NCBI GenBank assembly: GCA_047495785.1 | Contig: JBLDXI010000002.1 | Coordinates: 2,356,001-2,420,000 of the forward strand | Length of the DNA stretch: 64,000 bases | Direction of reading: 5' to 3' | Origin: Lepidodermella squamata | Lineage: Eukaryota > Animalia > Gastrotricha | Shown here: positions 1 to 64,000 of the stretch, one piece after another | Layout: each line of letters starts with the position of its first letter | Numbering within the stretch: the first letter of the stretch is position 1 | The notes under the pieces: model-generated | The model's input: only the letters and a program-made list of their open reading frames with translations | What the model was told of the DNA's origin: nothing | The model's database searches: none | Translations under genes and position numbers: made by a program

Positions 1-163
1 GAGCGTTAAAATTCTTAGCGAACATGACCTGGAAAGCAAATAAAATTACATTAAAATTTTGAATTTTTCCAACAGCCATACTCACCTTGTAGCACTTTGG
101 GCAGCGCATTAGAGGACCCGTATTCGAAACGGAAGCGTTCGAAGAAACCACAGAGTCAGCCAT
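1..163 (-). CDS. 5' part of C2HC zinc-finger (ZnF-RING family) gene; runs off window
   Basis: Exon 163-86 (MADSVV...RCPKCYK), GT-AG intron 85-29, next exon VMFAKNFNA; paralogous to 33862-34620 (CVKCSR|VMFAKKFNGH). Confidence 0.6.
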   Translation of the reverse strand, partial: MADSVVSSNASVSNTGPLMRCPKCYKVSMAVGKIQNFNVILFAFQVMFAKNFNA

Positions 164-330
164 GATCGCACGGCAAAAGAAAATGACTAATTCGTTCCTA
201 GAGTTAAGTCAACAATGATTATTTTTTATTGATCAATGCGATGTTTTTTGCGTAAAAAATCGCGATGAATGGGCAGTGCTATACGGCGGCAAGAATTTTT
301 TCAACATTCAGACTTTTTCGCCGATATGAT

Positions 331-505
331 CGTCGTTGGATAACTTGAATTTGGGATTGTTTACTTCAGTTTTAAGGCGACAGGTGACGAATGAAAATTA
401 AGCTGTTTTGCCTATAAAAATTCACGAAAAAACCGCCTTATTTCTATTGTCACCTATCATCTTGAAACTGTCGTAAGCCAGCAAAAACCAGAGTTATTCA
501 ACGAC
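331..505. mobile_element. Degenerate MITE, same family as 7849-8085
   Basis: Imperfect inverted ends cgtcgttggataact.../...agttattcaacgacg. Confidence 0.5.
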
Positions 506-959
506 GGCAGCGTTATATTTAAAAGAAATGCCGAAGAAGAGCTAAAGTCGCAGCTCATTTGCTGATTAAAAATAAAATAAAATATGAAGTAAAATAACGG
601 CAAAAATAAATAAAAATTCCACCTTAAAATATGGCCTGCAATGTGTTAACTTAGCACAGCATTTTAACAACGCATCTAAGAAGGCAAGAAGCTAAGCTTT
701 TTTTAGTATGATGCGATAATATTACCACCTCTTTGTTAGCAATAAAATCGAAAAGTGACGGGGCAATAAAATCGGCTGGTAAAAGACGCTATGTGACCTA
801 ATAAAGCCGCGAAAACTGCACGACTTCGTCCACCACTGCCAAGGGTCTTTTCCAATAGCAAAAGCAAGCATGCTATCGTCGCATATCAATGAAATGAAAG
901 ATGATGTATGATTTGTTCTAGATCGCAAGTCGAAATTTGGAGACATTTTGTGGCAAAAA

Positions 960-1690
960 ATGGCCGGAAATCACCCAACGGGTAAGTCGGCCCTGCTAGA
1001 ATTTCAGTCAGCCTTGCAAAATTTTTAACTAGGTGACTTTGAAATCCTAAACTCGAAAAAACTGGGACCTTGTTCCGAGGTGAGATTATTCGTGGCTAAT
1101 TCTATTTATTCACCCCATTTTTTCGCTTTTTTTACAGCGTAACTCGCCGATTTTTCGTCCGATTATTGTAAAACTGGAACAAGTAACCACCGCGCGCAAC
1201 GTTAGTTTTTATATCTGATGTAAAATTGTGGTATAAACCAAACGACTAGGAGTCAACTAGGCTGCCGCTATTCGATGAATTCTATGGGAAAGAGTCACAA
1301 AAAGTTGAAGCTCCCTACACCAGCCCGATTTACTTGGGACCTATCAAGCCTGGCAGTGGAAATTTAGAACCAATCGACTTGGCATCCGTGAACCCAGTCA
1401 GCTCAAGCGAATCAAGCGTTTCAGAATTCTTCGACGATCTATCGCCGGCTAAAAAATCGCGGAAAAAGCCGAACGAAACAACCGAAACGCCACCCGATAA
1501 TAACCGCGGAAAAACTTTGGCAAAATGCAAAATTTGTGGACTCGATGTGCCGAAGCTCACTCTGATTTGTTTGCCGTGTTGCGATGGTCAGCCGACTTGC
1601 CTGCCTTGCATCATGCGGCTGGCTTCAATTCCAAACGTGCCACTTAAATGTCTTGCTTGCGGTTTCACTGAAATACTACCGAATTCTTGA
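960..1690 (+). CDS. RING-finger protein (LPCC-type), putative E3 ligase, 4 exons; 5' end uncertain
   Basis: Three short GT-AG introns join in frame to ORF 1334-1690: CKIC...LPCCDGQPTCLPC...CLAC. Confidence 0.7.
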
Positions 1691-1854
1691 TTTTAATCTC
1701 CTGCAAATTAAAATAAAACAAAAGCCGAAAAGCCTTTCATCTTTTTTATTGCCAATTTTTCCGGAAGTTCACGCGATTACAAGGTGTATTCATTGTTTCA
1801 AGGTCTCAGGGAAAAATCAAAAATTAATTGTCAGTGTCTTGAGAATTGTAATTT

Positions 1855-2744
1855 TCAGTCGAGGCGGGGTCGTTTCGACGACACGTCGCTGTGCATGACC
1901 AGTTTTCGGGGCGATGGGTGTTTCGGAAGAATGATAGCGAACTGGCAGGCGGTGCATTTGAGCGATGGCGGCTCATCGGTGCCCACGTGCTCGTTCCCAG
2001 CGCCGACTATGCACCATAAACAGGCGCGTACGTTGTTGCAGCAGGGCAGGTACAACATTGCAGTAGTCTGACGCGATTTTTGACAGAGGCCACACTCGGC
2101 AGAGATAGGCTTGTCAGTCGACGGTGATCCAAGGCTTGACGCATCATCACGAAAGGGCTAAAGAAAATAAACAAAATAATTGAACAAAAAATAATGAAAA
2201 ATGGCTCACCTTTAAGTCATCTGTTTGGTCACAGGTGAAGGGCATTGACCGCCGAGACTTGGGCACGTTCGAAATCGAGGTAGCGCTATTAGAACTGCCC
2301 ACCTTAAATTCATAAAAATCGTAAGAATTTTCAGGAAAAAAATCATGATTTTTATACCGGATTTCTAAAGCTGTATCGCCGGAATTTGGTCGAAGATGGC
2401 TGGTTTGGCGTTTTGGCGTATCGATCGTCGTTCATTGGTGCTAATTTCTGCTCGATTTTCAGAGTGCGGCGCAAATTTCCGTAAATTTCTGGCGGGATGC
2501 CGCTCGGGTAAATTTCGCGCAATTTCAGACATTTCACATCCTCGCCCTCGCCGCTGCCGTAAATGTGAGCACGTAGCCTGTCCTCAGGGACACTGGCGCG
2601 GCAGAACGGGCAGTTGAGAGGCGTCGAGCAATAGGCTGAACACGGCGTTTCATCGGAGCAGCAGCCGATTTTGTCGTAGGACCGCTTCCGGCTACTCGCC
2701 GTTGATAAATTGCTAGTCGAAGGGCTTTCGCTCGGCAGGGCCAT
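1855..2744 (-). CDS. C2HC zinc finger + C-terminal RING protein, 3 exons
   Basis: Exons 2744-2358, 2302-2210, 2157-1855, phase-0 GT-AG introns; CPFC-x11-H...C at the N-terminus; CGLC...LPCCNNVRACLWC...CTAC at the C-terminus. Confidence 0.8.
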
Positions 2745-3633
2745 GTTTTGAGTTTAAAGATAGCAGTATTTGAAATCGACCAATTTTACACTGGCTGCGG
2801 GGATTATTTTCGAATTGCGCGCCATGATCATTTTATTACAGGTAATAATTTCCGTGACATGTCAGTCGGCGGCGCATTTGTGAGTGCTATCAGGGCGCAC
2901 TAATTAATGACCGCCAATGCTCGACCTCGGCAAGACTTTGATCTAATGAGTGGTCTGCGTTAATTGCAGGCAAGATGCGCCTTTTTCAAACACGATTTTT
3001 CAGGCCGCGAAAATTTTGCGGTTTGAGAAAAAAATGCAAATTATTTTTTAAAATTAAGCTGTAAAATATTAAATATTCGGTTAACAAAATTCAAAATTAA
3101 TTGATTAATGAAAATTATACCATGGGCGATGAATTAAATATTTCATTTCACTACTTCTTTGATAATCAGATTCTCAGTTTTATTGGTTAAAAATTCAGTT
3201 TTTTCGCCTGTCGTTGATATCCGTTCAGGGCGCGGGGGTCGGCCGAGATTTGAAATTGTATGATGACATTTTTTGAAAATATATCGAGTTATCTCAAAAT
3301 TAACCCGATTGGACTCGGGACTTGTTGCCGTGCGCAAGCCAGACCAACTGGACCCAACCAACTGGGTAAACATAGGGTGAAGTGACCTAATTTTGCAAAA
3401 AACTGGTCACAGATTTTTGAAGCCATCGATATCGAAGGCCCTCGGTCATCGACAGCTCTTCTTTTGCCATTTGTAGGTGCCTTGAGTATTGAACTAAATA
3501 GCCCCAAAAGGAAATTTTCAAAAAGCTCACCATTGTGGCGCAACACCTGTCGCAAACAATCGCGCCACCGGTTTTGTAATTAAGAGCAATTGCCCCAATT
3601 ATGCAACGCATTTCGATTTTTCGGCCTAAACTG

Positions 3634-3887
3634 AGGTGCGTTTTTTATTAAAACCGTGGTGCTATTGTTCAGCGCTGTGATCAATGTTTCGGTGAGATTC
3701 GCAACAGAGGCGGCCAAATGTTCTTAATCCGCGCGGGGATTTGTCTTTTCTGACCGGCCTAGACAGCAATTCGAGCCGTTCAGTTCATGATAGACGTGCC
3801 GATTGTGATTTCTCTGTTGCGAATCTCACCGAAACATTGATCACAGCGCTGAACAATAGCACCACGGTTTTAATAAAAAACGCACCT
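3634..3887. mobile_element. MITE, possibly PIF/Harbinger type
   Basis: ~76-bp perfect TIRs (aggtgcgttttttattaaaacc...), flanked by 3-bp CTG duplication. Confidence 0.75.
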
Positions 3888-3966
3888 CTGCAAACGTGGT
3901 CAAATTGCAGCCAATTTTTCGGAATCAAAAATTATGGTCAAACAAAGGCCGCAGAATACGCAAATA

Positions 3967-4734
3967 CCGTAACGTGTGGTGATTGTGGACACGGTAACTT
4001 TGGACACTTTCGGCTTTGCAGGTGTTTAGCTTTTCAGGCTTGAACGTTTAAATCATGGGGGTTTTTGCATAAAATTCTCCGTCTCCTCAGCTTTCGTTTG
4101 AAATAAAAATCAAGACGATTGGAGCTGAAATCGGATTTCAGAAAAAGTTGCAAGCAGTTAGACTTTGGGTGCCGTTTTGGGACCCCCCTTCTATCTTTCT
4201 AAAAATCAAACAGTTTTCAATAAAAATTGGCATGAGCATTCTCCTATATTTACTCTCCCTATAATCGAAGAAAAAATGACAATCCGTCGACGCGTTATAG
4301 CAGGACATTTACCTGAAAAACAGGTGAAAATTGGGGTAATTTTGGACACTTTTGGACGGGTTAAGTATGCTGCTGCGCAGAAACGTATTTTTATTGAACT
4401 TCCGAGAAACAGATGATGCGCCATCTGTTCATAATTTTTTTCGAAATCTGACCCAAGATTAAATGAAAAACCATGAATAACAGATAATTCACAATGAAAT
4501 TGCAATGAAATTGCATATGCAAATGAGTGTCCAAAACTACCCTCTAATTGTCCAGTTACCGGAACACATATTAATTAGCAAAAGGTCAGGTAAAATTCTA
4601 AAAATTTCTGGAATTTGAAGTAAATTCAAGAATGACCGTCCCCACCTTTGGTAAAAATTTCAGAAATTTAGAAGCAAAGGCTGATTTTTAATGTTCGAAA
4701 AACACGTTTTGTCCAAAGTTACCACTCGTTACGG
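3967..4734. mobile_element. Non-autonomous Tc1/mariner(pogo)-like DNA element
   Basis: TIRs ccgtaacg(t/a)gtggt, TA on both flanks, subterminal tttggacac repeats. Confidence 0.65.
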
Positions 4735-5622
4735 TAAGCATTCCACAAATAAGAAAACTAATAAATAAAAATTGAAATTGGTTTAAAAATTCCTCACGGA
4801 TCAAACGAGCTATGTCCAGGTCGCCGTTTTGAGGTCAATTTTCGGCCAGGCTAAGTCCACACAAAAAATGAACGCATCATAAAAATAAATGAACGTTTAT
4901 TGGCGTTTAAAAAAATTGAAAGACCGACCATTGAAAATGTGGTGTCTACGTGAAGAATCCAACCCCAGGCGCCGGCAAGGAATGTTTTCGCGCGAAAAAG
5001 GTCCGATGTCCATTTTTACCTGTGGCGCAAAAAGTACGAATTATACAGGGAAACGCCTTGCGTCATTCGAAAGAGCGGGGTCGACATCCTCTCCACCTCG
5101 TCTGTATGTAAGCCTTCAGTTTTTAGGTGCTTTGAAAATTTAAGGCCCCACGCTCATTTCGGGCAAGAATTGCTTAGCTAATGAGTGCCTGGGACACCGA
5201 ATACCACGTAATAAGAAATCAGGGAGAAAGATTTGCCCTTCTGATGGCGACGAATCAGACTTTTTACCTAGCTTCACCTCTAGTTCTACGTATTATATCA
5301 AATTAACACAAATTTAAAATAAAAACATAATAAAAACTCTGTATTCATTCGAGAAACGTCTAACATCAACAATTAGGACAAATCGATGAAATCGAATATT
5401 TAAAAAGGAACGATAGCAATGTACTATTGGAGGCTATTTGAGCGTGGACAAAACGTAGGTAGTATTAGGTACTATCTTTTATTTACGATTCACCCGAGAA
5501 TAATTATTAAAATCGAGAATAATCAGTTATTTTTATTTTATTTTTAAATCAGATACGCGGCATGGCAATAATGTTTCCACTACAGCTTTCCGCGTGTCGT
5601 TGATTTACCAATTCAAAGCCGC

Positions 5623-6288
5623 TCATGGAGCGGGTGTCGTCATGCTTGAAGGGTCGGCTTCGGCGCAAAATTGCTGCATCAGGTTTTGCACGAGGCTGCA
5701 TTTCTCGGATCCTTTCATCATCGCGTACGTCATTATGTTCTTTGGGGGCATCTGACCATTCCGACCTGGGCCCATGGGTCCTGGACCCATCGGACCCATC
5801 GGACCCATCGGAGGGCTGGCCATAGGTGCTTGCTGTCCCATAGATGGTTCAGGCCGAATGTACTGAGATCCCACAGCGCAGTTCGGCATACCGTTGCAGT
5901 TGCTGACGCCACAAGTGCAGGAGAACTGAAAATTTACATCCGAAGTGAACTAAATCGTATCAGAATTTTTAAATAATCGAACCGTGTCCGCAGTTGCACT
6001 TTGTGTGATTGTGATTGCCTGCTCAGCTGCATCTTGTTGTGGTCTGAATTGTTCACAAGTAAACATGACTGCAGCCATTTTTGTTGGGCTCTTGATAATT
6101 TGCTGGTCAATCTTGCAGAAGTCGCAGCCTGTCGCTGGTTTGACTCTTGGCGAGTGCTCGCTTGGGTCGACTGAAATCGTATCTGCGCCCGCAGCTACTG
6201 CGGTACCATTGAAGCATTGGATCTTCACTGCCTGAGCCATGCTGAGGCAGTAAGCTGCAACAACAATCAGACCAAGTTGCGCTTTCAT
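5623..6288 (-). CDS. Secreted three-finger/LU-like protein, subfamily A (A1), short GPM/GPGPM linker
   Basis: Signal peptide MKAQLGLIVV..., exons 6288-5983 and 5925-5623; CFNG, CDFC, CTCGVSNCN, KC-x10-C, ends TTPAP. Confidence 0.85.
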
Positions 6289-6717
6289 CTTTCGAAGGTT
6301 CGAAGGTTCAAAAATGCAAACGGAGAGTAAACTGGGTGAAATAACTATTAAAAATGACACCACACAACGCTGGGATTTTTCTGTTTTTTTTTGTGCCGCT
6401 TCTAACACAGTTTGCGCACGTTAATTATCTCGAATGTACCTGGTGTAGAAATTTCGTCCAGGCCTTCTTATCGTGTTGGTGTAGTTACATTCCAGCCTCT
6501 AGCCGAGCAAACACACGGCTGCCATCGATCGCTACTGGTGTAATTATCAGATGAAATTATGCTGGGTTCCAAGCGCTACTCAGCGTGCGTAGGCTAATTG
6601 CAGTCCGTTGACACAGCTTTTTCGAGATCAGCCACCATAGAATTTACCGTGCGCTGATAAAAAATCTCGCATTAGAGGCTTTTCGTTTTTGAAGCAACAT
6701 CATAATTTCGACTTGAA
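6289..6717. promoter_or_regulatory. Putative bidirectional promoter A1/B1
   Basis: ~430 bp between divergent ATGs; block gttgacacag...agatcagcc.ccatagaatttaccgtgcg...aaaaatctcgcatt also present at ~11125-11190. Confidence 0.55.
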
Positions 6718-7391
6718 ATGGCGGCATTTCAATTTGCCCTGGGTGTCTGTTTGATCGCAGCTTCTTACTTCCATGGATGCTTGGGTTTGATAATTGAGCA
6801 AATTTTTGCTTTGAAAATTCTTGAAAATAATTCGTACAGGAAACGTCTCTTGCTATGTTGGAACGATAAAAAATAATATAGTTTATGGCGGATCCCCGGA
6901 CCCAGCTGCCAATAACATCACGACGCAAGCCGGATGCGGTTCTTGCGCCCGTCTGATGTTAGCCGTCACCGGCAGTGGACTGACCTGGACTGATTTGTCC
7001 TGCAATCCGCCTGGCACCAATGAAATGAAACACATCATGATTATGCACACGCCGCTTTCAAGCCAGGTAAATAATTTGACGGTGAATTGGTCTTAAAGTA
7101 TTAATTAAAAATGGCATTTTACAGACTCTCTGTTACTGCACTGCTGACAAATGCAACCAGGACCCTCATTGTGGCATTGCTTCGCTTCTGCCCGCTTCGG
7201 TTAAGCCACCTGCGCCTGTGCCAGGACAAGACACGACGTCCGGCATCATTGGAATTGTTGCTCAGAAAGTCGGCGAAAAATGCCAAGCCCTATTTACGGC
7301 TGTCGTGCTTATGTGCCAAAACGTCATGGCGGCTGAAATGATGATGATGCAGTCACCGCCCGCTGGCAGGCCTAGCACACCGACTCCTTGA
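6718..7391 (+). CDS. Secreted three-finger/LU-like protein, subfamily B (B1)
   Basis: Exons 6718-6784, 6840-7066, 7125-7391; signal peptide, CYVG, CGSC, CYCTADKCN, KC-x10-C, MMMM, ends STPTP. Confidence 0.85.
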
Positions 7392-7848
7392 GCGACTTGA
7401 ATTCGAAGTTCATGACGGTATATTTTCGAAAGCTGTCCCGAATTTCATTGACATTCGAAAGCTAATAAAATGAGTGAACCATTTATTCAAAGTGAGCCAT
7501 TCTATCCCCATTATACATTATTTGAAGAACGACTTTTGATGAACCAAAAATCTAATGAGGTTCACCGTTGATGTCGAGGACGAAATCATAGCTTTATCAT
7601 AGATCCAAACTTACTTCGTGACAAGGCATAAATAAGCTAGAAATGCAAGCCATATTATTATTAACTTCAGGGAAATTCTTCATAATTATCTGCTACGTTC
7701 AAGCTTTTGTCATCAGCAAATAGTTTCGAAGTAACGTTTTCATCTGAAAAGCTGCTTATAGTGACCCAAAATTCTAGAATTCCCGTCCCTGACAAACATC
7801 AAGTGAATGTAATCCCGCTTTTTTGCTTAACATGTCTTTTACGCAGAC

Positions 7849-8085
7849 ATTTCGTTAGCGTCGTTGAATAACTCGGATTTGGGCTTGTTTACGAGTATTT
7901 TTATTGTTTACCCCCGACACAAATGACCTTTTGTTCGACCTACATTTTTACCGCCACCAAAGCGCCTTGGTCTTGCCGATGTTTTGATTTAGGTTGGACA
8001 AAACTTTACCATCGGATATATTATTACCGCCGGACAAGCATTTAAACAAGCCTAAATCCGAGTTATTCAACGACGCTAACGAAAT
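7849..8085. mobile_element. MITE
   Basis: ~43-bp near-perfect TIRs atttcgttagcgtcgttgaataactcggattt. Confidence 0.65.
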
Positions 8086-8209
8086 ACCTACCTATATATG
8101 CTTGCTGATATTTTTATTTCACTTCAAATTGGGATACAGGCAGACCTTCCGGACCCTTTCTGATGTTGCAACTTCAAAAACCTGTTGGAGATCGAACTCG
8201 AGGTCAAAA

Positions 8210-8345
8210 TAGTAAACGGTAGATGCTGCATGCTGCCGTCCTGACCACCAGGGTCGCCGGGACCCGCCGCCAACGCACCAGAAGCCGTCGGACTTGATTC
8301 CATCTGACCTATTCCCATTACACCGCCGAAAAAGGTTCCCAGCTG
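8210..8345 (-). pseudogene. Fragment of subfamily A linker
   Basis: ALAAGPGDPGGQDGSMQ resembles ATAAGPGGPPGADSSMP of gene 13540-14246; no signal peptide or Cys core. Confidence 0.45.
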
Positions 8346-8524
8346 TTCCCATTTTGTTCCCAGCTGAAAGTGTACAACAGCGAGATAAAAATACACGGAC
8401 TCCAATACATCCTCGCAGGGACCGTGGAAAAATGTGGCGGACGGTGGCGGAAAGTGTACAGCCATGAAGTAAACTATGACTGTATTATAGTTGAAATAAA
8501 AAATTGTGTAACAAATCTTATGTA

Positions 8525-8954
8525 TGCCGTAGTCTAATAAGGAATTTAGTTGGGTTGGGAATCCAACTAGTTAAATAGGCAATCAAACACATTACCTCCC
8601 TGTAGAGATGCTTAGGCATTGAACAACCAACTCAAATGATAGCGGCAAACGGTGTCAGAAATGCATTTTTAGGTATTTTGTGCCGTATTTCGATTTGGAA
8701 AATTAAATTTGTAAGGTGGAGTCATTGCACTCGCAGGGAACAGCGAGAGACAGAACAGCCAAGAAAACCACTCACGACCTTCTTCAGGGTTGAATTCTCA
8801 AAATTGTCGGTGAATTGCATAATAGTTTGCCATTTAATCCAAATGTTTGGCAAAGGATCCATTATTACAGGATATTAAACTAGTTTTTTGAGCAAATTGG
8901 CAAAAAAACAAGTTGGATTCCCAATCCAACTGAAGTTTTTACGAGACTACGACA
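8525..8954. mobile_element. MITE with 4-bp TSD
   Basis: Imperfect TIRs tg(c/t)cgtagtct...agttgg.ttgggaatccaact, TGTA on both flanks. Confidence 0.55.
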
Positions 8955-9005
8955 TGTAGAACAAAAAATAACTTAATCACGGCGAAATCGACTGATGTTG
9001 GCTCG

Positions 9006-9223
9006 AAAATGAAAAACCAGTCGCCTAATCCGACATGTTTCAGCTTTTATTCAGCCATCTTCAGGGTCTGACAACAAGTAAGGAAATCGACAATCAAGTT
9101 ACTTGTTGTCAGACCCTGAAGATGGCTGAATAAAAGCTGAAACATGTCGGATTAGGCGACTGGTTTTTCATTTTTGAGTCATAATTATGATATCGCTTTT
9201 CCATCAAATCCTACGACTAAAAA
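9006..9223. mobile_element. Penelope-like retroelement remnant (inverted pLTR fragment)
   Basis: 12-bp TSD gatgttggctcg (8994-9005, 9224-9235); 76-bp perfect inverted arms 9006-9081/9099-9174 carrying a hammerhead core. Confidence 0.7.
9114..9150 (+). ncRNA. Minimal type I hammerhead ribozyme motif (mirror copy on minus strand in the left arm)
   Basis: CC-CUGAAGA-U-GGCU(gaauaaa)AGCU-GAAACAUGUC-GG; palindromic ACAUGU at stem III; predicted cleavage after C9148. Confidence 0.6.
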
Positions 9224-10014
9224 GATGTTGGCTCGGTTACAATTTTCTGAAATTGAAAAATAAAGTACCGTACTGCCCGAAAATAATGCCAGCCTCGAAT
9301 AAATGGCAGCCTCAAATAAATGTCAGAGGTTAGAGGTCGTTCAAAAAAATAAATGTCAGGCCCGAAATAAATGTCAGGTCAGTGGCGGGAACAATACTGA
9401 AGACCACTAATGAGGTCGTTTTAGCCATTCTGATTGGATATAATTTCTACTCTTGGCACTTAGAAAGGTTAGGGGCCAACTTTTAAGATGGCGAAACAGA
9501 TGGCGAACGCAAACAATGGGTTTCACTTCCTTCCCTTGATCAAGACCTGCGGTTCCCTAATTCTGAGTGACTTCAAATTTAGGCATAACTCGAGGTAAAA
9601 TTGCCCGGACTTGCAGAAACCGGCATTTGATAGCCCGCAATAACACCACGAAGAACCTCTAGAATTCTGCGTTTGCAGATTTTCTTCTAAACACTTACGT
9701 GGCTTGGAAAGCGGCAAAAAAAACTCAAAAAGGTAGCAAATAGGACAGGGAGCTCTAATCGACGATACGATATGCCTGTTTTCATTCGAGAAAATTTCGA
9801 AAATGGTAGCGAAAAATGGGAAAAGGAACAATAGCCATGCGAAAGGCTAGCGTGGATAGAACGCAAGTAGTATTCGATATCATCCTTTATTACTCGAGAA
9901 AAATTAAAATTGACAATAATCAGTTATTATTTATAATTTTTATTATCAGATTCGCGGTATGGCAATGTTTCCACTACAGTTTCCCGCGTGTCGTTGATTT
10001 CCGATCAGAGCCGC

Positions 10015-10806
10015 TCATGGGGCGGGTGTCGTCATGCTTGAGGGGTCGACTTCGGCGCAAAATTGCTGCATCAGGCTTTGCACTAGGGTGCATTTCTCAG
10101 AGCCCTTCATCATCATGTACATCATCATGTTCCTGGCGGGCATCTGACCCATGGGTCCAGGGCCCATCGCATCTGGGCCCATTGGACCTGGACCCATCGG
10201 ACCAGGACCCATCATCATCCCAGGACCCATTGGACCTGGACCCATCGGACCAGGACCCATCGGACCAGGACCCATCGGACCAGGACCCATCGGACCGGGA
10301 CCCATCGGACCAGGACCCATCATCGGACCTGGACCCATCGGGCTCGCTCCAGCAGCCTGACCAGATGGCACGTACTGATTTCCCACTGCGCAGTTCGGCA
10401 TACCGTTGCAGTTGTTGACGCCGCAAGTGCAGGAGAACTGTAAATAAACATCTGCAATGAACTTAACCGCCTCAGAACCTTGTTCAATAAAACGAACCGT
10501 GTCCACAGTTGCACTTTTCGAGATTGAGATTGACTGCTCAGCGTCAACTTGTTGGGGCCGGAATTGCTGACAGCTGAAACCGACGAAAGCCATTTTATTA
10601 GGGCTCTTGATAATTTGCTGGTCAATCTGGCAGAAGTCGCAGTCTCCCACTGGTTTGACAGTCGCTGAGTGCACGCTTGGGTCGACTGAAATCGTATCTA
10701 CGTCCATAGCTTGCACGGTTCCGTTGAAGCACTGGATCTTCATTGCCTGAGCCATGCTGAGGCAGCAAGCTGCAACAACTACCATACCAACCACTTGAGC
10801 TTTCAT
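10015..10806 (-). CDS. Secreted three-finger/LU-like protein A2 with long GPGPM repeat
   Basis: Paralog of A1; exons 10806-10498 and 10437-10015; 10 exact GPGPM plus 2 variants; ends TTPAP. Confidence 0.88.
   Translation of the reverse strand: MKAQVVGMVVVAACCLSMAQAMKIQCFNGTVQAMDVDTISVDPSVHSATVKPVGDCDFCQIDQQIIKSPNKMAFVGFSCQQFRPQQVDAEQSISISKSATVDTVRFIEQGSEAVKFIADVYLQFSCTCGVNNCNGMPNCAVGNQYVPSGQAAGASPMGPGPMMGPGPMGPGPMGPGPMGPGPMGPGPMGPGPMGPGMMMGPGPMGPGPMGPDAMGPGPMGQMPARNMMMYMMMKGSEKCTLVQSLMQQFCAEVDPSSMTTPAP
10146..10340 (-). repeat. 15-bp coding tandem repeat (GPGPM)
   Basis: ggacccatcggacca-type units on the + strand. Confidence 0.9.
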
Positions 10807-11235
10807 TTTTCGTTCCAAGTTTCAAAAATGCAAACTGAGAAGAAATAACGATTTAGAATGACAGCAATACAGGGCCGGGATTTTTTTCTGTGAGTTGGCG
10901 CTTCCAAGAAGAAGAATCTCGAAAGTCGCACGTTATTTATTATCGAAATGTACCTGATGACACGATGGAAATCTCGCCCAGGCCTGCTCATCGTGCTGGC
11001 GTGGTTGAATTCCACAACTTCAAGCTGGCCGTGCACACGGCTATCATTGACTCGCTGTCTAATGAGTTGTTTAATGCCAAACACCACTTATGAGAATAGC
11101 AGCGTCAGCTAATTGCCGTAGTAGGTTGACACAGATTTTTCTAGATCAGCCGCCATAGAATTTACCGTGCGGTGAAAAAATCTCGCATTTGAGTCTTTTA
11201 ATTTTTGAAGGTAGCAACAACATTTCGAGTTTGAA

Positions 11236-11909
11236 ATGGCTTCATTTCGGTTCGCCTTAGCTGTCTGCCTGCTTGCAGCTTCTTACTTCCAAGGATGCCT
11301 GGGTTAGATATAATTAATTGAAAATACTTTCGTGCTGTAATTTCGAATTCTATCGAACAGGTGAAATTTCCTGCTATATTGGAACAATAAACAATAACGT
11401 TGTTTATGGCGGAAACCCGGACCCAGCTGCTAATAATATATCAATAGCGGCCGGATGCGGCTCCTGCAACCGTCTGGGTTACATGGGATCTGGTACGATG
11501 CGGACTGAATTCAGCTGCGCGCCGCCTGGCATGGAGATCAACTCCATCAAGATTATTCACACACCGCTTTCAAGCCAAGTAAATAATCTCAAGTAATTAA
11601 TTCACATTTATTAATTTGCCACATGATTAACAGGTGGTCTGCTACTGCACTGCTGACAAATGCAACCTGGACCCGCAATGTGGCCATGCTCCCCTTCTGC
11701 CTGATTCGGTGAAGCCGCCAGCGCCCGTTTCGGGGCAAGACGAGGCGTCCGGCATTATTGGAAAGGTTGCCCGGACACTCGGCGATAAGTGCATGGCTCT
11801 ATTCACGGCTGTCACGCTTGTGTGCCAAAACGTCGTGATGGGTGAAATGATGATGCAGGCACCACCCGCTGCTGCTGCTGGCATGATGCCAAGCACACCG
11901 GCTCCTTAA
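11236..11909 (+). CDS. Secreted three-finger/LU-like protein B2
   Basis: 3 exons as in B1; CYIG, CGSC, CYCTADKCN, KC-x10-C, ends PSTPAP. Confidence 0.85.
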
Positions 11910-12087
11910 GCAAAGCCCAGAATTCAACGTTCCCGACGATATTTTTCCGCCCGCAATAGACATGCCATTGAGTTTTGAGTGCTATAATAAAATTCAGTGA
12001 ACAAAATAAGCCATTCCATTCTCAATTCGACATTTTTGGAACATCTCGGAGCATGTTGAAATTGAATATAGGCGCTTTATTGTCACA

Positions 12088-12570
12088 ACGAGTGGTCAGA
12101 CTTTTCAGCAGTGATACTTCAGCAAATGAGGGTCAAACCAGCAGTGACTTTTCATCCGTGACACATTGTCAGTAAAAAATCCATAAAAATCAAATTTTTG
12201 TATTAATTTAAATAATTCTTGCAGACAAGTGAGCAGTGACATTTCAGCAGCGACAAATGAGCAAATGACACTTCATCAATTTTCATTCATTTATCTCGGG
12301 CATTGAACTTGCACTTTTTGAGCTCAACTTCAATGCAGCGCATAGTCACCCTGCTGAATACGGCTGAAATTCTGTTGATGAAATGTCTCTGCTGAAATGT
12401 CACTGCGCAAATGTCACCAAGATAAAGATAAAAAAATTGGAAAAATTATCAAAAATCACTGCTGACTTGTCACTGATGATTTGTCACTGTGCAAATGTCG
12501 CAGCTCAAATGTCAATGCTCATTTGACCCTCATTTGCTGAAATGTCACTGCTGAAAAGTCGTACAACCGT
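12088..12570. mobile_element. MITE with internal short repeats
   Basis: Inverted ends gacttttcagcagtga...cagcaaatgagggtcaaa; many aaatgtcactg units; exact ends approximate. Confidence 0.65.
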
Positions 12571-13539
12571 CATAGCAACAGTTGCCAGGTTACCAACAAA
12601 CATATTCTCTATTCTTCCTGTGAAAATCTTGAAGATTCGAAAAATACTGTATGAGCAGTATAAAACAGCGACATTTCAAGCTATACGATGTAGGTCATAG
12701 GGCCAGGCAATGTAATAGCTATTTGTTCGCTTTTTTCATTAGGCTTTGAGACAAGTTTTTCGAAATTTCACGTCTAGTCGTCAAGCTGCCAAGTTCCCAA
12801 TGCTATTAAATGAAACTGTGCCCCAAATGAGTTTCCTAGGAGAATAAGCACTGGAAAAGGTGTTTCGGTTATACTTGAAATTCCGCATTTTTTGCCTGTA
12901 AAACGTGTCTCATACAGACGTGTTGAATGTTTTGAATACTGTACAATGATAATCAGAAGTTTCGCACGGTCAGGAATTTGCCGAGTCAAAACAAAAAAAA
13001 ACATTTTTTGCCCCAAAAGTTTGGGTTCATCTTTTAGCCAAAAATACTCATAAATTGCAATAGGTTGAAAAATGTGAGTATTCATATTCACAATATTCAT
13101 AATATTCAGATATTCATCAAACTTATAAAATTTGTTGAAGAAATTAAAAAAATGGTTTCGATTTATTCTTATCTTTTACACTAACTGCTTATAATTCCTT
13201 CTGGATTTTCTTGCGCGGGGCTAAACATGTCCTAGATTAAAGACATCTCATTACCATATTCAATTTCTTAAAAATCATTCTACTATAATTTTAGCTTTTT
13301 TTAGGGATCGAATATTGACCAGCCTTTCAATTTGTTTCTCTTTGAATTTCGATCTGAGATATATCCATACCATCTGAACATATATTTTCTGAAAGCACTT
13401 CGCTGGTTTCGCGTAATTTTTTGTATTTTTTATTCTCATTTCAGCTATACATGAATACTAAAAAACGATAGGTATTATAATTTGGATCAGTTCAACTCAA
13501 GTTATAATTAAGGAATTGCGAATTCTAGGCTGTAGACAA

Positions 13540-14246
13540 TTACGGGGCAGGTGTCGACATAGCGGCGAAAAATGAGGGGTCGATTTCCGTGCAAAACTGC
13601 GACATAGTGAGCTGCACAAGGGAGCATTTGTCCATAGTCTTCATCGTCATGAATTGCATGGCGGCAAATGGCATGCTGCTGTCCGCACCAGGAGGGCCGC
13701 CGGGTCCCGCTGCCGTCGCACTTGAGTCCGCCGGACCTGGCCCCATCGGTCCTGGACCCATCGGACCTGGACCCATTGGACCTGGCCCCATCATCGGGTT
13801 CGGCCCGTTCGGAGCTGGTCCTGTTGGCATGTACTGGCTTGTGACGCCGCAAGCCGTCACGCCGTTGCAATTGTTGACTCCGCAAGAGCATGAGACCTTA
13901 TAAAGGGAAAATTATTTGGTTTTAATCAGATGATTTCGTAAATGAATACCTGATCGACTTCGGCACTTTTTGATATAGTGTACGTCTGTTCGGCTTCAAC
14001 CTGTTGGGGGCGGAATTTTTCGCAGCTGAAACTAACCAGCGCCATGGGGCTGATCTTCATAATTTGATGTGTGAAAGTGCAGTAGTCGCAGTTGTCCTCG
14101 GTCTTGACAGTCGCCGATAATTCGGCCGGGTTCGTCGATATCGTAGTAGATCCTTCAGCCTTGGCGGTTCCCGAGAAGCAAGTGATGCCGGCTTGAGCGA
14201 CTCCGAGGCAACACGCAACAACGACGAGACACATTTTGAACTCCAT
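13540..14246 (-). CDS. Secreted three-finger/LU-like protein A3 (GPGPM x3 + GPGPA)
   Basis: Exons 14246-13950 and 13896-13540; CFSG, CDYC, CSCGVNNCN, KC-x10-C, ends STPAP. Confidence 0.85.
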
Positions 14247-14566
14247 TTTTCAGCTGGAAAAATTGAAGCGAAAATAAACAGAATGAATATCAGTGGATAA
14301 GATCTTCTTCTTGTTTTGTTCGACCGCGCGAAAAAATGCAAATTTAAAAGGGTGCAAATTCGCGCAGGTGGGGTTCAATGTCGCTTTTATTGCCTGCAAT
14401 TAAGGTTTAAAAGTTCGGTAAATGTTGGCACTTTCAGGTTTAGGGCTGGCCATAAATTTGAAAAAATTGTTTCTGCTCGTCAGGGGTATGGGATAATTCT
14501 AAAACCCAGCTACATTTTACATCATTTTTTCATTTGAGCCTGCTAGTAATTTTGGAAAACTGTAAC

Positions 14567-15224
14567 ATGGTTTCAATTCAAGTTGCTGTCGGGATTTGCT
14601 TGATAGCTGCATTCAACGCATGCTACGGTTGGGATTGAAATATTCCCATTAAAGAATTTAAAATTATTTCACAATTCAACAGGCGATATCGCGTGTTACG
14701 ATGGGATGATTAACAAGAATATTCTATTTGGCAAATCTCTGGACCCTGTTGCCAACAATTTGACTGTCCGCACCGATTGCAAGGTCTGCCAGCGCACGAA
14801 TGTCGCCTACGACAGTGGTATGCAGGCATCTATGTTCAGCTGTCAAGTTTTCGGAGCAATCGCCAACTCCACCACGATTATTCATACGTCGCTATCGACA
14901 CAGGTTTTTATTTTTTTTAAATTATCGGCGAAATTTAAATTTTTAAATAATTAGAACATGTGCACTTGTACGACTGATAAATGCAACCAGGAATTGCTTT
15001 GCGGCAATGTGGAAAATCTGCCTGAGCAGATCAGACCCCTGCCTAAACCTGCCTCCAGCGGTCCTGAGGGCGCCGGCATTCTCGGGGTGATCGCCACAAA
15101 AGCAGGCGAAAAATGCCAAGCTTTGACAACTGCGATTCAATTTTTGTGCCAGGGCGCAATGATGGCTGAAATGGCTGCTATGATGATGCCAGCTGCTGGT
15201 GGACCATCTACACCTGCACCTTAA
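14567..15224 (+). CDS. Secreted three-finger/LU-like protein B3
   Basis: 3 exons; MVSIQVAVGICL signal; CYDG, CKVC, CTCTTDKCN, KC-x10-C, ends PSTPAP. Confidence 0.85.
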
Positions 15225-15677
15225 TTATCACGACTTCCAAGAAATTAACCCGAAAATTCAAGAAAATTATCGTTTTTATTAGTTTTAATAAAAATCGCTG
15301 ATAGGCCAAAGGTGCTGTTTTGACCATTTCTACCAGCGAAAACCGAAGGTTCGATATCTGTGGAGAGCGATGCCTCGGAACAATTAGACTGAGATTTTCC
15401 CAATTTTTCCGAAAATAGAGTTAGCGAAAATGAAAGGGTACATCAACTGCCTTAAATTTGCATTCTTTAGATATTATGAGCTTTCACCTCCCGAAAAACA
15501 CTTTAAAAGGGTGATAATTCGCGCAGGCGGAGTTCCATCTCGCTTTTATTGCCATAGTAATGATAATGATGCCTTAGTTCTGAGGCTGATGTGTCGAATG
15601 ATGGCCATAAAAAATTGTGAAAAAACTCATGCTCAACTTTTACATGTTACCAGTGAATAATTTAGGATTTTTTTTAA

Positions 15678-16520
15678 ATGGTTTCTATGAAAGCTGCTGT
15701 CGCAGTTTGCTTGGTGGTTGCCTCGGCATTCATTGCATGCTACGGTAAAATGGGCAGCGCGGAGGTTGGGTCATTAATTCTAGACTAAATCCAACAATAA
15801 TCAATTTTTTGTTAACATTTTCACATTTTTCAAATTTAATTAATTTTGCGCAAAATCTTACGGTGAAATTCTAGTAAAGCTGAGCCAATCGATTGTACAT
15901 CGTAATTATCCGACCCTACCTCCGCCACCTAATCGGGATTAAAATATTCCCATTTGTGATATTGTTTAATCCTAAACAGGAGATATTCCTTGCTACAGCG
16001 GTTATGTCAGCAATAATGTTCTCTATGGAGGTTCTCTAGACCCTGTTGCTAACAATTTGACTGTCCGTACCGATTGCAAGATCTGCCAGCACACGACTAT
16101 CGCTTACGACAGTGGCATGAAGTCATCCATGTTCAACTGCCAAGTTTTCGGAGACATCGCCAACTCAACCACGATTTATCATTTTCCATCATCGACACAG
16201 GTTTTCATTCTTATTAATCATATCGAAATAACATAAAATTGAACATTTCAAACTAGATTGCTTGCAGCTGTTCGACTGATAAATGTAACCAGGACCTGTA
16301 CTGCGGCAATCTCGAACTCCTGCCTGAACAGGTTAGACCCTTGCCGAAGCCCGCCTCCCAGGGACCTGAAGGCGCCGGCATTCTCGGGGTGATCGCCACG
16401 AAACCAGGCGAAAAATGCCAAGCCTTATCAACTGCACTTCAATTGTTGTGCCAGGGCGCTATGATGGCTGAAATGGCTGCTTTAATGCCAACTGGTGGAC
16501 CCTCTACGCCTGCGCCCTAA
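15678..16520 (+). CDS. Secreted three-finger/LU-like protein B4 (tandem copy of B3)
   Basis: 3 exons; intron 1 enlarged by a ~180-bp insert with imperfect inverted ends; CSCSTDKCN; ends PSTPAP. Confidence 0.8.
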
Positions 16521-16733
16521 ATTTCACGGCTTCAAACAAAAAAATGAAATGCTGGGCCTCAAAAAAAATATTGTTTGTATTAGTTGAAATAACAAATCAT
16601 TGTTATGCGCACAGAAAAACACGGTGACTAAGATATTTGAACAATAGCCCCAAATCGCGACAAATTTAATTGTTATCCACCTGATAAAAGACTCCGGGAA
16701 ACTTCGCCACGCAGCGTATATTAGTGCTCGAAA

Positions 16734-17330
16734 ATGTTAAAAAAAATTGCGGCATTGATAGCGATTTTTTCAGCCTTTGGCTTCGCGAATGCTGGGCTCA
16801 AGTGCCATGTAGCTCAGGTGACCGGGAAGAGTGCGAACTATCTCCCGACGCCAGGGGACAATGCGTTCACCCAAGAGGACAACTGCGACTTTTGTTCACG
16901 GACCATGACCCAGTTGGGCCAGTTTGTCAGCCTCGTCTTCGGCTGCGGCAAAGCAGGTTCGCCTAGCCAAGAGTGCGATGAAATGATGATGGTCACCAAT
17001 GATACAGCAAATAACAGGCGCCAGGTTAAATAAAAGCTGAAATTCCCGGAATGATGAAATTTTGCGTTTTTTTAGTTTGTTTGCAAGTGTTGTGGCGAGT
17101 TGTGCAATGGATTTTCGAATTGCTCGTTGAGCATGGGCAATCGGCAACCGCCAGCGGCGATGGGTGCGACTACAGCGAGCCCTCCAATTAGCTGGGCTAA
17201 TGCAGCCATCAACCGACTGCCGGTGGCTTCCAGGTGCTCGATGACTTTGCTTTTAATGAGCCAAATGTGCGCGGAAATGGGCTTGCGCGAGAACAGCACC
17301 ACTACCATGAGCAGCGGCAGCAAGCGCTGA
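16734..17330 (+). CDS. Secreted three-finger/LU-like protein (12-Cys type)
   Basis: Signal peptide; intron 17025-17075; CDFC, CKCCGELCN, RC-x10-C. Confidence 0.85.
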
Positions 17331-17881
17331 TAATGCGCGACCGTTTGAAATCTTCGAATTGACTGAGAAATAATTTCGATTACAAATTTTCGCTTTTATT
17401 ATTTTTGCTTGTGTTCGGACAACTTGGAAAGGCTGTTTTAATATTATAAAGTAATTTTGAAAATTAGATTAAATTAAATTTTAATTAAATTTCTCCTCAA
17501 ATGGCTATCGAGCCGATTCGACCTAACACACTTCAAATCAGCAGACATAGTTTGGATAAGAGTCTCTATAAGAGTCTTATTCGATAGACGTTTGGAATTC
17601 ATCAGGTATTTTAGAAAATTGTTTCAGCTGCCCTAATGCCAACTGCTAATGCCGGTGACTCAACGTCAGCACCTTTTGACTTGGAAAATGACAAGGAATA
17701 TCGTGTAAATTATCGTTTTTGTTACTTCGTATAAGAATTCATTGTTCCAGGTCGCAGAAAAAACGGTGTGGCTACCTCTATTATCAGAACAATAGCCGGC
17801 AAAAACGAAACAAATTTCATTGTTTTCCACCTTATAAAAGAGGCCGGGAAACTTCGCCTCTCCGCATTATTTTTTGCGAAA

Positions 17882-18480
17882 ATGTTTAACAAGATTAGCG
17901 CTTTGATAGCGATTTTTTCGGTCTTCGGCTTCGCGAATGCCGGGCTCAAGTGCCATGTTGCTGAGGTGAGCGGGAAGAGTGCGAACTATCTCCCGACACC
18001 AGGAGACAGGGCTTTCACTCAACAGAACAACTGCGACTACTGCGAACGGACCATGACTATGGTAGGCACCTCTGCCAGCATCGCCTTCCGTTGCGGCAAG
18101 TCAGATGCGCCTGCTGGCGAAGGCTGCAGTGAAATGATGATGGTCAACAAAGTTGCCGAGCAAAGCCTGACCCAGGTAACAATACCCTAAAGCCGCCATG
18201 ATTGTTTAATAAAACTCGCGTCTTTTAGTTCTCGTGCTCGTGTTGTAACGACCTGTGCAATGGAGTCTCGAATTGCACGATGGGAATGGGCCGTAATCGA
18301 CCAGCGGCGATGAGTGCGACTACGGCGAGCCCTCCAATCAGCTGGGCCAATACGGTTCTCAACCGAATGCCGACGGCTGACAGGTGTATGATGACTGTGT
18401 TCTTACTTAGCCAAATGTGCCAGGATATGGCCTCCCGCGAGAACAGCACCACTACTATGTCCAGTGGAAGCAGGCGTTGA
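17882..18480 (+). CDS. Secreted three-finger/LU-like protein (12-Cys type), tandem paralog of 16734
   Basis: MFNKISALIAIF signal; one intron; CSCCNDLCN, RC-x10-C. Confidence 0.85.
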
Positions 18481-19042
18481 TAACTGTTCGAAATCTATAC
18501 GAACTTTACTGTGGACGATAATTTCAATTTTTTGCATAATAATTTGCTATTTTAGTGTTCGGACAACTTGGAAAGGCTGTGTTAAAATAAAATGAATTAA
18601 ATTGGAAATTGTTTGAACTTGATATCGCCGCATCCTCAAATTTCAGATGGTTCGAAAGGAGATCGAACCGAGCCATGATGAGACCAACAAATACTTCTAA
18701 TAGGCAGAGTTAGTTCGATGAGACTCAATCGAATTTCGATCGAAGTTTCCCTTCAGCGATTTTTTCTTGCCATCTCGGGATTTTAAAAATGGTTTCCCCT
18801 TTTTTTCCTTTTTTTAATAAAATTTTTGAGTTCTGCATTTCGAAAACTTCAAAAAAACTGGGTCGACCTATTCGATGCTTACAATTTTTTTTGTAGCCCT
18901 CTGCCCTCGATATAGCCGTGAGAAAATCCGCACTGCCCAGGTTAGCCCCCTTGTTTTCACACGTTTTGTTCTACCCGGCATTCAGCTTACTTTTAAATTG
19001 AATGCCAAAAGCCTAAGCAACTCATTTTCACATAAAATAAAG

Positions 19043-19726
19043 ATGTCGCGAATGGCAATAATAGCGATTGGCCTTGCCGTGGCCTCTTTTATTCAATCAT
19101 CTTCAGGTAATAGCTAGAATAACTCAGCTAAATTTTGCTTAATTTTCATATATTAATAGCCTTGTCATGTTATGCCGGTAGCGTCATGATCTATACGGCG
19201 TACGGCGGGCAAATGGACCCAGCCAAAATTCAAAACGTCACCCTTAAAACCAGCTGCAACGCTTGCTCACGGACTTCGGCGAATGCTATTCAAATGGGAT
19301 ATATGAGCATCCAATGGGGCTGCGATGAAAACCCAGGCAACGTTGCTAATACCGGCGCCACTTGCGCCAAAATGGTGCAAATGGGCCGTAGCAAAGGCTC
19401 GGTAAATTAAAAAACAAATATTTTCAAAGAATATGAGTTAAAATTTTATTTTTATTTAATTTCAGTCCACAAACGTGTGTTACTGCTGCGCAGACAAATG
19501 CAACGGGCAAATGAACTGCGGAAACGAGGACATGTTGCCAGCTGGAATGATGATGCCGCGCCCTATGAACAGCACCCGTCCTTCGATGATGATGATGGGC
19601 GAGCCTGGCGCCGGCTACATGGGCATGGTTGCTGATACCGATTACAAGAAATGCATTGCGTTAACCGGGCTTCTTAACTCTGTTTGCACTGAACTGCAAC
19701 CTAATGGCAAGCCGACGACGCCCTAG
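19043..19726 (+). CDS. Secreted three-finger/LU-like protein (12-Cys, Met-rich linker)
   Basis: 3 exons; CYAG, CNAC, CYCCADKCN, MMM/MMMM runs, KC-x10-C. Confidence 0.83.
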
Positions 19727-19951
19727 ATAAACTCGCCTTATTCAAGTTGTCCGAATCACAGCCTTATATTAAACAATATATCATGATAATAAAAAAAGTA
19801 TCTCTTTTCTTCCAAGGATTTGTTTGCTTAGCTCTCTTATAATATTGTCATCGGTTTTTTTCGGGTACCGTTTTGTTTACACTGTCATGCCCAATGGAAG
19901 AGGATTAGTCAAAGCGTTTATCCTATATTCAATAATTTCCTGGTAAAACAA

Positions 19952-20443
19952 ATGGTTAAATTAATTCTTATTTTCGTCCTTGCTTTTTCCGTTGCTGTTG
20001 GTCGCTCGAGTGGCCTGACTTGCTACAGCGGCGAGGTGTCGTCGATGACGAGCTCATCGATTTCGAGCAATCCGAAAGACCACGGCAGCCAGATTAAGCA
20101 GGAAAGTAGCTGTACGTACTGCGCACGAACAATGAGCGCCTCTGCATATCCGCAATCTTTTTCGGCAATTAATTACGAATGCGGGAAAAGCACAGACGCT
20201 TGCGCCAACACGATCATGGTCAACTCGATTGGGAAACCCAGCAATACGACACAATTTAGCTGCCAATGCTGCTCGGACAATTGCAATGGAGAGGCTGGAT
20301 GTCGCGTTAAATTAGGATCTAGCGTTTCAACAGGCACCGCAGCTCCGGCTCGTTCGGCGTCGGAAAAGTGCGAAAATGCCATTAAGCTGGTTGATCAGCT
20401 ATGTTCTTCCATCAAGCACTCGTCGAATTCAACCGCTAATTAA
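19952..20443 (+). CDS. Secreted three-finger/LU-like protein (12-Cys), intronless
   Basis: Single 163-aa ORF: signal, CYSG, CTYC, CQCCSDNCN, KC-x10-C. Confidence 0.88.
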   Translation: MVKLILIFVLAFSVAVGRSSGLTCYSGEVSSMTSSSISSNPKDHGSQIKQESSCTYCARTMSASAYPQSFSAINYECGKSTDACANTIMVNSIGKPSNTTQFSCQCCSDNCNGEAGCRVKLGSSVSTGTAAPARSASEKCENAIKLVDQLCSSIKHSSNSTAN

Positions 20444-20512
20444 AAGAATAACACTTTAAAATAATAAAACTCCCTTATAACGATTTTAAATTAATTTTTA
20501 GAATTTTTAAGG

Positions 20513-21101
20513 ATGCTATCCTTTTTGGTCATCTCTACGTGTTTAATCGGCGCAAATGGTGAACATATTTTGAAATTTTATTAATTAAAATTAAAAGATT
20601 CCCACAGCTCTCTCGTGCTACGACGGCTTTGTCAACGCGGCGTCGATAACGGAGTTCAACCCAGCCAAATACACCGCTGTGACTCTGAAACCGAACTGCA
20701 ACGCCTGTTCCAGGACTTTAGTCAAGGCCGCCAAGTCTTCGCTGCTTTGGAAATGCGACGCTGAGCCTCACAATGTGGTGAACACTGGCGCAACTTGCGG
20801 CAGAATGTTACAGTCGAATCGGTCGCCTACATTCGACCAGGTTCAATAGCTTCAATTTTTAGTTGATAAATAGGTTTCGAGTTTTAATTTTTTTTTCATA
20901 CAGGCTGTTTGCATTTGCTGCTCTGACAAGTGTAATGCGCTTGAAAATTGCGGTAATGAAGAGCTGTTACCCGCGGTTTTCAGCTCAACTGCAACGGCCA
21001 GCTCGAATCAGACTACTACACCACAGTCGCCGTCTGAGTTGTGTTCGGCTGCCCAAGAGGCACTGAAAGGAGTTTGCAGCGACCTTAAGCCGAAACTATG
21101 A
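20513..21101 (+). CDS. Secreted three-finger/LU-like protein (12-Cys)
   Basis: 3 exons; CYDG, CNAC, CICCSDKCN, LC-x10-C. Confidence 0.8.
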
Positions 21102-22130
21102 TCAATTCACCTTGATCGAATGAATTATCATAATTTTGAACGAAATGAAATAAATTCGGCACGAGATTGGCGGTAAAAAAGCCTTTCTGTCTATACTTGA
21201 GGCCGTATATTTTAACCCTAGATTTTCGATGATTCCTCTTTTTTGGCAGCTTTCAGACAGTCAGGAGGCTAAGCTGAATAACAAAAATTCTGACCTCATT
21301 TCGGACAAATGAAAAAATTTAAATTTTGAAATATTATTGTACCTATGCGTACACATTTTCACAGGGATTTTTTCGCGGAAATAAAAAATCACAAATATTC
21401 CGAGAGTCGCCCTCGCGAATTCAAATTTTCGCCATTTTGACGTCGAATTCAAGCAAATTTCTACGCGTAGAGAGGAAAATCAGAATTGCGTGTCGCGCTA
21501 TTCGAAGTTTGGAGAAATAAATCGTGGACTGAATTTTCTGATTTCGCTACTACAAAACGCGATAGAGCACCCGCCCGGATTTCGGCCATTTTTTTGTTTT
21601 TCCTACTTTGCCAGCCAGGTGAATTTATACAAAATATTCAGCAAAAGCAGAATTATAGAGAAGTTATTGGGCTATCGAGTGCCCGTGTCCGCAAGTCCGG
21701 ACGATTTTACCCTGATTTATGGCTAATTTTGTAGTCACCTAGACTCCTGGCCGAAGTTAGGGAACCAGGTGACCTAATTTCGGACACCTCATCCAGTTAC
21801 GCTAATACCTCAATTTTGGTACCGTCTCGGCGGCAAGGCTCCGTGCCCATTTGGAATAATTTGTTTGCGATCACGTGCTGAAAAAATTTAATCGTGAAAA
21901 ATGTCGTGAAAAATTCATCGTGTCCAAAATTCGATTTCTTCTCTAATATTTGGCAATCGATCAGCTCTAGAAAATCGACCTTAAAACTTCTGTACAGCAA
22001 TAAAATATATAACGATCAAGTGGTATCAGCTTTAAAAACCCAAGACAAAAAATCAGTGATTTGTATGAGTAATTTTTATTGGAATTATTGCCAAAGCCGA
22101 CAGATCTCAATCATAATTTTCTACATTACG

Positions 22131-23082
22131 TCAAGGAGTAGTTGCATCGATGGCAACCAAACCCGTTCGGCAGTTGTAGCAACTTATCGCCTGGTTGTTT
22201 TTCGCCAATCGGGTGATGCACCAGAAGCAAGTCGGCTGCCGATGACAGCAAGGCAGCAACAGCGTCGAAGTTGAGACAACATCACGAGAACAAATAGCAC
22301 ATCGTTCAATCGACACCGTCATCGATATCGTTCGTTTATTGCTAGATGGCAACACTGGGGACTGCAACCCGGCTTCTTTAGGCAGCTCTGACCCATAAAC
22401 GGCACTCTTTTTGCGAGAAAAAATAAAACAAATAAATAAAATTAAAACAAATTCTTACGTTTTTTGAAGAGTTTGATTTTTCCTGAACGGATTCGTTGCA
22501 TTGGCATGGAACGTAGTTACAAGCAGTAGTCGGCCGGGCTGAGGCTTCGTGTGATCGAGTGCTTATCGGTTTAAGAAGAGCAGGGGCAGAGCCGCTCTTG
22601 ATAGAGGCCGGCTGCTGCTGAGAGTTGTGCGAGGAACCCGACGGCATGTTCAAAATCTTCACATCAGCAACACCAGGACTGTTATCGTCGATAATGTTTG
22701 TCTGAATGAAGTCCTTCAGCGTGACTAGTTGATCGTGATCGGCTGAGAAAACTTTCAATTCCGATATCCTCGTGCCGATCCTCACGTCACTTTTGCCGGT
22801 TAAAAGCACCTGTAACTGGCCATTTTCAAAGTTGATCGATCTATTCCTATCCGGCTCGAATGCCACGGTGAAAACGCGGTTGTTTTCGTCGTTCGCCGAC
22901 AGGCCGAGCCACCATTTACTTATGCGATACTCGGGCATCATAGCTCTAGGCCGCAGAAATCGCAGAGTGGCGCGTCGCAGCCAGGATTGATCGTAGCCCG
23001 GCAAATTTCCCAAGCAACGGATTTTATCTACGCAGAAGCAAGCGCATTCCTCCATGCCTTGAATAGTGACATTTTCGGTCAT
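22131..23082 (-). CDS. Unrecognised ~125-aa N-terminal domain + RING (LPCC-type) protein
   Basis: Exon 23082-22459, short phase-0 intron, then CAIC...LPCCHRQPTCFWC...CYNC; N-domain (SKWWLGLS, SADHDQL) shared with 27142 gene. Confidence 0.78.
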
Positions 23083-23364
23083 GATGATCGTTGGCCGGTC
23101 AGAAAGACGGATCGCCGCAATAGATTTCAATTTTCAATAGTAGGTAACTGATCCTATGAAGAAGAATGCATAAAATAAGGCTCGAAGGGTGCATAATTTA
23201 AGATCCATCAAAAAATTTTAGAGAGCTCTGACTTGAAAAATCGATCGATGAAAAATCAATTTCTTGTTTACTTTCCCACCGAAATTTTGAGCGTTTTCAT
23301 GATTCAGCTGAACATCTGTGACCCATGGTGTTCCGTTCATTTCTCGCGAGTCTATGGGTGCAAC

Positions 23365-24351
23365 CATAGAGCTAGTTTTAAGATAGAGGTCCTACTTCTG
23401 GCTAAGGCTGTAAACGCCATGGGCACCAGATGTTGTGATGAATCAGCATCGAGTGGTTGGAAAAGTAAACAAATCAGGTGATTTTTCCATTGCCCATATT
23501 TCATTCATGAAAATTTCCTTGATAAAAAACTTGGTGGTGCAAGATAGTGCCTTAAATGGTGAACATTGCCATTATTTTTTCGAAATTTTCAGAGAAATAC
23601 AAAGGAGTAAAATCGCGAAAAAACAATTTTGTGATTTCAGATAAATCGACACTGCCTAATAATTAAATCGAAATTGAAGCATATTGCGAATAGGGTGGGT
23701 AATTCTGATCAAGCTATACATGTTGATGCTTGGAGCGAGCTTGGAAGATTTTTTCCTGATTTTCTATGATTTTATGAATTATTCCACTTGGTTTTTTACA
23801 TTACAAAATGGAGATAGCTTGTTGGGTTCTATCCAGAATCTTTGTTGACAGCACGTGCGCCATGTGCACATGGTGTGGCTGGATTGAGTCCGGAGCTGGA
23901 TCAGAGTCAAACTGTAGTGAAAAACCATTCATTCAATGAATAAAAAATTCTAGAAAATCTGAAAAAAATCTTCCAAGCTCGCTCCAAGCATCGAATTGTA
24001 GAGCGTGATCAGAATTACCTGGTCCATTAAAAATACCCTTCAATTTCACTATCTTATTGGCAGTTGTCATATTTTATCAATTGATCAATTTCATTTTTTG
24101 CGATTTTCCCCCATTTCAAAAATAGTTAAAATTTCGAAAAAATAACCAATGTGTTCATCGTTTCAAGAGCTACCTGGATCCGCCGGGAATTGTTTACTAT
24201 GACTAATCGTTCAAGAATAATGAGCGATCGAAAATCACCCGATTTGTTTACTTTTCCAACCACTCGATGCTGATTCATCACAACATCTGGCGCCCATGGC
24301 GTTTACAGCCTTAGTCAGGAGTAGGACCTCTATCTTAAAACTAGCTCTATG
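23365..24351. mobile_element. Non-autonomous hAT-like foldback element
   Basis: 8-bp TSD ggtgcaac; TIR starts catagagctag; >100-bp near-perfect inverted ends plus an inner inverted repeat. Confidence 0.85.
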
Positions 24352-24644
24352 GGTGCAACACATTATTTCGAAATACTCGAGCTTTGTCTCACTTTGTTAG
24401 CAAACAAAGCGTAATCATTATCTACGAATTTCTGCGAATCCAAAAGTATCTCACTGGAATGGCTTCTGCATCCTTAGAATTTTTATTTTCGGATAAATGA
24501 TTAGATAATATCAGATACATTTTTTTGATTTTAGGCGAAGCAGGTACAGAACTAGAAATTAATTTTGGTAATTTGCAAACAGTCAGTTTTTTAAGGTGGA
24601 TTTTTTCGATTTTAGCCACATTTACGTATCGTTGTTTTCGGCAC

Positions 24645-27142
24645 TTAGAAGACCGGCGGGTCGTCTTTAGGCGGCAGCGCGATGCCAAGGCCACACGCCT
24701 TGCATTTGATGTGATCGTTGCGTCGAGATGCACTGACAAGGCACCACAAACATGTCCGCTGGCTGTAGCAGCACGGCAGAACGCACGAGACAAGTGAGGA
24801 AATCTCCTTAGCACATAGTCCGCATTCGACCATCTCCGCTTTGCCGGCGGGCTCGGGGAACTTGGTTTTACGCTTTTTTGCCTTCTTCGACTCTGGGTTA
24901 ACAACCGTTCTTCTTGCTTCGTCTTCTTGCGGCTGGTTTGCGTCGCCGCTGAAAATCGATGATGTAGGTTCGGAGATCGCGAGAACCGGGGTCAGACGAT
25001 AACGGATAGTCATCTAAAAATATATTTAATTAAAAATCAATATTATGGTCAATTTGGGGCAATTTGGGAAACTTATGACTTTGAACTTTTTCTCCTCATT
25101 TAAAGACCGTTCAAAATTCAAAAATGACAGTCTTTTATCGTTATTGCGAGGTGCACTTATCGTCTTGACACCTGAAGCATGAAAAACGAGTAAATATGCG
25201 AAGAATGGGCGAACTTTTCATGTTCCGCGGCGTAAAATGACCAACTTTTCATCAAATAGGACTTTTTTGGAAAGAAGCGACAAAATGAAGCGCCATCGAT
25301 TCAGTTAAATGTTGGTATTTTCGAACCAATTACCAGTCCAGGTGACCACAAAATTAGCCATAAATCAAGGTAAAATCGTGACGATTTGCGGAAACAGGCA
25401 TTCGGTAGCCCAGAACTTCTCTATATAATTTTTATTTGATCAATATTTTTAAAAAGCTGTTGAAATTTACTGATGATTTTCGAAAAAATAAAAGGCAGAC
25501 CCTAGATACAGTGAAACCCCGGTTCTACGCCGATGCGGAGGCAACGAAAAAGTTGGCGTAAAATCCGAATTGGCGAAAAATCGAAAGTTGGGGCTTTTCA
25601 AATCAAAAGCATGCGGATTTTAATTATTTTTGCTTGCACAGGATTTATATACAAAGTTCGGAAATTCGAAAATTCCTTGATATGCTTGAGACGTCCCATT
25701 CGTTGAATGCTATAGGTCCCGAATGATCGCTCTTAGGGTTGCTTGAGTCGGACAGCTAGGTAGCGATTAGTGCAGTCTCGCTATATAGTCTCGCTGACAA
25801 AGTAGGACATTGAACTCGTTTGAAAAAAATACAGGGCAGTGTCTTATAATTCGGAAAAAATTTTCGTTCGAAACTAAGACTTCTCATTTAAAATTTGTAA
25901 CTTCATTGAAATTATCGTAGGCTGAATCAATTACCGTATTTCATCAAATAATAGCCATGGCTACTATTTTTTCCGAAACTCCGAAAATGGTCCAAAAAAA
26001 GAGGCAATTATTCGAGGGGGCTATTATTCGAGGGGGGCTATTATTTATCGGTAATTGGCAAATTTCATCATCGCAAGTCGTTTGCGCTGTTGAATTCTCT
26101 GTTTTTTGACCCATGCTGCTAATTAATCCTCGGCATCAACAAACAACGGCTTACGTCCACCACCTTTAATCCGCTTGGCAGTATAAGGCGACGCAATTAG
26201 GACAGCTTTTTCCCTCCTCCTCCCTCCTCCAGCGCGCCACCTGCTTCGGACAAGGCATGGCGTGGCTATTATTCGAGGGGGGCTATTATTTACTTTTAAA
26301 TGCTCAAAATAGCCTAAAATTTCGGGCTATTATTCGAGGGGGCTTTTATTCGAGGGAGGCTATTAATCGATGAAATACGGTATTTTCAAAACCTCCGTCG
26401 AGTGTAAATGTATCAAGGGTTAAATATTTTTGTACAAGGTGTGGTCCATAGAATTTCGGCGATCTTCTGATCAGATGTTGCTACAAAATTAAATTCTGAA
26501 TTCACGAATTGATCTCAAATCGATTTCGAATTATTTTCCGACTGAAAATTTGATTTCAACAAAAACCCGGATCCAAGTACCTAAAGAACAGACACGGCCC
26601 GAATATTGTAACTAGCTTAAAAAAAGCAAATCTAAAAACGGGGTGGGAATTGGCATAGAGTTAAACTAATTCAAAATTTATTGAAAACTATGTTTTTTGC
26701 ACCATACAAAAATGACCATACATCTTTAGATGAGAAAAAAAATGAAAAACAAACAGACAAAAATACTTACGATTTTTTCCTGAATGAATTCCTTCAGGGA
26801 GACCAGTTGCTGGTGATCGGCTGAGTATATGTCGAGATTCGACATCCTCGAGTTGCTACTGGGGTCAATTTTGCCTGTTAACTTGACCTGTATCAACAGG
26901 TCATTTGCAAAGACCACCGATTCCGGCTCAAAGGGTACGATGAACACTCGGTCGTTGTAACTCAGGCCGAGCCACCATTTACTTATAAGGTATTCGTGCA
27001 TTCGTCCAGGACTCAAAAATTTGATATTGGCGTGTCGCATCCACGTCCGATCAAATCCCGTAAGGTTTCCGACCCATCTGGCTTCGTTGACATAAAAGGA
27101 AGCGCATTCATGCATGCCCGGAATTTTGGCATTTTCGTTCAT
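24645..27142 (-). CDS. Unrecognised N-domain + RING protein (paralog of 22131-23082), long TE-filled intron
   Basis: Exons 27142-26771 and 25013-24645, GTAAGT/TTTTAG phase 0; CGLC...LPCCYSQRTCLWC...CKAC. Confidence 0.75.
25934..26380. mobile_element. Tc1/pogo-like MITE in intron
   Basis: TIR ccgtatttcatc.a.taatagcc, TA TSD, internal ggctattattcgagggg repeats. Confidence 0.8.
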
Positions 27143-27278
27143 GGTGGTAGATAGCTAGTCAATAAAACAGATCGAAATAGCTCTTCAATAATAACTGATC
27201 CTATATATAAAGACCGCATAAAATAAAGCCCAATCAAGTTCTTAATCAGCCCAGGCTTTTCGGTGTAAAAAATTAGGC

Positions 27279-27419
27279 GGGACTACTCCAAAACAGCCAA
27301 GAAAAAACGAAAGAGACCAAAACAGCCAAAAAATTCGATTGTTCTCGTTGCGCAACAATCGAAAAGTTTGGCTGTTATGGTGCCTTTTATTTTAGTGTCA
27401 TTTATTTTGGAGTAGTCCC
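27279..27419. mobile_element. Mutator-like MITE
   Basis: TIR gggactactccaaaa; 9-bp TSD aaattaggc. Confidence 0.8.
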
Positions 27420-28599
27420 AAATTAGGCATCTCGTTAAGAAAAAAGGATACCACTAATTATTTCTTCTCCAAATGACAAAACAGAAACAAATTTGAGAAT
27501 AAGCGAACACATATTCCGAGAAGATTCACTCAAATCAAAATTCAAAAATTAAGCATTGCTATTTGCCTCTAATTTTTTTCATTTTGTTCCAAAGAATTGA
27601 TTAATCAATTCTTTGGAACAAAATGAAAAAAATGAGGTATATTTTATCGCACAACCATGCTAAATATACGACTATCAGGGTTGTGATCGAAAGAAAAGTG
27701 CAAATTTTGATTCTTGAAATCATTTGAATGGGTAATGGTTTGTCTACCATACGCACCTCTTGGCCAAGGCTTTCGCCAGGAAATATCAGAGTGGCTATTC
27801 GTACATATATTGTTTGAAAAAAGATTCCAAACAGAAACATTTCATCATATACCAATATACGCTTTTGCGAGAAAACAACACTGTAAATTGCGGGGAAGGA
27901 ATTTAGCTGAAGCTGAAGACTTTTACAATTCACCATAGTCATCCGACGGTATTCAACAAAAATCAATTTATTCCGAAAGTAACAAAGAATATGCATATTC
28001 GAAACAAAAAAATTGAAATTCATGTTTTAAGCGAGTTTTGAAGCCAAATATTCTCTTACATTCGCAATCGTTTCACGATTCCGAGAAACAGCTGAGAAAA
28101 TCCGGAGCAGCGTAACCAATAAACAACGCACAAAAACAATAAAAAAATTAAACAGATTGGAGTTATTTAGATTTTCAGTTTTAAGGTGGATTTTTTTCAA
28201 TTTTTTAAACCGCTCTTAACTCTGAGAGTAAATCCGCACATATACAAGATTTTTGTTGATAGTTTCATGAAAATTATCGCATGGGATTGCAGTTTTTTAC
28301 ATTCAGCCAAGGAGTTAGTCGAAGTCACAACCGGGGACGAATGGTGATCAGCTGTGGCGCTGCAGTAGCAGTACGAAACCGCTGAAAGCCTGTTCGACTT
28401 GAGGCGGCGAGGGAGACGCGAGATGGAGACTCAATTGGAATTTTCGTCGGAAGATCACGGTTGGCAGGGATAAAGCGGCACCAAAAATTGAGCGGCGATC
28501 TAAAAATTAATCACAAAAATACATTTAATATCAAGCAAATGCGATATAAAATGAACAAAAACGTCAAAAATCTTTCTATTGTAAAACGCATTTTATCTA

Positions 28600-29480
28600 G
28601 TGGCAGGACTACGCTGCCTTCAAAGTGAACCACATCAAACGTGATCACTGTCGCTTTGATGACATTAAGTGCAATCCATGCGGCTTAGGGCCTTTGGCTG
28701 CTCGCTTCCATGCTAACCACGTCAAATGGGTGGGAAACCTTTCCGACCTTTGGCGCACCTATATGCGACACCCCGATCTTTGCTTTCAGCGGCTAAGAGC
28801 TGAATACTCGCAAATGGTGGCTCGGCCAGTCAGCGAACGGTGAGAAGGCCCAAATAGCCTTCGAGCCGGAATCGGCGGCTTTCGTCAATGACTTCCTGCT
28901 AGAAGTCAATTTAACAATAGGCTCGAGCATATCGACCTTGAAAGTTTCCTCGGCCGATCCCGAGGCGATACCTTTGCATCTAGATCACATGCAACTAGCG
29001 AACGATCATTTGCTGGAGATTCACTCGACTGATTTGTTGCTGAACGCCTATTCAGCCGACCGCGACCAGCTGGTCGCCGTAAAATCGTTCATTCGATGGA
29101 TCAAGGAGGAGCCAGACCCGCCTATCCCGGTCCCCTCGAATACTTCTACTAGATACTTTTGGATTCGTAGAAATGCGCTGTATTTGCTAACAAAGTGAAA
29201 CTCAAAATTTCGGTCGTCTACTTCTTAATGGCACGATTCTCTTTTTGATCTGATGACCCCCTTATTGTGAATTATTTCAACGCTCACGAATAAAACCAGT
29301 TTGAAAAACGGCAATATGGGAAAACACAATTATCAGGCTGTTACAGCGCAACCTCTTTATATATTAAAATTGATTGAATTCCATTTCATGAACTGAATTT
29401 TCACTGAATTTTCCCAAGACTGATCGATCCACTGATCGCACCAAGATGCGACACCCCACTCTCCGCTTTCTGCCGTGCGG
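28600..29480 (+). pseudogene. Scrambled fragments of the N-domain/RING family
   Basis: DIKCNPCGLG (RING tail) joined to WVGNL...MRH, KWWLG, SADRDQL with frameshifts; 3' flank is an inverted copy of ~24390-24450. Confidence 0.7.
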
Positions 29481-30734
29481 CCAAGAGCTGACTATACTTG
29501 CTCGGAGTCCAATTTGCCGGGCTATTAACTCCCTGCTCACCTATTTGACACCCTTATTTCGTGATAACCGTTTGGAAAATGACATCCGGCACACAATAGT
29601 CTTCCCAAATACAACTTTTATTAACCGAATTGGAGAAAGATTTAGAACGCATGCTCACGCCGTATATGCCGGATAGAGTATACAACAATAGAGTATACCT
29701 GATATCTCCCTGGGCTTGAGTTCAACCATTTTCCAATCTCACCATGTAGTCGGCATCACTTGACTCTGGGCTTGTTTCGTTGTATAGGAAATTTTCGTTT
29801 CTTTCATTGATCTTGAAATCGATTTTATTTTCACTCTACCTCTGCGATTCTGTGGAAACTGGAAAAGTCCAGACCAATCAAGACATAGGAATCGGGTCCA
29901 AATATTTCCACCACTAGAAATAAGGTTCCAGCGCTAAAACAAATTATTTTCTTCATTGCAGTGAAAAAAATCGAAAATTTTTGCTTCATCCAATTCGTTG
30001 GCCCGAAATATTGAATTCCTAGTGATTCGCCGTTTCTTCTTAAGAATTAATTATTCAAAATTTGGTTCTAGTGAATGCAAAGTAAGAATCCCACGCTCAG
30101 TTACTTACCTTATTGAACGAGCTTGATCGATTTGAAATTTCCGATCCGCCTCCCATACAGCGGGCAGCAAGTCTGTGCCGCATGTTGCCAGGATTGACGT
30201 CTCGATGGCAAATCGAATAAAAGGTTGTAAAGCGTCGAGCTCTGAGCTGGTCCAACGCCTTTTTGCTGAAAGAAGTACACAGAGTAATAATCAAGTCATC
30301 CAGCTAAAAACTAAATCTCACTTTTCTTAGATATCTGTCGCGTCTTTCTCAGATTCAACCGCAGATTCCGAGGCAGCAGGCCGAGAATTCACAACTTCAA
30401 GGCACACTGTCACTTTGTTAAGCTGAGGTCGCGCTTCCTCCAAACTGAGTCATATGGGCTGTGAGACATGCCTCCGTTGGATGGGACAATCGATCGAGTT
30501 CTTGATTGCCCATGATCGATCGAGGTAGTCAATCAAATTCATCTAGCAGCAAAAAAATCGTCGTTATTTTCATCTTAATAATCATATCAGTATCGCAGCA
30601 GAAATAATAGCAGGTTTTGCATATGTTTTAGCAGCAGTTTAACCTTTTGTAGAGTGTCATTTGCACGATTTCGATTTCACCACACGATCACACGAGAGAA
30701 AAATGTATATAAAATATAATTGGTCACAATTTTT

Positions 30735-31080
30735 TAAATAAAAGAATAGCAGAAATTAATTAGGAAAGATAAGGACGGAGCTGTGTCTTCGAAGCAGGCA
30801 CAAAGGAAACCAAGCCAAAGGTGGCGACGGAACGAACGAGCGCCGGGTAAGCGGTACGGTGCGGAAAGATAGCCCTGGCCGGCTAACAACCGAGCGGAAC
30901 CACGACAGATTTTTCCCACAGCGATTGAGCACGTCGTCGATATGGGACTTCCAGGTCAACTTCTCATCGAACAGAATGCCCAGAATTCGAAGCACGGAGA
31001 CTTGCGGGACGACAGAGCCTCCAAGCACGAGCCTCACAACAGGGCGTTGAATTGCTGCCGCCACAGACAGGCCCAAGCGG
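30735..31080 (-). mobile_element. Non-LTR retrotransposon RT C-terminal fragment (I/Jockey-like)
   Basis: LRILGILFDEKLTWKSHIDDV matches the LINE RT thumb motif (x-LG-x2-D-x2-L-x-W-x2-H). Confidence 0.7.
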
Positions 31081-31606
31081 CGACGCGAGCCACAAAACTT
31101 GAAACCAACTTTTCAACTATTAATTGACGTAAAATTAAAAAAACAGGCAATTCTGTTCTCAAAAAAATCCCCGGATAAATATACCGCGAATTTTAATGCA
31201 TAAAAAATTCAAAAACCTTGATGACACCCGAAGCTAAATCAAGTCTGGCGTCGAATTAAAATTTGGGTTTGGCGAATGTTTCGGCAGAAATCGCAAAAGT
31301 GTGTTGACACGAAAAGAGCATTGCTTTCGATTTACCTCATAATTATTTTTCTTGTTAATTTCAACATCACGACGCCAAATATTTCGTGAGACTCTGCTTT
31401 ACTCTTCAAATTTTACATGAAAATCGGACTTACGAAATTTCCAACTTGAAGCAATTCCTTTGCATCGCGGAAGCCGACCGTACTGACGAATTCCAACGGA
31501 CGAAACAACTGTTCATTGATTGAAACGACGCGCTAGCGGGATGTTGCGGCTGACAGTTTCGAATATGATTCAAATAACGGTCCATCCTTCCCATTCAGCC
31601 CACATT

Positions 31607-31822
31607 CTAAGAAGCAAAACCGGTACAGGGCGGTATACTTCCCGAGTTTGGTCTCAGATTTCGGAGGACACCGAGTTGAGTATTAGTTGCAAACTCGCGT
31701 ATCGACTTCCTAGGCTGAGTGAATCGGATTTTGGCCTCACGAAGATTCGCCGGCTCCGTCTCGTCCACAGTCAGCTTGATGATGCCATCGATAAGCAAAT
31801 GATACCTCGCGATCAATTGCAT
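31607..31822 (-). pseudogene. Possible diverged copy of the RING-family N-domain
   Basis: LREAKIRFTQPR resembles LRRATLRFLRPR; weak match. Confidence 0.3.
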
Positions 31823-32172
31823 CTCGGCCACGTTCAGATCTCAACCTTCAGCTTCCACCACCGAATCATCCACGGATTCCGCTCAATCGATCACGATCCT
31901 TAGGTAAAGAAAAACAGAAAATGAAAAAAATTCACATCGAACTTTTCATTTCTCTTGAATTTTTCAATGATTTTTGCGTTAAATTTGTTGGATAATTACC
32001 GTGAATAGCATAAGCGTTCGCGTAGAGGCGCGACCTCGGACGGGCTGAAAAATATGAAGATTTTCATCCCCAAAAGGGGAAATTTCAACTAGAGAAATCG
32101 TTTTGAGAAATTTACTAGGAACTCACCTGCGGCATACTGCAGCCAGCCACGCCCCGAAGGCAGCCTCGACAC

Positions 32173-32625
32173 TTAGTGCCGTGGCTGCTCGGGGATGGCT
32201 GCGATGCCAGCAGCCTCCCGTTCGGCCGCCATGGCCGTCTGCTCGTGGTGCCATGCTGCCTCTCGCTCGCCGGCCTCCCACGCCTGGGCCACAGCTCGCC
32301 ACGCCCGCCGGGCCCTCTTGCGCCAGCGACGACGGCGCTCGGCCTCGGTTGCCTGCCGCACGAGCGCCCGATCGCCGTACTCCTTGCGGCACTTGCCGAT
32401 GATGGCGCCCAGCGAGCGGCCGCCGAGGAGCACGGCCCGAAGAGCCCGGCTGCGTTCCAGCTCGGCTTCAACGTCGGCCAGGCGGGGAGGCCGCCCCGCC
32501 GCCTCGGCCGCGGCTACGATCGGCTCAATAGCCGCGGCTTCCGTCTGGCTCCATCGACCTGAATGAACTGTAGTTATTAATAAATTGAAAAAAATAAAAA
32601 ATTTACTTGGTCCCGGGACCTCCAT
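32173..32625 (-). CDS. Small Arg/Ala-rich protein with Myb/SANT-like helical domain (copy A)
   Basis: Micro-exon MEVPGP, phase-1 intron, GC-rich exon RWSQTEAAAI...GRPP...RSLGAIIGKCR; paralog at 48014. Confidence 0.65.
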   Translation of the reverse strand: MEVPGPSKFFIFFNLLITTVHSGRWSQTEAAAIEPIVAAAEAAGRPPRLADVEAELERSRALRAVLLGGRSLGAIIGKCRKEYGDRALVRQATEAERRRRWRKRARRAWRAVAQAWEAGEREAAWHHEQTAMAAEREAAGIAAIPEQPRH

Positions 32626-33162
32626 TTTCAGATATAAATTTTTTTTAATATCTAGAAATTACACAGCAATTGTGCAGGCAATTAATAAGATATGCAGAGC
32701 CAGTTACAAAAAAAACAGTTCATTATTTTCTCGCTTTGTTGTGTGCGAGAAAATCGTTTTGTTGCCGTTGCCGATGAATTCAACTGTCGAGGCTACCGGC
32801 AACTGATTGCCAGGACGAGACGGCAGGGGGACAGCCAAATCAAACCTAGAGGCGGGTTCGGCGGGTAGTAAGGCTGATCTTGGATCACTGACGAATCGAT
32901 CGGCGGTGGAGGTGCCCGGAAGAGAGAGCGGCAGTCTGCAAAATATGAAGAAATTGTACTAAAAAAATTCAAAATCAAATTCAGGCGAATTTTCAAACAA
33001 GAAAAATTCGACAGCAAACCTACCTATAATTCACTCGAGGTGCAATTCGTAAATAAGCAACCTAAAAAACAGCAATTAAACCATGTTAAAGTTATAATTA
33101 TTGAATGAAATATCTCAACACGCTGCTGATGCAGGTGAAAACGACATAAAATATCTCATTGA

Positions 33163-33546
33163 AATGAAATGAAATGAAATGATTTATTTGTTTCTCTTCC
33201 TCGCGACTAAACGTCTATACCCTTTCGGGTTTTGAGGAAGGCGAAGGCAAGGCAAACCAAAAGGAAAAATTTAGTCACCCTCCCCCACAGCCGAGAAAAT
33301 CTTACTTTTGTTATAAAATTCAAAGTCTTCCAGAGACTCAACTATTTTTCGCCATTCAACACGATCTAATGCCGTTGTTTCGGTAAATGTCCAGTCAACA
33401 GTTTTTTCGGAAATTTCGGTTACATTACTACCATCTTTACGAGGTCTGCCACGGGACCCGTCGGGTTTTTTTCTTATTATATTTTCTGTTGTAAGTCCTA
33501 CTTTACTTAAACTTCTTTCAACAGCATCTAGCCATCTAGTTCGATC
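33163..33546 (-). mobile_element. 5'-truncated RTE-clade LINE
   Basis: RWLDAV...ALDRVEWRKIV C-terminal motif, (TTTCA)n tail, 11-bp TSD tatctcattga. Confidence 0.8.
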
Positions 33547-33599
33547 TATCTCATTGATCAATACAAATTGTTATTTTTATCTTGACGTATTTATCTTGC

Positions 33600-33680
33600 C
33601 AGGCGGCCTCCCCGCCTGGCCGACGTTGAAGCCGAGCTGGAACACAGCCGGGCTCTTCGGGCCGTGCTCCTCGGCGTATC
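33600..33680 (+). pseudogene. Inverted fragment of Myb-like copy A
   Basis: Near-identical to the reverse complement of ~32420-32492. Confidence 0.7.
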
Positions 33681-33861
33681 TCGGCCAAAATCAGCGGACG
33701 TATCAAGTGTCATGGCAAAAGGAAAAAAACGGCATCGCCCTGATAATGACGACGGCAACAACAATTCGAACAACCCGCACGAGCCCGCCGGCAAAGCTGA
33801 TGCTGAGCCGGAAACCAAGATTAAATTGATAATTTGTTAATTTGTTAATTGCGGTGCGATT

Positions 33862-34620
33862 ATGGATGACTCTAAAGATCCTATTATAACGCGATGCGTT
33901 AAATGCTCCAGGGCGAGTGTGACTTGGAAATATACAAAGTTTAAGTATTATTTCATTTGAGCAGTTCAGGTCATGTTCGCTAAGAAGTTCAACGGCCACA
34001 TCAAGTTCGATCTTCCATCTAATTGTGAGAAGATAAAACTGGCTCATCCAAACGGCATTTCGAGAGCAGATCATCGACAAATTCCCAAGGAGTCGCGAAT
34101 GTTGGATGAAGTTTTGTTGGGACAAATTAATAGGTTAATTGCGAAATTTACTGGAATTTATGCTCAGTAGTTTTTGCAGGGCAATCAAGAACTCAAGATC
34201 AGTTTTCCCATCCGAGGCCAGTCTCACAGCCCGTGCCTCAGCCTGGAGGAAGCGCGACCTCAGCTGATTCGAATTGGCGAGATTCGACAAGTTAGCCTCC
34301 ATCTCCCAATAAGAACAAAAAACGAAAAGAACCGGTTCCCGCCAGCTCCGAGCCTGCGATTTTTAGTGGCGACGCATATCAGATTGGAGAGGATGACCAG
34401 CTACCAGAGTCAAAGAAGGCTAAGATGCACAAAACAAACTGCCCCGAGCCCGCGCCATCGTTTTTCGGCGGCGACCCTAATCAGCCTCGAGAAGACGAAT
34501 TGGGCTACCAGCTACCAGAGTCTATGAAGGCTAAGAAGGAGGCAAAAATCGAAGTGCTCCGAGCCCGCCAGTGACACTTTGGTTGCCTTGTTGCAACCGT
34601 CAGCGCACGTCTTTTGGTTG
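33862..34620 (+). pseudogene. ZnF-RING family pseudogene
   Basis: CVKC...H...CEKIKLAHPNGI; linker PESKKAK; RING remnant LPCCNRQRT; internal stops and frameshifts. Confidence 0.7.
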
Positions 34621-36359
34621 TTCAAAAAACTAGTACCAAAATGAAAACTCAAAAACCCCACTTTGGCCTATTTTCTCTAGAAAATGGCTCAAATTGCTTA
34701 TAACGTGGGGGAAATGTTTGCAAAATTGCCGAAAATTGCAAAATAGCGTGGATATTTCCTATTGAAAATAAGCACTCTTCGACCTTGGATTCTCCTCAGA
34801 AAAATTAAAATTTCACTCTCAGATCCGCTAATACTACCAATAAATGTTCCTGGTTACGCCCCTGCTTGAACCATTTGATTTTTTTCACCGCTATCTATAC
34901 AGTTTTAAGGTTGATCAATTGATTTGATCAATTGCCAAATATTATATTATAGTAAAAATTTAATTTCACGGAAAAATCTCGGTGATATTATGAAAATAAT
35001 ATTCAATTTTTTTTGAAATGAGGTCAAAATAATTTCTTACCCCACTTTTAGCCTTCTGAATGTCTGTCATTGCACAGCATCTTCCCAAAACTTCACAGCG
35101 CTTGTCACTTGTACCTGCGGGGCTGGTCGGCTATGACCAGTTCGTCCGGCTGATCTTGACACAGCGTCGAGTTGCGACAAGCATAGATGGGCTATAAAAT
35201 TGAAATGCGGAAAGGCGGCTTTCGCTGACCGGGTTGGGAGACAGAGGCTGATATTTGGTCACTGACGAATCGATCGGCGGCGAGGCCACTAGCGGAGGGG
35301 CCGGAAAGAGAGATAGGCAATCTGAAAATAAGAAGAAATTACTAGAGTCATAAAATTTCAACAATAAGTTTGGAGATCAGAATGAAGAGCAGCAGATGAA
35401 ACTCGGGTGAAAATTTCAAAAAAAATTACAAAATTTGTTTTCACCTTGGCAAATCCTAGAATATTGCTACCTCCATTTCTATATTCAAATTATTCTCAGA
35501 AACCACCTGGGTGAGGAAATACGGAGGGGTAATTTTGCTATATATTCGATGCTTATTCGTCAAATATTCGTAGAAAAAATCAATCGCCAATAATAGATTC
35601 GAAATCGGGATGAATAACTGGCTATCCTTAAACTAGAAGAGGTCAGGATTTTTTCGCTCATTTTTTTACAGAATTTCAAGATTTAAGGTCAGGTAGGCAC
35701 GCGGGTAGAAAAGTGTTGTCAAAGTTTACACCTGACAAAACTGTACTGCTCCCCGGCACTGTAAATAACACTGTATTTAGGCAGGACTGAAGTAAAGGAC
35801 AGGGTCAGGTCCTTACAACGATTTTAACACCGTTTTTGCTGCGATCAAACAGGTACGCCGCTAAATTTCTTGGTTATCGAAATTAAACGCCCGCCTTAAA
35901 AATAATTTGTTTCAGCAACATTATCTCAAGGTCCAACTTTATGTGTGATCTGTGATCGAAGGCTCAAAATTTGTAAAAAATTTGTTAACTTGGCAAGAGA
36001 TCAAAATAATAGGAAAACCCAGTGGAGTAAGAAGTGGATGTAAAAAGCTGTGTTAAGGGTCGCCAAACTTTCAAGTTCAAGGAACTTTCTTGCTTGACTG
36101 GCTCTCCATATTTCACCAGGAAAAACAACCGGGTTTACCGGGAATCTAAGTATACGGCGAGCCTTTGCTGAGGCTTTTCCAAGAGATTTCGCAAACATAA
36201 TTCTCGAAATGGATGAAACGATAAGGGGGTGATCAAATCACGATTATCCTAGGCGAGAAATATATTTAAAAAAATTAAAAGGCGCTTCCGTAAAATTTGG
36301 TATTTAAGATTAGATAAATTTTTGGTCATCTCCAATCATTTTTTTAAGGTGGATTAAAT

Positions 36360-36685
36360 TCACTACGCACCTCAAGCACAGCTGAAAGCAGGAGACATTT
36401 GGCGAAATCTTCTTGCCACAGAACCCGCGTTCGATTATCTCCGCTTAGCTAGCAGGCTAAAGAAACTTGGTTTCACGCTTCTTGGCTTTGCTCGATTCAA
36501 ACTGGAAAATCGATTTGTCTTCTTGAAGCTGATTGATGTCGCGGGAACCGGGGTAGGCGGGCTGGTTTTCGTTTGTTGTTTAGAGACGGAGGCGCTCCTG
36601 TCGTTGGCCTGGGCGTACCATCTTGGTTCCTTCTCGTCATTTTGGATTCAGGAGAGGAAGCGAACCGAGAAAGCGGAGATTCTAC
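36360..36685 (-). pseudogene. RING family linker/RING remnant
   Basis: ESSKAKKRETKF...FCGKKISPNVSC...CLRCV with stops. Confidence 0.55.
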
Positions 36686-37661
36686 AAAATAAATAAGATT
36701 TAAAATAAATGAAATGGTCTCATTTTGGACGATGACTAATTTTTGACACTTTCGACTTGAAAATGCGGTTTATTCGAATTTTTGAATCGATCACCAATTT
36801 AACAATTATTAAGGCTTGTTACGAAAAGATCACAACTTTCGATACGAATACGAATTTGCTGGTACGAACATACTCTGAATCTTTCCAATTCTGTTTCTTT
36901 TCATTCCACATCAACGAAAAATGAGACGTGGCGATCGATTTCAGCCCGTCTATTTCATTTTTCAATAAAATTATCGTTCAAACTTAACAATTAGCTTTCG
37001 GTACGACAATACCGTTAAAGCATGGACCCTTTATTTTTCCGACTTTTACACTAAACAAGACTAGTTTCTATCATCATAGCTTTAGATAGAAACTTTCACC
37101 ATTGTGGTCTGGGGATCTCTCTGGCGTCGACAGCCATTAACGATAGCTCTTAATGGCAGAAACAGGGTCGAATGCGCTGAAAAATTGTTGGTGCAATCAA
37201 ATAAAATCAAAGATCAATGAATGAATGAATTGACGATTTCTTTTCTGCTAGAATGAAATTACCTACTATGAATTTAATTGACTGCTTCGATCAAGGGCAC
37301 TCAATAACTCAAGATCAGCTGGATCGATTTTCCTATCCAATAACTTAGGCCAGTGAAGTGAACCAGGAAAGTCGGAAGTTCTCGGCCTGATATTGCTTTA
37401 TCAGTACTATAAGTGGTTTCAGTGTGGGCTGGGCATTTCGCTGGCGTCGACCGCCTCAGCATCATGTTAATTCTTCAAGCGATAAAGATGAAAAGATCTA
37501 CGATGTCTACACTTTCCAACGGGCAAATTTCGATTTTCTCCACAAAAGGCGTTGAAAATCGAGATGGCAATCGCCTATTGTTGGATCTCTTAATGTTTTT
37601 AAATAGCCCTTAATTTTTCAAGTTTGCTGTGAAATTTCTAGATATTGAGAGAGCTCAATCC

Positions 37662-37890
37662 ATGGATGACCAACGAAGACGTATAAGGCAAATTGCGACA
37701 AGAAGAGCTCGCGGCAATCGAGCCAATCAATTGCCGCTTTCTTGGCGGAGGGTCGGCTGCTCACGCAGGCCGATGTCATAGCCGAGATCGACCGAAGCCG
37801 GAAGCTCCAGCGCGTTTTCCTGGCCCGCCAATCACTCTGGCGAGCAAGTGCCGGGCGGCTTTGGCAAACCGCGAAGCCGTGGCATTATAA
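37662..37890 (+). pseudogene. Myb-like family pseudogene (copy C)
   Basis: EELAAIEPI...ADVIAEIDRSRKL...ASKCRAALANREAVAL with frameshifts. Confidence 0.7.
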
Positions 37891-38035
37891 TGTACAAATA
37901 GTCGTTACCCAATTAATTCACGAACGAGAGAGTTAAGCAATTGAGTGAGGATAATCGATGCTCGACTTTGTCCGACCAGGTCCCAGTCCTACACAGATTC
38001 AAAATTTGGAACTCTCTAGCGAAATTTTTTCAATC

Positions 38036-38460
38036 GACGAATGTTGCACCAGGCAGCCAAACTGCCTGTGGTGCATCGTCAGCGCCTGTGGCCGCGGCAA
38101 AATTGCGTGCCACAGGTGTGACGTTGACCTATCGCTTGCGAGATAAAGAGATACGGTAGATAAAAAGAGCTACGACGAAAGGACGATTTTTCTTCTGCTA
38201 GAATGAAATTAATCATTATGAATTCAATTGACTGCTTCGATCAAGGGCAATCAAGAACTCAAGACCTCGACTGATTTTTCCATCCAATAACAGAGATTGA
38301 AGAGGATGACCAGCTACCAGAGTCGAAGAAGGCTAAAGATGCACAAACAAAGTGCCCCTAGCCCGCGCCATCGTATTTCGGCGGTGACCCTAATCAGCCT
38401 CGAGAGGACGAGTTGGGCTACCAACTACCAGCTTCTAACAAGGCTAAGGTGGTTACCCCA
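38036..38460 (+). pseudogene. RING remnant plus duplicated linker
   Basis: CCTRQPNCLWCIV...CHRC; 38295-38445 duplicates 34380-34535. Confidence 0.6.
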
Positions 38461-38937
38461 TGACGGGTAATGTAGACAACTATGAACGAGTTTGTGTTAA
38501 TTCTTTCAATAAAATACTTGACGCAATTCACTGATTTTGTTGTTGTCAACACTTAAACCATTTGATTTCTTTCATTGCTATCAATACAGAAGTTTAAGGT
38601 AGATCAATTACTATATATATATCGCAAAAATTTGAATTCGCATCAAATTTCTCGCGCCTGGAAAACTGCTATTCGTTGTCTACTTCAAGCGATGACGAGG
38701 ATGCTCACGTTGCTGAGCCGAGAGCTAAAGCGCAGAAGCAGCAAGAAGTTAATCTTGCAAGAAGTTTTATTTATTTATTTTTAGAATATCCGTTTTCCCG
38801 GTCCACTGCCCGACGCTCCCGAAGCAAAAAAAGACAAAAAAGAATAAAGCGCCAGAGACGAAACAGCTCAAGAGACGAATAAAACACGAAAAAAAGCCCC
38901 AACCACCTCAGCGTTGGTGGTTGGGAGCGTTGGTTTC

Positions 38938-39439
38938 CAGCGTTGGAAACAGGTAAGGTTTTGCAGACCGGTACCGGTACCTGCGAACGGTGGAAGTCAA
39001 ACTGGACCGGGCCGGGAACGGGCCGTTCTACCGGTTTTAGAACTGCATTTTTCAAATCGCATGAAAATAGCGAAAACATGATACCAAACGCATAAAATTT
39101 CTTAACTTATCTAAAGAATCAGATCAATATATGCTAGGAGCCTTCGAAGACTCACGGGGCCTTTCGATCGGGGTCAGTATAATAGTTCCGAAACTCCGTA
39201 CCAGCCCAGCCATCCAATAAGTATGCAAAACATTACACTGCTGCACTAATGCTCATAGTCAGAATAATGAGCAAAACTAGAAAATTTAGTTTTCTGTGGA
39301 TTTTTCCCACGCCCAGCCTGCCAAGTTGAAAATTCAACTTTTCCCGGTCTACCGGTGGCGTTTTTCGAGACCCATACCGGACCTGGAACGGGAACGGACC
39401 GGGAACGGCGTCGGTCGACCGGACCTGTTTCTAACGCTG
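38938..39439. mobile_element. hAT-like MITE
   Basis: TIR cagcgtt(g/a)gaaacaggt, subterminal accgg/ggaac repeats; no clean TSD. Confidence 0.55.
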
Positions 39440-40391
39440 CCCGGTTCCCAAATCAAATTTGAACATTATTTTTTTAATCATGTACGAAATCTGGTCAAAA
39501 TAATTTCTTACCCCACTTCGTCCGGCTGTTCACACAGCGTCGAGTTGCAAGGCTCGGTCCACTCCGCCAGAGTGTCGCTGCTGGTCGGCGCCAACGAGCT
39601 GATATTGCTGCTCGAGGACGAGGAGTTCTTCGAGGCGCGTCGCGAGTTTTCGATTCGGCGATGTTGTTGAGGCTCGTTCGCCTTGCCCTGGAGAAACACG
39701 ACCTGCCCTTGAGGTTGCCAGTCGATTCCTACCGCGCGCACCAAAATCGTCGGCATCCTGCGCGAAATCACGTCGTTCCGCCCATTTCAGCCGCCAACCC
39801 ATTTGGTGAAAAAGTTAATTTAAGGTGGCTTTGGCTGCCAATCGACAACTCGTTGAAGTTCGAGACGGCCTTGATGGAATTTGAGGAAAGAAACGCTAGT
39901 CGTCTCGAGGTGACCGACCAGTTTTGAGTGAAAAATCAACCCGAGACTGATGAACTTGATTTTTCTTTCAGGCAATTTTTTCGCAATTTTTTTGAAATTC
40001 TAATAAAAATAAAAATCGAATTGAGGCGAATTTTCAGGCGAGAAAAATTACCGTTGTGAAGACCGAGGTCACCTGACCGGTCATATCATTCTATCATGAC
40101 ATTAATATTAATATATTATATGAATCGATTGATATTATATTGACCTTGAAGTAAGGTAATTTACCTGATGACCTTTGTGGGATAGCGCCTGAGGTCCACG
40201 GCTCGTTCCACGGCTTGGAACCGCGTGGCCTCGGGGAGCTGGTGTCCGCGTTGACTAATCTAATAGTGTTCCCTAGAGTGATTAACTTTATTGGTTATTG
40301 TTTGGTTATCGACTCGACTCGTATCAACCGACTACTCGACCACTGCGACTCTGCATTTCTTCAACGGTAATACTCTACATTCTCACAGGTT

Positions 40392-43300
40392 ATGGGCCCA
40401 GAAGCTACTGATTCAGCCGTTCGAACCGTTCTTCGTGGCAAGCGCAACTTTGAACAGTGGCGCAACGACATTCATGCCTACTTTCACTCGAAGGATGCCC
40501 TCGACATCATCACTTACGAAGTGGAACCACAGACGACGCCCGGAACAACTGTCGAAGAACGTGCTGCCTATGACGCCTGGCGTAAGCTTAACTGCGAGCT
40601 TAGGTATGCAATTTATAACTCGGTTGATGAAAAGTTGCGATATCTGGTCAACGACGAGTTTGACTCACGTTCTTGCTATTTGGCTTTATCCGCCGAATTT
40701 GCTAAGGTGGATGCTGAGAGTCAAGTGGATGCTCTCGTTGCTTTTAGAAATTGTGCCACTTTTACCCCAGGAAGCTCGCCTGATCTGCATATTACGGCTT
40801 TTGGTACCGTCTTGGAGGATTTGAAGACCGCCGCTGAAGGTCAACGCTCGCCTAAAGATCTGTGTGCCTTTTTCTTTTCGACGTTGCCTCGTCATTTGGC
40901 TGAGTTCCGAATTTTCGAGAAAAATTTCTTAAGAGACAATCCTGAACCAATTGTATCGAATTTATTCTCTCGTTTCAGGGCGGAGTTCGGACAGGCTGCT
41001 GCTGCTGCTCCAAACGCCGTGCTAGTCGTCGGAGGCTCGCCTGCCGAGACAGTGAACACCCGTTGTGGACACCCGGCCAGCACGTCTGGATGTACGACCT
41101 GCCGCAAATCAAAGGTAGTATGTTTCGGTTGCAATAAGCACGGGCACTATTTCGGTGCGTGCCGTAAACCAGTCTTTGATGACGAAGGATATCCGCTTTA
41201 CTTACCCAGAAATTTGAGAAATTCTTTCAAAACTCGTTTAGCGCCTCGACGTCTGAACGATTCGTTTCGCGGCATGAGCCGGAACGGTCGTGGGGCTAGA
41301 TCTGCAAGCCGCGATGACGCCTATCGTGGACCTCGGGAGTGGCAACCGAGCCGTGACAGAAGAGTCTACAAGACCGCCGCCGACGCAGCCGCCTACGTGG
41401 CCGAGACGCGCAACGACCCGCCCGCCCAGCCCTTGACCAGCACTTTCGACCAGTCGCGCCTGAAAACCGCCGCCTTTGACGACAGCCGACTTGGCGATAC
41501 GACCGATGTTACGACGGACGAAACGGCGTACGACTTCGCACTCGTTAACGCGATGGACGAGTTTGGAAGTGGAAGTGGAGGTGATGATGATGCTTTGGGT
41601 TTTGATATCCCCTACGCCTGGTATGGCCGTGCCGGTCTGGATAAAGATGATAGTGTTTACCCCTCTTTTTCTCCCACCCCGGTGTTTGAGCATAGATGGC
41701 TTGTGGATAGTGGCTCTAGCGAGCATGTGACGTCGTATCCTCATTATTTGATTCCTGAATCTGTTAGAGAAGCTGCTAGTAGTAAACGATTCAAGATTGG
41801 TGATGGTTCATTTCTGCATGCTAGTAATGTCGGAAATATGTACTTTGATTTTCCTTCTGTCACTGGTGCTAGAAGAGCTTTGGTGCGTAATGTGCATTAT
41901 GTCCCCGATCTTTCTGCCAATTTGTTGAGTGTAACGCAACTCGTTTTAACTGGGAAGAGAGTCGTGTTTGATGGCAGACTCTGTACTGTAGAGAGTGGTG
42001 AGGAATCCATGGTGTTGGCTGATTTAATTGGCAACCTGTGGCACGTCCGTGGTGTCCCAGTCACCAGTGCGACGCCCTCGACTATCTCATCTAATGATGA
42101 AACAAATACTGAGTGCGTTATGTATGTCGCGCCTACTGCTGAAGCGGACATGTGGCATGAACGTTTGGTGCACGTGAATGTGAGGGATATTAAGCGCATG
42201 GCTTCACTTGGTTTGTTGAAGATCGCTGGAAAATTCACGCAGAATATCTGTGAATCGTGTCAACTCGGGAAAGCTCACAAGCTTGTCCATAAACGTGTTG
42301 ATCACCCACAGAGTCGTGGAATTCTCGATCTCGTGCATACCGATTTGGCAGGTCCTGAGCCGACTGCCGGACTGTTTAATCATGCTTTGTACGTGTTGTC
42401 ATTCAAAGATGATTACTCTTGTTATTGCATAGGTTATCCACTTGTTACAAAAGCTGATATTTCATCGACGATTATCTCTTATTGCAAACTCGTGGCCAAC
42501 AAGCACCGAAAGCAAATTGCGACTTTGCGATCTGACAATGGTCTTGAATTCACTGCTGATGAAGTCGAGAATTTTCTGACTGAAAATGGCATCAAGCATG
42601 AACTCACCGTTGTATACACGCCGAGTCAAAACGGGTTTATTGAGCGAAATTTTCGAACGATATTCGAGGCAGGCCGAGCGATGATTTTTCGTGCCGGTGT
42701 CACTGACGGCTGGTGGGTAGAAGCTGTCATGTGTGCGATTTATGTTCGAAACATGCTCTTGACCAGTGCTATTCCTGGTAAGAAGAAAACGCCTTACGAA
42801 TTATGGCATGGTCATAAACCTGACCTGTCCCGATTGAAAGTGTGGGGTTGCATTTGTTTTGCTCATATCCCTGACGATTTGAGGAACAATTTACAACCGA
42901 AAGCGCGCATTTGCCGTTTTGTTGGTTATTCGGAAGTTTCCAAGGGTTACCGTTTGTTTGATCCTGTTTCGAATACGATCATCATTCGACACGATGTTGT
43001 GTTTGATGAACATCGATTTAATTTCGATGTCATTCAACGTCCTTTGAAAGAAGTTGTTATTCCACCACCGATGATTGAAAATCGTGAAAAACGCATCATC
43101 AAACGCAAAGTTTTCGGATATGAATGGGAGTCTGATCCGGTTGCTTCAGCTCCATTCCAGCAAGGGGGAGCAACAAAGGGAGCTCCGCCTGTAACTACGG
43201 TGATTACTGCGCCGAAGACTACGACTGCGGTTGTTCCGAGCGTAGCACCCGCTGTGAGCACTGCGGTGAATCGTACTCTGAAACGCGCGGTAACGCCTGC

Positions 43301-45398
43301 ACCACACGAAAATTTGACTCCATCGAAAATTACCTCGATTTCGAATGATTCGTCTCGTTCTGCGATTAAACCTGCTACTGATCAACGAATTTCTCTGACT
43401 CCCTTCCTGCCTAGATCTGGCGCGCCGCCGAGCACGCCACCTCGAGGCAGTCCAATGCCGGCTCTTGAACCTCAGTTGACCCCTGATTTGAATCGATTAC
43501 CTGTGTCTGAGCAGTCCAAATCCATTCAACGAATTTCTTTGACACCGTTATTACCAGCGATTGAACCTGCGATTGAACCGATTACTGTTTCTTCTACTAA
43601 TGTTGACCCTGTTGTAGAATCAACGGTCGAACAGACCTTACCGGCCCCAGCTGCTGCGGTCTCTCGTGGCAGGGGGAGGCAAGGGGCTGTGACGAATGAT
43701 GCCCCGAGAGCCCGAGAAGTCGGTGCTGCTCCACCTGAAATTATCGAGCTTCCGAATTACGAAGGAAGAGTTACACGAAATCAAGCTCGTCTCGCTGCCG
43801 AGATTAATTTCGTCGGAAATGAAGCATCGTTCGAAGAAGGATCTTTCGTTGTTTCCTCGATAGATGAACCTTTGACTTACGAAGAAGCGATAAATGGTCC
43901 CGATCGCGAGAAATGGATTGAAGCTATCCAGAAGGAACTGGATTCACTCAAGAAGAATGAAACGTGGATCTACGTTGATCGGCCGAAAAATGCCAGCGTC
44001 ATTGGTAGTAAATGGGTTTTCAAGGTCAAACGTGATGCCGATGGAAATGTTGAACGCTACAAGGCTCGCCTAGTGGCTAGAGGTGATTTACAACGTGAAG
44101 GCATCGATTTCACAGAAACTTATGCTCCTGTTGTTCCTATCGTTACGCTTCGCATGATTCTTGCTTTCGCAGCTAAGCACAATTTGGAGTGTGACCAAAT
44201 GGATGTTGAGACTGCGTATCTCAATGGAGAAATGGGTTCTGATTTGGTCTATTTGAGGATCCCAAAGGGTGTTGAAGATGTTCCTTCGAACAAAGTTTGC
44301 CTCCTTAAACGAAGTTTGTACGGCTGCCGCCAAGCCGGGAGGTGTTGGTTCAAAACACTCACATCCTATCTTTTGTCGATTGATTTCAAGCAATCTAGAT
44401 ACGATCCTTGTTTGTTTTATCGCGGAAAATGTCTGATTGCTATCTACGTTGATGACCTAGTTTTGGTGGCAAAATTGAGATCAGAAATCAATGAAATGAA
44501 ACGTCAGTTGATGAATCGCTTCGCTATGAAGGATCTTGGCCGATGCAATTTTATTCTCGGTTTGCATATTGAAATTACGACCAATTTTTTCAAGATCCAT
44601 CAGCGCAAGTATATCGATGATTTACTCGAATTGTTTCGATCGACTTCGACTGATACGAAATCGCTTTCTACGCCGAGCGATCCATCAGTCAGGCCAGTGG
44701 AAGACGATGGTGCGAGTGATTTGTGTGATCAAAACTTGTACCGACGAATTGTTGGCAAGTTGCAATACGCCTCAGTTTGTTCTCGTCCGGATATTTCGTT
44801 TGCAGTTGGAGTTGTTTCGAGGTTTCTCAACTGCCCGAATAATTCGCATATGACCGCCGCACGGCGCATTTTGCGTTATCTGCTGGAACGCCCTGACAGG
44901 GGATTAGTCTATTCACGCGGAAAATCCGAGGATGGGTTGCTAGCCTATGCCGATTCCGATTTTGCCGCTGATACCGACTACCGAAGATCTGTTCACGGGT
45001 ATGTGATTCTCTTTGCTGATGGCCCTGTTAGTTGGCGATCAAAGAAGAATACATGTGTTGTGCAAGATACTTTCGAAGCCGAGTATATTGCACTTGGAAA
45101 AGTTGCAAGGGAAATTTACAGAATTGTTGCTTTGATGAGTTCGATTCAAGTTACTATTCCTTTGCCAGTCACGACTTACTGCGATAACAGTGCCGTGGTT
45201 CAAACCGCGAATTCTGATCGATCACGATACTTATCGTCACGTCATGTTGATACTGCTTTCTTTTACGTGAAGCAGCAAGTTGGAGACGGTGAAATCAACG
45301 TCGTCCAGGTTACGTCTGCTGCGAATATCGCTGATATTTTCACGAAGGCATTGCCTGTTCCAACTTTCACGAAGTTGCGAAGTATGTTGACTAAGTAA
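40392..45398 (+). CDS. Copia gag-pol polyprotein (1668 aa)
   Basis: CCHC knuckle CFGCNKHGHYFGAC, protease WLVDSG, integrase WHERLVH/CESC/RSDNG, RT YKARLVARG and YVDD, RNase H ADIFTKAL; PR-IN-RT-RH order. Confidence 0.97.
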   Translation: MGPEATDSAVRTVLRGKRNFEQWRNDIHAYFHSKDALDIITYEVEPQTTPGTTVEERAAYDAWRKLNCELRYAIYNSVDEKLRYLVNDEFDSRSCYLALSAEFAKVDAESQVDALVAFRNCATFTPGSSPDLHITAFGTVLEDLKTAAEGQRSPKDLCAFFFSTLPRHLAEFRIFEKNFLRDNPEPIVSNLFSRFRAEFGQAAAAAPNAVLVVGGSPAETVNTRCGHPASTSGCTTCRKSKVVCFGCNKHGHYFGACRKPVFDDEGYPLYLPRNLRNSFKTRLAPRRLNDSFRGMSRNGRGARSASRDDAYRGPREWQPSRDRRVYKTAADAAAYVAETRNDPPAQPLTSTFDQSRLKTAAFDDSRLGDTTDVTTDETAYDFALVNAMDEFGSGSGGDDDALGFDIPYAWYGRAGLDKDDSVYPSFSPTPVFEHRWLVDSGSSEHVTSYPHYLIPESVREAASSKRFKIGDGSFLHASNVGNMYFDFPSVTGARRALVRNVHYVPDLSANLLSVTQLVLTGKRVVFDGRLCTVESGEESMVLADLIGNLWHVRGVPVTSATPSTISSNDETNTECVMYVAPTAEADMWHERLVHVNVRDIKRMASLGLLKIAGKFTQNICESCQLGKAHKLVHKRVDHPQSRGILDLVHTDLAGPEPTAGLFNHALYVLSFKDDYSCYCIGYPLVTKADISSTIISYCKLVANKHRKQIATLRSDNGLEFTADEVENFLTENGIKHELTVVYTPSQNGFIERNFRTIFEAGRAMIFRAGVTDGWWVEAVMCAIYVRNMLLTSAIPGKKKTPYELWHGHKPDLSRLKVWGCICFAHIPDDLRNNLQPKARICRFVGYSEVSKGYRLFDPVSNTIIIRHDVVFDEHRFNFDVIQRPLKEVVIPPPMIENREKRIIKRKVFGYEWESDPVASAPFQQGGATKGAPPVTTVITAPKTTTAVVPSVAPAVSTAVNRTLKRAVTPAPHENLTPSKITSISNDSSRSAIKPATDQRISLTPFLPRSGAPPSTPPRGSPMPALEPQLTPDLNRLPVSEQSKSIQRISLTPLLPAIEPAIEPITVSSTNVDPVVESTVEQTLPAPAAAVSRGRGRQGAVTNDAPRAREVGAAPPEIIELPNYEGRVTRNQARLAAEINFVGNEASFEEGSFVVSSIDEPLTYEEAINGPDREKWIEAIQKELDSLKKNETWIYVDRPKNASVIGSKWVFKVKRDADGNVERYKARLVARGDLQREGIDFTETYAPVVPIVTLRMILAFAAKHNLECDQMDVETAYLNGEMGSDLVYLRIPKGVEDVPSNKVCLLKRSLYGCRQAGRCWFKTLTSYLLSIDFKQSRYDPCLFYRGKCLIAIYVDDLVLVAKLRSEINEMKRQLMNRFAMKDLGRCNFILGLHIEITTNFFKIHQRKYIDDLLELFRSTSTDTKSLSTPSDPSVRPVEDDGASDLCDQNLYRRIVGKLQYASVCSRPDISFAVGVVSRFLNCPNNSHMTAARRILRYLLERPDRGLVYSRGKSEDGLLAYADSDFAADTDYRRSVHGYVILFADGPVSWRSKKNTCVVQDTFEAEYIALGKVAREIYRIVALMSSIQVTIPLPVTTYCDNSAVVQTANSDRSRYLSSRHVDTAFFYVKQQVGDGEINVVQVTSAANIADIFTKALPVPTFTKLRSMLTK

Positions 45399-45529
45399 GT
45401 TCATTTGAGTCATTTTCAACTGTTTACTCGGAATATCGACTTTCGAATGATATGCCCGAGGGGGAGTGTGAAGACCGAGGTCACCTGACCGGTCATATCA
45501 TTCTATCATGACATTAATATTAATATATT

Positions 45530-46002
45530 GGGTGTTGCTATTGGCACATAATTATGTGCCTCTTATTGGCTATTGGCACATACATTATGTGCCCCTTAAT
45601 GGCTATTGGCACATAACGCTAATTTCAATTTTCGATGTTTTAGAAAGTCACGCATCGAAATGTTCGACGAGTATTGATATTAGGGTTTTCGTCAACGGGG
45701 AATCGAATCGCGATATCGAAATTGCAGTCATGGGCCCGCAAATCGGGGTATCCGTCATCTAATGGGTAGCCCAAGTAGAGTATCTGAAGTCTATCGCATA
45801 GTTACGTGAAATCCGACGATTCCAGTGAATTCGCCGCCCCTAGATTGCTAATGCAAGGTTGAAATGCTGGTATCTGGGAATTAAACTCCCGAAAAAAGCA
45901 GTTAAATGAAAAATGTTATGTGCCAATAGCCATTAAGGGGCACATAATGTATGTGCCAATAGCCAATAAGAGGCACATAATTATGTGCCAATAGCCACAC
46001 CG
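45530..46002. mobile_element. Mutator-like MITE nested in copia 3' LTR
   Basis: ~87-bp TIRs built of gctattggcacata units; 9-bp TSD taatatatt, single copy in the 5' LTR. Confidence 0.9.
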
Positions 46003-46919
46003 TAATATATTATATGAATCGATTGATATTATATTGACCTTGAAGTAAGGTAATTTACCTGATGACCTTTGTGGGATAGCGCCTGAGGTCCACGGCTCGT
46101 TCCACGGCTTGGAACCGCGTGGCCTCGGGGAGCTGGTGTCCGCGTTGACTAATCTAATAGTGTTGTGTTCTTCCCTCCCTAGAGTGATTAACTTTATTGG
46201 TTATTGTTTGGTTATCGACTCGACTCGTATCAACCGACTACTCGACCACTGCGACTCTGCATTTCTTCAACGGTAATACTCTACATTCTCACAACCGTTC
46301 GTCTCGTTGGCGCAACAAAAACTCGACTGCAAACCAATCAGGTTGAATTCACTTGAGGCGCAATTCATAATTAAGCAACCTAAATACACAGAAATATAAC
46401 CATGTTCAGGTTACCATAGAAATATCTAAACCTCACTGCTGATGCATGTGAAAATTAAATTCTGGTGATGATATTGCCGAGGTGTCGAGTAAATGTTGCG
46501 GAATAATAATAAAACATCCGACCTAAAATAAAAAAGTTTCATTAGAAAAAGCAATATCAGGCCGAGAATTACCGACTTCACTGGTTCACTTCCAGGCGCA
46601 CTCTCAATTTTCACCACCGTTTCTAGGGGGCAGATCCGAGTTGTTGCGGCTTTTGCTTTGCCAGCAGTCTCCCTTTCGGCTGCAATGGCGGCCCAAGTAA
46701 ATTAAACATATAATGGTTAATTTCGTTCTAGCAACAAAATATCGTCGTTTTAGTTATTTCATCTTTACTTATGTACAATAAAATTGCGGCAAAACGCTAA
46801 ATAAAAAATAAATTGTTGGTTTTCAGCGACAACCAACCGGTAGCGAAGCCGGTAATGGGCGACGACGAACTGCGGCGGTCTCCACTCGCAAAAACCGAGA
46901 TCATTAGTCGGCATCAGCA

Positions 46920-47220
46920 TCTTGCCGAAACTTCACAGCGCTTGTCACTTGTACCTACGGCTATGATCACTTCGTCCGGTTGTTCTTGACACAGCGTCGA
47001 GTTGCGAGAATAGTTGCTGCTCGAGGACGACGAGTTCTTCGATGGGCGAGTTATCGATTCGGCGATGTTTTTGAGGCTCGTTCGCCTTGCCCTGGAGAAA
47101 CACGAACTCCTCGTCGAGGCTGCCAGTTAGCATCGATCAGGACTCGGCGAGTGGCGACAAGTGGAGGTGCCAGCGGAGGAGCCCGGAGGAGAGAGGCGCG
47201 GCTCCGGGCAGGCTGCAAAA
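46920..47220 (-). repeat. Unidentified degenerate coding-like repeat (copies at ~32800-32960, 35090-35340, 39500-39790)
   Basis: Shared strings such as gctgctcgaggacga, gccttgccctggagaaacacga, cacagcgtcgagttgc. Confidence 0.55.
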
Positions 47221-48013
47221 TATGAAGAAATTCGCGTCAGGCTTTTTCAACAAAACGTTTTGAGAGCAGAAGAGGAACAGATGAAACTTGACCGGATACT
47301 TGAAACAGCCATTTTTGGAAAAAAAAATCAGAAAAATTACAACACCCATTTTCGATTCTAAGTGACTTCGCCTGCTGCTCATCGTTAATACGGTGAACGA
47401 TAAAAATGCTCGGGACGCGGCATGACACGCTCCCTCTAAAGTTGAATTATATTTTTTCAAAAAAGGAGAAATTAAAATTTCAAATTTCCGGCTCGCTAGC
47501 GAATGAAAATAGCCATCATCAGTCATCGGAGGGGCATCGTGAGCTTTGCTTGATTAGCCAATGGGCACTCTACGACAGGTTTTTTACCTAACCAAGCCAT
47601 GACAAGCCATAAGCCATTGTAATTGCGCGTTAGTATTTGTTGACAGTTTAAACATCGAAGGGATTTGAAATAAAAATGCGTTAAAATGCGGCTTTCGCTG
47701 ATGACCGAGAAAACCCAGCAGGTCGCAGCAAATAATCACGCAAAACAAGCTCGTTGCAACAAAATAAGAAAGTACGAGGATGAAAAATCATGATGATGAG
47801 AAATAGAAATGTAGGTCACGGCGCAGCGATTTTATTACTACGGGCCTCGCGCTGAATGGAAGCGAATTATTAGGCCTGCCATACGTCATGAAAGTTTACA
47901 CAAACTAGGGAAATCAACGAAACTAAAAAGCCTGATTATCGCTCCAAGAAATTAACCAAGAACTCACCTGCGGCATAATGCAGCCAGCCGCGCCCCGAGG
48001 GAAGCCTTGACAC

Positions 48014-48466
48014 TTAGTGCCGTGGCGCCTCGGGGATGGCTGCGATGCCAGCAGCTTGCCGCTCGGCTTCCATCGCCGCCTCCTCGTGTATCCGGGCTTC
48101 CGCCGGCTCGCCGGCCTCCCAAGCCCGAGCCGCAGCTCGCCACTCCCGCCGTGCCCTTCTGCGCCAGTGTCGGAGCCTGGCGGCAAGTGCCACGGCTTGG
48201 CGGTTAGCAACAACCGCCCGGCACTTGCTCACCAGGGCCCCCAGCGATGGGCGGGCCAGGAACACGTGGGTGAGGGCACGGCTGCGGCGGAGCTCGGCCT
48301 GAACATCGGCCAGTGTGGGCTGCCGACCCTCCGCCAAGCACGCGGCTACGATCGGCTCGATAGCCGCGAGCTCGTCTTGCCGCCACCTGTGTCCTGTAAA
48401 TAATAGGTATGTATGTCATCGATGAATTGAGAATTAACACAACTTCTTACCTCGCCGTTGGTCCAT
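48014..48466 (-). CDS. Small Arg/Ala-rich Myb/SANT-like protein (copy B)
   Basis: Micro-exon MDQRR, phase-1 intron, RWRQDELAAIEPIV...GIAAIPEAPRH. Confidence 0.65.
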
Positions 48467-49208
48467 GCCTGACTTATAAAACTTATAAATATCTAGATAT
48501 TTGACAGCAATTATGAAATATGCAGGGTTATTTATTAAGATTGAGAGCCGGTTAAAAATAGGCCATTGACCAGAATAGACCAGAAAATCGAAATTTGCCC
48601 GATTCATTACCGCTGCCAGAATTTAAATCCTATTTCGCAAAACTTGCTCGCCGGTGAACAGGCCACGGTCAAATATACAGCTGCAATTGTCAGATTCACA
48701 AATCGGAAAATATTGCCGGGGCAGAAGACAGGCAAAAAGTGATTTTTCGAGTAAGAACCTTTCAGGAGATGTCTCTAATTTTTTAAGTTAGCTTTTACGA
48801 CCCGTCGTAAGACCTCGACAAAAGTCCGGAAAAAAATAATTTCCACCCGGTAAAACATGGCAGTACCCGGCGATCTTCGTTTTGATGTGGCTAGTTTTAT
48901 CAAAAGGCTGGAGTGGAAATGAAGATCAAAAGTGGCACTTGAGCCAACAAATCAGGTCTGGAACCTTATTTGTCTCCGCGAGAGAACTAATAAAATCGCA
49001 AAGCTTTGGTATAATTCGATTAATTTCCAGCTGCGCGCGTTCGAGAAGTGGAAAGTGAGTCGGTTAAATTAGAGCAAAAATACCGCTGATAGAAGACAGA
49101 TAGGTATGGAAATGTGGGTTCTCGCATCAGAAACACCTCAAAAAGTTATAACTGGTGTTTAAAAACGAAAACTCAAAAAATGCTGTTCTGCACACCAATA
49201 GTCAATTA

Positions 49209-49800
49209 ATGGGAAGAGGCAAGAGGCTACCGAAGTTTGAAAAAGAGGCCGTGAGAAATTTCGGACTAAATTTAGAATTTGACAATTCAAAAAGCGCCGC
49301 AAGAATTGATCACAGATTTTTGAAAAATTTCTCGAGAGAGCCATAAACCGGTCAGCCTGCTTAGTCGGAAGCGAAAATAGTTCGAGCACCACTGGTTTAA
49401 GGATCGAAAAATAACGTTCCTTCCAGCTAGAAAATCGACACACAGAGCAATTAATTATCATCATTTTTCCAACGCTTGCCCTGCCACGTGGCGTTCTTGC
49501 CACGTGTATAATAAAAAGAGCTGCTTGTCGGTTCGATTGATGTGAACTTTTTGCACGCGACCTATTTTTTGCTGGAAGAAGAATCGGTTGCAGCGCAGCA
49601 ATAATAATGTTTTCTGGCGATGTCTGGCTTGACCTGGCATCATTGCAGACACACAACGCGAAAAATTACGCAAAAAATTATAGCGACGGAGTTACCAAGT
49701 TCCCTACCTCTAAAGGGCTTGGGTCTCGGCTAGGCTCGCTCAAAAAAATCTGCGATGAGATTTATCGCTTTTCAATTGAAGTTCCTGGCCAAAACAGCTT
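49209..49800 (+). mobile_element. Possible highly decayed Tc1/mariner transposase
   Basis: MGRGKRLPKFEKE start, IMFSGD (cf. FSDE), KFPTS (cf. KxPxSVMVW); many stops. Confidence 0.3.
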
Positions 49801-52322
49801 CTTCGATCTCCATGGTTGAAGTATAATTGGCTAGCTTTTTGCGTCGACGTCGACGGTTCGTGTTCGATCACCATCCATCCTAAAAAAGGCGAGTGACACT
49901 GCTCGATTTGGCTTGCTTTCTCCTCGCTTGAAATTGAAATCGTTCTTCTTCTATCATTTCGATTTTTTCATTCATTTTTCGTCAATGAGATTAACATAAC
50001 CACCCATTTTTAACGCGGATTTTCAACAACCCACCGATGAACAAAACTTACCAGGCTCAATACCATCAACATTATCTGCCGAGCTGCATCTGCCTAGTTA
50101 GGCGTAATTTGAAATCTGACCTGACCTGTCTGTACCCATCTGTCGGCGGCGTGGTTTATTAGGGGGCACTGAAGAATTCGAGCGCGTGCTGACCAGCCAC
50201 GTCGATTATTATTGCTTACCGAGCACGTCGTCTTCATTCATTTTTACGCAATGCTAACTAGTTGAGATGCTGCCAATGATGGTATGGCTTTTTTATTTTC
50301 GCTGATTTTTCTGATGGCTTGTTTTCATAAATATCTATTCCTACTGCCTAAATAAATTGTTGTCCCACTATAGTCTCCCAAGTTTGTTTTAAAACAGAAA
50401 TTGTTATTCGAATCCGGCTTTTCGCGCGGTTTTCTGTCTATGATCAGTATCCCGAGAGCATTTTTATTTGATCAAGAATGCCGCTGGTTTTTTAGCTGAT
50501 CGCAACGTAACCGGTTTGAGATGGGTGTTTTCACAAACCGTCGCAAAATGGTAAACAGACGCACTATATCCATTTGCAATTTTAGTATTTTGCCTTCTGA
50601 ATAGATGATCACCGACCGCACTCCGTTACGGCGTGTTCTCATCAGCTGACGTATGAGTGGCCGAGTGGTTCGATTTCGAAGCGGATTGTCGCCGCAAATC
50701 GCTGGTCGAAGAAGCATCCTGAAAGCAACGACGATGGCGAAAATTGGGAGGAGGACTGGATTGAGAAGCCGCTTTTTCATTGAATTTTTTGAGTTATTAG
50801 CCGCAATTTTCCGCCGTATCGTGAAATAGTTACTAGATTTATTGTATCGATCGGATTTCTGACCTATTTTATGTACTTCTGATCTCTGGACTTCAATCTG
50901 TTTTTCTACAATGATTATTTTGAACTTGGGCGGTGATGCAATTTTTTCAATATTCAATACTTCAGCAAGCTATTATTTTTTGAGCTTTGAAATTAAGATG
51001 TTCCTAATGCCTTCGCGCAAGTCAGAATCTTTCATCTTTCAGCCTTAATTTATCTAATAGTCCTCAAGATCTGCGGGCGTTTCTTGAAAAATGAAGTGGA
51101 ATAAAATAAAGCCAAAGCGTTTTATTCTGGTTTTTTTTCATAATTTCAAATAAATTTCACCCTCGCGCGCCTGGATTTAAAAACGTGCCGAAAAAGGAGG
51201 GCAAATTTTGTTGATATCAGGGCAGTTGCTGACTATATGGTTGAAGAAGGCTTACGAGTTGTCTCGCTTTGTTTTCGAAGTCCAACAAGTCAGCAGGAAC
51301 GAGTTAATATCGTGGCATTATGTCCACATAGTTTGCTGGGAACAGTATATATGAAAACTTAACTATTTCACTAATTTTTTTCATGAGTTGTTCCGCTGTA
51401 TCCGATTTCGAAGCAATGTGAGAATTATGTGAGCATTTTTTCGATGGATCGGAGACAGTTTTCGAAGCTAAAGCGCCACCATCCTCCTTGAAATAATGTG
51501 AAAACAAATTGATGAAAAATTCCCAAGATTTGGTAAACCGCGTCAGCCACGAATAATTTTTATTTCATCACTGATACAGTCAATAATTTTCTTGAAAAGA
51601 CGACTAATTTCCGGCAATCCTGGCACCTGGCAGTGATTCGATATTCGCCATGAACATGCTCGTCTTCTCACGGTAACGAGCTTTTGCCACAGCCTTTAAT
51701 GCCGTTTTCTCCGAATCATCGTCTCGTCAGCAAATAATCCCAGCAGCCCAGCAGCCCCAGCAGTTCGTCATCAAGTCAAAAATGCCCCGACTTCGGCAAC
51801 GCTCGAGATTAACTATAGTGGGAAGATACTCGGTTTTCCGACGGCGAATTTTCATGTGATGCGAGATATTTTTATTATGGAATTACCAGCGAGACAGCAC
51901 TTGTATGTAGTTGGGCCGCCATGAAATCCTCGTTTCAGGCAAAACATTTCGACTTTTTATTATTGTATTGTGCGTAGAAAAGGACCAGGAATGTTATGAA
52001 AAACTCACCCCGGCGCATCACCGGCTAAATCATTAACAAATGGCGATGAAATAAACAATGAGGACGCCTTGATTAAAATGTAGCCGCTAGTCAATTTTGT
52101 TGAAGAAGAAACCAGACCCTGCCTCCTGCCGTTGCAAGGTCATACGAGGTGTGAGGACACTTTTTGCGACCCGTATTATTTACCCACAGGTGAAAAGCAA
52201 ATACAGGCTGTATGGTTATGATATTCGCAGTGCAATGATGCATTTCCGGGCAACCTTGTTTGCGGAAAAAAACAGGAATGAAATATCAAGTAAAAATTAT
52301 ATCAGGAATTTTACGACAAAAA

Positions 52323-53003
52323 ATGCTGACTTTTTCGCTTTTATTAACGTTTTTCCTGACCTTCGAGGATATTTCTGGTAAGATTCGATCTATTCGGTGA
52401 ATTTTAAACTTGGATGATGTTAATAGCGATGAGCTGCTACAATGGCACCGCGCAGATAATGGGAAGCAGGATCCCGCCGAGTGATCCAGGAACTGTTGGC
52501 GATAGTGTCAAACTTGTTTTCGACTGCGATTTCTGCTCGGTCTAAAATACTGAAAATTTATTTCTATCATTTATCGTTTACTTTTACAGATAACGAAGAG
52601 TATAGCCAAGGTTCCTATCGACTACGCCGCCGTTCAATGGCGATGTGAAAAGTTCGTACCGGCATCGGATGGAACTGAAAACGAATGTATGAAGTACTTC
52701 ATGACAAGCAGTAATTCGAAAGTTGAACAGGTGCGGAATCGTTGAATCAACTTTCGCCCGGGAAATGACCGTTTTTTGTTTGCAATAATATAGATGGCTT
52801 GCCAATGTTGCGAAGACAATTGCAACCAACATCCGAGTTGTAATAACGCCCCAGCCGGTGCAGTTGTCGCCAGTCCAGTTTTGACGGCAAACAATCCGAT
52901 GTCGCCGCACTGCTACTACATGGCCAGCCAGATCAACCAATTTTGCCAGAATATTGACAAAATCAACCTACCAAAGCCGACCAGCTCGCCATCTAGCCGT
53001 TGA
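52323..53003 (+). CDS. Secreted three-finger/LU-like protein (12-Cys), 4 exons
   Basis: Signal, CYNG, CDFC, CQCCEDNCN, HC-x10-C. Confidence 0.8.
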
Positions 53004-53100
53004 AAATTAATTAACCCGAGATTCCGGTGCATCAAATATAGAAAAAGAGCTATAACGTCTGAAATCGTGGAAATATCTATCTGGATTTTTTATTGAAATA

Positions 53101-53781
53101 ATGTTCTCTAAAACTGTCATTTTTGTCTTAGCTGTCCTATCAATTTGTGTAAGAGTGACCGGTGAGGAATTTGTTGAAAATAAAAGCTTGAGGTGTAATT
53201 TCTTATCTATAGATGAACTTTCCTGCTTCGATGGATCGGCTCAGGATACAGGCTTTTTCGATGTCACCCAAGATCCTGGTTCGCTTGGTGTCGAGCTAAA
53301 GGAAGATTGCGACTATTGTTCAGTAAGTGAACCAACCTCGAGGCTGTTTTATACATACCATTAATAAGGTGGTCAAGACTGAAACTACGAAACCTGGGAA
53401 AAGCTACGTCATAGCGTGGCGATGCGAAACATTTGACGAAGCCGCGGAGCAAAAACAGTGCTTCAATTCGATAACAATCAGCCAGCTATCAAGCCTGCAA
53501 CAGGTATATTAGGATCCATCCAGCTTAAACAAATTACGACTCGTTCATTTAATTTCAAGTCATTGTGCCAATGTTGCGTTGATCAATGTAACTCGTCGAT
53601 TTTTTGCGACTTGATGCCAACTTTGGCGTGTTCTGGAGCACCGGGTGGTGGGAACACCACAATTGGCGAGGCTACGCTTGAATCCCTCACCAAATCACTG
53701 AAATGCCAGTTTCTCGCTGCTCAACTGGCAATCACTTGCGAACGATTGGAAACATCAAACGGAACCATTCCTTTCACTTGA
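53101..53781 (+). CDS. Secreted three-finger/LU-like protein, 4 exons
   Basis: Signal, CFDG, CDYC, CQCCVDQCN, KC-x10-C. Confidence 0.8.
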
Positions 53782-54241
53782 AACTACAAGAGACAAATGA
53801 AACGTACGAATTCAAAAGTTGAGCGTAGAAATTGACTTCAATTAAAAAAATTCATAGAAGTATCATTTTTCAATGTTCAGAGCCAAATTTTCTTGGAATA
53901 AAATCTGAATAGTCAGTCGTAGCCTGATATTTCGCTTTGTCGCATTTTATTGTGTCTTTTCCGGCCGTTTTAGGTTTCACTTGAAAGAGGAGTCTCAGAA
54001 TTATCTCTGCTGAACGGTCGTTGTATTCACCAGGCTTGAGGAGAAAATTCATGTTCAAAGCCTGAAGCGTCCCAAAGTTAGATCCAATATTCTTGCACGA
54101 GACATAAATACATTTATTTCAAACGGAATAGAATCATAAATTAATTTGAAATAAATTGTTCATTCTATAGAAGACTGTCAGTTAGTAAATAAGAGATTTT
54201 GAGACCCGAGGCAATCAAAAAAGTCCGATTGCTATAACAGC

Positions 54242-57200
54242 TTAATAAGTTTCGCATAAAACCCCATCAGCAGCAACATCAGGGCAGGGGACATCGGCAA
54301 GGTAGAAGTTTTGCGGGTAGGTCTTGAAAGCCCCGGTAAACCTGTAAGTCACACAGTCGCCTCTGTTTTGCGGCTCATCGACTGCGTCAGTGCCACCCCA
54401 CTGCCGTTCTGGGCTAATCGGTTGGAAGTCAGTGCCGTCGATCCACTGATAACTACCGCCTGCAACCCGACGCAATCCGATCAGGGCGCTGGAAGGTGTC
54501 TTAGATTTCGCGAGTGTTGACCTAACGGCAATTTGCTCGGATGCTGTTTTAACTGTCGCAAGTTGGCCGTAACTTCGCACACAGAGCCGCTGACCTTCTT
54601 CGTATGAGACAATTGTCTCGAAGTTCAGAACGAAGTACGACTTCTCAGCCTGAACACAGCTCAACCAGTCCGAGTAATATTTGTCAATCGGAACTTGCGT
54701 TTCGCCACTGGCGCAAGCTGAAATGATAGATGTAAAGATGAGCTCGGAAGAAATTCCCAACTTTACCAATTGGCCGGCAAGTTACTCGTGACGAAACACA
54801 GCGGACATAACCAGTCTACAGAAATATCTACCTTCAAACCGAATACATTTTAAGGAGGCTATACCTGTGGATAAAGAATATTTTCACATATCCAGCCGGA
54901 ATTAGCGTCGTTGCAGTTGGCCGCCTGTAGGTACAAATCGGTTTGTCGGAGAGGGGGTTTACTCTTGACCACCGCCCCACATGAAACACCATCTATCGAT
55001 TTAATTCAATTCAATTAGATCAATATTATCACAACAATTCTTGCAAACTTGGATATGGTGTAGGATCCAAGCCATCAATGCGAACATAAGGTGCACCGTC
55101 TATCCACTTGGGTGCTCCCGGAGAGGTTGAAGCCAAGCCGATCCAGACCGGGTCATTGCGGAACTTGTTGACTTCACGGCGTATTCTGATCAAGTCGGCA
55201 GCACTTTGAATTGTTGCTAGTTGGGCCCCGCCAGCGGCGCAGAGTGCCTTTGCCTCGGCGAATGTTAGCGGACTCATGAGCGCCATCAAACCAGTATAAA
55301 CCCGTTGTGCCTTCTCGCAGTGATCAATCGTCAGGAAAGCTTGCGCTTTCGGAATTTGCACTTCCGTCGGCTTGCAATCTATCAAAACGAAACGCAAACA
55401 AGTTTGTGTTTAGAATAAAGTGAGGATGGCAGACCATTGGGTGCTACAACACATCGGGCAGCTCCAGTTGAATTATCGACGCATCGAATCACTCCAACTG
55501 TCAGAGCTGAACTTGTAGATGGTGAAGTCGATGAAGTTGATGAGTTGGCAGTCGAGTTTGGAGGCTTCATAGTCTCGCAAAGAGCAGCGGAAAAGAAATT
55601 GTTTAAAACGCATGGAACGTCGTTTAAACGATACTCGTTAGCCTCACCACTGTAGAGCTGTAAACCGGTACAATCATTGGGGCCTATGCAAGTTTTGGAG
55701 GAAAAGTAAACCGAAACACAATCCGATGCGCAATTTACCATTTGGCTCATTGGCACCCCAAAAATCAAGTGCAGAAGGAGCGCCGTCCACCCACTGGTAG
55801 AGAGTATTATTACTATTACGATCACGAATAAGACCTGTCCATCCTGGTCTCTGTTCTTTGGCGTTGGCGTTAATGAAATCTTGCAGCTTCCCCCATTCGA
55901 TCATGTTCGAAACCGTCACTGGTTGACCACCCTTGGCATAGCACAGCTGAAATGCACTTTCGAACGAATTGACGGTGAAATCTTGCGACACCATGTAGAG
56001 ATCCTTCACAGAAGATTCGCATTCTGCCATGGTAGGATAACTGACATCAATGGGCATTTGCCTTTCGTTCGACCCAGTACAACCTGAGATGACGAGAAAG
56101 CAAAGTTAAAAGACGACCAAATTACCTTCTAATTTTAACTTAAATTACCTTCAGTTGCAATTACGCATCTCTTCCACGAGCTTCCTTGAGAATTCACACA
56201 TCGCACAAACCCGGTAAGCTGAAATTTAGGTTGGTTTCCGCACATTACAAACTATAAAACAAAGACTCACCGGTGGGTCGTAGGTTTCACAAAGTGCCGC
56301 GCTGAAATGTGAACCATGTTCACAGACATCGTCATTCAGATAGATATTTCGTGTAGTCGCGTCCGTCGGGTCAAAAAGTACGAACTGGGCACAAGCTTCC
56401 CCACTTCCTCCTGCTTGATGATAATTTTATAATCTGGGAATACAATTTTATTCTGTTCACCATTTGGCTCATTCGGTCCCCAGAGACCGGGGAAGCTTTG
56501 AAACGCGGAGCCGTCATGCCATTGAAATCCGCTACCAGATTTGACGAGACCTATCCAAGCAACGTAAGTAGCTTCACCGATCAACCCATTTGCAAAAATG
56601 ACTCGTTTCGCTTCCTTGAGCTCGGCTGCGCTCTTCACAGTCGCCAGCTGACCCCCCGCACTACTGCACCGCTTTTTAGCTAATATAAAACCAGTAAAAC
56701 AATCTAAATTTCATGGCTGAGTTTACCAGCGTCAAGGTTCGCAATAGAATTAAAGTCATCGCTAATCGCGAAGAAACGCTTCGCAGCACTTTCGCAGGCA
56801 GCTTTAGTCGCGAACGTCTTCTGTGACGGAACTTGGCTAGCGGCGCCGCATCCTGTTGAACCAAAAGAGGATAACAGCAGAGAGTAGGATACGCGGACAA
56901 TACCTGTCGTCTTGGGTACACAGCTAACCACGCCGACGCTGTTAATACATCGAACAAGTTCGACATTCAGGTTTGGTTGAGGTTGGGGTGATATCTACAA
57001 TTGAATTTGTTAAAAGTTGAATTGACGACAAAGAAATCAACTCACATCAGCGCCAAATGTTTCGCATATCGCACCGCGGCCCGCAGCGGCATATGGAAGA
57101 GAATTGGACAACCCGGATTGCGTGTAGAAGCCGAAATTGTTTAATCCAAATGGTTGCACTGGACTGCCACTTTGCCAATATTTGTCAGTATCGAGCGAGG

Positions 57201-60200
57201 CTCCGTCGATCCAATCAAAGTAAACTGCAGTGGGTGACCGCATTCCAACCCAGCCGGAACTCATGCCCTCCCTGACGAGTAAGTCTAGCACCATTTTGTG
57301 CTCGTCCATACTTTTAACCGTCGCGAGTTGGCCATTGGCAGCCAAGCACTGACTCACGGCGTTATCGTAAGTCGGGCCCTTGGGCCCAGCCGGAGGTTTT
57401 ATGACGAAGTAGCTCTTCTTCGAATTGATGCAGTCCGAACTTGTCAAGAAGATGCGTTTTGGCGGTATCTGAATTCGTTTGCCACCACCACAAGCTAGAA
57501 TCAGTGAGAAATCTTGTTTAAAAAATGCGTGCATCAAATACTTATTACTATTTGCGAGAACACAAGATACGGATCCGCGCTCCTGATCTATGCAGCGAAC
57601 CCATCCAACCTTCAAAAGAAAACAAAATATTAAGAATCGAACAGAGGCATCGATCACTTACGAAGTTCATGCAAGCCTGGTGGTTTTTGCTGAAAGAAGG
57701 TGAGCTATCAAAGCTAGCCATCTAAATAAAATAGTATCTCATAACTTAAGTGTTCAAAAACGGTGTTCTACTGACTTCAGTCTCTGTCTGTGAATCACAG
57801 GCATCGGGTGCACATCGGAAAGTTCCATCATTTTTGGCGCAATATCGAACAGCCTAGTGTAGAACAATAAGTTAGTGCAAAAGGAATAAATTGAGCTTGA
57901 ACTTACTCCGCTGGTACAGTTCTCGATGCCGTTGAAAATTGTGTTGCCATATTCTTTCTGTTGTTTCAAGAGATATCGCTGCAGAGAGTCACGTTGGGGT
58001 ATTACTCATCAACTAACGTAACCATAGGGGCATCGAGTTTGTTTCTTGATGCAGACTGGATTCCTCTGATCGCCATCGATACATCGCACCAGCTCAACCT
58101 GAAAACCATTTTTGAAATGTATGCGATAGATTAGAATGGGAAAAGTCTTCGCCTATTACAGATGAATTGCAGACAAGCGCAAGCGGGTCGTAATTATTTG
58201 AAAATAATGCAAAACTGTCATAGACCGCTACCTGGAAAGAAAAGTGTTAGAATGATACCCTTTAAGATGCTGTCAGGGTTTACCGAGCGAAAGCCACGAG
58301 GGCAATTGTAATTCGACGATGTTATTCTGTACTCGTTGGAAGTAGTATTGACGCAGCAAATGGCAGCCTGAAATGCCAATCTTTGTCGCTATAAATTGTT
58401 GAAGCAAGGGCTCATACCCCAAATTGGCACAGCTGAATGTTCGGAAAGTATTGGACCGGTGTGGATGAATCAATAGGAGCAAGCTTAACAAGACAAAAAT
58501 AAAGCCAATCTTCAAAGAAGAGGTTTAATAATTACTTCGACAGAAGGAGTCTTCGCGCCACCACAACCTGGCATATTAACTTGATAGCAACCTGAGAATC
58601 TTCCTTTCCTATCGATGCAGCGAGTGAAAGGCCCTGCGAATTGGAATGCATCACAATATATTACAATAGGTAACAGTTTCAACTTACTGCAGTTGGGCAC
58701 GTCACACATAATATGAAATTTTATATTATTGTATTGTTGATAAATGCAGTAAGGTGCAACTTGGTCTCCCGGATTGCGACAAGCTGCGCCGTGCATTAGA
58801 ATTTCTCCTTGCGGAAAATTCAATGGATTTAAGTCGAACATCGACCATGGCAAGCACGGCGCTGAGCTTGCCACATTCTTAGCAAGAGAGCCCTCGTAGT
58901 CGTAACCATATCGGGTAAATTGGCATTCTTTAGTCAGCCCCGTTGCTCTCTGACCACCGCAAGTCGCGTAAGCCGTCAAGGTAAAAGATATAGTTATAGC
59001 CTGATCCTGGGGTGGGTAGAGCTGCTTGTTGTGAATTAGTCTTACTAACGCCCAGTTTGTGTTAGTCACGTGCAAACGACCGGCATTTACGCTGCTGAGG
59101 CAGATCCTATAATTATTAGATATTTTGAGACTTTTATAACATCTTAATTAACGACTTACTTGAAACCGGGAGCAGTTATGGCACCAGACCTTATCTCCAA
59201 ATAGCTCCAGCAACCACTAACTAGAGAGGATACATGTACATGTCTCGATGCTGCGCCTCGAAATTAGGTCAAACTAACCATTGCCGCCGAGACGGGGTGG
59301 CAGATCAAGAGCAAAGAGCATTCCGCCTCCGGTTGTAGACACGTTCCAATAGCATTCGCCTTTATCATACGCCGCTAGCGGCAAATCAATTTGACTAGTA
59401 CTGCAAGGGTCGACAGTAACCGTCGCATTACCGCAACCCGGTATAGTCGACTCAGAGAGGGTGTCGCAAAGTTGACCTGGAGAATCGGCATCATAGCTGA
59501 GCTAATTTTCAGCTAAAAAATAACAAACCACTCAATCCAGGCGGACAAATGCAAGATTGACAATTGCTGGGATTTATGTAGGCTCCATACTTGCACGCCA
59601 GAGTCGTAGTTCCACACCTCAAATCTGAAAAATAAGACGAGTTAAATTTCAAAATTCTATCTTAAAAACCACGCGGATTGACCAGTGCATTTGTAGTGAA
59701 GGTTGATCTTTAAAAAATCAATGAACGAGATGAATTGAGTCTGGCCGAGGTCGTATCGATAGCGAAGGTCCTTTGTTTTAATGGTCGGCTTGTCTGGAGA
59801 GCTTTTCCAAAACCAACTTGGATGCGTGCTTGACTCGAAGTCATAATACGTGCTGTAGCTGTTTTCATTCTTATCAGCTTCAAACAAAGCAGCGGCTTCC
59901 CTGTTACACAATGGATGTTGAGATTTTGTGCTGAAAGATACGTAGCTTACGGAGGAATGTTTTCCTTGATCACACCAATAGAAGGATCTCGATCGCTCCT
60001 CAAATGCTCGTAATTCTATAGCAATAAGATGTCTAATTACCTTAATCTTAAAAAATAAGTAAACTTGCCAATCCTAGAGCTCTGCCAATCAATGCAGCTA
60101 TTTTCGGAACCTAGAAGGGATTTTTCAATAAATAGAAACCGCTGCCATTTAGTTTTTAAACCTGATCCGCGCAATCTGGACCCAATATGATGTAGTTCGG

Positions 60201-60609
60201 TGGATCAGTCATCCCAACTTTCGTGAAGCACCTAAATTCACAATTATTAGTCAGATTATTTAGGAAATAAAAATTAGCCGTTAACTCTTTGCCATATGTG
60301 AATATCGCAACATTTGGCGTTGTGATATCGAAATCCAAAAAACTGGTCTCCAGAGGCCGAAATTGAATACAGGTTGATCGTTGCCAAATATCTATCGCAG
60401 CTCCGATATTTGCAGCATAGTTAGCTGAGGCAAAATTTGCACAAGTGAGGATAAAATTAACGAATAATCAACTCACCCAAGTGAATCGTGTCAATAATGT
60501 ACGACACGGTGGCGTTCGGCCATTTTCCGGCGTTTTTTGGGATAGCTTTTACCGTGTTTAGAATCCCCAGAACAAAGCAGCATATAGGAAAAATATAAAT
60601 CCTATTCAT
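54242..60609 (-). CDS. Secreted mosaic protein: inactive astacin + EGF + CUB + kringle + Cys repeats + 5 C-type lectin domains
   Basis: Signal; KWPNATV, TCIQF, LG..C; zinc site reads ALIGRALGLNYEHLRSDRD; EGF INPSNCQSCICPPG; CUB ECYW; kringle CRNPG..PYC; CTLDs with WIG/WxDG/EPN. Phase-compatible splicing traced from 60609 into the first CTLD; later junctions not all traced. Confidence 0.72.
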
Positions 60610-62991
60610 CGCCTAAATATGCGGAATTGATAGCAGATTGATCGCTCGAATTAAGCAATTAATTAATCAAGTCTTTGATTTTTCGGAAAATTTGAACTAA
60701 ATCACGACACTTGTGCCAGCTGAGCTGAGACAAGCTACAAACGAGCCAAAATAAAATAAAATGTTGAAACGACGTTTGCGCCAACGTCTACTGAACCAAA
60801 TTTATTTTGTTTCTTCTTATTATTATTAAAATATAATGAACATTAAAAAACTATAGAGGTCTAGCCGGGCATGCTCGCTCCGCTCGCTCCAAGGGTCACA
60901 ACTAATTTACATTTGATTTATAAATAATTCAGTTGTCTTTGACGTAAAATGTCGTGGCTCAAATGTCTTGGCGCAAATGTCACACAGCGCACTACACTGT
61001 CAAAAATAATGCCTTTTGGACCTTCCTTTTAGAATGTTTTGATCTAAATAATCCGGAATATGAGTGAATTAATTAGCAGATCTTGGGTATTGGGATGTTT
61101 AACCTTAGCGATTCATGAACTGTTTTTTTTTATGTTGATGTAAAATAAAATAGGAGCTTCTTCAATCCTAAATATATTAACTGTCTATTTAACCTCGAAG
61201 ATAATTATTTTTCCTGAGAGAGCTGGGGCGGGCCATATAAGTTATTTTTGGCTGAATACCAGCCGCTAATAACTTGGATTTTATTTACAGTGTACCTATA
61301 TAAGCCAAAAATCACAAAATCTGGGCTATACATTTAAAATTCAGAATTTAGAAACGAGAGTTAGGGAAAAATCTAACGAAGAGGAGGCAAATCTTCAAGA
61401 CTTGTACTTCTTATGACATAGGCCTGTCCCATAGCCCGGACGGGACAGTTATTGAGAAAATTAATAAAATTTCTCACTTCAAGACATTTCACATGAGGAT
61501 ATTTCCAAAATTTACTGTAAACCATAGAAATAATTCAGGGAGTAGTCTGAAAAAAAATCTTTCCCATATTCCATTGAAATTTAATTAGCCCAAGGAACTC
61601 ATTGGCCGTATTGTCGGGGTAAATTACACAGGAAGGCTTTCGAACAATGATATATAGGGCCTGTAATAAATTGTAAAATGCCAAGAAAAAGGAAATGCTC
61701 TTGATTTGGGTGGAAATTAAGTTTAAAAAGCTGTTATCAAATATTTGAAAAATATCCGGTAGTTAGTTTTAGATCGCGTGAAAGGCATCGAAAGCGCGTG
61801 CCAAACTGCTGGAGCTATTACTCTTAAAAAATGCGACCTTTTCGTTTGAATTCCTCATATAAACAAACCAGTACAAAGGGCTCAGGCGTCGTTCTTTATT
61901 CCAGTTTTAATTTTAATCTGGTTTAGAAAACCATACTTCTCGCTCTCGGTATCTGCAGTATTCAGTGGCCGCGTTTAATATGTGGACCAACCCAGCCACC
62001 TTGAATGAAATAGTTATAGGACGCAAACTCATGTTGATTTGCGAGGTTTATATCGATTCGAGTTGACCGAATGAATGGCCGATTGAATACAAAGCCGGTT
62101 GGCTTCTGTAAAATTTGAAATAGGCCAGTTCGTGTTGACATGGCTTTCCTGGTCTTTTACTACAACCCAGTTGGGTTGGAAACCATTTATTCATTGCCAT
62201 TTTTAATCCTGGAGGCCCACGAAGCCTTTAAATTTTTCAAAATTACGGAGTCAATTAAGATGGAGTTTCCACCGATGAGATCCCTTGGAGTTCGCTAACC
62301 ACATTAGAATGATGAGCAAAATCAGATAGATTCATGGTCTAGTAACATTCGGTAAATTTAGAGAAATTTGACATGAAAAATGCTCCCGAATAAAAATACG
62401 AGAAAAATGACAGAAATTGGGCACAAGTGTCCTCTGATTTAGGAATACGTATTTGGAAAGGCCTCGCACAAAGTAATCGAGCCACATTGGAAAATTGTTG
62501 GAAAATCGCACCGAAAGCAAGCACATCTGCTGTGTTAACAATATTTTATTTATTTATTCACATCGCTAAACGTTATCTTTAAGCGCACAGTGGCACTGCG
62601 GTTGTTTCCGATTCGTTTCGGGTTTTTATTTCTCATTGAAAATTTAATGAATTATATTATTTGCTAGCACCATTTACCACTATTTATAGGTAATTGTAAT
62701 CTGAGATTTCCAATTTCTCTAAAAATTAAAAAAAATAACCACTGGGTTTGTTGGAACTTTTATTGCTTATGCTGATGCATATCTTTATCCTAATACAAGG
62801 TAAGTTTCTTCGGGCCTGTAATAATTAAATACAGAGCGATAATGCCAAATAATTTATTTATTAGAATAAATTCTGCATAAATTGACTATCTCAGTCTTGA
62901 ATAATAAAGAAGACTGTCATTCATAAAAATCGTAAATATCAGTAAAAATCTCAGCTCTCTGCTCAGCTCGAGATTCTGTCTCAGTGAATCT

Positions 62992-64000
62992 TCAACCTTC
63001 GCTCCTGTACCTATACGATTCGCACACGGCCAAGTCCGCGCCAGCATCACATCTCACATCATCCAAGTAGTAGCCCTGTGGGAAGGTCTTGAAAGCCGGG
63101 AAGAACCTGTAAACCGCACAATCATCGACATTTTGCGGCTCGTCAGTGCTATCAGTGCCACCCCATTGTCTCGCAGTTGAAAGAGGCTCGAAATTGGTAC
63201 CGTCAATCCACTTCATAGTACCAATTGCAATCGGTACTCGACGCACTCCAATCATGCTTTTAATAGTGCTGTTGGGACGCTGAATAACACTCCTCAACGA
63301 AGTTTGGTCCGCTGGGGATTTAACAGTTGCTAGCTGGCCAAAATTTTGCAAGCAGATTCGCTGAGCCTCTTGAAAATACAATATTTGCTCATTCGGATCA
63401 ACGACGAAGTATCTCTTAGCAGCCTTGACGCAACTCAGTCTATCCGGGAAGTAAATATCGACCGGCACTTGAGTTTCGCTATCCCAACACTCTGAAACAG
63501 AAGAAAAATAATATATTGTTTTCCTAAAAATTCCAATCTCACCCAAAGCTCGGCAAGACACTCTCCCATTCGGTCCGATGCAACGAACGTATCCAGTCTG
63601 TGGAACAATTAAATTTTAGTTATTAATGTAGGTTGAGCCCAAAATACCTGAGGATAAAGATAATTCTCACATATGACGCCAGTAATTCCCTGACTGCAAT
63701 CTTGAAGTTCCAGGTAAAGGTCAGTTAGCGTTTGGTAAAGAGTGGTTTTTCGCAGTTTCGCGCACCATGCCTTTTCATTTCCATCATAATCATAATCGGC
63801 ATTCATTATTGCTGCATATAAAACAACGTTATTAATTAACATTAAGAAATAATTATGCTGAGAAACCTGGAAAAGGTGTCGAACTCAACGACTCGTCAAT
63901 AGCCTTCAAGGGTGAACCATCGACCCATGTAGCTCCACCCAAAGGTTTAGGGTCAATGCCCATCCAAAGCTTTGTATCAACGGGGAAACTTTTGCCTTCG
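62992..64000 (-). CDS. 3' end of paralogous multi-C-type-lectin gene
   Basis: Last CTLD (QLATVK, WIDG, RQWGGTDSTDEPQN) closely resembles 54242-54720; previous CTLD partly visible. Confidence 0.8.

Follow-up and report, generated by a model that had tools for sequence, protein, structure and literature searches.

The A and B proteins encoded by divergent gene pairs of Lepidodermella squamata belong to a lineage-restricted family of 21 proteins which, from their sequences, are secreted and not GPI-anchored. The genes of the two classes that make up this family form a two-gene module, mostly arranged head to head, that has been duplicated at least eight times. The paired layout hints at two-part proteins. 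Our preferred explanation for the whole, with a probability of slightly under one half (about 45 %), is a family of two-gene modules in which both genes are driven together and the products would form a heterodimer locked by disulfides between their tails.

The window, i.e. the whole 64 kb stretch of DNA that was analysed, contains three divergent A/B pairs, each made up of one A gene and one B gene as in the original prediction, with ATG-to-ATG spacers of 429, 429 and 320 bp (Table 1). The introns of the A/B genes are GT..AG introns of 51–58 nt, with the exception of one of 60 nt in A2 and one of 235 nt in B4. The intron of A2 is in frame by chance and the entire gene is consequently a single ORF. 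The predicted splice joints of B2, A3, B3 and B4 were confirmed by RNA contigs (run X1), all four genes being spliced within one RNA data set, and few contigs cover B4. The B2 transcript runs from a SMART-oligo 5′ end at 11191/11192 to a poly(A) end at 12006. B4 is a fourth B gene that was missed previously. The original prediction also did not include the remainder of the cluster (C1, C2, D1, E and F), which extends to ~21.1 kb, or a further member, H, at 53.1–53.8 kb.

Table 1. Family genes and intergenic spacers in the 64 kb window
Feature	Class	Position	Strand	Description
A1	I	5623–6288	(-)	ATG at 6288; splice site homologous to the RNA-confirmed A3 joint
A1 exon 1		5983–6288	(-)	Signal peptide and fingers
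A1 intron		5926–5982	(-)	
A1 exon 2		5623–5925	(-)	CxCGxxxCN, Pro/Gly/Met linker, C-x10-C tail, TTPAP end, stop
Spacer, pair 1		6289–6717		429 bp; putative bidirectional promoter
B1	II	6718–7391	(+)	ATG at 6718; signal-peptide exon 6718–~6784, finger exon ~6840–7066, last exon 7125–7391
A2	I	10015–10806	(-)	ATG at 10806; 60 nt intron 10438–10497
Spacer, pair 2		10807–11235		429 bp; B2 transcript start ~11192
B2	II	11236–11909	(+)	ATG at 11236; introns 11303–11360 and 11579–11633; poly(A) site ~12006; RNA joints
A3	I	13540–14246	(-)	ATG at 14246; intron 13897–13949; RNA contig extends to 14286
Spacer, pair 3		14247–14566		320 bp
B3	II	14567–15224	(+)	ATG at 14567; introns 14628–14682 and 14904–14954
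B4	II	15687–16520	(+)	Tandem copy of B3, without an A partner; introns 15745–15979 and 16201–16256
C1	I	16734–17330	(+)	12-Cys type (CxCCxxxCN)
C2	I	17882–18480	(+)	12-Cys type (CxCCxxxCN)
D1	II	19043–19726	(+)	12-Cys type, Met-rich linker, in tandem after gene C2
E	I	19952–20443	(+)	Intronless, 163 aa; member chosen for folding
F	II	20512–21101	(+)	In tandem after E; first-exon position approximate
H	II	53101–53781	(+)	Distant member with the same C-x10-C tail

The assembly is of a 121 Mb animal genome with introns of about 55 nt. It contains no mitochondrial COX1, and its best named HSP70 matches are no more than 75–78 % identical and are spread over bivalves, a barnacle and a tardigrade. 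In a genome-wide census, the tail was present in exactly 21 genes, which lie on contigs C2, C9, C15, C24 and C66. Eighteen of these adjoin a gene of the opposite class, in seven head-to-head pairs distributed over the five contigs (four of them outside the window, on other contigs) and two tandem pairs, namely gene C2 with D1 and E with F. B4, C1 and H are partnerless. The head-to-head spacers are mostly 0.2–0.9 kb, and the widest, 5.4 kb on contig C15, contains a LINE insertion.

In all 21 proteins, a signal peptide is followed by a Ly6/uPAR (LU) three-finger domain, then by a linker rich in Pro, Gly and Met, and then by a tail, predicted to be an amphipathic helix, with C-x10-C, which is invariant in the family. 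They fall into two old subfamilies, class I (A, C, E and I7) and class II (B, D, F, H and II7), a split that is 96/96 for the finger exon and for the last exon alike. Exon layout follows class, as the signal peptide and fingers are in one exon in class I and the signal peptide has a separate exon in class II. A and B had been described as distinct yet sharing a Cys pattern, Met-rich tails and a C-terminal motif, and this was upheld. Each has 10 Cys in the mature protein in identical order, the tails contain 8–20 % Met, and the ends are TTPAP, STPAP or STPTP. The (S/T)TPxP terminal motif is found in derived pairs and is a likely site for mucin-type O-glycosylation. The secretion proposed for A and B agrees with their signal peptides and the lack of a GPI-type end, both read from sequence. 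A C-terminal hydrophobic GPI-attachment signal was found in none of the 21 members, all of which have hydrophilic ends (for example TTPAP, STPAP, SSGSKR and NSTAN).

The fold was modelled for E only, and was assigned to A and B by their homology to E, seen in a sequence alignment and with tblastn (E-value 2e-8). The LU domain of E was modelled with a mean pLDDT of 89.5, and the first 31 rows of the structural comparison are all members of the three-finger superfamily, with matches to TEX101 (Z 8.5 over 86 residues, rmsd 2.5), CD177 (Z 8.4) and GPIHBP1 (Z 6.5). The top rows in Foldseek are the same families. In the Atlas, the TM-score by query was 0.66 to LYPD5 and CD177, followed by Quiver, sleepless and PLA2-inhibitor clusters, and the embedding neighbours were Activin_recp, UPAR_LY6, Toxin_TOLIP and CD59. 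The domain model supersedes an earlier, weak one of full-length E (pLDDT 65.9, from a poorly aligned MSA), in which the first 70 residues alone gave a hint of LU proteins, at Z 3–4. The C-terminal LU motif CCxxxxCN is present with its invariant Asn, but the spacing is 3 residues, not 4. The form in C, D, E, F and H is CxCCxxxCN. In A and B, which have 8 domain Cys, the CC doublet is lost and the Asn retained (CxC[G/T]xxxCN).

Sequence searches were all performed exon by exon. None of the LU-type Pfam models (UPAR_LY6, Toxin_TOLIP, QVR and Activin_recp) matched any of eight family ORFs/exons at E-values up to 1. As curated sequence models give no match, LU membership is based on the fold and motif only. 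Pfam matches to New_glue (E 0.019, lying over the signal peptide) and SelO (E 0.19) are at chance level and were discarded. The family profile recovered nothing relevant from PDB sequences, and word-based searches returned only low-complexity (GPM) matches for A2, which were also set aside, and no match for E. When 1.84 billion representatives were searched exhaustively with an HMM profile of the family, the one relative found was P0032 (128 aa, E 4.6e-6), which is from a 511 bp metagenome contig without context.

With LU proteins such as SLURP-1/2, TEX101, CD177, GPIHBP1, C4.4A and Lynx1, the family shares the three-finger beta fold, a signal peptide, tandem clusters and a disulfide core ending in C(C)xxxCN. 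However, the CxxC that usually follows the first Cys in LU proteins is found ~28 residues later in the family, an extra Cys pair surrounds the CN motif, and A and B lack one core disulfide. In addition, the family has neither a Pfam LU match nor a GPI signal. To our knowledge, no LU protein has a linker and C-x10-C helix tail of this kind. The original view that the architecture is not a described family is not supported in that form, as nothing but the tail and the paired layout departs from the usual and the core domain is an ordinary LU one.

Duplication of the pair as a unit, also part of the original prediction, is supported by matched dS values of partners (0.42–0.55 for both A1–A2 and B1–B2) and by correlation of the partner distance matrices of classes I and II (Mantel r 0.75, p 1e-4). 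Because the divergences of the partners mirror one another, the pair is the unit of duplication. Adjacency of class I and class II genes has been kept, with short spacers and on five contigs, at divergences down to 13–30 % identity. Partners agree in their 10-Cys or 12-Cys state in 9/9 pairs and in the Met-richness of their tails in 8/9 pairs, which represent only ~5 independent lineages. Parallel loss of the core disulfide in A and B is likely, and a single origin of the 10-Cys state was not rejected in AU tests (p 0.08 for the finger exon and 0.48 for the last exon). Across the finger exons dN/dS is 0.2–0.6, i.e. moderate purifying selection as expected for binding proteins.

The short common 5′ region fits a putative bidirectional promoter. 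The RNA 5′ ends of A3 and B3 are separated by no more than ~230 bp, and the spacers of pairs 1, 2 and 5 have in common a conserved central block and a B-proximal block. However, a shared promoter cannot be universal, as there are two tandem pairs and three partnerless genes. As the RNA data are at the contig level, they cannot indicate the tissue or stage of expression or whether expression levels are correlated. A bacterial promoter/terminator scan of the spacer found nothing, though its models are bacterial and not relevant to an animal, and there is no Rfam RNA family in the whole window.

In the explanation we prefer, the compact spacer would drive the two genes of a module jointly, and their class I and class II products would work as a pair. 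The most likely form is a heterodimer with the tail helices packed against each other along their hydrophobic faces and held by two disulfides between the chains. The one observation pointing to a disulfide-linked A–B dimer is that, in all 21 proteins, the predicted helix carries both tail Cys on its hydrophobic face. This position makes an intrahelical disulfide unsuitable. However, because the tail helix of E was modelled only at pLDDT 54–70, the two tail Cys might be bonded to each other in a loop of a single chain instead. Prediction of a complex between the A1 tail (last-exon residues 58–100) and the B1 tail (residues 34–88) gave an ipSAE of 0.03, which is neutral on binding.

It is also quite possible, if somewhat less probable, that the pairing reflects history only, an ancestral two-gene block having been copied by segmental duplication while its products act separately, each as a secreted LU monomer that serves as a ligand or modulator in the manner of SLURP-1, Lynx or PMF (plethodontid modulating factor). 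The tail C-x10-C would then form a disulfide within one chain or staple the tail onto its own domain. Block duplication alone yields mirrored divergence with no need for interaction, the single genes and the tandem pairs are in keeping with such a history, and most known secreted LU proteins are monomers. The long retention of class I/II adjacency, in 18/21 genes, argues the other way, as do the joint shifts of Cys state and Met-richness in partners and a position of the tail Cys that does not suit an intrahelical bond. That A and B are the usual GPI-type, membrane-anchored Ly6 proteins, with an incidental paired layout, is highly improbable given the hydrophilic ends of the whole family, despite the presence in the same genome of canonical LU genes with the same N-terminal Cys pattern and hydrophobic GPI-type ends (contig C18, locus L006).

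The original prediction also raised the possibility that A and B make up a two-component secreted material such as a glue, cocoon or cuticle. In a bulk material of this kind, which might also be an egg coat, GPGPM would be an elastic spacer and Cys would cross-link a polymer. Low-complexity Pro/Gly/Met linkers and a 15 nt (GPGPM) repeat, present in A2 in 12.7 copies at 10146–10341, are compatible with this, as is the high word depth of the B2 RNA contigs, though depth is not a valid ranking, and a polymer could in principle form by linkage of chains through the two Cys on one face of the helix. However, the repeat is short and varies between gene copies (about 13, 4 and 3 units), and the older pairs (A6/B6, I7/II7 and E/F) lack it. 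A globular binding domain accounts for more than half of each protein, the finger exons are under the selection described above, and neither the Pfam scan of the eight ORFs/exons nor the HMM search of 1.84 billion representatives revealed any relation to known structural-protein families. The idea is thus weak, and we regard it as improbable. On the preferred, heterodimeric reading, the paired LU domains would serve outside the cell as a binder or signal that diversifies rapidly, and not as a bulk material.

The closest analogue in gene layout is the mouse Abpa/Abpbg secretoglobin modules. In ABP (androgen-binding protein), an alpha subunit is disulfide-bridged to a beta-gamma subunit (PMC8525912). 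As in the family described here, the paralogous subunit genes lie in 5′-5′ pairs that duplicate as modules, encode small secreted products, have expanded quickly within a lineage and include a few unpaired singletons (PMC8525912). The proposed dimer would resemble these secretoglobin alpha/beta-gamma dimers from 5′-5′ gene modules, though the ABP heterodimer is established and ours is an inference. Furthermore, ABP spacers are 5–20 kb compared with 0.2–0.9 kb here, and the secretoglobin fold is all-helical and unrelated to the three-finger fold, so the family members are not secretoglobins. Chains 1 and 2 of cat Fel d 1 are a two-gene system parallel to ABP.

Among LU/three-finger proteins, precedents for hetero-oligomers of two paralogues, covalent or non-covalent, are the dimeric three-finger toxins of the irditoxin type, PLI-gamma A/B and TEX101–LY6K. 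Irditoxin (2h7z) is among the structural matches of the E domain (Z 4.3). However, it is linked by one extra Cys inside the finger domain, whereas a separate helical tail is proposed here, and we know of no case in which irditoxin, PLI-gamma or TEX101–LY6K is encoded as a bidirectional gene module. The PMF salamander pheromones are three-finger proteins that are also secreted, evolve fast, occur in multiple copies and have an altered pattern of disulfides, but they are monomeric and have neither a tail module nor a paired gene layout. A stronger version of the preferred reading, which we consider unlikely, is that classes I and II are obligate, co-evolving partners, with the same core-disulfide loss and the same Met-rich gain, and that each bidirectional module makes one LU heterodimer, disulfide-stapled by a tail helix that is not known from other three-finger proteins. 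This would be a three-finger counterpart of ABP and Fel d 1, probably used in fast-evolving recognition, for example of mate, self or pathogen.

Few extracellular binding scaffolds of animals have been reused as often as the LU/three-finger domain, which is found in toxins, receptor modulators, sperm proteins and complement control. This family adds a tail module for which no description was found, and a strict two-gene layout inherited through at least eight duplications. If the products do not pair, the family is still a well-defined orphan expansion, without a match in Pfam and with one relative in public protein sets. If they do pair, the family would be a clean natural example of modules that evolved in convergence with those of the secretoglobins. 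It would also provide a compact bidirectional promoter with which two genes are expressed at matched levels, and new three-finger binders of the heterodimeric type could be drawn from it.

Seven genes with short GT..AG introns occupy 5.6-16.5 kb of the window, in an animal genome of 121 Mb (151 contigs). The three divergent A/B gene pairs of the original prediction are present, with ATG-to-ATG spacers of 429, 429 and 320 bp, and B4, a tandem copy of B3, had been overlooked. In contigs of one sequencing run (X1), whose RNA nature was confirmed only by splice joints, the attachment of a SMART template-switch oligo at 11191/11192 and polyadenylation at 12006, introns are spliced out exactly as predicted from B2 (11303-11360), A3 (13897-13949), B3 (14628-14682) and B4 (15745-15979), and loose contig ends span intron 2 of both B2 and B3. 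As these data are contigs, they do not rank expression levels. RNA of A3 extends to 14286 and RNA of B3 starts by 14519, so the 5' ends are at most ~230 bp apart and the divergent promoter region is compact. The unit is a two-gene module whose genes share a compact 5' region, and spliced transcripts of both partners are present in one RNA data set. The A2 intron (10438-10497; 60 nt) is in frame and free of stops, so that A2 reads as a single 267-aa ORF, the form analysed here; if retained, the intron would add 20 residues ahead of the last strand of the LU (Ly6/uPAR three-finger) domain.

Features of the gene family and its surroundings (window positions are those of G000:C2:2356001-2420000)
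Feature	Location	Strand	Remarks
A1	5623-6288	-	partner B1
B1	6718-7391	+	partner A1
A2	10015-10806	-	partner B2
B2	11236-11909	+	partner A2
Interspersed repeat	12020-12570		between B2 and A3
A3	13540-14246	-	partner B3
B3	14567-15224	+	partner A3
B4	15687-16520	+
C1, C2, D1, E, F	16.7-21.1 kb		directly downstream
Ty1/copia-type retrotransposon	40392-45398	+	LTR element
G	52423-52900	+	adjoins H
H	53.1-53.8 kb		family member
C-type lectin exons	54242-54769, 57037-57657, 62992-63561	-
Kringle match	58512-59075	-	weak; E 2e-6, under Pfam's cut-off
Further class I/II pairs	contigs C15, C24, C66, C9		genome searches
Non-LTR retrotransposon	L001 (G000:C15:2316000-2325999) 3990-8473		in A5/B5 spacer
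Central spacer block, two copies	L001 8738-8802, 8869-8933		beside the retrotransposon
Canonical LU domains	L006 (G000:C18:128000-135000) 480-3850		one frame throughout
E copy	L005 (G000:C13) 3090-3461	-	tail-less
E copy	G000:C150:1364-1726		tail-less

Further members came from tblastn within the window and from six-frame searches of the whole genome, and a last-exon profile (E below 1e-5) gave a genome-wide count of exactly 21 genes. Separate trees of the finger exon and of the last exon both divide the family, at 96/96 support, into class I (A, C, E, I7) and class II (B, D, F, H, II7). Gene structure matches this split: only class II genes code the signal peptide in an exon of its own. Gene G, which has three exons, is LU-like (CQCCEDNCN) and did not match the C-x10-C tail profile. 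Two copies of E (68-69 % identity) end directly after the LU domain, at 123-124 aa, with a D-type last-exon fragment upstream; they resemble a partial segmental duplicate of the D1-E junction from which the tail was lost.

All family proteins share the same order of parts, namely a signal peptide (in A1, ...SMAQA ahead of VKIQC), a Cys-rich domain terminating in CxC(C/G/T)xxxCN-x4-C, a Pro/Gly/Met-rich linker, a C-x10-C segment and a hydrophilic end. The 10-Cys pattern said to be common to A and B holds, the mature chains having 10 Cys (8 + 2) in identical order, as does the C-terminal (S/T)TP(A/T)P, found as TTPAP, STPAP or STPTP in A1-A5 and B1-B5. TPxP is a preferred acceptor site of mucin-type O-GalNAc transferases, and the terminal motif of A and B may be such a site. 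The linker repeat consists of a 15-nt unit (GPGPM) in A2 (12.7 copies), reaches 4.1 copies in A3 and has a 9-nt unit in A1 (3.3 copies). A hydrophobic C-terminus is absent from all family proteins, so they are not GPI-anchored, and the signal peptide and hydrophilic end suggest secreted products. Hydrophobic, GPI-type ends do occur in this genome, on canonical LU genes of contig C18; this cluster (CxCCxxxCN), probably of multi-LU, uPAR-like genes, has the unusual N-terminal Cys pattern of the family, a single Cys followed ~25-40 residues later by CxxC. The C-type lectin exons and the kringle match in the window point to a second secreted-protein gene cluster adjoining the LU cluster.

No relevant Pfam match was found for the family ORFs and single exons scanned, and the fold was examined using E, an intronless member that stands for the family here and to which A and B are tied by alignment. 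The full-length model of E was weak and its alignment poor. With a cleaner paralogue alignment, the LU domain alone gave a mean pLDDT of 89.5 and pTM of 0.79. Against 48,161 chains, VIA-align matched this model to TEX101 (Z 8.5; 86 aligned, rmsd 2.5), CD177 (Z 8.4) and GPIHBP1 (6.5), then to Lypd6b, C4.4A, Lynx1, AMHR2, TbRII and uPAR; rows 1-31 all belong to the three-finger superfamily and include irditoxin and kappa-bungarotoxin. Foldseek returned the same families (best C4.4A, probability 0.97) with weak E-values, which are usual for small disulfide domains. In the Atlas, LYPD5 and CD177 (TM 0.66 by query) ranked ahead of Quiver, sleepless and PLA2-inhibitor clusters, and language-model neighbours concur. 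Together, these matches identify the modelled core as an LU/three-finger domain, in agreement with the three-finger-like character originally proposed. All conserved Cys of A and B align to E; one finger-3 Cys and the second C of the CC doublet, equivalent to one core disulfide, are absent from A/B. Both classes include genes in this 10-Cys state, which, where present, is always shared by the two pair members; the data favour parallel loss in both classes, although AU tests do not reject a single origin (p 0.08 and 0.48).

When 1.84 billion representative proteins were searched exhaustively by HMM, one relative emerged, a tail-less LU-like protein of 128 aa from a 511-bp metagenome contig, and word-based protein searches found none. 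The host itself lacks a close relative in this protein set (for HSP70, the best identity is 75-78 % among named animals and 83 % with a single metagenome protein). Literature searches on Ly6 and three-finger proteins and on head-to-head genes and heterodimers gave no account of such modules. The original prediction had not matched the architecture to any described family; we rate the tail and the strictly paired layout as new, but the fold was already known.

Seven class I/II pairs are head-to-head (A1/B1, A2/B2, A3/B3, A5/B5, A6/B6, I7/II7 and C3/D2), two are in tandem with class I leading (C2 then D1; E then F), and B4, C1 and H are single. Head-to-head spacers are 231-882 bp, with the sole exception of A5/B5, where insertion of a non-LTR retrotransposon (two ORFs of 530 and 967 aa, the second with APE endonuclease and RVT_1) has widened a few hundred bp to 5.4 kb. 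In pairs 1, 2 and 5, a central block of ~65 bp and a B-proximal block are conserved above the remaining spacer, and pair 3 retains only fragments of them. In the window, the short interspersed repeat has an X2 (DNA run) word depth of 5,000-10,000x versus ~60x nearby and many variant joints, which suggests a MITE-like element of very high abundance, and the Ty1/copia-type element has one unbroken 1668-aa ORF (gag, Pol beta-barrel domain, integrase, RVT_2).

Pairwise identities within class I correlate with those between the partner genes of class II (r 0.75 by Pearson and Mantel, permutation p 1e-4), and synonymous divergence is similar between partner genes. The unit of duplication was therefore the module and not the gene, as originally suggested, back to 13-30 % identity. 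The main alternative to a joint function of module partners is a layout inherited through block duplication, with proteins that act singly. Most comparisons give a dN/dS of 0.2-0.6, no copy contains a stop codon, and the copies all appear to be functional and under moderate constraint. Partners are also alike in the Met content of linker and tail (6-20 % in A1-A5, B1-B5, C and D; 0-4 % in A6/B6 and E/F) in 8 of 9 pairs, which represent only about five independent lineages. The earlier view of A and B as a secreted material is weak, because the repeat is short and variable in copy number, older pairs lack it, and a binding domain makes up most of each protein.

Each of the 21 proteins has the invariant C-x10-C in its tail, and the segment is helical in model 1 of E (residues 136-158, pLDDT 54-70). 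If it is helical, Cys spaced 11 residues apart fall on the same face, towards which the hydrophobic moment points in 21/21 (335-53 degrees, with Cys at 40 and 60 degrees). The two Cys could not bond each other within the helix, and their partner would be a surface packed against it; as Cys are even in number in the finger domains, a second tail helix would be the simplest candidate. Complex prediction with the A1 and B1 tails only was neutral, neither for nor against pairing. We infer that a bidirectional promoter co-regulates the module partners and that their class I and class II products would form a heterodimer, with two interchain disulfides stapling the tail helices together. In gene layout, mouse ABP offers the best analogy, in which alpha and beta-gamma subunit genes form 5'-5' modules that duplicate as modules (PMC8525912); the ABP products are disulfide-bridged dimers, as those of the modules described here may be.
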